Counted from the first letter of the stretch, positions 1-64,000 are shown. The stretch is 64,000 nt of DNA from Acidimicrobiales bacterium (GCA_044220495.1 JBGAQY010000001.1:126515-190514), one strand, 5' to 3'. Numbers and translations: made by a program. Notes: generated from the sequence alone by a model not told the origin.

Positions 1-1
1 C

Positions 2-250
2 GATCACATGACCGTCACCGCGTGGAAGCAAAACGAGACAATGGGCGTCGATCACCACGGCATTGTCACCGGCACTGGTGCGTTCTCTCTGTTTCCTACC
101 GACACCGGCACGCGCTTCGTATGGGAGGAACAACTTACGTTTCCGTGGTTCATGGGTGGCGGCCTAGGTGAGCTCTTCGCTCGGCCGATCTTTCGGCACA
201 TCTGGCGCGGCAATTTGCGCGGGCTCAAGCAACAGATCGAGAACCGGTAA
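2..250 (+). CDS. SRPBCC/START-like (polyketide cyclase) family protein, C-terminal part, 5'-truncated by window edge
   Basis: Frame is open from base 2. GTRFVWEEQL...IWRGNLRGLKQQIE is a typical SRPBCC terminal strand plus helix. Confidence 0.7.
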   Translation, partial: DHMTVTAWKQNETMGVDHHGIVTGTGAFSLFPTDTGTRFVWEEQLTFPWFMGGGLGELFARPIFRHIWRGNLRGLKQQIENR

Positions 251-261
251 CGCGGGCTTGA

Positions 262-2607
262 TTACGGCGCGATGTGCAGCGCTTCGGCAAGGGGCTTCAG
301 CACTTCTTTGCCGTCGTTGCGCAAAGCAAAATAGACCGCTTCTTGCGAAGGCCCAATGTCGACTGGCACACCAAGTTCGTTCTTGAGTGCCAACACGTCG
401 AGAGCGACGCGAATGAGCTTTGCGGTCGGACGTTGTGCCGCGCGCGCAACAACATCGGTCACCAACTTCTGCATGACCATTGTTGTTGCGGGCGTGTCGA
501 CCTCGAAACCAGCGGCACGCGCTTGGCGCGCAATGGCAACGGCCTTTTCGTAAGCAGCTGGGTTGGTCGACGCGTCAGCCGCGAACACTGCGTCGTGAAA
601 ACGACGAGCGAGAGCCAACTCGGCCGGAGCGCGCAGCACCGGCGTCAACGGATAGCCGTGATGCGCCAGATCTTCGAGCGTCGCTCGGTGACTGTCGTAA
701 AGGCGCTCATAAGTGCCGGCATAGTGCTCTAACAGCGACTCAGCCGTACCACGCATCAAGCGCTCTGACTCTTCGGGCAGCGCTGCCGACAAGTCGAATT
801 CGTGTGTACCTACCGTGCTCAACGCTCGCAGCAGCTTGGTAACAGGAACACCGTCAGCAAAGGCCTTGCGCAGTCCAATTAACGGTGAACTGTCGGTGTC
901 GCTGTCGACGGCAATAAACGATCCGGATACTTCGAGCCCGCCAAGACCGATTGCTGCGTATGCGTAACGAGAGACGCGTCCGGTGCGCTTGTGTGTAAGC
1001 ACAGCCACCCCGGTCGCCAAGATTGTCGAACCACGCTCTTCGCGCACATGCTCACCAACAACGATGTCGTAAGTGCCGAGCTCTGATCGAATTGTGTTCT
1101 CCAACACTTCGCTCAGCGCAACATGTTCTGCGACTTGGTGTGAACTCACGCGCGCGGTGTCGACATGTCGCTTCCAGATGTCAGCACCGCTGCCTTCTTC
1201 GAGAACGTTGCTACGCGCTTCACCCAAAACAGCCAAGAACGCGCCAAGCGGTGAGGTCTCGCCAAGCTCTTCGATTATGTCAATGACGCGTGCTGCATAG
1301 CGAAGCACTTGCACTGTTTCGATGCCAGCAAGGTCGTTGAAAAACCATCCACACGACGTAAACATCGACATTGCGTAACGCTGCATCTCGAGCAGACTGA
1401 ATGCTTCGACCGCATCGCCCTTCACGAACTTGTTGGCAAACTCGTCGCGCTCGACAGCGCCGATCAGAACGTCGACGTACGCATCGAACGCTTCCGTTGG
1501 ATCGGTCAGAACACTTGGCGCACGGCGGTCGTAAACAGCTGTGACGACCGCACGTAGTTGGTCGAGAGCCGAACGCAAAGGCCCACGCCAGCGCTGATTC
1601 CACCCTGCTTGTGCACCGGTGGAGCATCCACAATCTTCAGACCAACGACCAACGCCGTGCACACACGACCACGCGCTTCGATGCACCCGAACCTCTTGCG
1701 TCGGACGCAAGCGCGACACCGCTTCATTGAGGTTTGTGTGATGCAGATTTCGCTTGGGAGCTTCGACCGCCATTGCGTAGGCAATCAATCGGTCGCCGTA
1801 GCGATGGTGGTGACCAAACGTTTCGCCGTCGGTGGCAACTGTCACGAGCCCGGGTCGACCCGAGCCGGCAGCCACCATGCGATCGACCAACGCCTGACTG
1901 TTGAGCGACGACATCTCGAAGGCAAGCGCTTGCGATAGTGGTCCGTTGTAGAAGACGATGTCGACGCCGCGTCCGTCGTTTTCAGGATGCAACCAACGAT
2001 AAGGCCGGCTCGTGTCGAGCCAACTCTGTTGCACGTCGACCCAATCGTGAATGCCTTCAAGCGAACGAACCTGCGCAGCCTGGCTCGGCGCGAGGATGGT
2101 AAAACCAACACCTTCTTCAGCCAAGATGCGCAGCACGCGATCGTCAACCGCGCATTCAGGCAACCACATGCCACTCGCCTCGCGCCCGAAGCGATAGCGA
2201 AAATCAGCAAGCCCCCAGCGAACCTGCGTGCGAATGTCTGCCTCAGTCGCAAGCGGCAAGATGATGTGACCGAAGGCTTGCGCGATTGCGCCACCACCTT
2301 GTCGATCGCCAGCGATCATGCGCGCGTAAGTGTCAGGTTGTTCGCGCTCAAGCCACGACAACAGAGTCGGGCCAACGTTGTAAGACATGTGTTCGTAGTT
2401 GTCGATGATGCTGAGAACTCGTCCGGCCTCGTCGACGATGCGCGCCACCGAGTTGGGTCGATAGCATTCGGCCGCGATCCGCTCATTCCAATCGTGGAAC
2501 GGCGCTGCTGAGTCTTCACGCAGCACCTCCTCCGTCCACGGGTTTTCGCGGGGCGGTTGGTAGAAGTGTCCGTGAATAACCAGCTCGGGGCCGCGCTCGT
2601 CGCTCAT
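262..2607 (-). CDS. GH57-family / DUF3536 domain-containing glycoside hydrolase
   Basis: HGHFYQPPRENPW, GMWLPEC, VATDGETFGHH, AWSCVHGVGRW and MFTSCGWFF motifs. Lies next to the glycogen genes. Confidence 0.9.
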   Translation of the reverse strand: MSDERGPELVIHGHFYQPPRENPWTEEVLREDSAAPFHDWNERIAAECYRPNSVARIVDEAGRVLSIIDNYEHMSYNVGPTLLSWLEREQPDTYARMIAGDRQGGGAIAQAFGHIILPLATEADIRTQVRWGLADFRYRFGREASGMWLPECAVDDRVLRILAEEGVGFTILAPSQAAQVRSLEGIHDWVDVQQSWLDTSRPYRWLHPENDGRGVDIVFYNGPLSQALAFEMSSLNSQALVDRMVAAGSGRPGLVTVATDGETFGHHHRYGDRLIAYAMAVEAPKRNLHHTNLNEAVSRLRPTQEVRVHRSAWSCVHGVGRWSEDCGCSTGAQAGWNQRWRGPLRSALDQLRAVVTAVYDRRAPSVLTDPTEAFDAYVDVLIGAVERDEFANKFVKGDAVEAFSLLEMQRYAMSMFTSCGWFFNDLAGIETVQVLRYAARVIDIIEELGETSPLGAFLAVLGEARSNVLEEGSGADIWKRHVDTARVSSHQVAEHVALSEVLENTIRSELGTYDIVVGEHVREERGSTILATGVAVLTHKRTGRVSRYAYAAIGLGGLEVSGSFIAVDSDTDSSPLIGLRKAFADGVPVTKLLRALSTVGTHEFDLSAALPEESERLMRGTAESLLEHYAGTYERLYDSHRATLEDLAHHGYPLTPVLRAPAELALARRFHDAVFAADASTNPAAYEKAVAIARQARAAGFEVDTPATTMVMQKLVTDVVARAAQRPTAKLIRVALDVLALKNELGVPVDIGPSQEAVYFALRNDGKEVLKPLAEALHIAP

Positions 2608-2819
2608 GGCCGCATCAGTCGGGCTGGCAGTGAACTAACGGGCTGGCAGACGCCTCTGAGCAAAATGGTCATCACCTATGAAGATCGGCTGAAATCGACG
2701 ATTCCTGTAGCCAGGAAGTTGCCAGATCCCGCCGGCTAGCAGGGCTTTTCTAGCCCATCGGCGCAGCTTATGGGGGATACACCGCTTGGCGAGAGCCAAC
2801 CCCTACTGTCGCTGCCGAG

Positions 2820-3179
2820 ATGTACGAGAGATTGCTGCGAGCGCTCGCCAAACCGTGGAAGTTCACGCTTTTGCCCGCCCTTGGGGTCTTCTTGTTGGCT
2901 GCCCTGCTCGGCCGACGGGGCCGTCGCCTGTTCACGAGCCGCCTGTTCACGAGCCGCAAGGCCAGCCCACTCGCCACCATCACGCCCATCGTGCCCTCGG
3001 CTGATGACTCTGCGCCGGAAGCGCCTTCGACTCCAGCGCCTGAGCTTCGGGCAATCGGCACCGCCGCTCTCGTCAAACCCGAGCGCCACAAGCCCATCGT
3101 GTTGAACATCGAACTGATGGAAGGTGCCGGCATCCGCACACGGCCCACCCCAAAGTTCGGCCCACACCACCACCACTAA
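2820..3179 (+). CDS. Hypothetical small membrane-anchored protein
   Basis: N-terminal hydrophobic helix followed by RRGRR and a Pro/Ala-rich tail. Fills the intergenic gap and is followed by a hairpin. Contains an in-frame 15-bp tandem duplication (RLFTS x2, 2925-2954). Confidence 0.5.
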   Translation: MYERLLRALAKPWKFTLLPALGVFLLAALLGRRGRRLFTSRLFTSRKASPLATITPIVPSADDSAPEAPSTPAPELRAIGTAALVKPERHKPIVLNIELMEGAGIRTRPTPKFGPHHHH

Positions 3180-3196
3180 CCACTCTCACGCATTTG

Positions 3197-3237
3197 TTGG
3201 CACCCTCGGTCGCGCCGTACGCGACTGAGGGTGCCAA
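3197..3237. terminator. Strong hairpin between convergent genes, probable bidirectional terminator
   Basis: ttggcaccctcggtcgcg-ccgta-cgcgactgagggtgccaa, an 18-bp stem with one G-U pair. Confidence 0.7.
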
Positions 3238-3258
3238 GTAGCACTGCCGGCGGAGAGA

Positions 3259-6200
3259 TTACGAGACGATGTCTCCGTTCACGGGCGGTGTGCCGCCGTA
3301 GTACTGCGCTGAGCCAAACGAGAACACGCCGCCGTCGCGAGCGAACATCCAGTAGCCGGTGCCGTCGTCAGTTGCATGGATTGCCGTGACAGGTTGATTC
3401 AACGCTTTGCTGCCCATTGATCCGTAGAACGGCGCTGAACCAAACGCGAAGATTCCACCGTCAGAGGCGACAAGCCAGTAACCAGCACTGCCGTTACGCG
3501 CCATACCGACAATTGGTTTGTTGAGTGTGAGCGCGCCTGTCGATCCATAGAACGCAGCGTCGCCGAAAGCAAAGATGCCGCCGTCGGTTGCGACCATCCA
3601 ATAGCCCCGGCCGGTCGGTGTTGCAGCAATTTGCACGATTGGTTTGTTGAGTTTGATTGCGCCGGTTGATCCGTAGAACTTCGCGTCGCCGTAGCTGAAC
3701 ACACCGCCGTCGCTTGCGACAGTCCAGTAGCCCTTTCCAGTCGGAGTGACCGCGATCGAAACCATCGGTTGATTGAGGCGTTGCCCACCCATTGATCCGT
3801 AGAACTCTGCGTCACCAAAGCTAAAGATGCCGCCATCTCGCGCAACCAGCTGATACCCCTCGCCCGAAGGAGTCGGGGCCATGCCAACAATCGGCGAGGT
3901 CGGGTTGAATGGTTTGGCTGATCCGAAATCTTGAGCAGCGCCGTATGAGAACACTGATCCGTCGGAGCCCGCCATCCAATAGCCGGTTCCTTCCGAAACA
4001 GGGTCTGTCGGTGCAGGCGGAGGCGGCGGTGGAGCCGTAGTGGTCGTCGTTGTTGTTCCACCACTCGCGCCACCAGGACGCGTTGTGGTTGTCGTAGAAG
4101 AAGTCGTCGACGCTGTCTTCACACCAAAGTCGACGCCGGTCTTCACAAGACCAGACGTCACGATGATCGGCACCGGATTAACGGTTGTTTGCATCTGCCC
4201 TGTCGGAACAGTCATCAACACCGTGTATGACCCGGGGCCAAGATTCACAAATGTGTACGCGCCCGTCGAGCTTGTTGTAGCGGAAGTTTCGCCCGTGTCT
4301 TTCTTGCCGTTGTTGTTGGCATCGATGTACACAACCTTGCTAGCGCTACCCGTCTCCCCCGTGTCTTTGGCGGCGTTGCCATCGACGTCGTTGAAGACCG
4401 TGCCCGAAATACTTCCGGCCGAGAACAAGCCAAACACAGTGCCGGTCGAATTGAAGCCTGACGTTATGTCGATCGGGTTTGGTAATCCCGAACTCAACAC
4501 CTTGCCGGTGGGCACAACAACGCGCGGCCGGTAAGTGCCAAGACTCAGGCCAGTAAAGGTGAATACACCAGACGCGTTGGTGGTAGCCGTTGGCTCACCC
4601 GAGTTGTATCCACCGCTTGAGTTGTTGTCGAGATACACGGTCAAAGACATCGAACCCGGCTCGCCCGCGTCGGCAATACCGTTGCCGTTCAGATCGTCGA
4701 ATACAGCACCGGTGATGGTGCCTAGAACAAAGAAGCCGATGTCGCGTCCGTTGGCTGCACTTGCTGATGCCGTTGTGATCGTCGCAATCACAGCCGAGGT
4801 CTGCGTCGTGCCAGCGGGCACTGTTGCTCTCACTTTGTAGGAGCCAGACGGCAGGTCAGAAAAGGTGTAGTTACCAGCACCATCGCTCAACACCGTTGCC
4901 TCGCCATTGTCGGCAACGTTGTTTCCGTTGTTGTCTAAGAACACCGTGATGCCGGCAATGCCGTTCTCACCCGAGTTACGAGTCTTGTCTGCGTTTGTGT
5001 CGCTGTATATCGCGCCAGAAATCGAGGCAAGAATGAAAACGCCGAAGTCGGAACTCAAGGCAATCGTTCCCGACGAGATCGAGATCGAGCCAAACGATGG
5101 TGACGTCTGCATCGACCCGCCCACGGGTGCCAAAAGCACAGTGTAAGAACCGGGCACGAGATCGGTGAACGTATATGCGCCAGCAGCATCGCTAACTGTC
5201 GTCGGCTCACCTGCGTTTAAGACACCGTTTGCGTCAGCGTCGATGAACACAGTTCGGCCCGCAAGACCTGACTCGCCTGAGCCCTTCTGTCCGTTGCCGT
5301 TGGTGTCGTTGTAAACGGCGCCGCTGATCTTGCCGAGCGTGAACACGCCAAAGTCTTTGTTGGCAACCATCATTGCTGACGTCGCAACTACCGACGATGG
5401 ATTGGCCGACGTCTGGATGGTACCGGCGAGGCCAACAAGGCGAATCACATAGGTACCCGGCCCAAGGCCGCTGAATGTGTAGAGACCGCTTGAGTTCGTT
5501 GTGGCCTTCACTTCACTCAACTCAGCAATGCCGTTGTTGTTCGCGTCGATGTAAACGGTGCGTTGGTTCACGCCCGTTTCGCCCGCCTCTTTTGCGCCGC
5601 TGCCGTTGTTGTCGTTATAAACCGTTCCTGAAATCGAGCCCAAAGTGAAAAGCCCAAAGTTGTTTCCAGTTGCCGTAGTGCCTGACGTAAGAACAACAGG
5701 GTTTGGGTCGGTAGACGACTGGACAGAACCACCGGGTGCCGTGAACTTCGGACGATACGTGCCCGGGCCAAGTCCGGTGAACACGTAGTTGCCCGAGACG
5801 TCAGTAGTCGTACTTGGCTCGCCCGTCGTCAACGATCCGTTGTTGTTGGTGTCGAGGAACACCGTCTTGCTCGAAATACCGCCTTCACCGCTCGCGCGCA
5901 CACCGTTGCCGTCGAAGTCTGAGTAAACAGTTCCCGTAATCGACGCGAGCGTGAAAGAACCAAAGTCGATGCCTGCTGTTGTCGATCCCGATGTCGGCGT
6001 AATGCTCGCGGGATTGGTCGTTGTCTGTGAGACCGTGATCGGACTCACCAAACGAACCCGGTAACTGCCGAGCGAAAGCCCGCTGAATGAGTAGCCGCCG
6101 TTCGCGTCAGTCGTGACACTTGGCTCGCCGGTGTTCAGCGCTCCGTTCGAGTTGGTGTCGATGTACACCGTGCGGCCAAAGATGCCGTTATCACCTATGT

Positions 6201-8820
6201 CTTTGGCGCCGTTACCGAGCACATCGTCGAAAACAACTCCACTGATGGTCGCTTCTCCGAAGAGGCCGAAATTGACGGTTGACAGTGTCGAACCCGAAGT
6301 GGGAGTAGTTGCCACAGGCGCCGCCGTTGTCTGCACCTTGCCACTTGGGATGACGATCTTCACCCGATAAGTACCCGGATTGACGCCGGTGAACGAGTAA
6401 TTACCCGTGGAACTCGTAGTTGCTTCGAGTTCGCCGAGGTCTTGAGTGCTGTTGTTGTTGGCATCTAGATAGAGGTCGACGCCGCCGATACCAATCTCGC
6501 TCGTGTCTTTGCTGGCATTGCCATTGGTGTCGTCGTAAACGACACCACCGATGGTCGCTGGTGTGAAGAATCCGAAATCTTTACTGGCCGACACCGTTCC
6601 CGAAGTGACCGTCACAGCGGCCGGGTCTGCCGATGTCTTGTAGATAGACCCAGGCACGACAACACGCGAGCGATACGTTCCTGCCACGAGTCCCGTAAAC
6701 GTGTAAGCGCCCGTTCCACCAGTTGTTGCGGTTACTTCACCGGTGTCGAGCACGCCATCGTTGTCGGCATCCAAGAAGACCGTGCGACCCGACTGGCCAG
6801 TCTCGCCGGTGTCTTTGGTGCCGTTGCCGTTGTTGTCTGTGTAGACAGTTCCAGACAGAGTTCCGTATGTAAACAAGCCGATCTCGTTGCCCGATGACAC
6901 CAAGCCCGACGTTGCTGTAATCACGCCAAGATTTGCGGTCGTTTGCAGTGATGTCGTCGGCACGACAATGCGCACGCGGTAGTTGCCCGGGGCCAGGTTG
7001 TTGAAGCTGAAGCCGCCCGTACCCAGGGTTGTCGAGTTGGGCTCGCCGGCGTCGAGGGCGCCGTTGTTGTTGGTGTCGAGAAACACCGTGCGATTTACGA
7101 TGCCTGCATCACCGGTGTCTTTTACGCCGTTGGCATTGACGTCGTTGTAGACGGTTCCCGATATTTGCGCTTGGGTGAACAGGCCGAAGTCAGCGCCACT
7201 AACCGATGCGTTAGAGGTGATGTTGATAACGGACGGATTCAAAGTTGTTTGCGTTGTACCCGTTGCTACGACAACGCGTACGCGATAGCTACCCGCGGCC
7301 ATGTTGGTGAATGAGTATGCGCCTTGACTGTCTGTAACCATCGAGGGTTCACCAGCATTGAGCGCGCCGTTGCTGTTGGTGTCCAAGAAGACGGTCTTGC
7401 CGCTAAAGCCCGACTCTCCCGAATCACGAATACCGTTGCCATTGGTGTCGTTGAAGACAGTTCCCGAAATCGATCCTTTGACGAACAAACCGAAGTCGAC
7501 ACCCGTAACGGCTGGGCCAACAGACACTGATGTCGGGGCGGGGTTGGTCGTTGTCTGTGTCGAATCAGTCGGCACAATGAGTCGTACTTTGTATGAACCC
7601 GCCGGAAGATCCGTGAACACATAAGTGCCGTTGCTATCGGTTAGTGACGTTGGCTCACCCGTTGTCAGTGAACCGTTCTCATTGATGTCGATGAACACCG
7701 TCTTGCCGACTGCGGCAACTTCACCCGAGTCACGCGCTCCGTTTGCATTGGCGTCGTCATAGACAGTTCCAGTGATTGCCCCGAAGGCGACGATGCCGAT
7801 GTTGACGTTGGTGTTCGTTCCGGCTGACATTACGGTCGTGAGGTTTGGGTTGGCCGACGTTGCTACATACCCAGACGGAAGTACTGCTGTTACCGAGAAC
7901 GTTCCACCCTCAAGGGCAGTGAATAAGTACGTTCCCGAACCATCGGTGGTCGTTACCGAATCAGTTCCGTCGGCGACACCATTGTTGTTGCGGTCGAGAA
8001 ACACCGACACGTTCGAATGCCCGGGCTCGCCCAAGTCTTTGACGCCGTTGCCGTTGGTGTCGTCAAACACCGTTCCCGTTATCGATCCATGCTGAAACAG
8101 ACCGAAGTCAACACCAGTTGCCGTTACACCCGAGACAATGTTGACAGGCGCCGGTTCACTACTCGTTTGTAGCGAGCCATCAGGAGAAACCACGCGCACT
8201 GTGTAAGAACCAGCCGCCAGAGAGGAGAACGACCACGCACCCGACGAGTTCGTCGTCGTGTTTACTTCGCCTGAGTCAAATACGTGGTTGTTGTTTGCGT
8301 CGAAGTACACAACGCGCGGACTAAGACCTGGCTCACCTGCGTTACGAATGCCGTTACCGTTCGTGTCGTCATACACGGTTCCAGCAATCGAACCCTGCTT
8401 GAAAGTCGAGATGCGAATGTTTGCGGTCGTGCCGCCGTCAGTCACAACAGCAGTGACAGGGCCGCCGGTGTGCACCCAACCCGACGGGTGCGCAGACAGA
8501 ATTGATTGCGTACCGACCGGCACGCTGGTCAACGTGTACGCGCCCGACCCGTTTGTTGTTGTCGACGGTTCACCAGCGTCGAAGACGCCATCGTCATCAT
8601 TGTCAGCAAACACACTGCGCCCGGCGATGCCTGACTCACCAGCATCGAGAGCGCCATTACCGTTCGTGTCGTCGTAGACACTTCCGCTTACCTGACCAAC
8701 GCCGGTCGCGGCATAGGCAACGTTCGGAAGCGAAGGCGCGGCAAGGCAAGTCACGACTGTGACCAAAACAAAGTGCCTCAGGTAACGCCCGAGCCGGGCG
8801 TGCCGTCGCTGTAACCGCAT
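3259..8820 (-). CDS. Large secreted surface protein: 15 SdrD B-like (CnaB) repeats, Thr/Pro linker, six C-terminal GYWxVAxDGGIFxFGDA repeats
   Basis: 15 copies of GxIxGxVYxDxNGNGxxDxGExG at about 102-aa period. Signal peptide ending AYA. ATG 8820 chosen because GGAGG precedes it. Confidence 0.9.
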   Translation of the reverse strand: MRLQRRHARLGRYLRHFVLVTVVTCLAAPSLPNVAYAATGVGQVSGSVYDDTNGNGALDAGESGIAGRSVFADNDDDGVFDAGEPSTTTNGSGAYTLTSVPVGTQSILSAHPSGWVHTGGPVTAVVTDGGTTANIRISTFKQGSIAGTVYDDTNGNGIRNAGEPGLSPRVVYFDANNNHVFDSGEVNTTTNSSGAWSFSSLAAGSYTVRVVSPDGSLQTSSEPAPVNIVSGVTATGVDFGLFQHGSITGTVFDDTNGNGVKDLGEPGHSNVSVFLDRNNNGVADGTDSVTTTDGSGTYLFTALEGGTFSVTAVLPSGYVATSANPNLTTVMSAGTNTNVNIGIVAFGAITGTVYDDANANGARDSGEVAAVGKTVFIDINENGSLTTGEPTSLTDSNGTYVFTDLPAGSYKVRLIVPTDSTQTTTNPAPTSVSVGPAVTGVDFGLFVKGSISGTVFNDTNGNGIRDSGESGFSGKTVFLDTNSNGALNAGEPSMVTDSQGAYSFTNMAAGSYRVRVVVATGTTQTTLNPSVINITSNASVSGADFGLFTQAQISGTVYNDVNANGVKDTGDAGIVNRTVFLDTNNNGALDAGEPNSTTLGTGGFSFNNLAPGNYRVRIVVPTTSLQTTANLGVITATSGLVSSGNEIGLFTYGTLSGTVYTDNNGNGTKDTGETGQSGRTVFLDADNDGVLDTGEVTATTGGTGAYTFTGLVAGTYRSRVVVPGSIYKTSADPAAVTVTSGTVSASKDFGFFTPATIGGVVYDDTNGNASKDTSEIGIGGVDLYLDANNNSTQDLGELEATTSSTGNYSFTGVNPGTYRVKIVIPSGKVQTTAAPVATTPTSGSTLSTVNFGLFGEATISGVVFDDVLGNGAKDIGDNGIFGRTVYIDTNSNGALNTGEPSVTTDANGGYSFSGLSLGSYRVRLVSPITVSQTTTNPASITPTSGSTTAGIDFGSFTLASITGTVYSDFDGNGVRASGEGGISSKTVFLDTNNNGSLTTGEPSTTTDVSGNYVFTGLGPGTYRPKFTAPGGSVQSSTDPNPVVLTSGTTATGNNFGLFTLGSISGTVYNDNNGSGAKEAGETGVNQRTVYIDANNNGIAELSEVKATTNSSGLYTFSGLGPGTYVIRLVGLAGTIQTSANPSSVVATSAMMVANKDFGVFTLGKISGAVYNDTNGNGQKGSGESGLAGRTVFIDADANGVLNAGEPTTVSDAAGAYTFTDLVPGSYTVLLAPVGGSMQTSPSFGSISISSGTIALSSDFGVFILASISGAIYSDTNADKTRNSGENGIAGITVFLDNNGNNVADNGEATVLSDGAGNYTFSDLPSGSYKVRATVPAGTTQTSAVIATITTASASAANGRDIGFFVLGTITGAVFDDLNGNGIADAGEPGSMSLTVYLDNNSSGGYNSGEPTATTNASGVFTFTGLSLGTYRPRVVVPTGKVLSSGLPNPIDITSGFNSTGTVFGLFSAGSISGTVFNDVDGNAAKDTGETGSASKVVYIDANNNGKKDTGETSATTSSTGAYTFVNLGPGSYTVLMTVPTGQMQTTVNPVPIIVTSGLVKTGVDFGVKTASTTSSTTTTTRPGGASGGTTTTTTTAPPPPPPAPTDPVSEGTGYWMAGSDGSVFSYGAAQDFGSAKPFNPTSPIVGMAPTPSGEGYQLVARDGGIFSFGDAEFYGSMGGQRLNQPMVSIAVTPTGKGYWTVASDGGVFSYGDAKFYGSTGAIKLNKPIVQIAATPTGRGYWMVATDGGIFAFGDAAFYGSTGALTLNKPIVGMARNGSAGYWLVASDGGIFAFGSAPFYGSMGSKALNQPVTAIHATDDGTGYWMFARDGGVFSFGSAQYYGGTPPVNGDIVS

Positions 8821-8955
8821 CCGTCCTCCGTGCTGCGCACAGATAGTCCTTCGGTTTACAGCGGCATTTGAGGGCAAAACCTGAGGCCCAAAGTGCCCCT
8901 AAACAGGGGATTTAGCGATTTTCAATGAAAAATCAGGGCGTTTTGTGCCGTCAGA

Positions 8956-11133
8956 TCACTCAGGAACGAGCCAGACGACCGAAAGCGGCGGCAAGGTGAG
9001 CTCGGCAACCGCCGGCAAACCGTGCCACGAATCGTGGCCGGCGTAGACCTCACCAAGGTTGCCAAGACCACTCCCACCGAACTCAGCGGCGTCGGTATTG
9101 AGCAGTTCGCGCCAGGTTCCACTAAAGGGCAAACCAATTCGGTAGCCCATTCGCGGCACCGGCGAGAGGTTGGCGACGCACACGAGCGGCGAACCGTCGG
9201 ACGAAAGACGCATGAACGACACGGCGTTTTGCTCGGTGTCGCTGGCGTCAATCCAGCGGAAACCTTCGGGCCCAAAGTCTTGGTGCCACAACGCAGCTGT
9301 CGCTTTGTATTTCTCATTCAGCTGCTTCACCAGATTCTGCGCGCCGCGATGCAACGGATACTGCAACAAGTGCCAATCGAGCGAACGGTCATGCGACCAC
9401 TCTTGACCTTGAGCAAACTCAGAACCCATGAACAACAACTTCTTGCCCGGATGTGCCCACATCCAAGCCAACAGCGCCCGCACATTTGCATGCTTTTGCC
9501 ATTCGTCGCCTGGCATCTTGTTGAGCAAAGAGCCTTTGCCGTGCACAACTTCATCGTGCGAAATCGGCAACACGAAGTTTTCGTGCCAGGCGTAAACAAG
9601 ACCGAACGTCAAGTTGTTGTGATGGTAACGACGATAGATCGGCTCTTTGGAGAAGTAGTCGAGAGTGTCGTGCATCCACCCCATGTTCCACTTGAAACCA
9701 AAACCGAGACCGCCCAAATACGTCGGCCGCGACACCCCAGGCCACGCCGTCGACTCTTCCGCAATCGTCACGGCACCGGGATGCACGCGGTAAACGGTCT
9801 CGTTCATCTCTTTCAAAAACGAGACGGCTTCGAGATTCTCGCGTCCACCAAATTCATTCGGTAACCACTCGCCTGCTTCGCGCGAGTAGTCGAGGTAGAG
9901 CATTGACGCAACGGCGTCGACCCGAAGACCGTCAACATGAAACTCTTCAAGCCAAAACAGCGCGTTGGCCAACAAAAAATTGCGCACTTCATGTCGACTG
10001 AAGTTGAAGATGAGCGTGCCCCAGTCGGGATGCTCGCCGCGACGCGGATCGGCATGTTCGTAAAGAGCCGTGCCATCGAAGCGCGCCAACGCCCAATCGT
10101 CTTTCGGAAAATGCGCCGGAACCCAGTCGATGATTACCCCGATGCCCTTGGCGTGCAGAGCGTCAACGAGAACCTTGAAGTCGTCGACAGTGCCAAACCG
10201 CGCCGTAGGTGCAAAGTATGACGAGACTTGGTAACCCCACGAGCCGCCAAAGGGATGCTCAGCGACGGGCAAGAACTCAACGTGCGTGAACCCCAACTCA
10301 GCTACGTAATCAGGTAGCTGCTCAGCCAACTCGCGATACGACAAGAAGTCAGTTGGCCCGTCACCACCCCGTCGCCAAGACCCGAGGTGCACTTCGTAAA
10401 TACTGAATGGCGAAGCATGAAGATCGCGAGCGGCGCGATCTGTCATCCACGATTGGTCGTTCCACTCATGCGTCGACGCCATGACAACGCTGTCGCTATT
10501 TGGCGGCGCAATGGTTGCAAACGCGAACGGGTCAGCGCGTTGCACTGTTTCGCCGCGCGCGTCGACAAGCTCGAACTTGTAACGAGCGCCAGGGCCAACG
10601 TCGGGTACGAACAACTCCCAAACGCCTGAGTTACCGAGTCGGCGCATAGGGTTGATGCGACCTTGCCACTGATTGAAATCACCAATGACGCGCGCCGCCT
10701 TGGCATTGGGCGCCCAGACCGAGAAACTCACACCGTCAACACCTTGATGGTGACGAGGATGCGCACCAAGCACTTGCCAGAGATGTTCGTGACGACCCTG
10801 CGCAAACAGATACAGGTCTAAGTCGCCGACGGTCGGCCAAAATCGGTAAGCGTCGTCAGACGTAAACATTTCGCCTGACGTGTAGGTGGCGCGAATCTTG
10901 TATTCCAGATCGCTGCCCAATGTCTTGGCTGCAACCGTTGCCTCGAAGACACCCGAATCATGGATGCTCTTAGCCAAAGCAACAGACCCGTCTTGCAGCA
11001 AGAACTCGACTTCTTTCGCCTCAGGACGAAAGACGCGAATGATCGCTGACGCACCATCGACATGCGGCCCCAAGTATTGATGAGGGTCGCCGTGGCGAGC
11101 ATCAACGATTTCTTGCAGCTGGGGATCAATCAC
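8956..11133 (-). CDS. glgB: 1,4-alpha-glucan branching enzyme
   Basis: IYEVHLGSW, SWGYQ, DWVPAHFP, DGLRVDAVASMLY, IAEESTAWP and SHDEVVHGK motifs. Confidence 0.97.
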   Translation of the reverse strand: MIDPQLQEIVDARHGDPHQYLGPHVDGASAIIRVFRPEAKEVEFLLQDGSVALAKSIHDSGVFEATVAAKTLGSDLEYKIRATYTSGEMFTSDDAYRFWPTVGDLDLYLFAQGRHEHLWQVLGAHPRHHQGVDGVSFSVWAPNAKAARVIGDFNQWQGRINPMRRLGNSGVWELFVPDVGPGARYKFELVDARGETVQRADPFAFATIAPPNSDSVVMASTHEWNDQSWMTDRAARDLHASPFSIYEVHLGSWRRGGDGPTDFLSYRELAEQLPDYVAELGFTHVEFLPVAEHPFGGSWGYQVSSYFAPTARFGTVDDFKVLVDALHAKGIGVIIDWVPAHFPKDDWALARFDGTALYEHADPRRGEHPDWGTLIFNFSRHEVRNFLLANALFWLEEFHVDGLRVDAVASMLYLDYSREAGEWLPNEFGGRENLEAVSFLKEMNETVYRVHPGAVTIAEESTAWPGVSRPTYLGGLGFGFKWNMGWMHDTLDYFSKEPIYRRYHHNNLTFGLVYAWHENFVLPISHDEVVHGKGSLLNKMPGDEWQKHANVRALLAWMWAHPGKKLLFMGSEFAQGQEWSHDRSLDWHLLQYPLHRGAQNLVKQLNEKYKATAALWHQDFGPEGFRWIDASDTEQNAVSFMRLSSDGSPLVCVANLSPVPRMGYRIGLPFSGTWRELLNTDAAEFGGSGLGNLGEVYAGHDSWHGLPAVAELTLPPLSVVWLVPE

Positions 11134-11224
11134 GGGCGGCTCACTTGCTGCTCAGCTGAGCGATAGACGGGCTCGAACGACATTAACCCGTACACCTGCG
11201 AAGAGGTCGCCGTTCTTCAGTTCG

Positions 11225-12598
11225 TTAAGCCAGCAGCCGCCTAAGTGCTGCCTGCGGAATCGACACCCAATCAGGTCGATAGGCCTTCTCGTATGCCAAT
11301 TCATACAGCGCTTTTTCGAGTTCGAACGCTCTCAGCAGCAAACTTGCCGCCTCGCCAGTGGGCAAAAGTTCATCAATGCCTTTGACCGACAAGTAGCCGT
11401 GCCTAAATGCCTCGCGGTTGTGCAACTCCCAAGCATCAGCTTGTTGGCGCAAGCTGACTTGGTTGGCAACGTTCTGTTCAGAGATTCCAACAGCCGCCGC
11501 GTAGTGAAACGACCGCAACATTCCCGACACGTCTTTCAACGGCGACGTTGCGCGCACACGTTCACTCAGCGGACGAGCCGGTTCGCCTTCAAAGTCGAAC
11601 ACGTACCAACCAGAAACACTGCGAAGCGTTTGCCCCAAATGAAAGTCACCATGAATTCGACAAGCAACGCCTGCGTTGCTGCCGCTCAACTCACCTACGC
11701 GTTCGATGACAGCCTGCAAGCGTGCACTCTGCGCGTCGTTGAGAGAAGAAAGCTCGCCCTGTAGTGACGCGACCAACGTCGAGGGATCGAAGGGGGCCGA
11801 GCCAAACTCATTGGCGAGCGCCAGATGCAAGCCAGCAGTCACCTCGCCCAGTCGTCGTGCCTCATCACCGAAGTCTCCGCCTGCAGACGCAGGATCGGTC
11901 TCATCGATATACACGCCCGACGGTGAACCAGCGGGCGATGACGCGCCAGTTGTTTCAGCACCAAAGAAGTCGCGCACTGACGCAAGGGCAAGCTTCCAAC
12001 CGTCGGTGCCATCCCACAAATAGGGCTGACAAACGGCGAGATCCCAGTTACCGCGCTGCCATGTCGCTACGACCGGCGCAACGTGTTTGAAACCGTTGTG
12101 TGTCAAGGCCGAAGTGACTTCGAGGTCGGGGTTTGCGCCTTCGTAGAGGCGACGGAAGATCTTGAGAATCAATCGGTTGTCGAACACCAACGACGAGTTC
12201 GACTGCTCAGCGCCAATTGGTCGCACGGTCTTCACTTCTTGATTGCCTTCGGCAATCAAATCGAAGAGCACACGACACAGCACCGAATCAACAAGCGCGT
12301 CATAGGCAACCAACTCTGTTGATCCCGAATTCACCGAACCAATCTCTGCTGTTGCTCGCCCGAGCAAAACTGCACCGAGGTCGTTGCGCTCGCGCAGACC
12401 GACAGGTATTTGGTAGATCGCGCTGCCGTCGACCTCAACCAGCATCCACAACAACATTGGGCTTGCTTCGCGGAACAACTCGTATTCGACAACACGCGCA
12501 ACAGTCGGGGCTTCCTCGGCCGACGAGAACCATCGCTGCTTCGGCAGCCATACCGGCAGCTGCTTCGCCAAACCCTCGAGAACGGTGTCTAAGTTCAT
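11225..12598 (-). CDS. mak: Maltokinase (Mak/Pep2)
   Basis: WLPKQRWF, EQSNSS, RIHGDFHLGQ, DFEGEP, DVSGMLRSFHYAA and KALYELAYE motifs. ATG 12598 overlaps the treS stop (ATGA). Confidence 0.92.
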   Translation of the reverse strand: MNLDTVLEGLAKQLPVWLPKQRWFSSAEEAPTVARVVEYELFREASPMLLWMLVEVDGSAIYQIPVGLRERNDLGAVLLGRATAEIGSVNSGSTELVAYDALVDSVLCRVLFDLIAEGNQEVKTVRPIGAEQSNSSLVFDNRLILKIFRRLYEGANPDLEVTSALTHNGFKHVAPVVATWQRGNWDLAVCQPYLWDGTDGWKLALASVRDFFGAETTGASSPAGSPSGVYIDETDPASAGGDFGDEARRLGEVTAGLHLALANEFGSAPFDPSTLVASLQGELSSLNDAQSARLQAVIERVGELSGSNAGVACRIHGDFHLGQTLRSVSGWYVFDFEGEPARPLSERVRATSPLKDVSGMLRSFHYAAAVGISEQNVANQVSLRQQADAWELHNREAFRHGYLSVKGIDELLPTGEAASLLLRAFELEKALYELAYEKAYRPDWVSIPQAALRRLLA

Positions 12599-14313
12599 GC
12601 GCCCTTGGATGTGGTTGGAGTCGGATCGGTCGACATAGGAGCCGACGGCACAAGCTGGAACCAATAGAACTGATAAGGCCCCAACGTGATGAAGTACGGC
12701 AATTCACCAATTGCCGGGAAGGGCACACGGCCCAACAGCTCAACGGGTGTCCGTCCTTCAAATTGCGCCAGCATCAATTCGACTGGTTGTGCGAAACGCG
12801 ACAGATTGTTTACGCACAAGACGATGTCGTCACCTTCTTGGCGGAAATACGCAAGCACCGACGGGTTCTCGGCCGGCAACACCTCGAATGAACCAGTGCC
12901 AAACAATGGGTGTTGCTTGCGCACTTCGAGCATTCGCTTCATCCAGTGCAATAGCGACGAGGTGTTGCGAATTTGACTCTCGACATTGACCGCTTGGTAT
13001 CCATAAACGGAATCCATGAGCGGTTGCAGATATAGCTGCGCGAAGTCGGCGCGACTGAAACCACCGTTGCGGTCGGGTGACCATTGCATCGGCGTGCGTA
13101 CTGAGTCGCGATCAGGCAAGAAGATGTTGTCGCCCATCCCGATCTCGTCGCCGTAGTAGAGAACCGGGCTGCCGGGGAACGAGAACAAGAATGCGTGCAG
13201 CAATTGCGCGACGCGCAGGTCATTTTCGACAAGCGGAAACAAGCGACGTGAGATGCCGACGTTTGAACGCATGCGTGGGTCTTTCGCGTATTCGGAATAC
13301 ATGTAGTCACGCTCTGAATCAGTAACCATCTCGAGCGTCAATTCATCGTGATTGCGCAAAAACATTCCCCACTGGCAGTTATCGGGGATGTCAGGGGTCT
13401 GCGCCAAGATCTCGGTGATCGGGAAACGCTGTTCGCGACGCACGGCCATGTACATGCGGGGCATCACGGGAAAGTGAAACGCCATCGAGCACTCGTCGCC
13501 GTCGCCGAAGTAGTCGACAACTTCTTCTGGCCATTGATTGGCTTCAGCCAAGATCACGCGACCGGGGTGCGACTCATCGATCTGCTTGCGAAACCACTTC
13601 AAATACTCGTGCGTCTCGGGCAAGTTCTCGCCGTTGGTTCCCGGACGTTCAAACAAATAAGGAATGGCGTCGAGACGCATGCCGTCGAGGCCAAGGTCCA
13701 TCCAAAAACGGGCAACGTTCACCATCTCTTGACGCACTTCGGGGTTGTCGAAGTTCAAGTCGGGCTGGTGACTGAAAAATCGGTGCCAGTAATACTGACG
13801 ACGCGTTGGGTGCCATGCCCAGTTCGACTTCTCGGTGTCGACGAAGATGATGCGCGCTTCGCTATAGAGCTGATCGTCGTCTGACCAGACGTACCAGTCG
13901 TGTTTGGGATTGTCTTTCGACGACGACGATTCAATGAACCAAGGGTGTTGATCAGAAGTGTGGTTCATCACCATGTCGGCGATGATGCGCATGTCGCGCT
14001 TGTGACACTCGGTGATCAACTCCTTCATGTCTTCAACGGTTCCGTAGTCAGGCAACACGTTGTAGTAGTCCTTGATGTCGTAGCCGCCGTCGCGCAAAGG
14101 CGAGTCGTTGAACGGCAGCAGCCACAGGCAATCGACACCCAGCCACTTCAGGTAGTCGAGCTTCATCGTGATGCCACGCAGGTCGCCCGTGCCGTCGTCG
14201 TTCGAGTCGTAGAAGCCGCGAGTGACCACCTCGTAGAACACCGCTCGCTTGAACCAGGTGTGGTCCTGAGAGGCTTCTTTCAGAAGACCGGAGTTCACGG
14301 GCTGGTCAGACAT
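12595..14313 (-). CDS. treS: Trehalose synthase / maltose alpha-D-glucosyltransferase
   Basis: WFKRAVFYEV, SPLRDGGYDI, NHTSDQHPWF, RLDAIPYL, AEANQWP and FLRNHDELTLEMV motifs. Confidence 0.97.
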   Translation of the reverse strand: MSDQPVNSGLLKEASQDHTWFKRAVFYEVVTRGFYDSNDDGTGDLRGITMKLDYLKWLGVDCLWLLPFNDSPLRDGGYDIKDYYNVLPDYGTVEDMKELITECHKRDMRIIADMVMNHTSDQHPWFIESSSSKDNPKHDWYVWSDDDQLYSEARIIFVDTEKSNWAWHPTRRQYYWHRFFSHQPDLNFDNPEVRQEMVNVARFWMDLGLDGMRLDAIPYLFERPGTNGENLPETHEYLKWFRKQIDESHPGRVILAEANQWPEEVVDYFGDGDECSMAFHFPVMPRMYMAVRREQRFPITEILAQTPDIPDNCQWGMFLRNHDELTLEMVTDSERDYMYSEYAKDPRMRSNVGISRRLFPLVENDLRVAQLLHAFLFSFPGSPVLYYGDEIGMGDNIFLPDRDSVRTPMQWSPDRNGGFSRADFAQLYLQPLMDSVYGYQAVNVESQIRNTSSLLHWMKRMLEVRKQHPLFGTGSFEVLPAENPSVLAYFRQEGDDIVLCVNNLSRFAQPVELMLAQFEGRTPVELLGRVPFPAIGELPYFITLGPYQFYWFQLVPSAPMSTDPTPTTSKGA

Positions 14314-14469
14314 GAGTCGTTGGCTTCTTTCCGCTGTATCGATTCACGCCGGCTACCCGACGAAAACCATCTCACTGGGCTGGACTTGTACGCACGGTAG
14401 TCGCGGCCCTAGCCGTTTGTCGGGCCAAAGCCCTAACCAAGACCTGATCAGCCCCCGATCAGCCCTGGA

Positions 14470-16401
14470 TTAGGCCCGGTGAACGTGGAAAATGTGTGCT
14501 GGCTCAGATGGCTCGAGACGCACGTAATTGGCCGGTCCTGACCAGTGGAAGGCACGACCGGTGACCTCGTCGTAAGCCACAAAAGGCTCTTCCCAGCCGA
14601 TGCCAAGTTGCCAAAGGTCCAGGTGAATGGTGGTTTCCTGAGCGTTGTTCGGATCTAGGTTGACCACGACCAGCACGGCGTCTGACCCGTCGACTGACTT
14701 CTTCGAGTACGCAATCATCTGATCGTTGTCAGTGCCGTGGAACCAGATGTTGTGCAACTCGTGCAGGGCGGGGTGATTGCGGCGGATTGAATTGATGTGC
14801 CCAATCCACCCGCTGAGGTTGTGCTCAACGTCAAAGTTTCGATGACGAATCTCGTACTTCTCAGAGTGCAAGTAGTCGGTGTTCTTCTCGGGGTCGAGCG
14901 CCTGGTTCTCCATCAACTCGTAACCGCTGTAGATGCCGTAGTTGGGCACCATCGTCGACGCCAAGATCAATCGGCTCTTGAACGCGCCGACGCCCCCATC
15001 GCGCAGCGGCGGCAACAAGATGTCGTGGGTATTTGGCCAAAAGCTCGGACGCATGAACTCTGAAGACGCCCCCACCGACACTTCGACGCCGTAATCAATC
15101 AGCTCTTGTTTCTGCGTACGCCACGTGAAGTAGGTGTAACTCTGCGTGAAACCAACTTCAGCAAGTTTCGCCATCACCTTTGGACGCGTGAATGCTTCTG
15201 ACAAGAAGATCACGTCGGGGTGTTCAGCTTGCACAGCGGGAATGCACCACGCCCAAAACGCCATTGGTTTGGTGTGCGGATTGTCGACGCGGAAGATGCG
15301 CACACCGTGCGATATCCAGTAATCGAAAATCTCTTTGCACGCGCTCCACAAGGCAACGCGATCGTCTTTGTTCTCTGGCCAGAAGTTGATCGGGACGATG
15401 TCTTGATACTTCTTCGGAGGATTCTCCGCATAAGCAATAGATCCGTCTGGACGGTGATTGAACCATTCGGGGTGTTTGCTCACCCACGGATGGTCGGGGC
15501 TGCATTGCAACGCATTATCTAAAGCAATTTCGAGCCCTAGTTGATTGGCCTTTTTGACCAGCGCGTCGAAGTCTTTGATCGTGCCGAGTGACGGCTCGAT
15601 ATCGGTGTGTCCGCCATCTGATGAACCAATTGCATACGGAACACCGACATCTTCTGGCGTCGATTGCAGTGTGTTGTTTCGACCCTTGCGAAAGCGCTTG
15701 CCGATCGGATGAATCGGCGTCAGATACAGCACGTCGAAGTTCATGTTCGCGATGTATGGCAACGATTCGGTCAAACCTTTGAGGCCACCCCATGAACGGG
15801 GAAACACGCAATACCAAGCACCAAAGCCAGCGCGTGCTCGATCAACCCACAGGCGCATCACTGATGAAACCGTGATGTGTTCATCGGGACTTGGCAACTT
15901 CACCAACTGCGCCGTCTCGTCGGTGACCGCCGACGCAACACGTGCAGTGTGATCAAGCGACTCGTCGCGCAACATGTCGGCGACTTCAGCCAGCTTGGCC
16001 TTCTGCGCCTTCAGGCTTGCCTCGTCGGCGCGTTTCTCGAAGAACAGTGCGCCCTCGACGAGCTCAACCGAGACGTCTTCAAAGGCTGCAAGTTTGACCT
16101 CTAACTTGTGGCGCCAAGTTGCGTACGTGTCTGTCCATGCGCCGACCGCAAATTCGTACATACCAGTCGCGTCAGGAATGAACGCCCCCGCCCAACGGTC
16201 GTTGCCTTGCAAGTAGAGCGGCGCCGAACGCCACGCCCGACCGCCGGCAGGACGCCATCTCACCTGCGCACCCAAGATGTCGTGACCGTCTTTGAAAATG
16301 TCGGCCGACACCTGGACCGTCTCGCCGGCGGTTGCCTTTGCAGGGAACAGTCCAGTTGTCGTCCGTGGATGGACGTCGTCGATCACAATGCGGGCTTTCA
16401 T
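14470..16401 (-). CDS. glgE: Alpha-1,4-glucan:maltose-1-phosphate maltosyltransferase
   Basis: PIHPIG, RKGRNN, QCSPDHPW, YAENPPKKYQDI, FRVDNPHTKP, EAFTRP and SEKYE motifs. Confidence 0.96.
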   Translation of the reverse strand: MKARIVIDDVHPRTTTGLFPAKATAGETVQVSADIFKDGHDILGAQVRWRPAGGRAWRSAPLYLQGNDRWAGAFIPDATGMYEFAVGAWTDTYATWRHKLEVKLAAFEDVSVELVEGALFFEKRADEASLKAQKAKLAEVADMLRDESLDHTARVASAVTDETAQLVKLPSPDEHITVSSVMRLWVDRARAGFGAWYCVFPRSWGGLKGLTESLPYIANMNFDVLYLTPIHPIGKRFRKGRNNTLQSTPEDVGVPYAIGSSDGGHTDIEPSLGTIKDFDALVKKANQLGLEIALDNALQCSPDHPWVSKHPEWFNHRPDGSIAYAENPPKKYQDIVPINFWPENKDDRVALWSACKEIFDYWISHGVRIFRVDNPHTKPMAFWAWCIPAVQAEHPDVIFLSEAFTRPKVMAKLAEVGFTQSYTYFTWRTQKQELIDYGVEVSVGASSEFMRPSFWPNTHDILLPPLRDGGVGAFKSRLILASTMVPNYGIYSGYELMENQALDPEKNTDYLHSEKYEIRHRNFDVEHNLSGWIGHINSIRRNHPALHELHNIWFHGTDNDQMIAYSKKSVDGSDAVLVVVNLDPNNAQETTIHLDLWQLGIGWEEPFVAYDEVTGRAFHWSGPANYVRLEPSEPAHIFHVHRA

Positions 16402-16455
16402 CGCTGTCAGCTTTGCATGTTTGGCCGAATTGCTCGTGACGACGGCCGTTTCAGA

Positions 16456-16716
16456 TCACTGTCTGCGTTCACCTTGTTCGACGCCGACAGCTGACTCAGT
16501 CGCGGTGTCACCTGCGAGGTCAGCAGCCGGTCGGATCGGTCGCGCTCTCAGCAGTCCACCGATCATGACGCCAAGCCCAACCACGATCAGCGCCGGCACG
16601 CCGACCCAGAACGCCCGGTCTTGTGCCGTTGCGTCAGGCACGAGATACGCGATGCCCAGCCCGACGAAAAGTACTCCGAAGAAGAACGAGATCAAATCAA
16701 ACGAATGTCTTTTCAT
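16456..16716 (-). CDS. Small two-TM membrane protein of the PspC module
   Basis: MKRHSFDLISFFFGVLF start, two hydrophobic helices, ATGA overlap with the upstream PspC gene. Confidence 0.8.
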   Translation of the reverse strand: MKRHSFDLISFFFGVLFVGLGIAYLVPDATAQDRAFWVGVPALIVVGLGVMIGGLLRARPIRPAADLAGDTATESAVGVEQGERRQ

Positions 16717-17894
16717 TGGAAGAACCCCTGACGACGAGATTGACTTTCGACTACGACATGACCGATGCCACTGTGTGCGTCTATTACGTATGTTGCTGCA
16801 CCAAACGCCTGCGGTTGCGATGCCTCATCTTCTGGATTCACACCATCGCGAGGCTCGCGGTCTAGCAACTGCACTTCACCGACTCCGGCAGATCCCTTCA
16901 CCTGATACGCGGCGCCGTAAGGCAGTGTGACGATCAGTTCACCAACGCCAACTTCAGCCTTGACATAGACGATGCCGCGCGCTCCCGTCACGTTGGAAAG
17001 GTCGAGGTTCAACTGGCCAATCCCAAGGCGGTAAGGCGACTCGATGTCAGCTACTTGTCGCGGCGCGTACTGCCGATCACCAATGCCGCCGCGGAATGCC
17101 TCACCGCTTACCGAAGTGAAGGCGAGCATCACGATGAGTATCCACGCAACCCCAAGCAACACCTTGGCCCGCCCAACCCAGGCACCGATCAACAACGCAA
17201 AGCCAATGACGATCGAGATCACGGCAACTGCCTGCTGCAGTGTTATGTCGACCACGTTGAGACGTTCGAGAACCGCCATGACGCCGGCCGCAACGAATGA
17301 CAAGCCAAACGCGAGGGGCGCCAAGAAGGAAGGCTCACGACGTTGCTTCGGAGCGTTGCGTTGATATTGCGCAGCCTGACTTGTCGGCACCCGCATTTCG
17401 GTCGTGTCGTTCAGATTCATCGCGCCACTAACAGTCGTTGCGTCATGAGCTGCCGAGGTCTGAGTGTTCGCGGCACCCATTGCTTTACGATCTCGATCAC
17501 GGGTCGTCAGCAACCAAATGCCGGCGCCAATCAGAAACAATCCCCAAATCGAGGGGCCGTGATCCAAGTCGTTGAAGGCGCCAAAGAACACAACCGTGAG
17601 CCCAATCAGCACAAGCCAACCCCAGTTGTCTCGCATGCGGTCGGCAATGTCGACATCGGGCGGCGAATCTTCGGCCGGCAACACAATCCATGCGACCACG
17701 TAAACAAGAAGGCCAAAGCCACCAAAGAACGAAGCAATCACAAACGCTGCTCGCACGAGGCGCACATCGATATCGAGATATTTGGCAATGCCGCCAGCGA
17801 CACCGGCTACGTATTTGTCTGTCGAACTCGTTGTCAGCCTTTTGTCGACTGACGGCGGTTTTTGGGGTTCCTCAGTTTGTTGTTCTGTATCCAT
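16713..17894 (-). CDS. PspC-domain membrane protein with C-terminal LiaF-like (DUF2154) domain
   Basis: DKYVAGVAGGIAKYLDIDVRLVR (PspC), several TM helices, then YRLGIGQLNLDL / VGVGELIVTLP / GIGHVVV repeats. Confidence 0.85.
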   Translation of the reverse strand: MDTEQQTEEPQKPPSVDKRLTTSSTDKYVAGVAGGIAKYLDIDVRLVRAAFVIASFFGGFGLLVYVVAWIVLPAEDSPPDVDIADRMRDNWGWLVLIGLTVVFFGAFNDLDHGPSIWGLFLIGAGIWLLTTRDRDRKAMGAANTQTSAAHDATTVSGAMNLNDTTEMRVPTSQAAQYQRNAPKQRREPSFLAPLAFGLSFVAAGVMAVLERLNVVDITLQQAVAVISIVIGFALLIGAWVGRAKVLLGVAWILIVMLAFTSVSGEAFRGGIGDRQYAPRQVADIESPYRLGIGQLNLDLSNVTGARGIVYVKAEVGVGELIVTLPYGAAYQVKGSAGVGEVQLLDREPRDGVNPEDEASQPQAFGAATYVIDAHSGIGHVVVESQSRRQGFFQ

Positions 17895-17929
17895 GTCATT
17901 CAGCTTCGTCAGGCGCATGACCAGCGTCT

Positions 17930-17990
17930 ATCGGGTATAGCCCTGAACTAACCCTTAGATCTCTGGGTCGACCTCAGGGACTTTCCCGAT
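17930..17990. promoter_or_regulatory. Pair of imperfect palindromic boxes between the divergent PspC genes, probable response-regulator sites
   Basis: atcgggtatagccctga (17930-17946) and tcagggactttcccgat (17974-17990) are mutually inverted TCAGGG-N5-CCCGAT boxes. Confidence 0.65.
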
Positions 17991-18056
17991 CCAACTCATT
18001 ACCGGAAAGTGCGAGTATCTCATCGTGATATTCGCACCGTTCGGCCCAAGTCATTC

Positions 18057-19283
18057 ATGACTACCTCCGCCGAACCCAAGGTCGAACCCAAACCAAAAAC
18101 CAAGCCTCTGTTTACGAGGAGTAACGATCGCGTCATTGCTGGTGTTGCTGGCGGAATCGCTCAGCGCCTCGACGCCGACCCACTCGTCGTGCGCGCCGTC
18201 TTTGGCGTGCTCACTCTCGCTAACGGAGTCGGGGTCGTTATCTACGCCCTCGCGTGGCTCGCTACAAAAGATGACGAGACGTCCGATCCAGTAACACCGC
18301 GTGAATTCTCACCTCGCGCAACCGGTGGCATCGCCTGCTTGGCGCTCGGCGTGCTTTTAGAGATGCAAGGTTTCGGACTTGTCGTTCCGGCACCGCTGTT
18401 TTGGCCGCTGGCTCTAGCTGGTGTTGGTTCTGCCGTCTTGTGGAGCAGAAACAACCAAAGCGACGGCAACTCAGCAGAGTTACGTCCAGGGTCGAGCCGC
18501 GTTTGGTCGATGTTCGACAGCTCCATTTCGCCACTGCGTCTGCTCATTGGTGGTGTGTTGGTCGTGCTCGGCCTTGGAGCATTCATCGCCAGCAACACGA
18601 GCTTCGCAGCAGCGGGAAGTGTCTTCATTGCACTGCTTGCCGCAAGCGCCGGAGCGGTGTTGATCGTCGGCCCATTTTTGTTGCGCGTCACTCAGCAAAT
18701 GCTCGACGAGCGCCGTCGCCGCATTCGCAGCGACGAGCGCGCCGAGATGGCTGCGCACCTTCACGACTCTGTATTACATACGCTTGCACTCATTCAACGC
18801 GCTGATGCGTCGAACGAGGTCACCAGCCTGGCGCGACGTCAAGAACGCGAGCTTCGTGCATGGCTGCGCGGACGCACGGCTGACACCACCGAATCGCTTA
18901 GTGCTGCTATCGACGACCTCGCCAGCACCGTCGAGCAAGAACTCAACACAACCGTTGAAGCCGTCGTGGTCGGCGATTGCGTTGTCGACGATCGCGTGCG
19001 CTCACTTGTGCTTGCCGCGAAAGAAGCAACCGTCAATGCAGCCCGTCACTCAGGTGCATCAAAAGTTGCGCTGTTTGTTGAAGTCGAGCCCAAGCAAATC
19101 AGCGCGTACATACGCGACGAAGGGCACGGATTCGATCGCAACAACATCGACCCCGATCGCCGAGGCATCAGCGAATCAATCGAAGGTCGCATGCGCCGAA
19201 ACGGCGGCACCGCAGCGATCACCACGACTCCAGGCGAAGGCACCGATGTTGCTTTGCATTTGCCACTCGACGAGCGCTCATGA
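18057..19283 (+). CDS. PspC-domain sensor histidine kinase
   Basis: N-terminal PspC (RVIAGVAGGIA), TM helices, H-box AAHLHDSVLHTL, EATVNAARHSG, RDEGHGFD and GEGTDV motifs. Confidence 0.92.
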   Translation: MTTSAEPKVEPKPKTKPLFTRSNDRVIAGVAGGIAQRLDADPLVVRAVFGVLTLANGVGVVIYALAWLATKDDETSDPVTPREFSPRATGGIACLALGVLLEMQGFGLVVPAPLFWPLALAGVGSAVLWSRNNQSDGNSAELRPGSSRVWSMFDSSISPLRLLIGGVLVVLGLGAFIASNTSFAAAGSVFIALLAASAGAVLIVGPFLLRVTQQMLDERRRRIRSDERAEMAAHLHDSVLHTLALIQRADASNEVTSLARRQERELRAWLRGRTADTTESLSAAIDDLASTVEQELNTTVEAVVVGDCVVDDRVRSLVLAAKEATVNAARHSGASKVALFVEVEPKQISAYIRDEGHGFDRNNIDPDRRGISESIEGRMRRNGGTAAITTTPGEGTDVALHLPLDERS

Positions 19284-19915
19284 CCATCAAGATCTTCTTG
19301 GTCGACGACCATCAGTTCTTCCTCTCGGGCCTCAAAGCCGAGTTGGGTGACGAATTCGAAATCGTCGGCACCGCGTCCGAAGTCAACGAAGCAACCCAGG
19401 CCATCGAACAAACACAACCCGACGTGGTGCTGCTCGACGTGCACCTGCCCGGCGGCAACGGACAACGGGTGCTCGAACAGACCCGCGGCCACTTGCCCAA
19501 CACGCGCTTCCTGGCGCTATCGGTGTCAGATGCACCCGAAGACGTAATTGGTGTCATCAGAGCGGGCGCACGTGGATATGTCACGAAAACCATCTCGCCG
19601 GCCGACCTCGCCGATGCCATCCGACAGATTCACGAAGGTGAGACCGTCTTCTCGTCACGTCTTGCCGGCTTTGTGCTCGATGCATTCGCAGCGGAAGACA
19701 TTCCTTCAGCCGATGCCGAGCTAGACCTGTTGACCGCGCGCGAAAAAGACGTGCTGCGTCACATTGCGCGAGGCTTCACCTACAAACAGGTCGCTCGCAA
19801 TCTCGATGTGTCGGTCAAAACAGTCGAAACCCACATGTCATCGGTGCTGCGCAAACTGCAGCTGTCGAGTCGACATGAGCTCACGGTGTGGGCGACCAAT
19901 CGGAGAATCGTATGA
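19280..19915 (+). CDS. NarL/LuxR-family response regulator
   Basis: LVDDH, VLLDVHLP, GYVTK, and HTH LTAREKDVL...SVKTVETH. ATGA overlap with the kinase. Confidence 0.95.
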   Translation: MTIKIFLVDDHQFFLSGLKAELGDEFEIVGTASEVNEATQAIEQTQPDVVLLDVHLPGGNGQRVLEQTRGHLPNTRFLALSVSDAPEDVIGVIRAGARGYVTKTISPADLADAIRQIHEGETVFSSRLAGFVLDAFAAEDIPSADAELDLLTAREKDVLRHIARGFTYKQVARNLDVSVKTVETHMSSVLRKLQLSSRHELTVWATNRRIV

Positions 19916-21096
19916 GTAACACAATCGACGTCACCTGCGGGCCATTGGTCGCCGGCGGCGACTCGCTCGTTCGTCGCGAAGGCGAAAAAGTTCTGTTCGT
20001 TGAAGGCGGCTTGCCCGGCGAGGCCGTCAAGGTGCACGTCGATCGTGAGCGCAAAGACCTTGCCAACGCGCACGTCACCGAAGTTGTGCACGCGTCGCCG
20101 CATCGCGTTGCGCCGCCATGCCCGATGTTCAGCGCTGGTTGTGGTGGGTGCCAGTGGCAGCACATCGACGCCAGCGCACAACACGACTACAAGATGGGCA
20201 TTGTCGTTGACGCTCTAACACGCATCTCCAAAATGCCCGAGCCACCGGTGCGCTTTGCCGGATCGGTTCCAACCTTGGGTTACCGCACCACAATGCACGT
20301 CGGAGTTGTCGATGGTAAGGCCGCTTTGCGTCGCCGCCACACAAACGAGTTGCAAGCTCTCGACCTGTGCATGATCTCGCACCCATTGCTCGAAGAGCTC
20401 ATCATCGACGGTTATTTCGGCAGCGCAAACGAAGTGACTTTGCGGGTTTCTGCATCAACCGGCGAACGCATTGCTTATGTCAAAGGCGACATCAGCGATG
20501 TACGTCTGCCAAAAGACGTCACCATCACGCCGAACGGTCGCAACGCTTCCATTCACGAAGACGTGCTCGGCCGCAAGTTCCGCGTATCAGCTCGTTCGTT
20601 CTTTCAATCAGGGCCCGCCGCTGCCGAGCTCGTCGCGAAGACGGTTGATCAAGTTGTTCCGCAAGAGGTCGGCTGGATTGTCGACGCGTACGCCGGCGTC
20701 GGCCTTCTGTGCGGAGTCACCGGCGAAGAGCGCGACTGTCAGGTCACTGCCGTTGAGCAAGATCGCTCGGCTGTTGGCGATGCGCGCCACAACCTTGCCG
20801 ACCTTGCGTCAGAAGTAATCGAGGCCGAAGTGGCAACTGTTTCTCTCTCAGGCGACTCATCGCCCGACGTCGTCATTGCCGACCCGTCGCGCACCGGCCT
20901 CGGTAAATCGGCGGCCAAGACGCTTGCCGGTTTGGGCGCCAACGACTTCGTGCTCGTTAGCTGCGACCCCGCCTCGCTCGCGCGCGACAGCGTGTTATTG
21001 ACCGAAGCGGGTTACCAACTCACTGATGTCGCGGTGCTCGACCTGTTCCCGCAGACACATCACGTCGAGACCGTCTCGCATTTCGTGCGCGCGTAA
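19912..21096 (+). CDS. TRAM-domain RNA (uracil-5)-methyltransferase, RlmD/TrmA family
   Basis: GLPGE, CPMFSAGCGGCQWQH (Fe-S), SFFQ, DAYAGVG, VSCDPASLARD and DLFPQTHHVE motifs. Confidence 0.92.
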   Translation: MSNTIDVTCGPLVAGGDSLVRREGEKVLFVEGGLPGEAVKVHVDRERKDLANAHVTEVVHASPHRVAPPCPMFSAGCGGCQWQHIDASAQHDYKMGIVVDALTRISKMPEPPVRFAGSVPTLGYRTTMHVGVVDGKAALRRRHTNELQALDLCMISHPLLEELIIDGYFGSANEVTLRVSASTGERIAYVKGDISDVRLPKDVTITPNGRNASIHEDVLGRKFRVSARSFFQSGPAAAELVAKTVDQVVPQEVGWIVDAYAGVGLLCGVTGEERDCQVTAVEQDRSAVGDARHNLADLASEVIEAEVATVSLSGDSSPDVVIADPSRTGLGKSAAKTLAGLGANDFVLVSCDPASLARDSVLLTEAGYQLTDVAVLDLFPQTHHVETVSHFVRA

Positions 21097-21100
21097 CTGC

Positions 21101-22405
21101 TTACAAACTTCGAGCCAAACCCGAATCTGTCGACGGCAACAAACGAGGACTCACTAAGGCGTCAATGTCTCGAGGGCGAATTTGGTTGACTCGTGCCGTG
21201 TGTCCGTAAGGCTCGCTGAGCACCCACCCGCTGTCGTCACGACGCAAGTCAGCACACCGAGGTGCCATCGATAGTTGCGGACTGTTACTCGGCAACCCTG
21301 CTCGCGTTTCGAGCCGTTGGTGGCGCCACAAACCCATCGGCCCATCGAGCACGAATTCACTCGGTTTGGCCACGCCCACCGAATCACGCGGAACGGCAGC
21401 AATCAGAAAATCATGCGCTGCCGCGTCGGCCAATCCGGCAGCAATCTCACTACGGTGAGTACCAGCAACCGGCCGAGCGAAGTATCCGTCGAGCACGGCC
21501 GTAATCGGCAGCCGTTGGTTTCGCGATGAACGCACCGCACGGGCATGCGCGCCGATGCTCATGAACAGAGAGTCGACAATCATCCGTTCGTTCTGCAACT
21601 GCGTCTCATTGATGATGTCGCCGCGCTCGTTGCGGCGCGCGTCACGTCCGAGAACGACCAGAAGGTCGTGAGACTTCGCGAAACTGGCAACGTCGAAACG
21701 CTGCGCAGAGCGAGCAAAACCTTCAGCCGGACGATGCACCGCCTGAAACACACCAAGCCAATCGGCAACAAGTCTCGCCGCTTCGGCGCGGACTCTTTCG
21801 GACCGACCGAGCGGTAAAACAGCAGTTGCGTAGTCACGACGGCCAGGCTCGCCAAGGTCAAGGCGCTCACGCATGCGATCCCACACGCCTTTGGTCGAAC
21901 TCGTGAAGTAGTTCAGCATTTCTATGCTCTGCGCGACACTCAGGCGTTCGCGAAACGCTGTGCGCAACAAGACGGGCAACAGCACGCGAGCAACTCCGTT
22001 GGGCGTCGACGCCTTCCCAGCCATCTGTCCGTGTGGGTCTGCCATGTCGGAGACGATTCGCGTGATGGCAACACGAGAGGGTTCATCAACGGCAGCGTCA
22101 ACGATTGACCATTCGGGCCACTTGGCTTTCACGACCGGATCGCTACCCAGCCAGAACACGTCACCGCGATCAACGCGAGTCTCGGCCACGCGAGCTGCCA
22201 ATGCACGATTGCGCGTGTACAAAACAGCAGGGCCCGAATCTTCACTGTTGATTACAAAGCTGGCGACAATGCTTTCGACTTCTCGTCGTGTTTGCGCTTC
22301 TGACTCGGGTCGATGGGCATCAATAACAACCGCCATGTTGTCGAGCAGCGGCAGAGACACAGTGCCTGAGTCGCCAACTTCGGCAGTGAGCTTCAGCCGG
22401 CCCAT
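21101..22405 (-). CDS. Degenerate VirD4/TraG coupling-protein-like protein (paralogue 3)
   Basis: GPAVLYT...R..RGDVFWL...WSIVD...FDVASFAKSHDLLVVLG...ITAVLDG follows the actinobacterial T4CP motif order, but there is no GxxxxGKT and no DE. Confidence 0.65.
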   Translation of the reverse strand: MGRLKLTAEVGDSGTVSLPLLDNMAVVIDAHRPESEAQTRREVESIVASFVINSEDSGPAVLYTRNRALAARVAETRVDRGDVFWLGSDPVVKAKWPEWSIVDAAVDEPSRVAITRIVSDMADPHGQMAGKASTPNGVARVLLPVLLRTAFRERLSVAQSIEMLNYFTSSTKGVWDRMRERLDLGEPGRRDYATAVLPLGRSERVRAEAARLVADWLGVFQAVHRPAEGFARSAQRFDVASFAKSHDLLVVLGRDARRNERGDIINETQLQNERMIVDSLFMSIGAHARAVRSSRNQRLPITAVLDGYFARPVAGTHRSEIAAGLADAAAHDFLIAAVPRDSVGVAKPSEFVLDGPMGLWRHQRLETRAGLPSNSPQLSMAPRCADLRRDDSGWVLSEPYGHTARVNQIRPRDIDALVSPRLLPSTDSGLARSL

Positions 22406-22410
22406 AGCTA

Positions 22411-23790
22411 CTAGGCCAAGCTCCGCGCTGCGGTGAAGTCTTGTCGGTGTTCAGCTATCACGGCCTCAAGAGTCATCGGCTGCACACTACCCACGTCAGA
22501 GAGTGTCCAGTCATCGGTCGACTGCGCCGGCCTGTCGTTTAGTGCTAGTCGAGCGATGTGCTCAGCCGACGAGCGCGGTGCGAAGAAGGCTGCTGAATGT
22601 GGGAAGCCAACCGGAGCAACCCTCCCTGTACTAATCCATGGATTCGAGACAACGGTCGTGCCGCTCTTTGAAAGTCGCACCAGCGCCTCATCGACTCGCA
22701 CCGACTGAGGCAGAAATCGGTCGAGCACGAGCGTTGTCGACAGCGCCGTGCCTTTCGACAACACATACGGCTTCACAGCTGCTTCTTGAATTAGCGAGAG
22801 AAGCACCTCAACGGCGGCTCGACTGGGTTCCCGTGGCGGTGAACCAACAACGATGACCATGTCGCGACTCTCAACAAATGCATGCGGATCAAAGTCATTC
22901 GTCGCAATTCCTTCATGGGCGTTGTCGAGCTGTTCCCACGGTTGGAGCCAATACGCCATCGTTTCGAGAACTGCCGGGTTGGCAAAACGCTCGATCGAGC
23001 GCAGATTCTTCAACATGTCCTCAACGGAATACTCACGCTCGTGCGCAGTGATGAGCGCATGCACAAGCGATTTTTGAGCATTGGCGCGCACGGTTCCTTC
23101 ATTGTCGCCACCGGCGAGAGGGGCAACCCTGCCGCGCATAGCAACGGCCAAACACTCAGCGATGTGACGCGCCATCTCAACACCAGTCGCTTCACGAATG
23201 GGCGACCAACGCATCAGGTTCGTGTCAGACGGCAACTCATCCGCCGGCGACAACCAAGCAACCGAACCGCCCGCTGCAATGCGCTGATCGCGCACTGCCC
23301 TTGCGAGTTGTGCATCAGGAGTTACTAGAACGGTCGGACCAGGCGCCATTAACGCAGTCGACGCGAGAACACCTTGCACTTGCGAGCTCGCTGATTGATG
23401 CGTCGGAACATCGATCACGAGCGGACGACGATCAGAAATCTCAGCGAAGCGACGATCAGCTAGCGCGACGTGCAAGTTGACAAGCGGACCGTGAGGTTGA
23501 TCCGGCACCCAGTGACCAGAGCCGACAGCGGCGACTTCCTCACCCGAGAAAAGCACCCGCCTCGACGCTTGCCGCGTGACGCTGGCTCGGCGTTGCCCGT
23601 AATTGCGAGCGACTCGGTCATCAGACGCCGCTGCTTGATCAAGGCTGCCAAGTTCTTGGCGCACTCGGGCGAGGGCAGCGGTCCATCGGTTGCGGCTGAA
23701 CTCTCCTCGTCTTGCTCTCGCAGGGTCAGCGCTGTCGTGTTTGGGAAGTGCCACCCGGTCAAAGGTACCGACGACTCGGGGGCGCGCCAA
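22411..23790 (-). CDS. Degenerate VirD4/TraG coupling-protein-like protein (paralogue 2)
   Basis: PGPTVLVT...R..AGGSVAWLSP...RWSPI...FDPHAFVESRDMVIVVG...TTLVLDR. TTG start with GAGGT RBS. Confidence 0.7.
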   Translation of the reverse strand: MARPRVVGTFDRVALPKHDSADPARARRGEFSRNRWTAALARVRQELGSLDQAAASDDRVARNYGQRRASVTRQASRRVLFSGEEVAAVGSGHWVPDQPHGPLVNLHVALADRRFAEISDRRPLVIDVPTHQSASSQVQGVLASTALMAPGPTVLVTPDAQLARAVRDQRIAAGGSVAWLSPADELPSDTNLMRWSPIREATGVEMARHIAECLAVAMRGRVAPLAGGDNEGTVRANAQKSLVHALITAHEREYSVEDMLKNLRSIERFANPAVLETMAYWLQPWEQLDNAHEGIATNDFDPHAFVESRDMVIVVGSPPREPSRAAVEVLLSLIQEAAVKPYVLSKGTALSTTLVLDRFLPQSVRVDEALVRLSKSGTTVVSNPWISTGRVAPVGFPHSAAFFAPRSSAEHIARLALNDRPAQSTDDWTLSDVGSVQPMTLEAVIAEHRQDFTAARSLA

Positions 23791-23809
23791 AGCACCTCGT
23801 CAAGTGCGT

Positions 23810-25181
23810 TTACAGCTGGCGCCCGAGCGTCTTGGGAACGTTCATCAGGTCATCTAGAACTCTGATCATTGCCCCTTTCGACGGCGTGCGATGGCGCGAA
23901 TCGACCTCGGGCAACTGCCACTTCAATGACTTGTCGACATGCACCACCAGAGGCACGACCGGACGTTTCGCCCTCGGACCATTAGCTAGTCGCTCTGCCC
24001 TATCCACGGTCACGGCAATTAGTGACTCAGCGATTGCCGTTTGAGTCGGCCCGTCAGGATCACCAAACACGATCACATCGCGACTCGCCAAGAAGGGTGT
24101 CGATACTCAACTGGTAGCTGGTACTCGTGCTGTGACTGCTTTCCAAGATTGCCCAAGACGACAACAGATGCGCAGCGCACGCAGCCACCTCGGGAGCGCG
24201 CTTGTGCGCGCCATCGTCTTTCGACATTGACGTACGCGCAAAGTCGACGGTAGCGATGTCACGCATCGACATGTGGGCCTTGGCGCCTTTGTGCAGCATC
24301 CGTTCGACCAATTCACGCGCTGTGTCGATGACCTTCTGCTCGTGCTTGGTGCGCCCAAAGTTAAGGCGCGAGCGGGCCCAAGCCTTACTAAGAACTTTTG
24401 CCACACGGGCCGCGCCATCACGACCAGTCACGTGTTCAATCAATGAGAATCGCAACGGAAGAGTCGCGTCAGGAATCGCAGCGTCATAGTCGGCCATCCA
24501 TACGACTGTGCGTCCAGCAGCCTGATACGCGCGCGCCGCCGTCAACGCCCAATTGCTGCTGCGAGTAAAAACAACGGCCGGCCCATCCCCAACAAACTCT
24601 CTACTAACTGGCCGCGCCGTTTTCATCGAGCGCCGACACTAATAGCCCGCGCGAACGTGCATGTCGCCGCCGCAACCGCACAACGATCAACACCAGACAC
24701 TCGACAAGCGCAAACGCACCAAGAGCTAGATGCACATAAGCAACATCTCTCAGCGTCGCCGACCCTTGCTCGACGAACGTGTACAAACACGCTGACCGTT
24801 TACATCAAACCCGTGACTTGTCACAGTCTGCTTCTTGCCAATACCCCAGCACATTCGGGCCACAATGGCCATCTCGGCGATCCATAACAGGTATCCGTAG
24901 AGCGAGCGCCTACTGAGTAGGTAGCCCGCCACAAATACACACGCAGCGACAGTCGTGAGAATCACCGTCGCCGCAATCGCCATCGGAAACACGATGGCGA
25001 ACAACAAGCTCCCAATCATCCCGAGCAACGCCAACGATAGATAAGCAACAGCGATTATCGTCGTCGGGTAGAGCCAGCGAGAGACGTCAATCACTCTACG
25101 GTGACCACTCGCCACCTCTATCGAGTCGTGGCCTATTGAGTCCTGCCCTATTGAGTCCTGGCCGATTGACTCCTCGCTCAT
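23810..25181 (-). pseudogene. Frameshifted membrane-anchored coupling-protein-like gene (paralogue 1), split into four ORFs
   Basis: ORFs 24750-25181, 24604-24786, 24060-24626 and 23810-24091 overlap and can be joined by small indels near 24785, 24590-24612 and 24096. The joined product has TM helices then GPAVVFT...RFSLI...IDT(F)LASRDVIVFG...LVVHVD, about 457 codons. Confidence 0.6.
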
Positions 25182-25206
25182 CGCAGAAGTGTACGCCGGT
25201 CGTTTC

Positions 25207-25514
25207 GTGCGGACTCGGAGTCAACGTTGACCTTGACTCCACGCCAGAAGATCGCCACAAGTAGTCGAAACGTTCAACCGGTAACGCCACGGCGACAACG
25301 CCGTCATCGCGTACACAACGACAGACGCATTGGTGAAGTCCGACTCAGAACCCTGGATTCGCGTCGACGGCGTTTGGAGAAGCGCACTTTTTTGTTAGGC
25401 CCAACCCAGAAACCGCATGCAAACCGGTTACTCAACGTGCTCGCTCAGCATCGCGCCGGCGTTGGTGCGGAGTCGGAGTCAACGTTGACCTTGACTCCAC
25501 CCGAGAAGGTCGCC
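25207..25514. repeat. Two 50-bp direct repeats (25207-25256, 25465-25514) with a palindromic core
   Basis: Identical core GGAGTCAACGTTGACCTTGACTCC at 25217-25240 and 25475-25498, 258 bp apart. Confidence 0.9.
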
Positions 25515-25810
25515 GCACGTAACCAACACCAAGGGCGAACCGCACAACCATTGACATCAGTCACTTGACACGCGCCACCGCGGCCCTGGTCGGTATGCAC
25601 AAGCAGTCCGCAACTCGCCTACCGCTGCTCGCGTATCGACCGCTGCGCGCCGATACGATGCTCCGCTATACGGGTAGAAATACCGACCGCAGACGCCGCG
25701 GCTTTCTCACGCACCTTCACGAGCGCCGACGGGATCCCCGATCAACGGCCTCGCATTATTTGGAGCTCGCGAGCTGGCTGTCGCTGAGCGACGCTGGCGC
25801 CAGCCAGCCC

Positions 25811-28270
25811 CTAGGCGGGGCGGGCTGGGGTGGGTTCGATGTTCCAGATGTCTTTCGCGTATTCGGCAATGGTGCGGTCGGAACTAAAGACGCCAGAGTT
25901 CGCGATGTTGGCAATGCACATCTCGGCCCACTTGCTGCGATCTTTGAACATCTCGTCGGCACGCTTGTGCGCGTCGGCGTAGCTCTGGAAGTCGAGCAGC
26001 ACCATGAAACGGTCGCCCTCGCTCAGCAGTGAGTCGTAAAGCGGACGGAACACGTTGTAGTCACCTTGCTCAACTTGCTCGCTCAGCATTGCGTCGAGCA
26101 CACGCTTGATTGCGGGGTTCGAGTCGTAGAACTCGTATGGGTTGTATGAGTGCTCAGCTTGTAGACGTTGCACTTCGGCAACCTCGGCGCCGAACAACAC
26201 AAAGTTCTCTTCGCCAACCTGCTCACGGATTTCGACGTTTGCACCATCGAGAGTTCCGATAGTCACAGCACCGTTGAGCGCGAACTTCATGTTTCCCGTA
26301 CCCGATGCTTCAGTACCCGCAGTCGAGATCTGCTCAGACAAGTCAGCCGCCGGCATGATGTATTCAGCCAACGAAACTCGGTAATCAGGCAAGAACACAG
26401 CCTTGAGCTTCTTGTTGGTCTGCGGATCACCGTTGATCAAGCTCGCAACATTGTTGATGAACTTGATGATCAACTTTGCCGTCATGTAACCCGGTGCAGC
26501 TTTGGCCGCAAAGACAAACGTGCGCGGCGGCACATCGAGGTTGGGGTTGTCTTTGAGCTCTAAGTAGCGGTGCAAGATATGCAGCGCGTTGAGCGTCTGA
26601 CGCTTGTATTCGTGAAGACGCTTGGCCTGCACATCAAAGATCGAACTCGGGTCGACATCAACGCCAGTGTCAGCCTTGATCACAGCAGCAAGTTGACGCT
26701 TCTTCGTTTCTTTGACTTCGAGGAACTGCTTTTGGAACTCGGCGTCTTTAGCCAACGGTGCCAAGCCCTTGAGCTCGTCGAGATCAGTGATGAATCCGTC
26801 GCCAATTCGTGAAGAGATAAGCGCTGACAACTCTGGATTCGACGCCAGCAACCATCGGCGTTGCGTGATGCCGTTGGTCTTGTTCTGGAAGCGGTCAGGC
26901 CACAGCTCGTAGAAGTCTTTGAACAACGTTTCCTTGAGCAACTCAGAGTGCAACGCAGCAACACCATTAGTCGTGTGCGAGCCAACAACTGAAAGGTGAG
27001 CCATGCGCACGTGCGCGTCGGGCCCCTCTTCGACAATTGCCATGCGTTGCGCACGCTCGTGGTCTTCAGGGAACTTGGCGGTCACGAGTTTGGTGAGACG
27101 GTTGTTGATCTCGTGGATGATTTGCAAGTGGCGAGGCAGCAAGCGCTCAAACAAGCGCACGGCCCAACGCTCGAGCGCCTCGGGCATCAGAGTGTGGTTT
27201 GTGTACGCGCACGTTGCTTGCGTGATCTTCCATGCGTCTTCCCAATCGAGGCCTTCCTCATCCATCAAGATGCGCATCAGTTCAGCAACCGACAACGCCG
27301 GATGCGTGTCATTCATCTGCACGGCAACCTTGCCAGCAAACCCACGAATGTCTTGGTGAGTCGACTTGTAGCGGCGAACGATGTCGTGAAGTGATGCAGC
27401 AATGAAGAAGTACTGCTGCTTCAAGCGCAGCTCTTTACCTTGCTCGATGTTGTCGTTCGGATACAGCACCTTCGAGATGTACTCAGACGAAATGCGCTTC
27501 TCGTATGAACGAACGTATTCACCGTTATTGAAGAACTGAAGATCGAAGTCTTCAACCGCGCGCGCTGACCACAAACGCAACGTGTTGACGGTTCCGTTTT
27601 GGTAACCAACGACCGGATAGTCATAAGGCACAGCAACAACGGTCTCGTTGCCAACCCAACGGGTGATCTGACGACCCTCGGCGTTGGTTTCGTGGATGAC
27701 GCTTCCACCGAACTGGATCGGCGTGCGCATTTCGGCGCGCTCGATCTCCCACGGGTACATGTTGCGCAACCAGTTGTCGGGCTGCTCGACCTGCCATCCG
27801 CCACGAATCTCTTGGCGGAAGATGCCGTAGTCGTAACGAATGCCGTAGCCGTAACCAGGAAGCGCCAGTGTCGCCATGGAATCCAAGAAACACGCAGCCA
27901 AACGACCGAGACCACCGTTACCCAGACCAGCATCGCGCTCCATGTCGGTGACTTCGTCCCACGTCATGCCGAGGTTCTCAATTGCCTTGCGCACAGGACC
28001 GTCGAGGCCGAGGTTGATGATGTTGTTGGCGAAAGCGCGCCCGAGTAGGTATTCGAGGCTCAAGTAATAGACACGCTTTGAATCACGTTGGTAGTACGTC
28101 TGACTCGTGCGACTCCAGTCATCGACCAACTGATCACGGATTGCCAGAGCCAGTGAGTAATACCTGTCTCGGTCAGTGGCGCTGAACTCATCTTTCGCCA
28201 TCGTGAAGCGAACGTGATCGGCAGTGCCGCGTTCGATGGATTCGGGCGTTTGGTTGGGAGCGGGGCTCAA
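25811..28270 (-). CDS. glgP: Glycogen/starch phosphorylase (GT35)
   Basis: DAGLGNGGLGRLAACF, NDTHP, YTNHTL, NKTNGIT, KRLHEYKRQ and PLP site EASGTGNMK. AGGAG precedes the TTG start. Confidence 0.97.
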   Translation of the reverse strand: MSPAPNQTPESIERGTADHVRFTMAKDEFSATDRDRYYSLALAIRDQLVDDWSRTSQTYYQRDSKRVYYLSLEYLLGRAFANNIINLGLDGPVRKAIENLGMTWDEVTDMERDAGLGNGGLGRLAACFLDSMATLALPGYGYGIRYDYGIFRQEIRGGWQVEQPDNWLRNMYPWEIERAEMRTPIQFGGSVIHETNAEGRQITRWVGNETVVAVPYDYPVVGYQNGTVNTLRLWSARAVEDFDLQFFNNGEYVRSYEKRISSEYISKVLYPNDNIEQGKELRLKQQYFFIAASLHDIVRRYKSTHQDIRGFAGKVAVQMNDTHPALSVAELMRILMDEEGLDWEDAWKITQATCAYTNHTLMPEALERWAVRLFERLLPRHLQIIHEINNRLTKLVTAKFPEDHERAQRMAIVEEGPDAHVRMAHLSVVGSHTTNGVAALHSELLKETLFKDFYELWPDRFQNKTNGITQRRWLLASNPELSALISSRIGDGFITDLDELKGLAPLAKDAEFQKQFLEVKETKKRQLAAVIKADTGVDVDPSSIFDVQAKRLHEYKRQTLNALHILHRYLELKDNPNLDVPPRTFVFAAKAAPGYMTAKLIIKFINNVASLINGDPQTNKKLKAVFLPDYRVSLAEYIMPAADLSEQISTAGTEASGTGNMKFALNGAVTIGTLDGANVEIREQVGEENFVLFGAEVAEVQRLQAEHSYNPYEFYDSNPAIKRVLDAMLSEQVEQGDYNVFRPLYDSLLSEGDRFMVLLDFQSYADAHKRADEMFKDRSKWAEMCIANIANSGVFSSDRTIAEYAKDIWNIEPTPARPA

Positions 28271-28411
28271 AAGAAACTCCTGTGAGAGAGGTAAGGCTCG
28301 ACGATTTGGAGGTTAGCTATCCGGAACAACGTGGGTTTCTCAGAATCGGTTTAGCCTACAAATTCACAACATGCTTCTCGTAGCGCCGAAGAATCCGTAT
28401 ACTCAGACTTA

Positions 28412-28561
28412 CCGAAAGGGAGTATCCCTCGGAGAGCATCCGTCATCACGGTTTTCTTGGCCTCGCAGCCTCGACGCCCGGGTGCCTCGCCTTTAGGTCA
28501 TGCGTTACAACGCTGACCTGGGTGGAGAGACTTTCGGCTGATTTTTCTATTCAGCCGAAAG
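28412..28561 (+). ncRNA. yybP-ykoY manganese riboswitch with RBS-sequestering hairpin
   Basis: ccgaaaGGGAGTA...CGTCATCACG...GGAGAGACtttcgg matches the family pattern. P1 is ccgaaag/ctttcgg. The alternative stem ctttcggctga/tcagccgaaag reaches into the AAGGA RBS. TATACT -10 at 28398. Directly upstream of terC. Confidence 0.88.
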
Positions 28562-28568
28562 GAAATTT

Positions 28569-29558
28569 GTGGACGTATCCGCCGAAGTATGGGGCCTGAC
28601 CATTGCTGTCATCGCCGCCCTTGTTTTCTTCGACCTCTTAGTACTGCAACGCAAGCCCCACGAGACCACTCTGCGCGAGGCCGGTTATGCAACCTTGGGA
28701 TGGACCGCCGTCGGTCTCGTCTTCGGTGCAATCGTCTGGTTTCTCGGCGACCACCAGCACGCTGGCGAATACTGGTCGGGTTACTTGCTCGAACGCACGC
28801 TGTCGGTCGACAACGTGTTCGTGTTCGTTTTGATTCTGAGCTACTTCGCGGTGCCCGCAGTACTGCAAGCACGGGCGCTGCTCTGGGGTGTCGTCATTGC
28901 GTTGGTGCTGCGCGCGATTTTCATTCTCGTCGGCGCCACAATGCTCGAACACTTCGAATGGACTGTGTATCTGTTCGGCGCCATCTTGCTCTACAGCGCG
29001 ATCGCCCTCGCCCGCAGCAGTGACGAGGAAGTCGAGCCTGCGCAAAACGCTGGCTTGCGGTTGATGCGACGAGTCATTCCCGTAACGAACCACTTCGAGG
29101 GCAAGAAGTTGATCACAAAGATCGACGGCAAACGCGCCGCGACTCCCCTCTTCGCCGTTCTTGTCGTGTTGGGCACAACCGACTTGGTGTTCGCGGTCGA
29201 CTCGATCCCCGCAATCTTTTCGGTCACACGCGAGACCTACTTGGTCTTCACAGCCAACGCGTTTGCATTGCTCGGTATGCGGCCGCTTGCATTCTTGCTG
29301 GCAGGCATCATCGACCGGTTTGTGTACCTAAAACCCGCACTTGCAGTTGTGCTTGGTCTTGTTGGTCTGAAGATGATTGGCACTGGCTTTCACTTCCACG
29401 TCAACACGTGGTTGTCACTCGGCATCATCGCCCTCGTGCTCGGAGTGGGCGTCGGCGCTTCGCTCCTCAAAACAAGAGGCATGCCGCCGCTCGACGCCGA
29501 CGAACCAACACCGCTCGGCGACACAAAAGACAACGCAGACGAAGGGGCAATCAAGTGA
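28569..29558 (+). CDS. terC: TerC/Alx-family membrane protein
   Basis: YLLERTLSVDNVFVF, ALVLRAIFI, TDLVFAVDSIPA and ANAFALLGMR motifs. Confidence 0.95.
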   Translation: MDVSAEVWGLTIAVIAALVFFDLLVLQRKPHETTLREAGYATLGWTAVGLVFGAIVWFLGDHQHAGEYWSGYLLERTLSVDNVFVFVLILSYFAVPAVLQARALLWGVVIALVLRAIFILVGATMLEHFEWTVYLFGAILLYSAIALARSSDEEVEPAQNAGLRLMRRVIPVTNHFEGKKLITKIDGKRAATPLFAVLVVLGTTDLVFAVDSIPAIFSVTRETYLVFTANAFALLGMRPLAFLLAGIIDRFVYLKPALAVVLGLVGLKMIGTGFHFHVNTWLSLGIIALVLGVGVGASLLKTRGMPPLDADEPTPLGDTKDNADEGAIK

Positions 29559-29689
29559 ACCCCGACCTCGCGCTATCTATCACTGGCGTTGCGCTTTTCG
29601 TGCTCGCCGCATGGTTCTTCACTCGCCCCAACCCTCCGCAAGCGCAAGAGCTCTACGTACGTTCTCAGAAGGAGAAGAAGCAGCAATGA
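29555..29689 (+). CDS. 44-aa single-TM small protein (MNPDLALSITGVALFVLAAWFFTRPNPPQAQELYVRSQKEKKQQ)
   Basis: GTGA overlap with the terC stop and ATGA overlap with the htpX start. One hydrophobic helix. Confidence 0.7.
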   Translation: MNPDLALSITGVALFVLAAWFFTRPNPPQAQELYVRSQKEKKQQ

Positions 29690-30531
29690 GTTACAACAAC
29701 CTGAAAACCGTCATCCTGCTCGGAGCCCTCGGTGGACTACTCGTCACCGTTGGTCGCATGCTTGGCGGATCGGGCGGCATGGTCATTGGTTTCGTGATCG
29801 CGTTCTTGATGGTCGGTGGCTCGTATTGGTTCAGCGACAAGATGGCGATCAAAGCCGCCGGCGCACGTCCGCTCGAAGACGGCGAACTGCCGTGGCTTCG
29901 CCAGACCGTGCAAGAACTGACGACCGCGGCCAACTTGCCGATGCCGAAGCTCTACATCGCGCCGAGCCCGCAGCCCAACGCGTTCGCGACCGGTCGCAAC
30001 CCGAACCACGCCGCCGTTGCCGTCACCGAAGGCATCTTGCAAGTGCTCGAGCCCGACGAACTGCGAGCAGTTCTCGCTCACGAACTCGGACACGTCAAGA
30101 ATCGCGACATCTTGTTGACTTCGGTTGCGGCAATGTTCGGCAGCACCATCTCGATGGTCATGAACTTCTTGCCGTTCAGCATGATGAGCAACAACGACGA
30201 AGACAGCCCCAACCCAATCGTTGCCATCGTCGCGATGATTGCAGCACCCTTTGCAGCAATGATCTTGCAGATGGCTTTGTCACGTTCACGTGAGTTTCAA
30301 GCCGATGCAACCGGTGCCGAACTCATTCACCACGGCGAGCCCTTGGCACGGGCCTTGTTGAAAATCGAGGCATACGCTAAGCAAGTACCGATGAACATTG
30401 ACCCGGCGCAAGCGTCGGCTTACATCATCAACCCACTCGCCGGATTCAACATGCAGAAGATGTTCTCAACACACCCTCCCACTGAAGAACGAGTTGCTCG
30501 CTTGCGCTCTTACGACGGCCAGGCCGTGTGA
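29686..30531 (+). CDS. htpX: Zinc metalloprotease HtpX (M48)
   Basis: PNAFATGRNP, HELGH, SRSREFQADA and FSTHPP motifs. ATG 29686 with AAGGAG upstream. Confidence 0.95.
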   Translation: MSYNNLKTVILLGALGGLLVTVGRMLGGSGGMVIGFVIAFLMVGGSYWFSDKMAIKAAGARPLEDGELPWLRQTVQELTTAANLPMPKLYIAPSPQPNAFATGRNPNHAAVAVTEGILQVLEPDELRAVLAHELGHVKNRDILLTSVAAMFGSTISMVMNFLPFSMMSNNDEDSPNPIVAIVAMIAAPFAAMILQMALSRSREFQADATGAELIHHGEPLARALLKIEAYAKQVPMNIDPAQASAYIINPLAGFNMQKMFSTHPPTEERVARLRSYDGQAV

Positions 30532-30797
30532 GCGACTTCGACAACGAGGTAACTGCCGCCACATCGAGTTCTGATCGCTCGATGTGGCGTCGCTATTGGA
30601 GACGTTTTTGGCGCGTCGGCGTGGGCTCAGTGTTGATTCTTGCCGGCATCGCTATGTGCGTTTTGCCCGGGCCTGGCATCTTGACGATTGTCGCGGGGCT
30701 CGCCGTAATGGCCGACGAAGTGCCGCTCGCAGAGCGCCTCATGAACCGTTTGAAAGACAGAACCAATCAGGTCGTCGACAAGGTTCGCAAAAAGTAA
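30528..30797 (+). CDS. PGPGW-domain small membrane protein
   Basis: GIAMCVLPGPGILTIVAGLAVMADE. GTGA overlap with htpX. Confidence 0.85.
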   Translation: MSDFDNEVTAATSSSDRSMWRRYWRRFWRVGVGSVLILAGIAMCVLPGPGILTIVAGLAVMADEVPLAERLMNRLKDRTNQVVDKVRKK

Positions 30798-30803
30798 CTG
30801 TGG

Positions 30804-31253
30804 TTAGTTGAGGTTCGGATCGTCGAGATCGACGATGTTGGGCAGATCAGTCTGTTCGTGAACGTCAGGCGTGCCGTCAGAGCCAGCCCTTTCAGCCAAG
30901 AGGTACATACCGCGTTCGAGGCCGTCGACAACGCCCGAGGTTGCAAAGAGTCCGGTCATTACCTGCACGGCTTCTTCGCAATCGCGATCGGTAAGACGAT
31001 CAGCGATGTCGGGCGCAGTGAGAACTTCAAGTGTGCGGGCCTGGGGAACCACCATGATCATCACGCCCGGGCGTTCGTGCATGCCCAACTTGTGAAATGC
31101 CATCTCGGCTTGGCGGCGTGGATTGTCATGCGGCGTCGAGCCAACGATCACGCAGAACTCAAGGCCAGTGTCTTTCTCGACACGCTCGACTGCGGTGTTG
31201 ACTCGCACCTTCTCGTCTTCAGTCAGCGCACCCGACTTCTTCTTACCAACCAC
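30804..31253 (-). CDS. TPM-domain / DUF5130-like protein
   Basis: VERVEKDTGLEFCVIVG...GVMIMVVPQARTLEVLT...LTDRDC...VVDGLERG. Confidence 0.75.
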   Translation of the reverse strand: MVGKKKSGALTEDEKVRVNTAVERVEKDTGLEFCVIVGSTPHDNPRRQAEMAFHKLGMHERPGVMIMVVPQARTLEVLTAPDIADRLTDRDCEEAVQVMTGLFATSGVVDGLERGMYLLAERAGSDGTPDVHEQTDLPNIVDLDDPNLN

Positions 31254-31569
31254 CGCTAGCCCCTCCTGGTCCCTTTTTGTCGGCGTTGCCCCAGTCGAGG
31301 TCCCAACCGCAATTCGGGCAACGATCGTCGTAGTAGTTACGCACGTCGCCTGACGCCATCAGTTCGACCTGTTGTGGCTGATAGTTGCGTCCACAGCGCG
31401 TGCACTGAACGACACGACCGCGGCCGACGCGACCGCCCCGACCTCCACCGCCGCCATCAAGACCACCGTTTCGACTCAACAAGAAGAACAAAACAATGGC
31501 TATGACGACAACAACGCTTGTGCCGACAGGCGGGATCTTGTGACCAAAAATCTCTGCAACAGCGAGCAT
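31243..31569 (-). CDS. Small membrane-anchored zinc-ribbon protein
   Basis: TM helix, Gly/Arg linker, CTRC...CPNC. GAGGTG precedes ATG 31569. Confidence 0.7.
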   Translation of the reverse strand: MLAVAEIFGHKIPPVGTSVVVVIAIVLFFLLSRNGGLDGGGGGRGGRVGRGRVVQCTRCGRNYQPQQVELMASGDVRNYYDDRCPNCGWDLDWGNADKKGPGGASGGW

Positions 31570-31599
31570 GTTCACCTCATACCCATTGTCGCAGAGGTG

Positions 31600-31944
31600 T
31601 TAGCAAGAGTGAACAGTCTGAAGCTCGTTAGCGGGAGCTGCGGCTTCTTCTTCGGCTTCTTCAGCGTCGAGACCGAGGGCGTTGACTTCGGTAACACCGG
31701 GCACACGCTCCATGAGGATGCGCTCAACGCCGGCTTTGAGAGTCATGGTCGAGGCAGGACAGCCAACGCATGCTCCCGACAGCTCGACAACCACGACACC
31801 GGTGGCATCGTCGCAACTCACGAGGCGGATGTCTCCACCATCCATTTGGATAACGGGACGAATGGCTTCGACGGCCTCGCTCACGGCCTCGTGCATTGAT
31901 TCGGTTTGCTGCATCTCTTGGGTGTCACTCATTTGCACGTCCAA
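31600..31944 (-). CDS. NifU/Nfu-type Fe-S carrier protein
   Basis: IRPVIQMDGGDI...LSGACVGCPASTMTLKAGVE. Confidence 0.93.
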   Translation of the reverse strand: MDVQMSDTQEMQQTESMHEAVSEAVEAIRPVIQMDGGDIRLVSCDDATGVVVVELSGACVGCPASTMTLKAGVERILMERVPGVTEVNALGLDAEEAEEEAAAPANELQTVHSC

Positions 31945-32122
31945 TAGTCGTTCATCTTCAGACCTGGGTAAATAGGGAGTCTTACACGCCTAAACGCAAT
32001 AACGGCCACGAAACTTCCGCAATTAGACCGAAGGCCGCCGGAGCAGCTCGAAAAATTCGATAAATCCCCAGGCCGATGGCGTTTCAACCTAGGATTATCT
32101 TGCTCTTACCCGGAGGTCCTTA

Positions 32123-32674
32123 ATGGAAATCATTCTCATTGTCGTCTTAGTCGCCCTGGTCGCCTTCGTGGTGCTCATGTACAACCGACTGATTGGCCTC
32201 CGCAACCGCGTCGACAGCGGCTGGTCGCAGATCGACGTGCAACTCCAGCGCCGCTACGACCTGATCCCCAACCTTGTTGAGACAGTCAAGGGATACGCAG
32301 CCCACGAGGCTGGCACTCTGCAAGCAGTCACCGAAGCCCGCGCCGGAGCCATCAACGCTGGCTCGGTTGGCGAAAAGGCCCAGGCCGAAAACATCTTGAC
32401 CGGCGCATTGAAGTCACTGTTCGCTGTGTCTGAGGCCTACCCCGACCTCAAAGCCAACCAAAACTTCCTCCAGCTCCAAGAAGAACTCACGGCAACCGAA
32501 GGCCGCATCGCCTACGCACGACAGTTCTATAACGAGACCGTGCTGACGTTTAACACGGCCATCCAGTCGATCCCCGGCAACTTTTTCGCCGGCCCGATGA
32601 AGCTCACACCACGCGAGTTCTTCGAAACCGAAGGCGGCCCAGAAACTCGCAACCCGGTGAAGGTTCAGTTCTAA
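32123..32674 (+). CDS. lemA: LemA family protein
   Basis: [26 protein letters not shown] and [12 protein letters not shown] motifs. GGAGG RBS. Confidence 0.96.
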
Positions 32675-32701
32675 TACTGAACATTTGGCGCTGAGCTTTA
32701 C

Positions 32702-33604
32702 GTGTACGAAGAGATAGCGAGCAACAAGCGCAAGTCAGTTCTGCTCATCGCGATCTTCATGTTGATCGTGTTTGGTGTCGGCTTTGCGTTCAGCTACATC
32801 CTCGAATGGGGCCCCTACGGCATCGTCTTTGCCGTCATCTTTACGTTGGGCTCGACGATGGTTTCGTACTGGAAGTCAGACTCGGTGGCTCTCGCGATGA
32901 GTCACGCAAAGCCCGCCGATCCGCAGGTTTACGACCGCTTGCACAACGTCGTCGAAGGCCTTTCGATCGCGTCGGGTTTGCCGAAGCCGCGCGTTTACGT
33001 CGTCGAAGATCGCGCGCCCAATGCATTCGCTACTGGCCGCAATCCTGAACATGCCGCGATTGCCGTAACGACCGGGCTTCTCGAAATCATGAACCGCGCC
33101 GAACTCGAAGGTGTGCTTGCGCACGAAATGAGTCACATAAAGGACTACGACATCTTGGTGTCGACGCTCGCCGTCACGATGGTCGGCGTTGTTGCGCTGT
33201 TGGCCGACTGGGGCGTGCGTTCGCTTTGGTGGGGCGGCGGACGTGATCGCGATCGTGGCGGTGGCGGGCCTGCTGCTGTTATTGCCATCGTGGCCGTCGT
33301 GTTGCTGATCGTCTCGCCGATCATCGCCCAGTTGATGCAAGCCGCAGTCAGTCGGCGACGTGAATCACTGGCCGACGTGCAAGCCGTCTATTTGACGAGA
33401 TATCCCGACGGATTGATCTCTGCTCTCGAAAAACTGAAGGCCGACACCACTGTCGTAAACACTGCGTCACGAGCCACAGCTCACCTTTGGATCGAGTCGC
33501 CCCTCGCCCGCAAGAAGGACGAAGGCAGCTTCTTCAGGCTCAACAATTTGTTCGACACCCACCCGCCACTCGAAGAGCGGATCGAGGTCTTAAAGGCCCT
33601 CTGA
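32702..33604 (+). CDS. htpX: LemA-associated HtpX-type M48 metalloprotease
   Basis: PNAFATGRNP, HEMSH, SRRRESLAD and FDTHPP motifs. Confidence 0.92.
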   Translation: MYEEIASNKRKSVLLIAIFMLIVFGVGFAFSYILEWGPYGIVFAVIFTLGSTMVSYWKSDSVALAMSHAKPADPQVYDRLHNVVEGLSIASGLPKPRVYVVEDRAPNAFATGRNPEHAAIAVTTGLLEIMNRAELEGVLAHEMSHIKDYDILVSTLAVTMVGVVALLADWGVRSLWWGGGRDRDRGGGGPAAVIAIVAVVLLIVSPIIAQLMQAAVSRRRESLADVQAVYLTRYPDGLISALEKLKADTTVVNTASRATAHLWIESPLARKKDEGSFFRLNNLFDTHPPLEERIEVLKAL

Positions 33605-33802
33605 CCAGGACGTAAGTAGCCTGGCAAGAAATCTCACTTTTAGGGGTTGACGTAACCACTCTCAGTGGTACAACACAGTTACGACGTTGTCTTCAACGTT
33701 GCTCAGGGGAAACTAACAGGGGGATGAGCAGGGGACCTCGTGGCCGACTAGGGCTGCAGCGGGGTCCCTGCTCACGCGCTTGGGCCCAGTTTCACTAACT
33801 AT

Positions 33803-35551
33803 TTGCTCAAGCGGCTACGTCGCAACGTCGATGCTCGCGTCGTGAGACTGACATGGAAGACACTCCGCTTTATGAGCGCAGTCATCTTCGCGTCGTCTCT
33901 ACTTTTGGTCGCATCACCCGCTCGGCCAGCACACGCTCTAAGCGGCGCAGCATCCATCGCCACCAGCAGCGACACATCGTGTTTGGTTGACACGTCTGGA
34001 GCGGCCTACTGCTGGGGGCGCAACAACATTGGCCAACGCGGCGACGGCGGTGCGGGCGCTGGCAGCGTAGTTCCCGGTGTCGTTGCTGGCGGCCTGATAT
34101 TCACGCGTATCTCTGTCGGCATTTATGTGACGTGCGGGATTGTTGCGAACGGGGACGCTTACTGCTGGGGCTCCAACGACTCGGGCCAGCTGGGTGGCAG
34201 TCCAAATAGTTACGAAGATCACCCGACGCTTGTGGCTGGTGGTCACACATTCAGCGCAATCTCCGCCGGGCTTCACTACGTTTGCGCGCTCGAATTAAGC
34301 GGCACGATCTACTGCTGGGGTAGCAACAGCGATGGACAACTCGGCGACGGAACTACTTCCGATCGGAGCGTGCCAACTCCAATTGCTGGCGGTGGTACTT
34401 ACGTCAACGTGTCAGCTGCGCAGCATCACTCCTGCGCCGTGAGGTCGTCCGGCGCCGCTTACTGCTGGGGCTTGAACGCAAGTGGTCAAGTAGGCGACGG
34501 AACAACGACCAATCGCTTGTCACCAACTTCGGTAACGGGGGGCCTCAACTTTTCTGCGATCGATGCCGGTCTCGATCACAGTTGCGCAATCCGCACCAAC
34601 AGCGCCGCTTACTGCTGGGGAAATAACAGTCTTGGCCAGTTGGGCAACGGCACAACTTCCGCTTCCACGAGCCCGGTGGCAGTGTCAGGTGGCCTCACAA
34701 TCGCGTCAGTGTCAGTGGGTCAGCAGATGTCTTGCGCTGTCACCACTGCTGGCTCGGGCTACTGCTGGGGCGCAAACTCTTACGGCCAACTCGGCACCGG
34801 TAACAACACCGACTACACCAGCCCCACGGCGGTTACGGGAGGGCTCGCGTGGGTTGAAATATCGGTGTCAATCACCGACGGGTCACAAGCGACGTGCGGA
34901 GTCTCTAGCGGAGGCGGCGCTTTCTGCTGGGGCTCGGGCGCCGAAGGGAACATCGGGAACGGATTCACCGCTGATCGGAACTCGCCAACCGTCGTCCATC
35001 TCATCGTGGTGAGTCGTTCGGCAACTGTGGCTGGCATAGTTGATCCGTCGCTCACTTTTACGGTCGCCGGTCGCGCATCTGCTTGCAACGGACAATCAGC
35101 CGCAGGTTTTCAGACCGGTTCGTCGTCAACATCAGTTGCCCTTGGCCATCTGAATCCGACCGTCGTAGGCGGCGGCGCGCAAGACCTCACTCTGGCCACC
35201 AACGCTGCCAATGGGTTCGCTGTTTACATTCGCACCTCAGGCACAACACCAAACGTGTTTAGAACGTCTGGTGGTTCGACAGTCGCTGACGTGACTGGAA
35301 GTCACGCGTCCCCAAGCGCATCACTGGCAGCCGGGGCGGCCGGCTTTGGCTACACAACGTCTGACCCAAGCATCGCTTTCGGTTCAAACAAATGGGCCGC
35401 TCTGACGTCGACCGATGAAACCGTGATGAGTGCTTCAGCCGGCACGACATCAAAGGCCGTATGCACCGGCTTCCAAGCTACCGTGTCAGCGACGACGGCT
35501 GCGGGCAGCTACAGCGCACCCGTGATTTACACTGCCGTTCCTCTATTCTGA
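33803..35551 (+). CDS. Secreted RCC1/BLIP-II repeat beta-propeller protein with C-terminal WxL-like beta domain
   Basis: Seven (AY)CWGxNxxGQLG-type repeats, signal peptide ending PAHA, and a C-terminal domain from VDPSLTFTV to AGSYSAPVIYTAVPLF. Start codon uncertain (33803, 33842 or 33872). Confidence 0.88.
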   Translation: MLKRLRRNVDARVVRLTWKTLRFMSAVIFASSLLLVASPARPAHALSGAASIATSSDTSCLVDTSGAAYCWGRNNIGQRGDGGAGAGSVVPGVVAGGLIFTRISVGIYVTCGIVANGDAYCWGSNDSGQLGGSPNSYEDHPTLVAGGHTFSAISAGLHYVCALELSGTIYCWGSNSDGQLGDGTTSDRSVPTPIAGGGTYVNVSAAQHHSCAVRSSGAAYCWGLNASGQVGDGTTTNRLSPTSVTGGLNFSAIDAGLDHSCAIRTNSAAYCWGNNSLGQLGNGTTSASTSPVAVSGGLTIASVSVGQQMSCAVTTAGSGYCWGANSYGQLGTGNNTDYTSPTAVTGGLAWVEISVSITDGSQATCGVSSGGGAFCWGSGAEGNIGNGFTADRNSPTVVHLIVVSRSATVAGIVDPSLTFTVAGRASACNGQSAAGFQTGSSSTSVALGHLNPTVVGGGAQDLTLATNAANGFAVYIRTSGTTPNVFRTSGGSTVADVTGSHASPSASLAAGAAGFGYTTSDPSIAFGSNKWAALTSTDETVMSASAGTTSKAVCTGFQATVSATTAAGSYSAPVIYTAVPLF

Positions 35552-35571
35552 GACTGCCCTCTCGGGTCGCT

Positions 35572-36264
35572 CTAGACGAGAGCGTGAAGTATGCCGTGAA
35601 GCTCTTTCAACTGCGGCTCGATGTCGGCCTCTCGGTCAACCTCGAGTGCCGCTGCTGCGTTACGGGCGAGACTTTGAATGTCAGCCCAGGATTCGTCTTC
35701 AACGCCAAAGGGCGTTGGCGTAACGAGTAACGCTCCGGTGTCGTCGAGAAACGCGTTGACATCTTCGTCTTCCCAGCGCTTCATCAAACGATCGGTCGTA
35801 AGGAAGAGTCGAGACATGACCTCGTAGCTCTCTCCCCCATCGTCTTCGCCGGCGTCATCGTCAACATCCTCGGCATCGTCATCAGACAGATCGATACCGC
35901 CGATTTCAAAAGGCTTATCGCCCGCGATGACATCGCCGGCGTCATCATCTTCGTCGCCAACTTCGACGAGCTCGTCGCCGAGCACGTCGTCAAGCAACTT
36001 GTCGACGGCCTCTTCGTCGGATTTGGCAACGACCAAATCAGAAACGTCATCCCACCGGTGGCGAATGCCCTCGGCCATGAGCGCCTCAACAACAGCAACT
36101 CGTTCAGCGGGCTCGGTTTCGAGTTCGTACACCGTCTCGTCGCCGACCTCGCCGTCGTCAAGCCAGTTGAGCGGCGACACAATGATCGCTGAGCCGCACG
36201 AGGGGCATGTGCTGAGCACACGGGTGTCTTCGAGGCCGCATCCGCGACACCACCAAACTGTCAT
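35572..36264 (-). CDS. Very acidic hypothetical protein with N-terminal zinc ribbon
   Basis: CRGC...CPSC followed by an Asp/Glu-rich body. GAGGA RBS before the ATG. Confidence 0.75.
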   Translation of the reverse strand: MTVWWCRGCGLEDTRVLSTCPSCGSAIIVSPLNWLDDGEVGDETVYELETEPAERVAVVEALMAEGIRHRWDDVSDLVVAKSDEEAVDKLLDDVLGDELVEVGDEDDDAGDVIAGDKPFEIGGIDLSDDDAEDVDDDAGEDDGGESYEVMSRLFLTTDRLMKRWEDEDVNAFLDDTGALLVTPTPFGVEDESWADIQSLARNAAAALEVDREADIEPQLKELHGILHALV

Positions 36265-36330
36265 GAGTCGTTTGTCCTCTCGTCTTGCCCGTCACTCAGG
36301 CTCGGAACGCGACCCCACCCTAGTTGGCTG

Positions 36331-38184
36331 TTATCTCGACCAGACGTGGTGCTGCAGGAACGCCTCGACTCTCATCAATTCATCAATGATCGTCGATGAC
36401 CTGCGCCACCCATGGCCTTCGCCTTCATACACGTGGTAATCAACAATGCCGCCGCCGCGCAGCACCTCGTTGACAAGAACAGCTGAATGCTCGACTGGCA
36501 CAACAATGTCGCCGTCACCGTGCAGCACCAACAGCGGGCCCGTTATCGAGGCCGCTTTTGTCACCGGCGAACGATCTCGGTAGCGATCGATGGCACTCGG
36601 CAGCTGGCCAACAAGCGAGTCGAGGTAGTGCGCCTCGAAGCGCCATGTAGTCGAACCGAAGTCAGCAAGGTTAGACACTGGGCACTCGGCAACACCAGCT
36701 GCACATAAGTCAGGGTGGTCGGCCAACAACAAGAGCGTTGTAAAACCTCCAGCCGATGAACCAAACGGAACGACGCGGCGCGCATCGGCCCAACCGTTGT
36801 CGATCGCGGCGCGAATTCCGTAGACAACATCAATGACGTCGACCTCGCCCCACCGGCCGTCGAGGGCTTGCAAGAACTCACGACCCCATCCGCTGCTCCC
36901 GCGGTAGTCGGGTACGAGGATCGACCAGCCGCGCTGCACGAAGTAGCCAAAGCGCGCGAACAACGTGGCTGCTGATTGACCTGTCGGACCGCCGTGTATC
37001 CATACCAACATCGGCGGCGGCGATTCTGTCGGGCTATCAGCGCGATATAGACGGCCGTGAATAATCGTGCCGTCTTTGCTTTCCCATTCGACTAGCTCAG
37101 GTTCGCGCCCAGCCCGCTCGAGGCCAACCACTGGGCCACGCGCCAAAACGCGACTACGACCTTGATCAACCCTGCGATACGCAATGTGCGACGCAACGGT
37201 GGGTGAGGTAGCCACCCCGACAATGGCGTCACGAACGGAGGAGAGGCCCGTGTAAGAGGCGTTTTCGAGTTCGCGCACGACGCGCCCATCGTCGACATTT
37301 ACCTGTCGCAACTGACCCCAGCCGGCAACGTTGACGGCATAGGCAATATGCATCCCGTCACCCAGCCAGCAGTAACTACGTTGCCCAGGCCCCCAACTAG
37401 GCCCCGCCGCTTCGTGTTGTTCGTCAACGACAACACGTGCGTTTGCAAAACTCGGCGCGTCAACGCACCACAGGTTCGACCATCCGGTCGCGTCAGAGAT
37501 GAACGCCAAACGCGCACCATCGGGAGAGAAACGCGGCTGCTGCACGCCGACATCGTTTGCGCCACCAGCAACCACGATGATCGGCTCTGACGCGTCAGCG
37601 CGCCGAACAGCAATACGACTTGCTTGCCACGGCATGTGGGGGTCATCCCACTCGTGCCACGTCAACCACTTTCCATCGGGCGACCACGACGGGTCGAGCA
37701 CAAAGTCAGCACCCGACGACACGCGCACCGATTGCGTGCGCCCCGGCTCGGTCGACACAACAAACAGATCTTGAACGTCGACTACATAACTAACGAAGTC
37801 GCCGCCGGGAGAAACTTCGATGGTTGAGATCGACGTGAGCTCTTCGGTTAGCGCACGCGTCGAATAGTTGTTGAGGTCGAGTAGATGAATCCGCGAGTCA
37901 TCGCCGACGTAAACAATCCCCTCGCCGGTCGGCAACCAAGAGATAATTCCGCCGCCCGACGCCGACACACTGCGCACTCGAGGAACGCACGGCAACCACT
38001 GTTCGCATTCGCTGGCGCCGCCGTCATCGGACGACTGACCTTCGAGACTTACAAGGGCAATGTCGGCCTTGCCGTCGACGCCACTTACGAACGCCACCCG
38101 AGTGCCGTCAGGCGATATGCGGGGGTCGGCAACACTGCGTCCACCTGCCCATACAGCGGCAGCAAGGGGCGGGCTCTCGTTCAT
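36331..38184 (-). CDS. S9 prolyl-oligopeptidase family peptidase with PD40/TolB-like propeller
   Basis: SPDG repeats, IHGGP, DYRGSSGWG, nucleophile GSSAGG, HGDGDIVVP and EGHG. Leaderless ATG 38184. Confidence 0.92.
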   Translation of the reverse strand: MNESPPLAAAVWAGGRSVADPRISPDGTRVAFVSGVDGKADIALVSLEGQSSDDGGASECEQWLPCVPRVRSVSASGGGIISWLPTGEGIVYVGDDSRIHLLDLNNYSTRALTEELTSISTIEVSPGGDFVSYVVDVQDLFVVSTEPGRTQSVRVSSGADFVLDPSWSPDGKWLTWHEWDDPHMPWQASRIAVRRADASEPIIVVAGGANDVGVQQPRFSPDGARLAFISDATGWSNLWCVDAPSFANARVVVDEQHEAAGPSWGPGQRSYCWLGDGMHIAYAVNVAGWGQLRQVNVDDGRVVRELENASYTGLSSVRDAIVGVATSPTVASHIAYRRVDQGRSRVLARGPVVGLERAGREPELVEWESKDGTIIHGRLYRADSPTESPPPMLVWIHGGPTGQSAATLFARFGYFVQRGWSILVPDYRGSSGWGREFLQALDGRWGEVDVIDVVYGIRAAIDNGWADARRVVPFGSSAGGFTTLLLLADHPDLCAAGVAECPVSNLADFGSTTWRFEAHYLDSLVGQLPSAIDRYRDRSPVTKAASITGPLLVLHGDGDIVVPVEHSAVLVNEVLRGGGIVDYHVYEGEGHGWRRSSTIIDELMRVEAFLQHHVWSR

Positions 38185-38233
38185 CGCCAAGAACCTAGTG
38201 CTCGCTCCGGTCGACAGCAGTAGGTTCTCTGCC

Positions 38234-39229
38234 ATGAACAAGATCCGCCAAGCCCCGGAGCGAAACCTTGCCCTCGAACTCGTTCGAGTAACTGAAGCAG
38301 CAGCCCTTGCCGCTGCTCGTTGGCAAGGACGAGGCGACACCGAAGGTGCCAATGACGCAGCCGTCAACGCAATGACGTCGGTGCTCAAAACACTGCAGAT
38401 GGACGCCATGGTTGTCATCGGTGAAGGTCGTCGTGAGCACGCCGATCAGCTCTACAACGGCCAGCGCGTCGGCACAGGCGAAGCGCCAGCAACTGACATC
38501 GCGGTTGACGCTGTCGAAGGCACAACACTTGTTGCTCAAGGTCGATCCGACGCCATCTCGGTGATTGCGATGGCCGAGCGGGGATCAATGTTCGACCCGG
38601 GCCCGAGCAACTACATGGAAAAAATCGTTGTCGGCCCCGAAGCAGTGGGCGTGATCGACATCGACCGTCCAGCCGCTGACAACGTGAAGGCCGTGGCCCA
38701 AGCAAAGAACGAGAACGTTCGTGACATCACAGTTGTCATCCTCGATCGCCCCCGTCATCACGACTTAATTGCCGACGTTCGTCAGTCGGGCGCGCGCATC
38801 CGTTTGATTCAAGACGGTGACGTTGCCGGCGCGCTTTCGGCCATTTGGCCAGGGTCGGGCGTCGACATTCTCTACGGCATTGGCGGCACGGCCGAGGGTG
38901 TCATTACTGCGGCGGCGATCAAGTGCGCGGGCGGAGAATTGCAGGGGCGTCTGTGGGCCCGCAACAAAGAAGACCGTCAGGCTGCGCAAAACGCGGGATA
39001 CGACCTCGACATGATCTGGTCAACCGACGACTTAGTCAAGAGCAGCAACTGCTTCGTGTCAGCAACGGGAATCACCGAAGGACACTTCTTGAAAGGCGTG
39101 AAATACGACCCCGACTTTGCAACCACAGAGTCGCTTGTCATGCGCTCGAAGTCAGGAACTGTGCGTCGCATCGTTGCTCAGCACCGACTCAACAAGCTCG
39201 CTCAATACAGCGAAGTTGATTACGAGTAA
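38234..39229 (+). CDS. glpX: Class II fructose-1,6-bisphosphatase
   Basis: RNLALELVRVTEAAALAA, VVIGEG, YMEK, ILDRPRH, DGDVAG and SATGITEG motifs. Confidence 0.96.
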   Translation: MNKIRQAPERNLALELVRVTEAAALAAARWQGRGDTEGANDAAVNAMTSVLKTLQMDAMVVIGEGRREHADQLYNGQRVGTGEAPATDIAVDAVEGTTLVAQGRSDAISVIAMAERGSMFDPGPSNYMEKIVVGPEAVGVIDIDRPAADNVKAVAQAKNENVRDITVVILDRPRHHDLIADVRQSGARIRLIQDGDVAGALSAIWPGSGVDILYGIGGTAEGVITAAAIKCAGGELQGRLWARNKEDRQAAQNAGYDLDMIWSTDDLVKSSNCFVSATGITEGHFLKGVKYDPDFATTESLVMRSKSGTVRRIVAQHRLNKLAQYSEVDYE

Positions 39230-39233
39230 ACCC

Positions 39234-39401
39234 TCAGTGCGAAAACGGATTTGGCTTGCCCGGTCGAGGCGTCTTTAGCGACTCTGACACGACATGAACT
39301 GGCTTGACTGCCAGTCGACGAGCCCGCAATAGAAGTCCGGTAAGAGTGCCGACCACGGCTGCGGTAGCGGCCATGATCGAGTTGAGCGCCGCAGAAACCA
39401 T
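39234..39401 (-). CDS. 55-aa small single-TM protein (MVSAALNSIMAATAAVVGTLTGLLLRARRLAVKPVHVVSESLKTPRPGKPNPFSH)
   Basis: Below the ORF-track cutoff. TAAACT-N6-ATG leaderless signal, hydrophobic helix then RARR, stop 4 bp from the glpX stop. Confidence 0.6.
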   Translation of the reverse strand: MVSAALNSIMAATAAVVGTLTGLLLRARRLAVKPVHVVSESLKTPRPGKPNPFSH

Positions 39402-39509
39402 GCTGCAAGTTTACGACCGGAGCATCATAATTCCCAACGATTTCTGCGAATGTCGGAGACTTCTTCGCAAATCCACATGCATTTTCGGGATGCGCAACGG
39501 ACCATCGGG

Positions 39510-40394
39510 TCAAAGCGGACGCACACCGCCGACAAAGCCCAACTTTTCAAAGAAAGGCAATGCGCTTTCGTCGTCGCATTCGAGGGCAATGAGCCCGCCG
39601 ACGCGAGAGGCTCCCTCTGAGAAAAGCGCTCGCATTAGGTGACTGGCTACCCCAATTCTTCGGTGGCGTTCATCGACGACAACGTGCGAGACGTTCACGT
39701 CTTGCCCGCTGATGCGTGCCACCACCACGCCGATGACCTCGCCCGCATGCCGAGCAGTTATCACGAGATCGCTTGCTACCACTGGCGACAAGTTAAGGGC
39801 TTGAGCAACTTCGGGGTCGACGAGTTGCGTGACCGACAACTCGAGCATCAATCCGCCGCGGCCAATAGCAGTGGAAGGGCGGAACGCTGCGTCGGCGATC
39901 GACACCCATTTGCGTTGATCGACCTCTTGCAGCAGGTGCACGCGCTCAAAACGAACAGTCACTGCATAATCGGCAAGCGCACTCACTGCGTGGGCAATGC
40001 GCTCGTCGTCAGCATCGTCGGCGAGGGTGACGTGAGGCACGAACGGATACGTGAGTTCGCGCTCGAAAGGCGGCTTGAAGATCGCGTTGCGTAACGACGC
40101 CACCTGGCCGACCCCTGCCCCACTGACGCCCAACATGACGGTCGGTGTCACGGGCGCAAAGGAAGTGACCGGGCCGAGGGCAACGTCAAAGGGCGCGCTT
40201 ACCGCAGCTGCTGTTCGTAAAACAGAAAGTGCCGCTGGCAACTCGTCTTCGCGCACGTTGACCGGAGGCACCAAAGTGAGGTGCGGCACGATGCGATTGA
40301 GGCCGCCGTCGTTGAGGCCCCGACGAAGCCCGTTGATTTCCGCAGCAAACGGTTCAGGAATGAGCAGAGCAACGCCAAGTCGCCGCTTTGCCAA
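39510..40394 (-). CDS. 2H phosphoesterase (2'-5' RNA ligase-like) fused to a GNAT domain
   Basis: PHLTL and PHVTL 2H motifs, then VVVDERHRRIGVASHLM and PFFEKLGF GNAT motifs. Confidence 0.87.
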   Translation of the reverse strand: MAKRRLGVALLIPEPFAAEINGLRRGLNDGGLNRIVPHLTLVPPVNVREDELPAALSVLRTAAAVSAPFDVALGPVTSFAPVTPTVMLGVSGAGVGQVASLRNAIFKPPFERELTYPFVPHVTLADDADDERIAHAVSALADYAVTVRFERVHLLQEVDQRKWVSIADAAFRPSTAIGRGGLMLELSVTQLVDPEVAQALNLSPVVASDLVITARHAGEVIGVVVARISGQDVNVSHVVVDERHRRIGVASHLMRALFSEGASRVGGLIALECDDESALPFFEKLGFVGGVRPL

Positions 40395-40412
40395 CTACCG
40401 ACTCGCGAACTC

Positions 40413-40790
40413 TTAAGGCCCGGCGGTCTCGCCGGGAATTTCGGGTTCGGCCTCGGCAGCAGGACCTGCGGTAATGCCCGATCTCGGCGTAATCGACTCA
40501 GGGTCGTCGGTTACGAACTCAGCCAACACGTCGACGCGTGTGACATCACCCGCACGACCAACGCTCAAGAAGCCGCCCTCGACACCCCATGACTTGTCGC
40601 CACCTGGTGTCTCAACGCGCAGCGGACCCGCACCAAGCACAGCAAGAACCGGCTCGTGGCCCGGCAACACACCGAGGTCACCTGATGCCGAGCGAGCCAA
40701 AACGTAGTGCGCATCGCCCGCCCACACTTCTTGTTCGGGCGTAACGATGTGCACATCGATTGTCTTGCGAACGGCAGGACCTTCAGCCAT
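40413..40790 (-). CDS. atpC: F1Fo ATP synthase epsilon subunit
   Basis: VHIVTPE, GDLGVLPGHEP and VEGGFLSV motifs. Follows atpD. Confidence 0.93.
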   Translation of the reverse strand: MAEGPAVRKTIDVHIVTPEQEVWAGDAHYVLARSASGDLGVLPGHEPVLAVLGAGPLRVETPGGDKSWGVEGGFLSVGRAGDVTRVDVLAEFVTDDPESITPRSGITAGPAAEAEPEIPGETAGP

Positions 40791-43116
<2,326 letters not shown>

Positions 43117-43119
43117 CGA

Positions 43120-44757
43120 TTACCTAGCGTGCTTTGGTTGAGGTGGACGCTGACGCTGAATGGTTTCTTGCTCAGGGTCGACATCGCCAGTTGCGGTGTT
43201 GTCGTCGATGACATGCGACTCGGTTGCCGCACGGAAGGTGCGAGCAAACGCTTCGACAGCCGCCTTGAGCTTGGCCTCAGTTTCATCTGAAAGAGCACCT
43301 GTCTTGCGGATGTCTTCAGGGATGTCGGCGTTGTTGAGGTGCAGGTCTTCGAGCAGTTCTGCTTCAAACTTCTTGACGTCTTCAACGGGAATCTTGTCGA
43401 GATAACCCTTGCTACCAACCCAGATCGAGATGACCTGGTTTTGAACGGGCATCGGTTGGTAGGTGCCTTGCTTCAAAAGCTCAACCATGCGCGCACCACG
43501 GTCGAGTTGCTGACGTGATGCCTTGTCGAGGTCTGATGCAAACAACGCAAACGCTTCGAGATCGCGGTATTGAGCGAGGTCGACACGAAGTGAACCAGCA
43601 ACCTTTTTCATTGCCTTTACTTGGGCCGAACCACCGACACGAGAAACCGAAATACCAACGTTGATAGCGGGCCGAACACCTGAGTTGAACAAGTCGGTCT
43701 CGACGTAGATCTGACCATCGGTAATCGAAATGACGTTGGTCGGGATGTATGCCGAAACGTCGCCACCCTTGGTCTCGATGATCGGAAGACCGGTAAGCGA
43801 GCCTCCGCCCATTTCATCGCTGAGCTTGGCGCAACGTTCGAGCAAACGACTGTGCAAGTAGAAGACATCGCCGGGGTACGCCTCACGACCAGCAGGACGA
43901 CGAAGCAACAGCGAGATCTCGCGGTAGGCGTCGGCTTGCTTCGACAAGTCATCGAAGATGATCAGTGCGTGCTCGCCGTTGTACATCCAGTGCTGTCCGA
44001 TGGCCGAACCAGCGTAGGGAGCGATGTATTTGAACGACGAAGGGTATGACGCAGGAGCAGTAACGACTGTCGTGTATTCCATACAGCCGCGCTCTTCGAG
44101 TGCGTTGACAACCTCGACAACAGTCGATTGTTTCTGACCGATGGCAACGTAGATGCACTTGACTTGCTTGTCGGTGCCCCAGAGTTCTTTCTGAGCCACG
44201 ATCGTGTCGAGCGCTATCTGGGTCTTACCGGTCTGGCGGTCACCAATGATGAGCTGACGCTGACCACGACCGATGTTGGTCATTGCGTCGATCGCCTTGA
44301 TACCGGTCTGCAGAGGCTCGGTAACGCTTTGACGTTGAACCACTGAAGGAGCCTGTAGTTCGAGTGCACGCGTGCCGCTTGCCTCGATGGCGCCCTTGCC
44401 ATCGACTGGATTACCAAGCGGGTCAACAACGCGACCTAGGTAACCGTCGCCGACCGGAATCGACAAGACGCGGCCGGTGTGACGAACTTCGGCGCCTTCT
44501 TCGATCTTGCTGGCGTCGCCGAGAATAACGACACCGATCTCGCGCTCGTCGAGGTTGAGAGCAATGCCAAGCACACCACCGGGGAACTCGAGCAGCTCGT
44601 TTGTCATTGCCGAAGGCATGCCTTCGACGCGAGCAATACCGTCACCGGTCTCGACAACACGACCGACTTCTTCGCGAGTGACAGTTGGATTGAAAGATTC
44701 GACATGACGGCGAAGCGCGCCGGCAATGTCTTCAGGTGTGATCGAAAGATCGGTCAC
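43120..44757 (-). CDS. atpA: ATP synthase alpha subunit
   Basis: [32 protein letters not shown] and SVSRVG motifs. Start set at GTG 44757. Confidence 0.98.
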
Positions 44758-44806
44758 TGGGAACTCCCATTCAGGTAGGTGCGATTCAAGAAAATTGAGA
44801 CTGACG

Positions 44807-45631
44807 TCATGAGGCAAGCAGCGCTTCACGCGCTTGGTTAAGACGATGACGGACACTGCCGTCGAGCACTTCGTCGCCGATGCGAACTACGACCGAACCA
44901 AGCACCGACTCGCTCACCTCGAAGCGACCTTCGATCGACTTGCCGGTAGTGCGTTCGAGCGCTTCGACCAGGCGGGCTTTGCGCTCGTCGTCAAGCGCAA
45001 CGGCAGACGTGATGTAAGCCACGACCTTGTTGCGTCGTTGTGCCGCTTGCGCTGACAACCCCAGAGCAAGTTCATCGGCGTCGCGCCCGTGGCCGATCGC
45101 AACCATGCTGCGAATCAACTCGATTGCACGCTCATCGACACGCCCGTTGAGCAGATCGCTAACAAGTTCGAGCTTTGCGTTGTCACCGACACCAGGATTG
45201 GTAAGCGCGTCGCGAAGCGCAGGATTCTTGCCAATCGTTTCGGCAAATCCGTAGAGCGCACGTTCGAGCGCTTCGAGGCCATCGCCCCGCTCGGCATCGG
45301 TAAATGCCGCAGCGGCCGTAACCGAAAGCAGGCTGGTTGCCAACGGACGGCGGCTGGCCTGACGGTCTGACAAAACACTCACGATCACGTTGACGGTTGC
45401 GTAGTGCAAGCTGCCCGATGTGAGGTCGGTGACCAACTGACGACGAACGTCGATCGGAATGTCGGTGTGCAACAAGGCCATCGACAATCGGTGTGAACGA
45501 GCCGCGAGTCGCGTGAAGCCGGAAAGCTCTTTAAATACGCGATCGAGCGCGCCATCGGCTGCTGCTTGATCGAGTTGGCTTTGTACGGCCACAGCTAACT
45601 GCGGGCTCAGCGACGCGTCGGCAACTGTCAT
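44807..45631 (-). CDS. atpH: ATP synthase delta subunit, long actinobacterial form
   Basis: C-terminal ITSAVAL...[18 protein letters not shown]. 274 aa with a duplicated N-terminal domain. Confidence 0.92.
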
Positions 45632-45633
45632 GT

Positions 45634-46191
45634 TCAGTGCGCTCCCGACGGTTGGCTCGACTGCAGCTCGTTGATGTACTGATCGACCAAACGCAACTGA
45701 CGGTCGTAGTCAAGTGAGTCAGAAACAACGCGCGAAGCAAGGTCGACCGCCAATGAACCAACTTCGGCACGAAGGCCCGCCAGCGCGCGATCGCGCTCAG
45801 CACGGATGGTCTCTTGAGCGCGCTCAACAATGCGCTGCGCTTGCTGCTCGGCCTGTTGACGCAACTCAGCCTCGAGACGTTGCGCGTTTGTCCGCGCGTG
45901 CTCGATGATGCGTTGCGACTCAGCCGTTGCTTCGTCGAGCTTTTGCTCGTATTGACGAAGCAACTCTTGGGCCTTGAGGCGATCTTGCTCGGCCTTGTCG
46001 AGTTTGCCCTCGATGTTCTTCGAGCGTTCAGCCAGCGAGGCGTTGACGCGCGGGAACACCAACTTGGACATGATCGCCAAGAAGACGAGAAACGAGATCG
46101 TTCCCCAAACCAGCTCGTTCTGTTCGGGAATGAGCGGGTTGCTGTGTTCGGTGCCGGTGGCGGCAAGAACCGCCGAAAGCGTAAGGGACAC
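45634..46191 (-). CDS. atpF: ATP synthase b subunit
   Basis: NPLIP..NELVWGTISF TM helix plus a long coiled coil. Confidence 0.95.
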   Translation of the reverse strand: MSLTLSAVLAATGTEHSNPLIPEQNELVWGTISFLVFLAIMSKLVFPRVNASLAERSKNIEGKLDKAEQDRLKAQELLRQYEQKLDEATAESQRIIEHARTNAQRLEAELRQQAEQQAQRIVERAQETIRAERDRALAGLRAEVGSLAVDLASRVVSDSLDYDRQLRLVDQYINELQSSQPSGAH

Positions 46192-46197
46192 AAGTTC

Positions 46198-46482
<285 letters not shown>

Positions 46483-47280
46483 CTAGTGAGCGGGCTTCAT
46501 TGCGCCGGCGATGTAGACGGCAGTGAGGATTGTGAAGATGAAGGCCTGAAGGCCTGAAACAAACATTTCGAACCCGACAAAGCCGACTGAGACAATGCCG
46601 GTCATTGCGCCAAGCGCTTTGGCAGGACCGTCGGTTTCGAGCAGATACGCAGTGCCGATGAAGAAAACAGCGAGCAGCAAGTGACCCGCAATCATGTTGG
46701 CCGTGAGTCGGATGGTGAGGGTCAGCGGACGCAAGATGAAAGTCGACAGAATCTCGACGGGCACCAGCAACACGAGAACCGGCTTTGGAACACCGGGAGG
46801 AACAACGGCGTCTTTGAAGTATCTGAACCCGTTGTTCTTGACACCGGCGTAAACAAACAGCACCCACGTCAAGATCGCAAGCACGAGCGGCAGAGCGAGG
46901 CGTGAAGTGGCTGGAAAGCTGATGCCCGGGATGATCTCGAACAGATTGCAGAAGAGGACGAAGAAGAACAGCGTCGTGAGGTAGGGCAGGTAAGGCAAGC
47001 CAGCCGGGCCCATCGTCGGCAAAACGATGTTGTTGCGGATGAAGTCGACACCAACTTCCATCACGTTTTGCACGCCGGTCGGAACCAGCTTGGGCCGAGC
47101 AAAGGCAACCGTGAAGAGCAGAGTGGCGATCGCGACTGCGAAGAACATGATGACGACGGTGCGGTTGATCGAAGCGTCGATACCAAGAACGTGGAGCTCG
47201 ACGATGGGGCGGCCGTAGAAGCTCTCGGCTCCGGGCACCTCGAACCCCTCGCGGGCAGCCAGGGTGGTTGGCAGAGTCAT
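46483..47280 (-). CDS. atpB: ATP synthase a subunit
   Basis: PTGVQN and RPLTLTIRLTANMIAGH...LQAFIFTILTAVYI motifs. Confidence 0.97.
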   Translation of the reverse strand: MTLPTTLAAREGFEVPGAESFYGRPIVELHVLGIDASINRTVVIMFFAVAIATLLFTVAFARPKLVPTGVQNVMEVGVDFIRNNIVLPTMGPAGLPYLPYLTTLFFFVLFCNLFEIIPGISFPATSRLALPLVLAILTWVLFVYAGVKNNGFRYFKDAVVPPGVPKPVLVLLVPVEILSTFILRPLTLTIRLTANMIAGHLLLAVFFIGTAYLLETDGPAKALGAMTGIVSVGFVGFEMFVSGLQAFIFTILTAVYIAGAMKPAH

Positions 47281-47482
47281 TTAATCTTTCCGTCAGTCTT
47301 CAATCGGGTCGTCTCATCACTGCGCAACGGTAAATATGCTGCAGTGGGTTTACCGCAAGGCTGGGCCTCTAAATGGCAGCCGTACCCTACCACGCAGGCT
47401 TGCCTACCCAATCCCGATTCGCGCTGCCTGCAGCCCCTATGAGAGCCCTTGTTGAAGCCCTTATCGACGGCTCAAGATCGGC

Positions 47483-47932
47483 TCAAATGAGCTTGTCTGA
47501 ATCGTCCTCTGAGTCGTTATCGACCCACTCTTTGTAGTGAGGCTCGGGGCGATTCGCGCGTAATGCGGCTTCGCCTTTCACGACCAAGATCGTCTGCAGC
47601 GCAAGGTACGTCACGGCCGCAACAACCATCGCTATCGCCATCGAGATTCGGTCTGCGTTGTTTGCCGGCAGCAGCAAAAGGGCCGCAAGAATCACGCTTG
47701 TTTTGGCGACATAACTCGTCATCACAGCGCCCCTCAAGTTGGGTTTCTCGCGGTAAATCAGAGTGACGATGCCGGTGATCGCCAAGAACGCCGTCGCAAG
47801 CGTTGCACCGACGAACACTTCACCAATATGAATCGTTGACCACATCGACTGCCCTGCGATGACAAGTGCCGGCGCTAGTAGAAGTCCACCAACGATGGCA
47901 ACGATGACAGCGCGTCGAATCACCGCGTTCAT
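47483..47932 (-). CDS. Four-TM membrane protein, AtpI-like
   Basis: Four hydrophobic helices and SYVAKT, located between wecA and atpB. Start could be GTG 47968. Confidence 0.6.
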   Translation of the reverse strand: MNAVIRRAVIVAIVGGLLLAPALVIAGQSMWSTIHIGEVFVGATLATAFLAITGIVTLIYREKPNLRGAVMTSYVAKTSVILAALLLLPANNADRISMAIAMVVAAVTYLALQTILVVKGEAALRANRPEPHYKEWVDNDSEDDSDKLI

Positions 47933-47969
47933 TTCGGGATCGCGGCGGATCTGCTGATGCGACTGCACC

Positions 47970-49145
47970 TCAGCCACTGACTTGAGAATTCGCGCGCTTG
48001 TCGAGGTCTTCATCTTCGACCTTCTCGAGCAAGCTGACCGAACCAACGCGCACTGCGGAGTCTCGCCGAATTTGCGGATGGAACATCGTGTACAGACCAA
48101 CTGCCAACGCCAAGACAAGGAACGGGATGATCGCGTTGCCGGTGTTTGTGTAAGTCGGCAACAACACAACGCCCGACAGAATGGCCGTCCATGCCCACAA
48201 GATCAACACCGAACGGCGCTGACCATGACCAAGGCGCATGAGTCGATGATGCAAATGCGCTTTGTCAGCTGTTGCCAAACCTTGACGCGAGCGAGCGCGC
48301 CTCAATAACGCAAATGCCGTGTCGAGCACCGGCACCCCGAGAATCACAAACGGGATGAGTGCCGGCGCAAAGAAGAAGAAGGTTTGCCCGGAAAACGGAT
48401 CATCACTACGTCCACTGACAACCAACGTCGACGATGCCAGCAACAAGCCCAAAAGCATTGCGCCACAGTCGCCCATGAAGATGCGCGCCGGATGGAAGTT
48501 GTGCGGCAAAAAGCCAATACACATGCCGCAAACGATGATCGAAATCAGCGGACCTACATTGTCGGGGTCGAGCACGCCACCTTTGAACAGTCGATCGCTG
48601 TACAAGAAAAACGCGAATGCAGCTATCGCGACAAGGCCCGCAGCAAGACCGTCGAGGCCGTCAATCAAGTTGATGGCGTTGGCGATCACGATCACCCACA
48701 AGACAGTCACGAGCGGCGCAAGGTCGGGTGAAATAACGATCGTTCCTGCAAAGGGAATGCGGAAGTAGAACATCGTGACGCCCAGATGTACGAGCGCGCT
48801 TGCGGCCAAGACTTGTCCGGCTACTTTGGCGGGCGCCGAGAGACCGCGTCGATCGTCAATGACGTGAACAGCAAAAATGATTGCGCCCGCGAGCGCGATA
48901 CCCACCGCTTCGGTTGAACCTTCAAGCACGGTGTTGAACTGCGGGATCAAATACGCAACGCCAAGAGCAGCGAGAAAACCACAAAACATCGCAGCGCCAC
49001 CCATTGTCGGTGTCGGCTGCGCGTGCACTCGGCGCTCATCAGGAACCACGATTGCACCGGTGCGGATAGCGAGGCGTCTTACGGGAAACGTCAGTAGATA
49101 AGTCGTCGCTATCGCGACAGCAAAAACGATTGCATAGCCGACCAC
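47970..49145 (-). CDS. wecA: WecA/TagO (MraY-family) polyprenyl-phosphate GlcNAc-1-P transferase
   Basis: RRVH..PTPTMGG, IDD, NAINLIDGLDGLA, HNFHPARIFMGD and ADKAHLHHRL motifs. Confidence 0.92.
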   Translation of the reverse strand: MVGYAIVFAVAIATTYLLTFPVRRLAIRTGAIVVPDERRVHAQPTPTMGGAAMFCGFLAALGVAYLIPQFNTVLEGSTEAVGIALAGAIIFAVHVIDDRRGLSAPAKVAGQVLAASALVHLGVTMFYFRIPFAGTIVISPDLAPLVTVLWVIVIANAINLIDGLDGLAAGLVAIAAFAFFLYSDRLFKGGVLDPDNVGPLISIIVCGMCIGFLPHNFHPARIFMGDCGAMLLGLLLASSTLVVSGRSDDPFSGQTFFFFAPALIPFVILGVPVLDTAFALLRRARSRQGLATADKAHLHHRLMRLGHGQRRSVLILWAWTAILSGVVLLPTYTNTGNAIIPFLVLALAVGLYTMFHPQIRRDSAVRVGSVSLLEKVEDEDLDKRANSQVSG

Positions 49146-49153
49146 GACCAGCC

Positions 49154-49783
49154 TCAGTCGATCAGCGCGCGAATGTCATCCCAAGAAACGTCGCCTTCGC
49201 GCAACAACTTGGGTTCAGAGCCAGTGACGTCGACGACAGTTGAAGAACGTCCGTCGCACGGCCCTCCGTCGAGAATCAACTCGAGACCCTCGGGGAACAT
49301 GTCGGCAACTTCTTGCGCAGTCACTCGAGGCGCTTCTTTGTGGAGATTGGCGCTCGTCGTCGCAAGCGGGCCGATCTCTTCACACAACAACCTCGGCACG
49401 ATGTGATTTGGACAACGAATGCCGACCGTCTCATCGTCGCTTCCTAAATCAGCCACGAAATCAGGATGCCTAGGCACAACAATTGTGAGTGCACCTGGCC
49501 AGAACTTCTCCATCAAGCGTTCGGCAATCGGCGGTAGGCCCACTGAAATCGAACGAGCCTGCTCGATATCAGCAACCAACACGGGCAACTCAAACGAACG
49601 CGAACGTTGCTTGATTGCAAACAGCCGATCAGCAGCGCCCGTGTAAGAAACGTCAGCAGCCAACCCGTAAACCGTGTCGGTTGGAATAGCCACGAGAAAG
49701 CCGCCGCTCAGTGCGTGAACGGCCTTTTCTATTGCCTCGCGAGGAGGTACATCGCCGAGTGCTGATTCGATGTGCACGCCCAT
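49154..49783 (-). CDS. tsaC: L-threonylcarbamoyladenylate synthase (Sua5/YrdC)
   Basis: PTDTVYGL, FWPGALT, TTSAN, SSTVVD and LLREG motifs. Confidence 0.94.
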   Translation of the reverse strand: MGVHIESALGDVPPREAIEKAVHALSGGFLVAIPTDTVYGLAADVSYTGAADRLFAIKQRSRSFELPVLVADIEQARSISVGLPPIAERLMEKFWPGALTIVVPRHPDFVADLGSDDETVGIRCPNHIVPRLLCEEIGPLATTSANLHKEAPRVTAQEVADMFPEGLELILDGGPCDGRSSTVVDVTGSEPKLLREGDVSWDDIRALID

Positions 49784-49823
49784 ACCGTAAGCGTTTCCAA
49801 GAGGGCCCACCAGCAATACCTGT

Positions 49824-50672
49824 TTATGGACGCTTCTTGGCCACTACCCAGCGCTGACGCTGCGAATAGTCGCGACCAATCGACACCTCGGCAAAGCCGT
49901 TTTGAGACAGCAGTTCCGAAACCTCAACGGCCTGCGTAGGCGCGAGCTCGATAACCAACGATCCTGCGGGCTTGAGCCACTCCGCCGCGTGCTCAGCGAT
50001 GATGCGGATGTCATCAAGACCGTCTTCGCCGGCAAAAAGAGCGCCATTTGGCTCCCAATCCTTTACCTCTGAGTCGATGCTGTCACGATCACGCTCGGCG
50101 ACGTAAGGCGGATTCGAAACAATGACGTCAAGCGCGCCGCGCAGTTCGTCGGGTAACGCTTCAAACCACGACCCCGGCAACAAAGTGACGCGACTCGCGA
50201 TCTCGTATGGCAACTCTGACCAATTGAGTTCGGCAACCGCGAGTGCGTCGGCCGACTCATCGGTTGCCCACACCTGCGCGTGTCTCACTTCTTTGGCGAT
50301 CGAAAACGCAATCGCACCCGAGCCAGTGCCAAGATCAGCAACGAGCGGGGCGGCCAACGGTTTCGCTATGTCGATCGCCGCGCCAGCAACCTGTTCGGTT
50401 TCAGGACGCGGAATCAAGACCCGCTTGTCGACGCGCACTTCAAGTTCACGAAATCCCCAACGACCAACGATGTATTGCAAAGGTTCGCCGGCAAGACGTC
50501 GTTGAGTCAGTCGCTCCATGCGTTCATGCGCACCGTCAGGTGCCGTACTCGTGAGAATCACGAGCCACGAGGCACCGCTTCGACCCGACGCGTACTCAAC
50601 AAGGCGTCGCGCTGCGTCACCGTCGCCAAGCCGGTCGGTGCAATCAGACCAGAGGTCGGTCCAACTTGCCAA
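49824..50672 (-). CDS. prmC: Release factor glutamine methyltransferase
   Basis: GEPLQYI, VLIPRPETE, DLGTGSGAIA and VSNPPY motifs. Confidence 0.96.
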   Translation of the reverse strand: MASWTDLWSDCTDRLGDGDAARRLVEYASGRSGASWLVILTSTAPDGAHERMERLTQRRLAGEPLQYIVGRWGFRELEVRVDKRVLIPRPETEQVAGAAIDIAKPLAAPLVADLGTGSGAIAFSIAKEVRHAQVWATDESADALAVAELNWSELPYEIASRVTLLPGSWFEALPDELRGALDVIVSNPPYVAERDRDSIDSEVKDWEPNGALFAGEDGLDDIRIIAEHAAEWLKPAGSLVIELAPTQAVEVSELLSQNGFAEVSIGRDYSQRQRWVVAKKRP

Positions 50673-51737
50673 CTACTGCTCACCACTCAGCTGACGCGCG
50701 CGCTCTTCTGCGACCGCTGCATCAACCAACTCGTCCATCTCACCCATCAATACGCGGTCGAGCTTGTACAACGTAAGACCGAGGCGGTGGTCAGTAACAC
50801 GGTTGTCTTTGAAGTTGTAAGTGCGGATCTTCTCTGAACGTCCGCCACCACCTACTTGTCCTTTACGTGCTTCTGACATCTCGGCTTGATGGCGGTCTTG
50901 CTCGGCCTTCAGCAATCGCGAACGCAAAACAATCATCGCCTTCGCACGGTTTTGAATCTGGCTCTTTTCGTCTTGCATCGACACGACGACACCAGTCGGT
51001 TTGTGCGTAATACGGACAGCAGAGTCAGTGGTGTTGACGCTCTGACCACCAGGACCCGACGAACGGTAAACGTCAATCTGCAAATCATTCGGATCGATCT
51101 CGACATCGACCTCTTCTGCCTCAGGAAGCACCGTCACCGTCGCCGACGACGTGTGCACACGGCCCTGCGACTCAGTGACAGGAACGCGCTGCACGCGATG
51201 CGGACCGCCCTCGTGCTTCATGCGACTCCACACTCCGGGGCCTTTGAGCATGAATGACACTTCGTTGAATCCGCCGCGCTCAGAGATCGTCGAGCCGAGC
51301 ACTTCGAACTTCCAGCGCTGGCGGTCGGCGTAGCGCATGTACATGTCAAAAAGGTCTTTGGCGAAGAGGTTGGCTTCTTCACCGCCTTCGGCACCGCGCA
51401 CTTCGACGATTACGTTGCGGTCGTCGTTGGGATCTTTCGGCAGCAGCAGTACACGCAACTCGTCTTCGAGTCGCGTAATGGTTGCCTCGGCACTCTCGAT
51501 CTCGGCGCGCAACAACTCGCGGTCGTCTCCCGAAGATTCGGCAAACATTTCTTTGGCCGTTGCAAGGTCTTCAAGCGCCTGACGATACTCACGGTACGCA
51601 GCAACAATCGGCTCAAGTTCTTTGTGTCGGCGCGACACATCACGAAGCTTTTTCTGATCCCCCAAAACGACAGGGTCGCTCAAGTTGGTCAGAACATCTT
51701 CATATTCGCGTTCTAAACCAGCGAGACGTTCAAGCAC
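50673..51737 (-). CDS. prfA: Peptide chain release factor 1
   Basis: HRVQRVPVTESQGR (PxT), GPGGQSVNTTDSAVR and RSEKIRTYN motifs. Confidence 0.98.
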   Translation of the reverse strand: MLERLAGLEREYEDVLTNLSDPVVLGDQKKLRDVSRRHKELEPIVAAYREYRQALEDLATAKEMFAESSGDDRELLRAEIESAEATITRLEDELRVLLLPKDPNDDRNVIVEVRGAEGGEEANLFAKDLFDMYMRYADRQRWKFEVLGSTISERGGFNEVSFMLKGPGVWSRMKHEGGPHRVQRVPVTESQGRVHTSSATVTVLPEAEEVDVEIDPNDLQIDVYRSSGPGGQSVNTTDSAVRITHKPTGVVVSMQDEKSQIQNRAKAMIVLRSRLLKAEQDRHQAEMSEARKGQVGGGGRSEKIRTYNFKDNRVTDHRLGLTLYKLDRVLMGEMDELVDAAVAEERARQLSGEQ

Positions 51738-51838
51738 CCAACCAACCTAGGCCACTCGCACTTTCACCCACGCGAAAAAACCAAAACCGAACCCAAAATC
51801 CCCGACTTTTGGTCATATCGCGTACCCGAAACACAGCA

Positions 51839-52047
51839 GCCGTCGTGACGCGGTGGTTAGCGAGCTGATTTTCTGCGTGGCAAGGCCGCAGGCGAGGACG
51901 CCTACGACGGTAGGCGACGAGCCGAGAACGCCGTCGTGACGCGGTGGTTAGCGAGCTGATTTTCTGCGTGGCAAGGCCGCAGGCGAGGACGCCTACGACG
52001 GTAGGCGACGAGCCGAGAACGCCGCCACGCTGGAAATCAGCCGCTAA
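51839..52047. repeat. Perfect 91-bp tandem duplication overlapping a 100-bp palindromic (REP/MITE-like) element
   Basis: 51839-51929 is identical to 51930-52020. Element 51948-52047 has inverted ends TTAGCG-AGCTGATTT..GCGTGGC / GCCACGC..AAATCAGC-CGCTAA. Confidence 0.9.
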
Positions 52048-52256
52048 GCCTTGGTTTTGCGGGAGCCGTATCGCTTATTAAACCGCTCGACGCGGCCACC
52101 GGTGTCGACCAGCTTTTGCTGACCTGTGTAGAACGGGTGGCACTGGTCACAAAGTTCTACCGAGATCTTCGACACGGTTGCCTTGGTAACAAAGGTGTTG
52201 CCGCACGAGCAGGTGACATTGGCTTCTTCGTAGTTCGGGTGAATGTCTGTCTTCAT
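52044..52256 (-). CDS. rpmE: 50S ribosomal protein L31, Zn-binding type
   Basis: [23 protein letters not shown] and GRVERF motifs. Confidence 0.98.
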
Positions 52257-52363
52257 CGCAATTACCTCTCTAGCTGCACATCGACGCGGCGTTACAACCG
52301 TGAAAATCGAGATCTATTCCGCAAACTGTAGCCGGGACTTTCTCGCCCCAGCACCAGTGGCCC

Positions 52364-54166
52364 TTAAGCCCCAGGCACCTGGTTTTTGGCGATTTCGGCC
52401 AGGAACTCTTCGTTGCTCTTGGTCGTCTTGATCTTGTCCATCAACAACTCGAGGCCGGCGGCTGGGCTGCCGTCTTGACCAAGAGCATTGAGAACTCGGC
52501 GGAGCTTCCAAACCTGCGTCAGCTCGGTGCGGTCGAAAAGCAGCTCTTCGTGACGAGTCGACGAAGCATTGACGTCGATCGCCGGGTAGAGGCGTCGCTC
52601 AGCGAGACGACGGTCGAGACGAAGCTCCATGTTGCCCGTTCCCTTGAACTCTTCGAAGATCACCTCGTCCATCTTCGAACCGGTCTCGACAAGAGCGGTA
52701 GCGAGGATGGTGAGCGATCCGCCTTCTTCAATGTTGCGGGCAGAACCGAAGAACTTCTTCGGCGGATACAGAGCACCCGAGTCGACACCACCGGAAAGGA
52801 TGCGTCCTGAGGCGGGCGCCGCGAGGTTGTAGGCACGAGCAAGACGCGTAATGCCATCGAGAATGATGACGACATCGGTACCTTGCTCAACCAAACGCTT
52901 GGCACGCTCGAGCGCAAGCTCAGAAACACGCGTGTGCTCATCGGCCGGACGGTCGAACGTTGACGCAATCACTTCGCCGCGCACAGTGCGACGCATGTCA
53001 GTGACTTCTTCAGGACGCTCATCAACCAGCAACACCATCAAATGAACATTGGGATTGTTGGCTTCGATCGAGTGCGCAATCTGCTTCATCACTGTTGTCT
53101 TGCCAGCCTTGGGGGGCGACACGATAAGACCGCGTTGCCCACGACCGATCGGCGCCAGCAAGTCGACAATGCGCGCCGTCATGTTGGCCGAATCGCCCGG
53201 CACCTCAAGGTGCAACTTGGCATCAGGGAAAAGCGGAGTGAGATCTTCAAAACGCGGGCGTTCACGCGCCACATCGGGTGCGAGGCCGCTGATCTTGTCG
53301 ACACTCAACAACGCCGGAAACTTTTCGGTACTCGTAGGCGGACGACTCTGCCCCTCGATGTAATCGCCCTTGCGTAGCAGGTATTTACGAACCTGACTTA
53401 CGGGGACGTATACATCTTTCGCACCGTTGAGAAACGTCTTGCCGCGCAGAAAACCAAAACCTTCGTCGCGCAGCTCTAAATAACCTTCGCAAGCAACGGG
53501 CTCACCTTGATAAGGCTGCTCGTTGAACTCTTGACGCTCGGAACGATCACCACGATCACCACGATCGCGATCTCTGTCGCGGTTGCGCCCTCGACGGCGA
53601 CGGCTGCTGCGGCTGTTGCCCGACCCACCCTCGGCGGCGTAGTTGTCAAAACCTCGTTGGCGGTCGCGGTTGCGACCAGAACGCTCGCCTTGCTCGTCAG
53701 ACTTGCCTTCCGATTTGCCTTCAGCCTTACCTTCAGACTTCGCTTCGGCTTTACCCTCAGACTTGCCTTCAGGTGAGCTGCCGTTGCTCGAACCGCTGCC
53801 ATTGGTTGACGGAGCGTCAGACGAGGGGGCCGGCGCCGTTGGCGACTCGGCGGTGGCTACCGCTACCGACCCACTGCCGTTACTCGATGCGTCAGCTGAA
53901 GCGTCGGCCGCGGCGGCTGACTTCGCTCGGCTGGGCCGGCTGCGCTTCGGGCGCTCTTCCGTTGCGGTGTCTGCTGCCGCACCATTTTTTGAACTACTCG
54001 TACTGTCTGACACGGCTACCCCCGTGAATTGCAGGATCTGTTCGATTACACCGGACTTAGTGGGCCGACCCGAAAGTTGAACCCCGACGGTTTTGGCTAT
54101 TGCGCGCAGCTCGTCGGCCTTCTTGGCCTCGAGAACCGAGCGATCGAGCCTGTGCTCTTCGCTCAC
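52364..54166 (-). CDS. rho: Transcription termination factor Rho with low-complexity N-terminal insertion
   Basis: [32 protein letters not shown] and [10 protein letters not shown] motifs. GAGGT precedes GTG 54166. Confidence 0.98.
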
Positions 54167-54472
54167 ATGCACCTCGCTTACTTAAATAAAGAGATTTGGA
54201 ACGAGCTCGTCGCCTCGCTCTCGAGAATCGAAAAGTCGAGCTGAGAGGTGGGAGAAAGCTTGCGCCTGTGGACGGTCGAAACCCGGCGAGAAAAAACACG
54301 GATTAAGAAGAACGACATCTCGCTGGGAGGCCATTTACTTGGGCTCAGCCACCGGAAGCTTCGGGCTGATTTCGACGCCACAAGTCAGTGGTTTGTTCGA
54401 CTTGGCTAGATCGTAACCCCGATTCGACGCCCGGGGCAACCACATCGCGAAATGATCAAAATCTTCTCCAGA

Positions 54473-55516
54473 TCAGGTGCTTACCAAATAACTGCGAATT
54501 GCTGACTCTGTTGCGTCTAACACAACGGGCGTCGGTGACTGGGCAAGCGCCAAGTCAGGATCTTTCAGCCCGTGTCCAGTCAAGATACACACGACTGTCT
54601 TACCTTCAGGGACACCAACCTTGAATAGTCCGGCAATCGACGCCGCCGAGGCCGGTTCGCAAAACACCGATTCGTTGGCAGCCACGAACTTGTAAGCGTC
54701 AAGAATCTCTTCATCGGTAACCGCGTTGATACTTCCGCCCGACTCTGACGCCGCTGCGCTCGCGCCCGCCCACGACGCAGGATTGCCGATGCGAATGGCG
54801 GTTGCGATCGTCTCGGGGTCATGCACAGGCGAGCCATGAACAATGGGGGCCGCGCCTGCTGCCTGAAAGCCGAGCATCGTCGGAACGCCGTTGGAACGCC
54901 CGGCGCGTTGATACTCGAGATAGCCCTTCCAATACGCCGTGATATTCCCGGCGTTACCGACTGGCATGCACTGGTAGTCGGGCGCATGACCGAGCGCGTC
55001 GACGATCTCGAATGCTCCAGTCTTTTGGCCTTCAAGACGGTCGGGGTTAATGGAGTTGACAACTGCAATGGATCCGTCGTCGCCGAGCGTGCGCACGATC
55101 TCAAGTGCTTCGTCGAAATTGCCGCGAATCTGAATGACGTCGGCTCCGTGCATCAATGCTTGCGCCAACTTGCCCATTGCGATGTAACCGTCGGGGATGA
55201 GAACAATGCAGCGCATGCCAGCTCGGTTTGCATACGCTGCTGCCGCAGCTGACGTGTTGCCGGTCGACGCGCACACGACTGACCGTGCTCCACCCGCCGC
55301 TGCTTTCGTGACTGCAAGTGTCATGCCGCGATCTTTGAACGAACCGGTTGGGTTGAGCCCCTCGTTCTTCAAATAGACCTGCGCGCCAACGCGTTCTGAA
55401 ATGGCCGGCGCGGGAACAAGCGGAGTTGCGCCTTCGAACAACGTAACCGCAGCGACGTCGTCAGCGATCGGCAAGAACTCTCGGTATTCGTCAATGATGC
55501 CTTGCCAAGCTTTCAT
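54473..55516 (-). CDS. thrC: Threonine synthase
   Basis: [28 protein letters not shown] and LTGHGLKDP motifs. ATGA overlap with the upstream gene. Confidence 0.97.
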
Positions 55517-56121
55517 TGCACACGCTCGCTCAGCTGATCGACCACTTCGCTCCAATCAACAGCGCGCGTTACGCCGCTGGGCAATGGGTGGCGACGGTTC
55601 CACGAGAAGTCTCCATACAAAATGCCCACGCCACCTGATTCGGCGAACTGCGAGATGTTCGTGTAAGAGTCATCAACGAGCGCAACGGCACCTTTTTCTA
55701 TGCACACTTCTGCTTTTGTCCTCTTGTTTGGGTAGTCGTCATCCATATACGTGTTGCAAAGGTGAACCGACTCGAAGTGGCCGGGAAAGTGATGATCGAG
55801 CCAAGCCAAGGTGCGCGCACTGTATGAATCGTCGCGCGCAGTCACGACTATCAAGTCGTAACGGTCACGGATCTTGTCAAGCGCCACGCGCGACCCATCG
55901 AGAGGTTCAACAAACGGATCGTGCTGATCAAAGAACGCCCTCACACGATCGAACGCTTCTTGTCGCGATCCACCCCACACGTCGTTGAACTCGAAAGTAA
56001 AGAAATCTTCGGCCGTTAGCGATGTGTTGTGCACGCGATTGTGAAACGGAACCAAGTCGCGCATGAACGGATAGATCAGATCGTCAAGATCAAGGGCGAC
56101 AAGTGGCTTGGGTGCTGGCAC
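55513..56121 (-). CDS. HAD-superfamily hydrolase, 5'(3')-deoxyribonucleotidase (NT5C)-like
   Basis: ALDLDD (motif I), VVTAR (II), K (III), LVDDS (IV) and FSWNR. Confidence 0.85.
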
Positions 56122-57417
56122 TTAGGCACCTTGTTCGATCACGCGCATGACATTGCCAACTCGTCGCACCGAACTGAGCGCTCGCAAGTCGTGCAGACAC
56201 GACCGAACATCGCTCTCAAGCGCTGCGTGCGTGACAAAGATGAGTCGCGCCTCGTCGGCCAGGCCAACTTGTTCCATCGACCGAATCGACACATCGTGCG
56301 CACCGAAGATTCCGGCCACTGCAGCAAGCACGCCCGGCTCATCAGCGACGTCAAGCGTCAAGTAAAACGGCGATGACTGCTCGTCAATCGGCCATACCCC
56401 AGCGGTACCGGTGATGGGTGTCCACCCCGTCGTGCCGGCCACGCGGTTTTGCGCAGCGTCAATGAGGTCGCCCAAAACTGCACTTGCTGTGGGTTGTCCG
56501 CCGGCACCGCGTCCGTAAAACATCAACTCACCGACAGCATCACCTTCGACAAACAACGCGTTGAACGACAAGCGCACCGACGCAAGCGGATGAGCTTTCG
56601 GGATCATGGTCGGATGCACGCGCACGCCAACCCGATCTTTGGGGCCGCGCTCGACAACGGCGAGCAACTTCACGACGAACCCAAGACGACCAGCAAGGGC
56701 AATGTCTTCGGCCGTCACCGTTGAAATACCTTCGCTATAAACATCGCCAGCAACTATCGGAGCGCCAAAGGCGACATTGGCGAGAATTGCTGCTTTGGCA
56801 GCTGCGTCGTAGCCCTCGACATCAGCGGTTGGGTCGCGTTCGGCGTACCCCCTGCTTTGTGCTTCGGCTAGCGCGGCACCGTAGTCAACACCGTCTTCAG
56901 TCATTCGAGTGAGAATGAAGTTGGTTGTGCCGTTCACGATGCCCATTACGCGCGTTATCGGCTCACCGGCAAGTGAACGACGCAGCGCGCCGATAAGCGG
57001 AATGCCTCCGCCGACAGCAGCCTCATATAAGAGGTCGACACCTTTGGTGTGCGCTAGTTGCGTGAGCTCGGAACCAACGTTAGCTATGAGCTCTTTGTTG
57101 GCCGTAACAACGGGCTTGCCCAAGTCGAGCGCTTTCGAAATGAGACCCCGGGCGGGTTCAATTCCACCCATCAACTCGACAACTACGTCTACCGACGGGT
57201 CAGCAACAACAGCAGCACTGTCGTCGGTAATTACACCCGCCGGCAAAGCAACATCACGCTCTTTTGACGGACTGCGCACCGACACTTTGCGCACCTCAAA
57301 AGCAAGCCCTGTGCGGGCTTCAACGTGTGCGGCTTTCTCTTGCAGCAGCTGAACGAGAGCCGCTCCGACGTTTCCACATCCGAGAATGCCAACACCCACC
57401 GTGGCCGACTTAGTCAT
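56122..57417 (-). CDS. hom: Homoserine dehydrogenase with ACT domain
   Basis: GCGNVG, VVTANK, EAAVGGGIP, NGTTN, DVEGYDAAAK and DEPGVLA motifs. Confidence 0.97.
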   Translation of the reverse strand: MTKSATVGVGILGCGNVGAALVQLLQEKAAHVEARTGLAFEVRKVSVRSPSKERDVALPAGVITDDSAAVVADPSVDVVVELMGGIEPARGLISKALDLGKPVVTANKELIANVGSELTQLAHTKGVDLLYEAAVGGGIPLIGALRRSLAGEPITRVMGIVNGTTNFILTRMTEDGVDYGAALAEAQSRGYAERDPTADVEGYDAAAKAAILANVAFGAPIVAGDVYSEGISTVTAEDIALAGRLGFVVKLLAVVERGPKDRVGVRVHPTMIPKAHPLASVRLSFNALFVEGDAVGELMFYGRGAGGQPTASAVLGDLIDAAQNRVAGTTGWTPITGTAGVWPIDEQSSPFYLTLDVADEPGVLAAVAGIFGAHDVSIRSMEQVGLADEARLIFVTHAALESDVRSCLHDLRALSSVRRVGNVMRVIEQGA

Positions 57418-57450
57418 GCGAGAGAGGCTACCCGAGGCGGACGATGAGGG

Positions 57451-58731
57451 TTAGACCTCGAGTCGAATCAGGTCTTCGTAGGTTTCGCGTCGCACAACAA
57501 CGCGCGCGTCGCCGTCTCGTACGAAAATCACAGGAGGACGACCAACTCGGTTGTAGTTCGACGCCATCGTGTGCCCGTAAGCGCCAGTGACGGGAGTTGC
57601 GATGATGTCGTTCACAACGGTCGACTCGGGAATCTTCGCGTCGCGCACGACAAGGTCACCCGACTCACAGTGCTTGCCAACAATCGTGACCGTGCGCGGG
57701 CGTTGCGCTTCGGGATCACGCGGCAAGAACGCTTCATAGCCACTTCCATAAAGCACGGGACGCGGGTTGTCGCTCATTCCCCCATCAACCGATAGGTAAG
57801 TACGGATGCCGGGCAGCTCTTTGATCGTGCCAACCGTGTAGAGCGTGATGCCTGCTGTTGCGACAATGCTGCGCCCGGGCTCGGCAGTAACACGCACACT
57901 TTCAGGAAGACCCGACGCGGCCATGGCTTTGCGCACGGCCACTCCCCACTCAGCGATGGTCAAGGCAGACTCTTCGCCGACGTAGGCAACACCTAAACCT
58001 CCGCCGATGCACAACTCTTTGATGTTGTTGTCACGAACGAAAGGCGTTAGTACTTCAATCTCTTTTTCGAAGCCGACCGTGTCAAAAATCTGACTGCCGA
58101 TGTGCGCGTGAATGCCCTGCAATTCAAACGTAGGCGAAGCAACGATACGGTCAACAGCAGCTTGCGCATGACCGCTAGCAAGGCCAAAGCCAAATTTTGA
58201 ATCGTCTTGGCCCGTCATTACGTATTCGTGCGTGTGCGCCTCGACGCCCGGCGTAACTCTGATCAGACAGTGCACCGGCGGTTTGTCGCCAAACGCGTGC
58301 CAGATCGTTTCGATGCGATCGATCTCATCGAATGAATCGACGACGATTAGTCCGACGCCTTTTTCTATTGCGGTACTCAGCTCGGCTGCACTTTTGTTGT
58401 TGCCGTGAAAGACGAGCTGACTCGCAGGCACATCAGCAGCTAACGCAACATGCATTTCTCCGCCACTAGCAACATCGAGTCGCATGCCAGCCACGTGGGC
58501 CATGCGCGCCATCGCCAAACACAAGAACGCTTTTGTCGCATAGGCAACACCATCTGGGAAGGCTGCGACTGCTTCACGACAGCGGGCTTCTAGATGTGCT
58601 TCATCAAATACATAGGCGGGAGTGCCGAACTCTTCAGCAATGTCGAGCAGGCTGACTCCACCAATAGTCAACGCGCCGTCGAAACCAACGGTTGCGGTGT
58701 CAGGCAGAAGGTGGCGCGGTAGCGCCGTCAC
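57451..58731 (-). CDS. lysA: Diaminopimelate decarboxylase
   Basis: YATKAF, HGNNKS, SKFG, HIGSQ, EPGRS, HCESGD and GAYG motifs. Confidence 0.97.
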   Translation of the reverse strand: MTALPRHLLPDTATVGFDGALTIGGVSLLDIAEEFGTPAYVFDEAHLEARCREAVAAFPDGVAYATKAFLCLAMARMAHVAGMRLDVASGGEMHVALAADVPASQLVFHGNNKSAAELSTAIEKGVGLIVVDSFDEIDRIETIWHAFGDKPPVHCLIRVTPGVEAHTHEYVMTGQDDSKFGFGLASGHAQAAVDRIVASPTFELQGIHAHIGSQIFDTVGFEKEIEVLTPFVRDNNIKELCIGGGLGVAYVGEESALTIAEWGVAVRKAMAASGLPESVRVTAEPGRSIVATAGITLYTVGTIKELPGIRTYLSVDGGMSDNPRPVLYGSGYEAFLPRDPEAQRPRTVTIVGKHCESGDLVVRDAKIPESTVVNDIIATPVTGAYGHTMASNYNRVGRPPVIFVRDGDARVVVRRETYEDLIRLEV

Positions 58732-59105
58732 GACGCCGCTGGGCGCACCAGCGCCTTCACATCTTCGAGCAACCGAATTGGGTCGAATGGCTTGGTGATG
58801 TAAGCCGACGCGCCAGCATCGATGCCGGCTTGACGGTCGGTGTCGAGCGCTTTGGCCGACAACAGCACTACCGGCAAGTTCTGTGTTGCTTCGTCTTTGC
58901 GCAACTCGCTCAAAACCTCGAACCCATCGAGCTTGGGCATCATCACATCGAGCAAGACAATGTCGGGCAACAACTTGCGTGCTTGTTCGAGACCTTGTTC
59001 ACCATCGTCGGCGGTGCTGACCTCGAAGCCCTCCATCTCGAAGTTGACGCGAAGCAAGAGCTGAATAACAGGATCGTCGTCAACGATCAGCACGGAGTGG
59101 GGCAT
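58728..59105 (-). CDS. Single-domain CheY-like response regulator
   Basis: LIVDDD, LLDVMMP and YITKPF motifs. Leaderless ATG 59105. GTGA overlap with lysA. Confidence 0.93.
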   Translation of the reverse strand: MPHSVLIVDDDPVIQLLLRVNFEMEGFEVSTADDGEQGLEQARKLLPDIVLLDVMMPKLDGFEVLSELRKDEATQNLPVVLLSAKALDTDRQAGIDAGASAYITKPFDPIRLLEDVKALVRPAAS

Positions 59106-59227
59106 CCGGGCAAGTGTACTGTCCACCGGACCACGCCGAGTCTGAAGCGGGCTCAAGTTTCTCTGTTGTTGCGCCGGCTTGTGTTGCCGGCTTGCCGTCT
59201 CGCCGTCACAGTCCCCTATTCTTTGAC

Positions 59228-59737
59228 ATGGTTCAGCAACTAAGACTCAGGCCCCTTCGAGTGGAAGACGAGGCTGCCGCCGTCGCAGCCCACAACGCTT
59301 TGCTTGCTGACAATTTCACCTTTCTTTTCGGCCACGATGCCTTTGAGTCGTGGGACGACTACGTCGAGTCACTTGATCGCCAAGCTCGCGGCGCCGACAT
59401 CGAGCCGGGGCGCGTGCCCGCCAGCCTGCTTGTGGCAACCGTCGACGACAAGATCGTCGGACGCAGCTCTATTCGTTACGCACTCAACGACTACCTCGCC
59501 GTGATCGGCGGTCACATCGGCTATGCCGTGTTACCTGAGTTTCGCGGGCACGGGTTCGCAACCGAGATGTTGCGCCAAAGTCTCGTGATCGCTCGATCGC
59601 GTGGGGTCGACCGCGTACTCGTAACGTGCGACGACGACAACTACGCATCTGCCCGCGTAATCGAAAAGTGCGGCGGAATCCTCGAGTCAGTCGTCTACCG
59701 CGCGCAGCAGTCTTGGACTTTGACGGAACGTTGGTAG
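59228..59737 (+). CDS. GNAT acetyltransferase with a non-canonical C-terminus
   Basis: GGHIGYAVLPEFRGHGFAT and VTCDDDNYASARVIEKCGG motifs. Leaderless ATG 59228. Confidence 0.88.
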   Translation: MVQQLRLRPLRVEDEAAAVAAHNALLADNFTFLFGHDAFESWDDYVESLDRQARGADIEPGRVPASLLVATVDDKIVGRSSIRYALNDYLAVIGGHIGYAVLPEFRGHGFATEMLRQSLVIARSRGVDRVLVTCDDDNYASARVIEKCGGILESVVYRAQQSWTLTERW

Positions 59738-60330
59738 CGCGCGACCACTCAAGTCTGCTCGCCGCCCTCAACAACAAGGCAACCGAAACCGACAAGCTCA
59801 ACGCTGACTTCCACGCCGGTCTAATTTCTGGCGTGGAAGGTTTGCGACAGCAGATCGATCACATGCGCGGACTGACGATCGCACAGATCGTTGATGCGGT
59901 GACTGCTGTTGATTACTTAATGCCCGGAGCGCGCGAGCTGTTGACGTTCTTAAAGGCAAACGACATCGTGACGATCGTCGCATCAGGCTCAATCTTGCCG
60001 GTGCTCGAGCACTATCAGCAGAGGCTCGGTTTTGACCACGTTGTGGGGACTGCCGTGGCCCTCGATGGCGAGGTAATCGTCGGCGTTTCGGAAGAACGCC
60101 CAATAGTCGACGGCTTCAAGTTCACGGGCTGCAACGCAATCTTGCGCTCCCTCGACATCTCATGGGCTGATGTCGTCGCCATCGGTGATTCGCCTGCCGA
60201 ACAAGAACTGTTCGAACGCGCCGGACTAGCAATCGCGATCAACCCCAAGGGCAACATCGCATCGTTCGCCGACCACGTGTTGTACCAAGACTTATCTCCG
60301 GCAATCCAGATCATCAAGAGTGCGCGATGA
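59704..60330 (+). CDS. SerB-like HAD phosphatase domain with no start codon of its own
   Basis: VLDFDGTLV, LMPGA, VASGS, IGDS and AINPK motifs. The only upstream in-frame start is inside the GNAT gene. Confidence 0.75.
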   Translation, partial: AAVLDFDGTLVARDHSSLLAALNNKATETDKLNADFHAGLISGVEGLRQQIDHMRGLTIAQIVDAVTAVDYLMPGARELLTFLKANDIVTIVASGSILPVLEHYQQRLGFDHVVGTAVALDGEVIVGVSEERPIVDGFKFTGCNAILRSLDISWADVVAIGDSPAEQELFERAGLAIAINPKGNIASFADHVLYQDLSPAIQIIKSAR

Positions 60331-60430
60331 GAACGCACCGGTGATCGACTTCTACAAGCGTCTTGGATTCGTGGAAGTAAACCGCAAGCAATACGACAAT
60401 CGCATCGACATGACGATGTTCCGCTACTGA
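60320..60430 (+). pseudogene. C-terminal fragment of a second GNAT acetyltransferase
   Basis: VRDENAPVIDFYKRLGFVEVNRKQYDNRIDMTMFRY* carries the GNAT motif B pattern N..(A/V)I.FY.RLGF and has no N-terminal part. Confidence 0.65.
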
Positions 60431-60450
60431 GGCGTTTCCATGGGAACGCC
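60431..60450. repeat. 20-bp near-perfect palindrome, with related copies at 61129-61144 and 61679-61692
   Basis: ggcgtttccatgggaacgcc; cgtttccatcgaaacg; gtttcgatggaaac. Confidence 0.75.
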
Positions 60451-60459
60451 CCGTCTGCG

Positions 60460-61740
60460 CTACTCCTTCTGTTTGCGGCGGAACTCTTCGGTGCTGAGGA
60501 ATGCTGTCACTGCGTCATTCAGGCTGAAGCGTTCTCCGTTGCTTCTTGAAGTACAGGCATCGGGCCCGACACCAAAGGTTGGAAGCTTTGATCCTTTGAT
60601 TGGTGGTGCCTGTTGTAGGACGTCACCGTGTGGTGTTGTGACCATGAAGCCTGTTGGCACCTTGTTGATGCTGAAGCCACCTTCGTGAACAGCTCGGTGA
60701 TGATGTCGACAAAGTAAGACCAAGTTGTCGAGGCTGGTGGCGCCTTGTTGGCTCCAGTGTTTGATGTGGTGACCATCGACAAAAGCCCTGTTGTTGCAGC
60801 CAGTGAACCTGCAGTGGTTGTCTCGTTTGTGGAGTGCTCGTTTGATGGCTGGTGGGATAGATCTCGACTTTCTGCCGATATCTAGTGGTTGACCACGAGA
60901 TCCAATCAACATGGGAACTACAGATGCATCACAGCTGAGCCTTCTAGCTGTTTCAGGTTCGATACGGGCGTTGTCATCAACAACACAAGTGCCGTCTTCA
61001 TCACTAGCAAGGGTCTCTGCATCAGCAACCACCATCACGCTGTGACGTTCCTGACACGCTGAGGGCCCACTAGCAAGAACTGTTTCTGCCATCACCGCTA
61101 GAGCATCGGCGTTCTTTTGCTCATGAGACGTTTCCATCGAAACGCCCTCACGTGCTTTTTCAAGGCCCTTGATGAACAATGCTCCATCTTCTGGAGATAA
61201 ACGACCACGGATCTCTAGAGAACCTTCTTCATTCCAGAACCAAGACAACAACCGCCGTTGATGTCTTTCGTTTACCTCATCAAGAGATCCTCTTCGGTAT
61301 CCACGGATGAATCTCTCGAGTTGAGGAGTAGTTGCCTCTAGGGCCATTTCCAAGAACATGTCTTCATTAAGTGGAGTAGCCACACGCGAAACAGCTCGGA
61401 CCTTGGCATAAGAGAGTTCACCACGAAGGAAATGCGACGTGACCAGGGGTAATGACGACAAAGACCGAGCTACGCGGACTCGTTCACGAGCAGCACCAGG
61501 GCTAAACCCACAACGCCATGACAGCCAGTGGGCCATTGACTGAATACCCCAGACCTCCCAACCACTTCGTCTGTCGAACTCAGCAACCAACAACAGCATT
61601 CGACAAGTTGCTGCTGCTAACTGTCCAGCAAAAGTGCAGATCTCATGTTCGATGCGTTCGAGAGGAACCTGACCCAACGTTTCGATGGAAACCTCAACGC
61701 GCGGATCGAATGGTTCATCAGAGGGTGCTGCAACTGCCAT
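60460..61740 (-). CDS. DUF222 / HNH endonuclease (13E12-repeat family-like)
   Basis: SMAHWLSWRCG, GELSYAKV, ARRLSCDA, RDNHCRFTGC, HHIKHW, LDNLVLLCRHHHRAVHEG. Visibly more AT-rich than the flanks. Confidence 0.92.
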   Translation of the reverse strand: MAVAAPSDEPFDPRVEVSIETLGQVPLERIEHEICTFAGQLAAATCRMLLLVAEFDRRSGWEVWGIQSMAHWLSWRCGFSPGAARERVRVARSLSSLPLVTSHFLRGELSYAKVRAVSRVATPLNEDMFLEMALEATTPQLERFIRGYRRGSLDEVNERHQRRLLSWFWNEEGSLEIRGRLSPEDGALFIKGLEKAREGVSMETSHEQKNADALAVMAETVLASGPSACQERHSVMVVADAETLASDEDGTCVVDDNARIEPETARRLSCDASVVPMLIGSRGQPLDIGRKSRSIPPAIKRALHKRDNHCRFTGCNNRAFVDGHHIKHWSQQGATSLDNLVLLCRHHHRAVHEGGFSINKVPTGFMVTTPHGDVLQQAPPIKGSKLPTFGVGPDACTSRSNGERFSLNDAVTAFLSTEEFRRKQKE

Positions 61741-61746
61741 GCCCAA

Positions 61747-61768
61747 ACGCTACGGCGAGGGTGTGACA
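61747..61768 (-). promoter_or_regulatory. RecA-NDp/PafBC-like leaderless promoter of the DUF222-HNH gene
   Basis: TGTCAC-N10-TAGCGT-N6-ATG resembles the TGTCGG-N10-TANNNT PafBC motif. Confidence 0.6.
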
Positions 61769-61912
61769 TCCGATGAGGCGGGTGCGGCGCGGCGGCAGTC
61801 GGCGCAGTGACGCGTGCGCCAGTGCGCTTTTCGATTCTTAACACAATCGACAAATAGGATATATCGCTCACCCGGTACCCTCGATATTCAGGGATTTTGA
61901 CTAGGGGGCAGT

Positions 61913-63817
61913 ATGAATGTTTTGCACGCGCCGCGACGCGCTAGGTCGTTGACGGCAACGATCATTGCGCTTGTTTTGGGCAGCGCCGGCTTGGGCGTGA
62001 CGTTGTTGGCGACCTCAAACGCGAACGCGGCCAGCGTCACAACCGTTCGCATCGATTCGGGTGCGACGCAGAACTACACCGACGGCCAAGGGCGCGTCTG
62101 GGGCGCCGACCGGTATTACTCGGCTGGTTCCGGCGGCTCGGGCGTCGTAATTCCCGCCGGCACGGCCATCTCGGGTGCCAACTATCCAAAGCTCTACGAG
62201 ACTGAACGATGGGGCCTGGCGGGATATGCCGTCCCGCTTCCAAACGACAAGTACACGGTCAATCTAAAGTTCGCCGAGATCAACCCAGCATCGGGAACCC
62301 GCTCATTCAATGTTTCGCTCGAAGGCGCGCAAGTTTTGAGTGCATTCAGTCCTGCCGTTGCAGCGGGCGGCAATTACAAGGCAATCACGAAGTCGTTCAC
62401 AGCAAGCGTTGCCGACGGCACACTCAATATTGGTTTTGCAGCCATTCAAAACGCTGCGTCGATTAGCGCAATCGAGATCATCGGCACGACAGCCGTAACA
62501 AGCTCGACTACGTCAACCACCGCGACAACCAAGCCGCCAACAACGGTGCCGACAACACTTGCACCACCATCGACAGCAACGGCCGTGCGAATCGACTCAG
62601 GTTCGACGGTCGCACGAACCGACAGCGCCGGCCGCGTTTGGGCCGCAGACAAGAACTTTGCCGCCGGCTCAGGAGGCACAGGTGTGGTGATTCCGAGTGG
62701 AACGCCGATTGCGGGAACTGCCGACCAGGTCTTGTATCAAACCGAACGGTGGGGACTAACGGGGTATTCAATTCCCGTCACCAACGGCACCTACGCAGTC
62801 AATTTGAGATTTGCCGAAATCAATCCTGCCTCTGGTACTCGCAGCTTTGACGTAGCAATCGAGGGCAACAAAGTGCTAACTGCGTTTAGTCCTGCTGTTG
62901 CAGCCGGTGGCAATTACGTGGCTATAACAAAGTCATTCACAGCAAACGTGTCTGACGGTGTCTTGAACATCGGCTTTACCGCAATCAAGAACGCTCCCGC
63001 CATAAGCGCAATTGAAGTAATTGGAGGAGCACAGCCAAACCCCGCGACCACCACTACAACAACAAACGCGCCAACATCGACGACGAGGCCGCCAACGACA
63101 CTGGCACCAACAACAAGCACCACAACAACCTCGACGACCACAGCACCACCAACTCCGACCACGCCGATGCCCGTAGGAGTTGCTGGCAACTGGAAGTTGG
63201 CATTTCAAGATGAGTTCAACGGAACGAGCCTTGATACATCGAAGTGGATTGCCCTCAACAACTGGAACATGAACAACGTCAAGGCCTACGCTTCGAACGT
63301 TTCGGTGTCGGGTGGCGCGTTGCACTTAGCGCTCCCCAACTCATCGTCGGGTGCCTTCGTAAGCAGCGCTCCTTACGACGGCGCCGGCAGCAACGGGTTT
63401 GTATTGCCGATCAACGGATATGCCGAATCACGCGTGTTCTTCCCGGGCACTGGAAGCACTTGTTATAACTGGCCCGCGTGGTGGAGCTCAGGGCCTGCAT
63501 GGCCTGCGGCCGGCGAGCATGACATCGCCGAAGTCTTGGGCGGGTCGTTGACCGTCAACTACCACTCGCCGTCTGGGTCGCACAATCAAGGTTCAGTCTC
63601 TGGCAGCTGGTGCGGGTCGTATCACGTCTACGGCGTTTACCGCATGGCGAAAAGCGCCGCCGTTTATTGGGACGGCAAGCTCGTCAAGACTTATTCGACT
63701 GACGACAACGGCGGAGGCGAAGCGCTGTTGTTGAACGTAGGCGACGGTGGTGTACACGTATACGGTTCAGCTGCGACCGTGAACGTCGACTATGTCAGAG
63801 CATGGCTTGCACAATGA
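61913..63817 (+). CDS. Secreted protein with two malectin domains and a GH16 catalytic domain
   Basis: Signal peptide ending ANA, two LYxTERWG...NLxFAEI...AISAIE malectin copies, Thr/Pro linkers, FQDEFNG, WPAWW, EHDIAE (ExDxxE) and VDYVR. Confidence 0.9.
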   Translation: MNVLHAPRRARSLTATIIALVLGSAGLGVTLLATSNANAASVTTVRIDSGATQNYTDGQGRVWGADRYYSAGSGGSGVVIPAGTAISGANYPKLYETERWGLAGYAVPLPNDKYTVNLKFAEINPASGTRSFNVSLEGAQVLSAFSPAVAAGGNYKAITKSFTASVADGTLNIGFAAIQNAASISAIEIIGTTAVTSSTTSTTATTKPPTTVPTTLAPPSTATAVRIDSGSTVARTDSAGRVWAADKNFAAGSGGTGVVIPSGTPIAGTADQVLYQTERWGLTGYSIPVTNGTYAVNLRFAEINPASGTRSFDVAIEGNKVLTAFSPAVAAGGNYVAITKSFTANVSDGVLNIGFTAIKNAPAISAIEVIGGAQPNPATTTTTTNAPTSTTRPPTTLAPTTSTTTTSTTTAPPTPTTPMPVGVAGNWKLAFQDEFNGTSLDTSKWIALNNWNMNNVKAYASNVSVSGGALHLALPNSSSGAFVSSAPYDGAGSNGFVLPINGYAESRVFFPGTGSTCYNWPAWWSSGPAWPAAGEHDIAEVLGGSLTVNYHSPSGSHNQGSVSGSWCGSYHVYGVYRMAKSAAVYWDGKLVKTYSTDDNGGGEALLLNVGDGGVHVYGSAATVNVDYVRAWLAQ

Positions 63818-63842
63818 CGACTGCGACTGGGCAGGCTCTTTC

Positions 63843-64000
63843 CTAGAACTGCGGAACAGCCGTTAACACCACACTTGTGCGGTATACGCCGGCGGGAGTG
63901 CTTGATGCACCCTGCAGGCGGTACCGCACAGTGAAAGTGTCATTCAGCGAAGAACCAGCGACGTTGCTTGCGTCCGCGATGATGTCACCCGGGCTCGTAA
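63843..64000 (-). CDS. C-terminus of a WxL-like beta-domain protein, 5'-truncated by window edge
   Basis: ...DTFTVRYRLQGASSTPAGVYRTSVVLTAVPQF* resembles the end of the 33803-35551 protein. Confidence 0.65.
   Translation of the reverse strand, partial: TSPGDIIADASNVAGSSLNDTFTVRYRLQGASSTPAGVYRTSVVLTAVPQF

Follow-up and report, generated by a model that had tools for sequence, protein, structure and literature searches.

Coupling proteins of type IV secretion systems (T4CPs) act as gatekeepers of conjugation and hence of much horizontal gene flow. Actinobacterial T4CPs of the VirD4/TraG type (PF02534 and PF12696) display a GP-V-x-x-S/T strand, a G-x-V-W/V-x-DP motif, a WSP motif, a helical insert, a pre-Walker B strand and the Walker B aspartate, as well as a two-helix N-terminal anchor and a C-terminal 'TVWQD...NNHR...SGxSD' part. 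In TrwB/VirD4-type proteins, the helical region forms the substrate-facing domain, and the solved proteins TrwB (R388) and Cag-beta (the VirD4 of H. pylori) bind nucleotide. Degenerate copies of translocation ATPases are also kept elsewhere, for example as FtsK-like domains two and three of type VII EccC/EssC and as the duplicated VirB4 of Rickettsiales. Fertility-inhibition factors such as PifC, FipA, and Osa target a T4CP, and to our knowledge they are plasmid-borne and not homologous to T4CPs. In a T4CP with an altered Walker A lysine, TraD K198T of plasmid R1, both DNA and protein transfer are abolished (PMC3338209).

In this study, we analyzed a stretch of 64,000 nucleotides (the window) from an Acidimicrobiales bacterium originating from a bioreactor, and found a tandem row of three co-oriented units on the minus strand at positions 21101-25181. 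We consider it probable, with a somewhat better than even chance, that the three units form an operon-like row of very diverged, T4CP-derived paralogues which have lost their motor residues, are under constraint, and act without catalysis. Copy C (21101..22405, minus strand, 434 aa, ATG start) is soluble and the most diverged of the three, copy B (22411..23790, minus strand, 459 aa, TTG start) is likewise soluble and the clearest T4CP homologue, and the third unit, copy A (23810-25181, minus strand), is spread over several frames in the window. The intergenic gaps of 19 nt (23791-23809) and 5 nt (22406-22410) confirm the tight spacing reported in the initial annotation, as do the lengths of B and C its statement that only two copies retain ORFs of more than 430 aa. 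Given their composition, open frames of this size have a probability of about 3e-7 for copy C (434 codons) and about 2e-7 for copy B (459 codons), and the remaining five frames hold 6-31 stops. Three genes had originally been described; this stands for B and C as intact ORFs, but copy A is not a single ORF in the window, and one of the motifs listed for it spans a frame break.

On the minus strand, copy A starts with an ORF of 143 aa (24750..25181), in which a short repeat-rich head is followed by a hydrophobic stretch of 55 residues. A bridging segment in a different frame (24607..24804, minus strand, 66 codons) carries a strand and a degenerate P-loop equivalent preceding the GP motif, and on our own reading it would be collinear with the T4CP beta1/P-loop region. 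The middle piece, A2 (24060..24638, minus strand, 192 codons), contains the GP, W, and [RE][WF]S motifs together with the helical region, and the C-terminal piece (23810..24106, minus strand, 98 codons) an S.D..V.G block and a strand whose last residues, Asp-Lys, occupy the Walker B position. In this assembly, the three frame lesions of copy A lie at homopolymer runs, and they are partly absent from other runs. The T-run at 24784/24785 has one base more in runs X1 and X4 (T3 vs. T4), so that the N-terminal frame continues into the 24804-24607 frame, and the C-run at 24095-24097 has one base fewer in run X4, which places the C-terminal piece in frame with the middle piece. Overall, copy A carries two of the three lesions in run X1 and is unbroken in run X4 at both lesion sites covered there, which leaves two options, an assembly error or an ongoing loss of the gene in some strains. 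The spacer from the glgP end to the copy A start (25182..25810) contains two copies (25204-25263 and 25462-25521) of a palindromic repeat found genome-wide. A promoter of the block, if any, should be located in this spacer, where a scan revealed one promoter-like site against a mean of 1.5 in shuffled sequences, which is not evidence for one.

Every shared motif listed in the initial annotation was found in the translations, that is, the GP motif as GPAVLYT, GPTVLVT, and GPAVVFT, the W motif as GDVFW, GSVAW, and TVVW, the [RE][WF]S motif as EWSIV, RWSPI, and RFSLI, the FD...S.D..V.G block (FD...S.D..VLG in copy C), and the terminal strand as ITAVLDG, TTLVLDR, and LVVHVDK. All three copies preserve the basic architecture of the T4CP nucleotide-binding domain: a first strand is followed by the GP-x-V-x-x-T strand, which comes behind the P-loop, then by the W and WS motifs, the helical insert, the pre-Walker B strand, and the Walker B aspartate. 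As first noted from the sequence, the motor residues are missing: in none of the five pieces scanned did we find GxxxxGK[ST] or even GK[ST], and copy B reads V-P-T-H-Q-S-A-S-S-Q at the P-loop position, with no lysine. The aligned Walker A positions hold V,P..Q,V in copy B and D,A..Q,T in copy C. While the Walker B aspartate is invariant (D357 in copy B, D306 in copy C), the position of the glutamate is taken by R in B, G in C, and K in A. In comparison, all real T4CPs aligned with the copies (23/23) possessed both [GH]K[TS] and Asp-Glu, and so did 27 of the 28 in a larger alignment, the remaining row lacking that region. Loss of the Walker A Gly/Lys/Thr and of the Walker B Glu is thus well supported for all three copies, and by the canonical mechanism the three proteins should be unable to bind and hydrolyse ATP.

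The initial annotation had also assigned transmembrane helices to the first copy only, and this agrees with the hydropathy analysis. The hydrophobic stretch of copy A (residues 37-91 of the 143-aa piece, KD19 up to 2.39) offers room for two membrane helices like the N-terminus of a real T4CP, and no stretch of at least 1.6 (KD19) was detected in copies B and C. Short ORFs without an anchor were also present among real T4CP-like ORFs of the order (L020, L025-L028).

The proposed paralogy with T4CPs held up at the sequence level. We used a profile built from 28 coupling proteins of the same class for searches against all 45,305 six-frame segments of the genome, in which the genome's real T4CP ranked first and copy B second (E 3.3e-7, 30.7 bits), the next unrelated match reaching only E 0.2. 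Among the 1260 segments of the window, copy B was found at E 9e-9 and A2 at rank 2 (E 0.015), and copy C alone gave no significant T4CP match with HMMER (E 6.2). Comparison of the paralogue profile with the T4CP profile by hhalign (85%, E 6.4e-6) covered 227 columns, from the GP motif through LVLDR, aligned to LLIVLDEA, and all local alignments were collinear on the same T4CP columns. Between the copies, which share about 20-27% identity, BLASTP revealed similarities of B to A2 (E 4e-6, 25% over 158 aa) and of B to C (E 7e-4), and reciprocal phmmer searches of B and A2 against 12,411 genome segments gave E values of about 2e-4. For copy C, BLASTP against the resident T4CP, encoded on another contig, gave E 0.028 at the equivalent place, a profile of T4CP, B, and A2 found it at E 0.0036, first below the training rows, and its hhalign score of 34.9 was reached by 0/30 shuffles (maximum 28.9). 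For C and A2, single-sequence hhalign values near 0.007 carry little weight alone, since reversed sequences reach E 0.013-0.017. In the reverse direction, a profile of the three copies matched in 14 of 400 other genomes of the order, and nine of the 11 loci fetched were T4CPs (E <= 1e-55 to the T4CP profile), each of the nine with a GK[ST] P-loop. Independently of any alignment, the ESM-Atlas feature neighbors of B and C included T4CP clusters (PF02534, PF12696, PF10412) at 0.93-0.95, and all matches with named families were of the T4CP type. Altogether, descent of the three units from an actinobacterial VirD4/TraG-type T4CP is well supported by these sequence comparisons, with weaker though consistent evidence for copy C than for copy B.

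Curated profile libraries, on the other hand, miss these proteins completely; language-model features and a T4CP profile built within the class detect them. The T4CP models of Pfam and NCBIfam (including PF02534, PF12696, and PF10412) did not match any of the five pieces even at E <= 10, searches of the copies against PHROG and PDB sequences resulted in no match, and PADLOC gave none beyond a weak JetB match of A2 (E 0.008). Of the comparisons suggested at the outset, the one with Pfam was negative, and Foldseek gave Cag-beta and TrwB as best matches of models calculated from an alignment made of T4CPs, so that this structural support is circular. The AF2 model of copy B matched 8dol (E 5e-6) and 1gl7/1gki (E about 1e-4) and that of copy C 8dol (E 5e-4), with TM-scores of 0.33-0.40 over the whole query and sequence identities of 10-14%. 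Core pLDDT values ranged from 62 to 94 (copy B) and from 57 to 89 (copy C). An all-alpha insert between Walker A and Walker B is covered by the hhalign columns and was predicted as helices at 197-291 in copy B and 101-223 in copy C, again in models biased by the T4CP alignment. In both B and C, the terminal 75-130 residues were unmatched and modeled at pLDDT below 50, so that the RecA-like domain may have lost its C-terminal part.

In regard to the genomic context, the initial annotation had placed the block in a housekeeping setting with no conjugation machinery in the window, and a Pfam scan bears this out: among 39 window ORFs scanned, no relaxase, VirB4, integrase, or transposase families were detected. 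The window genes include those for the glycogen/GlgE pathway, a PspC two-component system, a methyltransferase, glgP, TerC, M48, the ATP synthase operon, RF1, Rho, and others. A DUF222-HNH gene is located at 60460-61746. At the borders of the block, no integrase, relaxase, repeats, or tRNA left of an element were found, and B and C have a comparatively low GC3 (0.58-0.60, against 0.60-0.72 in their neighbors). A search for a type IV secretion system (T4SS) elsewhere in the genome, also suggested initially, revealed a cluster on contig C36 with an intact T4CP (637 aa), a VirB4-like gene, and a TrbL-like gene. This type of T4CP is sporadic in the class (24/201 genomes).

The copies themselves were restricted to one species. 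With copy B as query, only the protein itself was found in 1.84 billion representative proteins, with no relative outside this species; copies B and C likewise retrieved only themselves from 5.8 billion clusters, and no orthologues were detected in JGI metagenome contigs or in plasmids. Dead copies were found neither in 40 relatives nor in any other genome searched, 400 genomes of the order included. As the family is seen in one species only, its generality is limited and an orthologue-based dN/dS is precluded.

Strain variation was compared between the window and runs X1 and X4. At least 19 distinct variant sites were recorded in A and B, 13 synonymous and six non-synonymous in the proposed frames (binomial p 1e-4 against a neutral expectation of 25% that disregards transition bias; pN/pS about 0.16), in a small set that derives from contigs, some with a depth below 5, that comprises three of the 14 differences of one X4 piece, and that has no site in copy C. 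Some of these sites lie in copy A, within its 'broken' frames, and the variant at 24658 is synonymous in the frame of the bridging segment. Between the window and X1, the block showed at least 10 sites in about 4 kb, compared to one in 1.2 kb for the methyltransferase gene and none in 2.8 kb for glgP and the spacer. Based on the open frames of B and C and the 13/19 synonymous variants in A and B, purifying selection on the block is likely, as had been surmised from the long ORFs.

The same observations bear on whether the three units could be functionless relics, heading for loss, of an ancient integrated conjugative element or a duplicated T4CP gene, with the open frames of B and C only transient. 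Such an origin would fit copies that are orphans in every database searched and whose catalytic motifs are gone, C-terminal parts unrecognizable, and GC3 slightly low, and it would agree with the frame lesions that copy A shows both in the window and in X1, as well as with the higher variant density of the block. Against this stand the tight spacing, borders devoid of other element remains, a copy A that is unbroken at the two lesion sites covered by X4, and the preponderance of synonymous changes; moreover, the copies have diverged to about 20-27% mutual identity, yet B and C run without a stop over 459 and 434 codons. Since these two frames are open and the A/B variants mostly synonymous, the copies are not plain wreckage, and we regard decay as an unlikely explanation of the block. 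Chance resemblance, with coincidental motifs in proteins of, e.g., another P-loop-like or helical family, appears highly improbable. The silence of the curated libraries, the bias of the AF2/Foldseek outcome, and a weak match (E 0.046) of copy B to the Walker B-to-H-loop section of an ABC ATPase encoded in this genome would be in line with it, but the genome-wide rank of copy B, the recovery of T4CPs by the reverse profile, the alignment-free placement of B and C near T4CP families, and the collinearity of the local alignments argue for T4CP ancestry. For copy B, profile, reverse-profile, and ESM evidence largely refutes another fold.

The copies might also be positive accessory subunits, serving the active T4CP of the C36 system as adaptors or receptors that widen or organize substrate recruitment and do not inhibit transfer. 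A T4SS cluster with one intact T4CP is present in the genome, the helical region is the best-kept part of the copies, and copy A has a putative anchor of its own; block and cluster, however, are unlinked on different contigs, the T4CP type is sporadic in the class, and dead copies were found in no other genome searched, so that we give this role, too, little probability. Our preferred explanation remains a row of constrained paralogues that probably perform a non-motor job. Most likely, they would act without catalysis, tethered to the membrane via copy A or via a real T4CP. Their protomer surfaces, together with the helical substrate-receptor region that they have kept, would bind the partners of a T4CP, be it relaxase-bound DNA as a substrate, accessory proteins, or the ATPase of the channel. 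Transfer through the resident T4SS on the other contig, or by incoming elements, might thereby be tuned and most likely restrained. A more specific version, in which a chromosomally domesticated, membrane-tethered dead trio serves as a decoy that captures relaxase-DNA or caps channel ATPases and so limits conjugative transfer, seems distinctly doubtful; the motor protein of the element would thereby have been turned to an immunity-like or fertility-inhibition function, and fast evolution would then account for the absence of detectable relatives. The hetero-oligomeric ring and the decoy and secretion-adaptor roles put forward in the initial annotation would likewise be hypothetical. The practical weight is limited, with the block found in one uncultured species and its role a proposed one. 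If functional, the block would mean that a cell can keep non-catalytic motor descendants outside any conjugation locus, and it could offer a handle on how substrate recognition is uncoupled from translocation, or on a brake that the host places on conjugation.

Compared to known systems, the copies are closest to the actinobacterial VirD4/TraG T4CPs such as the 637-aa protein of contig C36, with which they share the series of elements from the GP strand to the Walker B aspartate and, in copy A, a putative two-helix anchor, which B and C lack. They differ from them by the unrecognizable C-terminal 'TVWQD...NNHR...SGxSD' part, by the missing Walker A Gly/Lys/Thr and Walker B Glu, by the lack of a neighboring VirB4, VirB6, or relaxase, by their arrangement as three in tandem instead of one, and by scores below the Pfam thresholds. 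TrwB and Cag-beta are the best Foldseek matches of the B and C models, a likeness that is not alignment-independent, and unlike what is expected for the copies they bind nucleotide. With EccC/EssC and the Rickettsiales VirB4, the block shares the idea of weakened translocation-ATPase copies retained for regulation or substrate binding; those, however, belong to the same polypeptide or secretion locus and occur as conserved features in many species, whereas the block is unlinked and was found in one. PifC, FipA, and Osa would represent its functional class if the decoy reading were right. Like the copies, TraD K198T is a T4CP without the P-loop lysine, which is made, yet supports neither DNA nor protein transfer (PMC3338209). 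Such engineered Walker A mutants carry single-residue changes in an otherwise intact T4CP within its plasmid, whereas the copies combine a natural loss of both motifs with extreme divergence, triplication, and a position away from any conjugation locus; if functional, they would be a natural counterpart of these laboratory mutants.

The block consists of three tandem, co-oriented units on the minus strand (window 21101-25181), as the initial annotation had observed, here termed copies A, B, and C; copies A and B are separated by 19 nt, and copies B and C by 5 nt. Copy C (21101-22405) encodes 434 aa from an ATG start, and copy B (22411-23790) encodes 459 aa from a TTG start. Copy A (23810-25181) does not form one reading frame in this assembly and is made up of four minus-strand segments, i.e., an N-terminal segment of 143 aa with a hydrophobic stretch of 55 residues (25181-24750), a bridging segment of 66 codons in another frame (24804-24607), a middle piece of 192 codons, hereafter A2 (24638-24060), and a C-terminal piece of 98 codons (24106-23810). 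No hydrophobic stretch was found in B or C. All motifs listed earlier for the three genes were detected in the translations of their pieces, the FD...S.D..V.G block of copy A straddling a frame break. Judged by sequence comparison, the copies are related to each other, only distantly. BLASTP aligned B with A2 at 25% identity across 158 residues (E 4e-6) and B with C in a single local match over the FD...VVG block (E 7e-4). In a phmmer search of 12,411 six-frame genome segments (at least 90 aa, default filters), B and A2 were reciprocal best non-self matches (E ~2e-4), and C alone gave no significant match.

Searches of five pieces (three of copy A, plus B and C) against Pfam, NCBIfam, PADLOC, and PHROGs revealed no relevant family even at E 10; the weak library rows NMN_transporter (E 0.004, membrane piece), JetB (E 0.008), CDC45, and TrbC_conju (E 0.82) were set aside as chance-level, and phmmer against PDB sequences gave no match to B or C at E <= 10. 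The proposed kinship with VirD4/TraG type IV coupling proteins (T4CPs) held up in profile comparison. The canonical T4CP of the source genome, a protein of 637 aa on contig C36 with GPTQSGKT and IVLDEAAN motifs that adjoins a VirB4-like ATPase, has relatives matched in 24 of 201 genomes of the class, and a profile was made from 28 of its relatives, with two duplicate rows left out. When this profile was run against 45,305 six-frame genome segments, copy B (E 3.3e-7) ranked directly behind the real T4CP and ahead of a T4CP-superfamily protein on contig C105, after which came a match at E 0.2. Among 1260 window segments, B was found at E 9e-9 and A2 came second (E 0.015); C reached E 6.2, yet its columns were collinear. 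Alignment of a paralogue profile with the T4CP profile by hhalign resulted in a probability of 85% (E 6.4e-6) over 227 columns, spanning the GP motif, the helical insert, and the Walker B strand with the strand after it. In the reverse direction, a profile from A, B, and C alone had matches in 14 of another 400 genomes from the order; nine of the 11 loci fetched were T4CPs (E <= 1e-55), two being not. Independently of any alignment, T4CP clusters (0.93-0.95) were the sole named families among the language-model (ESM-Atlas) neighbours of B and C; 19 of 30 neighbours were unnamed clusters of ~365-460 aa, for B and for C alike. An ABC transporter ATPase of the same genome, matched to B at E 0.046, was judged a P-loop-fold or chance resemblance.

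Since reversed sequences attained hhalign E values of 0.013-0.017, the single-sequence values of ~0.007 for C and A2 against T4CPs were not counted alone, and extra controls were run for C. Against a profile of T4CPs, B, and A2, C obtained an hhalign score of 34.9 (shuffle maximum 28.9, n = 30), and against B and A2 only a score of 26.3 (shuffle maximum 20.8) in a different, collinear region. Under the former profile, HMMER placed C first after the training rows (E 0.0036; next match 0.012). We regard T4CP descent as well supported for copy B, as having good support for copy A, and as probable for copy C. AF2 models made with a T4CP alignment as input had confident cores (residues 135-360 of B and 25-300 of C) and poor ends, and Foldseek returned Cag-beta and TrwB as top matches; because the input alignment was made of T4CPs, the modelled structures show compatibility with the T4CP fold rather than independent proof of it.

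Concerning catalysis, GK[ST] is absent from all five pieces, and an alignment including 23 real T4CPs (A1) agrees with the earlier claim that Walker A and the Walker B glutamate are missing from the three copies. The Walker A columns read G-P...[GH]K[TS] in 23 of 23 T4CPs, V-P...Q-V in B, and D-A...Q-T in C. All rows share the Walker B aspartate, and the next residue is Glu in every one of the 23 T4CPs, whereas B has R and C has G at this position; the strand of copy A that matches Walker B ends in D-K. According to a study on TraD, itself a T4CP, a mutant in the Walker A lysine abolished DNA and protein transfer (PMC3338209). Given this phenotype and the lost motifs, A, B, and C would not be ATPases by the canonical mechanism. 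The final 75-130 residues of B and C matched nothing and were poorly modelled by AF2.

The window belongs to the core chromosome. Its GlgE-pathway and glycogen genes (262-16401) comprise glgB, treS, and glgE together with genes for a GH57 enzyme and maltokinase, and an SdrD B-like repeat protein of 1872 aa (3259-8877, minus strand), with ~15 repeats and CarboxypepD_reg/SpaA-like domains, is probably a large surface adhesin. Two divergent PspC-domain proteins (16713-19915), one with LiaF-like parts and the other a histidine kinase followed by a LuxR-type response regulator, constitute a LiaFSR-like envelope-stress module. An RNA methyltransferase gene is convergent with copy C; past copy A lie glgP (25811-28270), TerC, M48 peptidases, and LemA, and the window further contains an ATP synthase operon, RF1, PrmC, Sua5, Rho, and threonine/lysine biosynthesis genes. 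The glycogen/GlgE genes are parted from glgP by the PspC/two-component genes, the methyltransferase, and the block. Homologues of glgE and treS directly adjoin the methyltransferase in G001, the closest relative, where nothing block-like follows, and two further relatives had the methyltransferase alone in common in the synteny comparison. No relaxase, VirB4, integrase, or transposase family was detected among 39 window ORFs scanned against Pfam, which in this housekeeping context bears out the claim that no conjugation machinery lies nearby; neither tRNA genes in the window nor flanking direct repeats marking an island at the block were seen. The sole mobile-type gene seen in the window was a DUF222 + HNH endonuclease gene (60460-61746, minus strand). 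The base composition of the block resembles its surroundings, with GC3 of B and C at the low end, and a promoter/terminator scan was not usefully above shuffles. Upstream of copy A, a spacer of 630 nt carries two copies (25204-25263 and 25462-25521) of a palindromic repeat of ~35 nt with the core GAGTCAACGTTGAC and GGAGTC/GACTCC arms. This repeat had 22 genome matches at up to one mismatch, often paired 100-260 nt apart, was also present on contigs C14, C15, C21, C22, C33, C47, C52, C56, C67, C78, C86, and C91, and looks like a REP/MITE-like intergenic element.

Elsewhere in the genome, where the initial annotation had suggested looking for a T4SS, a compact T4SS-like cluster was located (C36:3159-13109, L050), encoding the intact T4CP, the VirB4-like ATPase (P-loop_TraG/AAA_10), a membrane protein with a weak EccE match, a TrbL/VirB6-like protein, two unknowns, and a ParA-like ATPase, and flanked by GNAT, PD-(D/E)XK, Ppx, and enolase genes. 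The T4CP-superfamily protein on C105 (7707-10166, L006; TraG-D_C 30.7 bits, T4SS-DNA_transf 24.7 bits) has 805 aa, keeps its P-loop (GSTGSGKS) intact, and carries a long extension at the N terminus. Short T4CP-like frames (374-485 aa; GK[ST] and DE intact) were noticed in other genomes of the order (loci L020 and L025-L028 in genomes G154, G023, G193, G189, and G170), with two matches per genome in one taxonomic family. Their T4CP match begins at about position 171-199 of 638 in the profile, with the N-terminal membrane region outside the match, and in L026 it lies inside a longer frame of 875-1109 aa.

Near-identical DNA was present in public sequencing runs from two studies, among them X1, probably the source sample, and X4, from another study. 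No RNA run was among those listed, which carries no weight on expression. All three frame lesions of copy A fall in homopolymers. The T-run at 24784/5 is one base longer in the X1 and X4 contigs than in the window, so that the membrane-anchor frame continues into the bridging segment. The C-run at 24095-24097 is one base shorter in X4, by which the last two pieces share one frame, and is identical to the window in X1. We infer that the third frame shift sits at the A-run near 24621-24624, where X1 equals the window and the X4 contigs do not reach. Copy A is thus either mis-assembled in part or carries inactivation as a polymorphism. The X1 contigs break at ~23938/24014 and 25113/25211, where depth is lower; together with the homopolymer differences, these breaks suggest strain heterogeneity or local assembly trouble. 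An Rfam scan of 20500-26500 yielded CcsR1 as its sole match, where copy A encodes its membrane anchor (24938-25009, minus strand; 22.4 bits vs. a gathering threshold of 65.3, E 0.041), which was attributed to chance.

The frame lesions raise the question of plain decay, which appears less likely than a retained function. B and C are free of stops over 459 and 434 codons (composition probability ~2e-7 and ~3e-7), with 6-31 stops in the other five frames. In a comparison with X1/X4 contigs (not reads, some at depth below 5) over 19888-28270, A and B together had 19 distinct variant sites, 15 of them at third codon positions, and C had none. Along the proposed frames, 13 were synonymous and six non-synonymous (pN/pS ~0.16; p 1e-4 for the synonymous excess against a 25% neutral expectation), in a set that is small and incomplete and with transition bias outside the model. 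Open frames of B and C despite extreme divergence, together with mostly synonymous variants in A and B, suggest that the block is kept by selection, as had been presumed. For copy A, the mostly synonymous variants along its proposed frame path indicate constraint until recently.

On the side of function, T4CP descent, loss of both catalytic motifs in three copies, and the anchor kept in one copy can be taken as established, as can the kept helical insert and core strands, the operon-like spacing, the housekeeping context, the signs of constraint, and the intact T4SS elsewhere in the genome. These features would fit a non-catalytic role using T4CP binding surfaces. In our preferred reading, a membrane-associated assembly may bind T4SS substrates or partner ATPases and thereby restrain or tune transfer; a positive adaptor role is about as likely. 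A complex prediction for B (120-400) with C (20-350) gave a score of 0.01 (mark 0.32), which counts neither for nor against binding. The initial interpretation is partly supported: its points on descent, on the lost motifs, on the genomic setting, and on probable selection hold, and the part as hetero-oligomeric decoys or secretion adaptors is a putative one.

The initial annotation had proposed a search for homologous tandem arrays; in the collections covered, no counterpart of B or C was found outside this organism. B and C matched themselves alone among proteins of comparable length in 5.8 billion clusters, B had no relative in 1.84 billion protein representatives, and a 781-aa repetitive protein matching B in eight short stretches (E 5e-5) was taken as repeat noise. 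No B homologue was found in 40 relatives, no block-like protein in 400 genomes of the order, and no match to B in plasmids (tblastn), and none of 188 pattern matches in JGI metagenome contigs was confirmed as a related locus. Keyword searches of open-access papers turned up no account of naturally Walker-less T4CP paralogues, which is weak evidence of absence. The block is real and unusual, was missed by curated libraries, and is so far known from one uncultured species. Compared with the T4CP family, its copies are homologous, but depart from the features that define the family functionally: they lack Walker A and the Walker B Glu, are not linked to a T4SS locus, and stay below curated thresholds. 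We file them as putative, naturally occurring pseudo-ATPases derived from a coupling protein, present in triplicate and away from conjugation genes.
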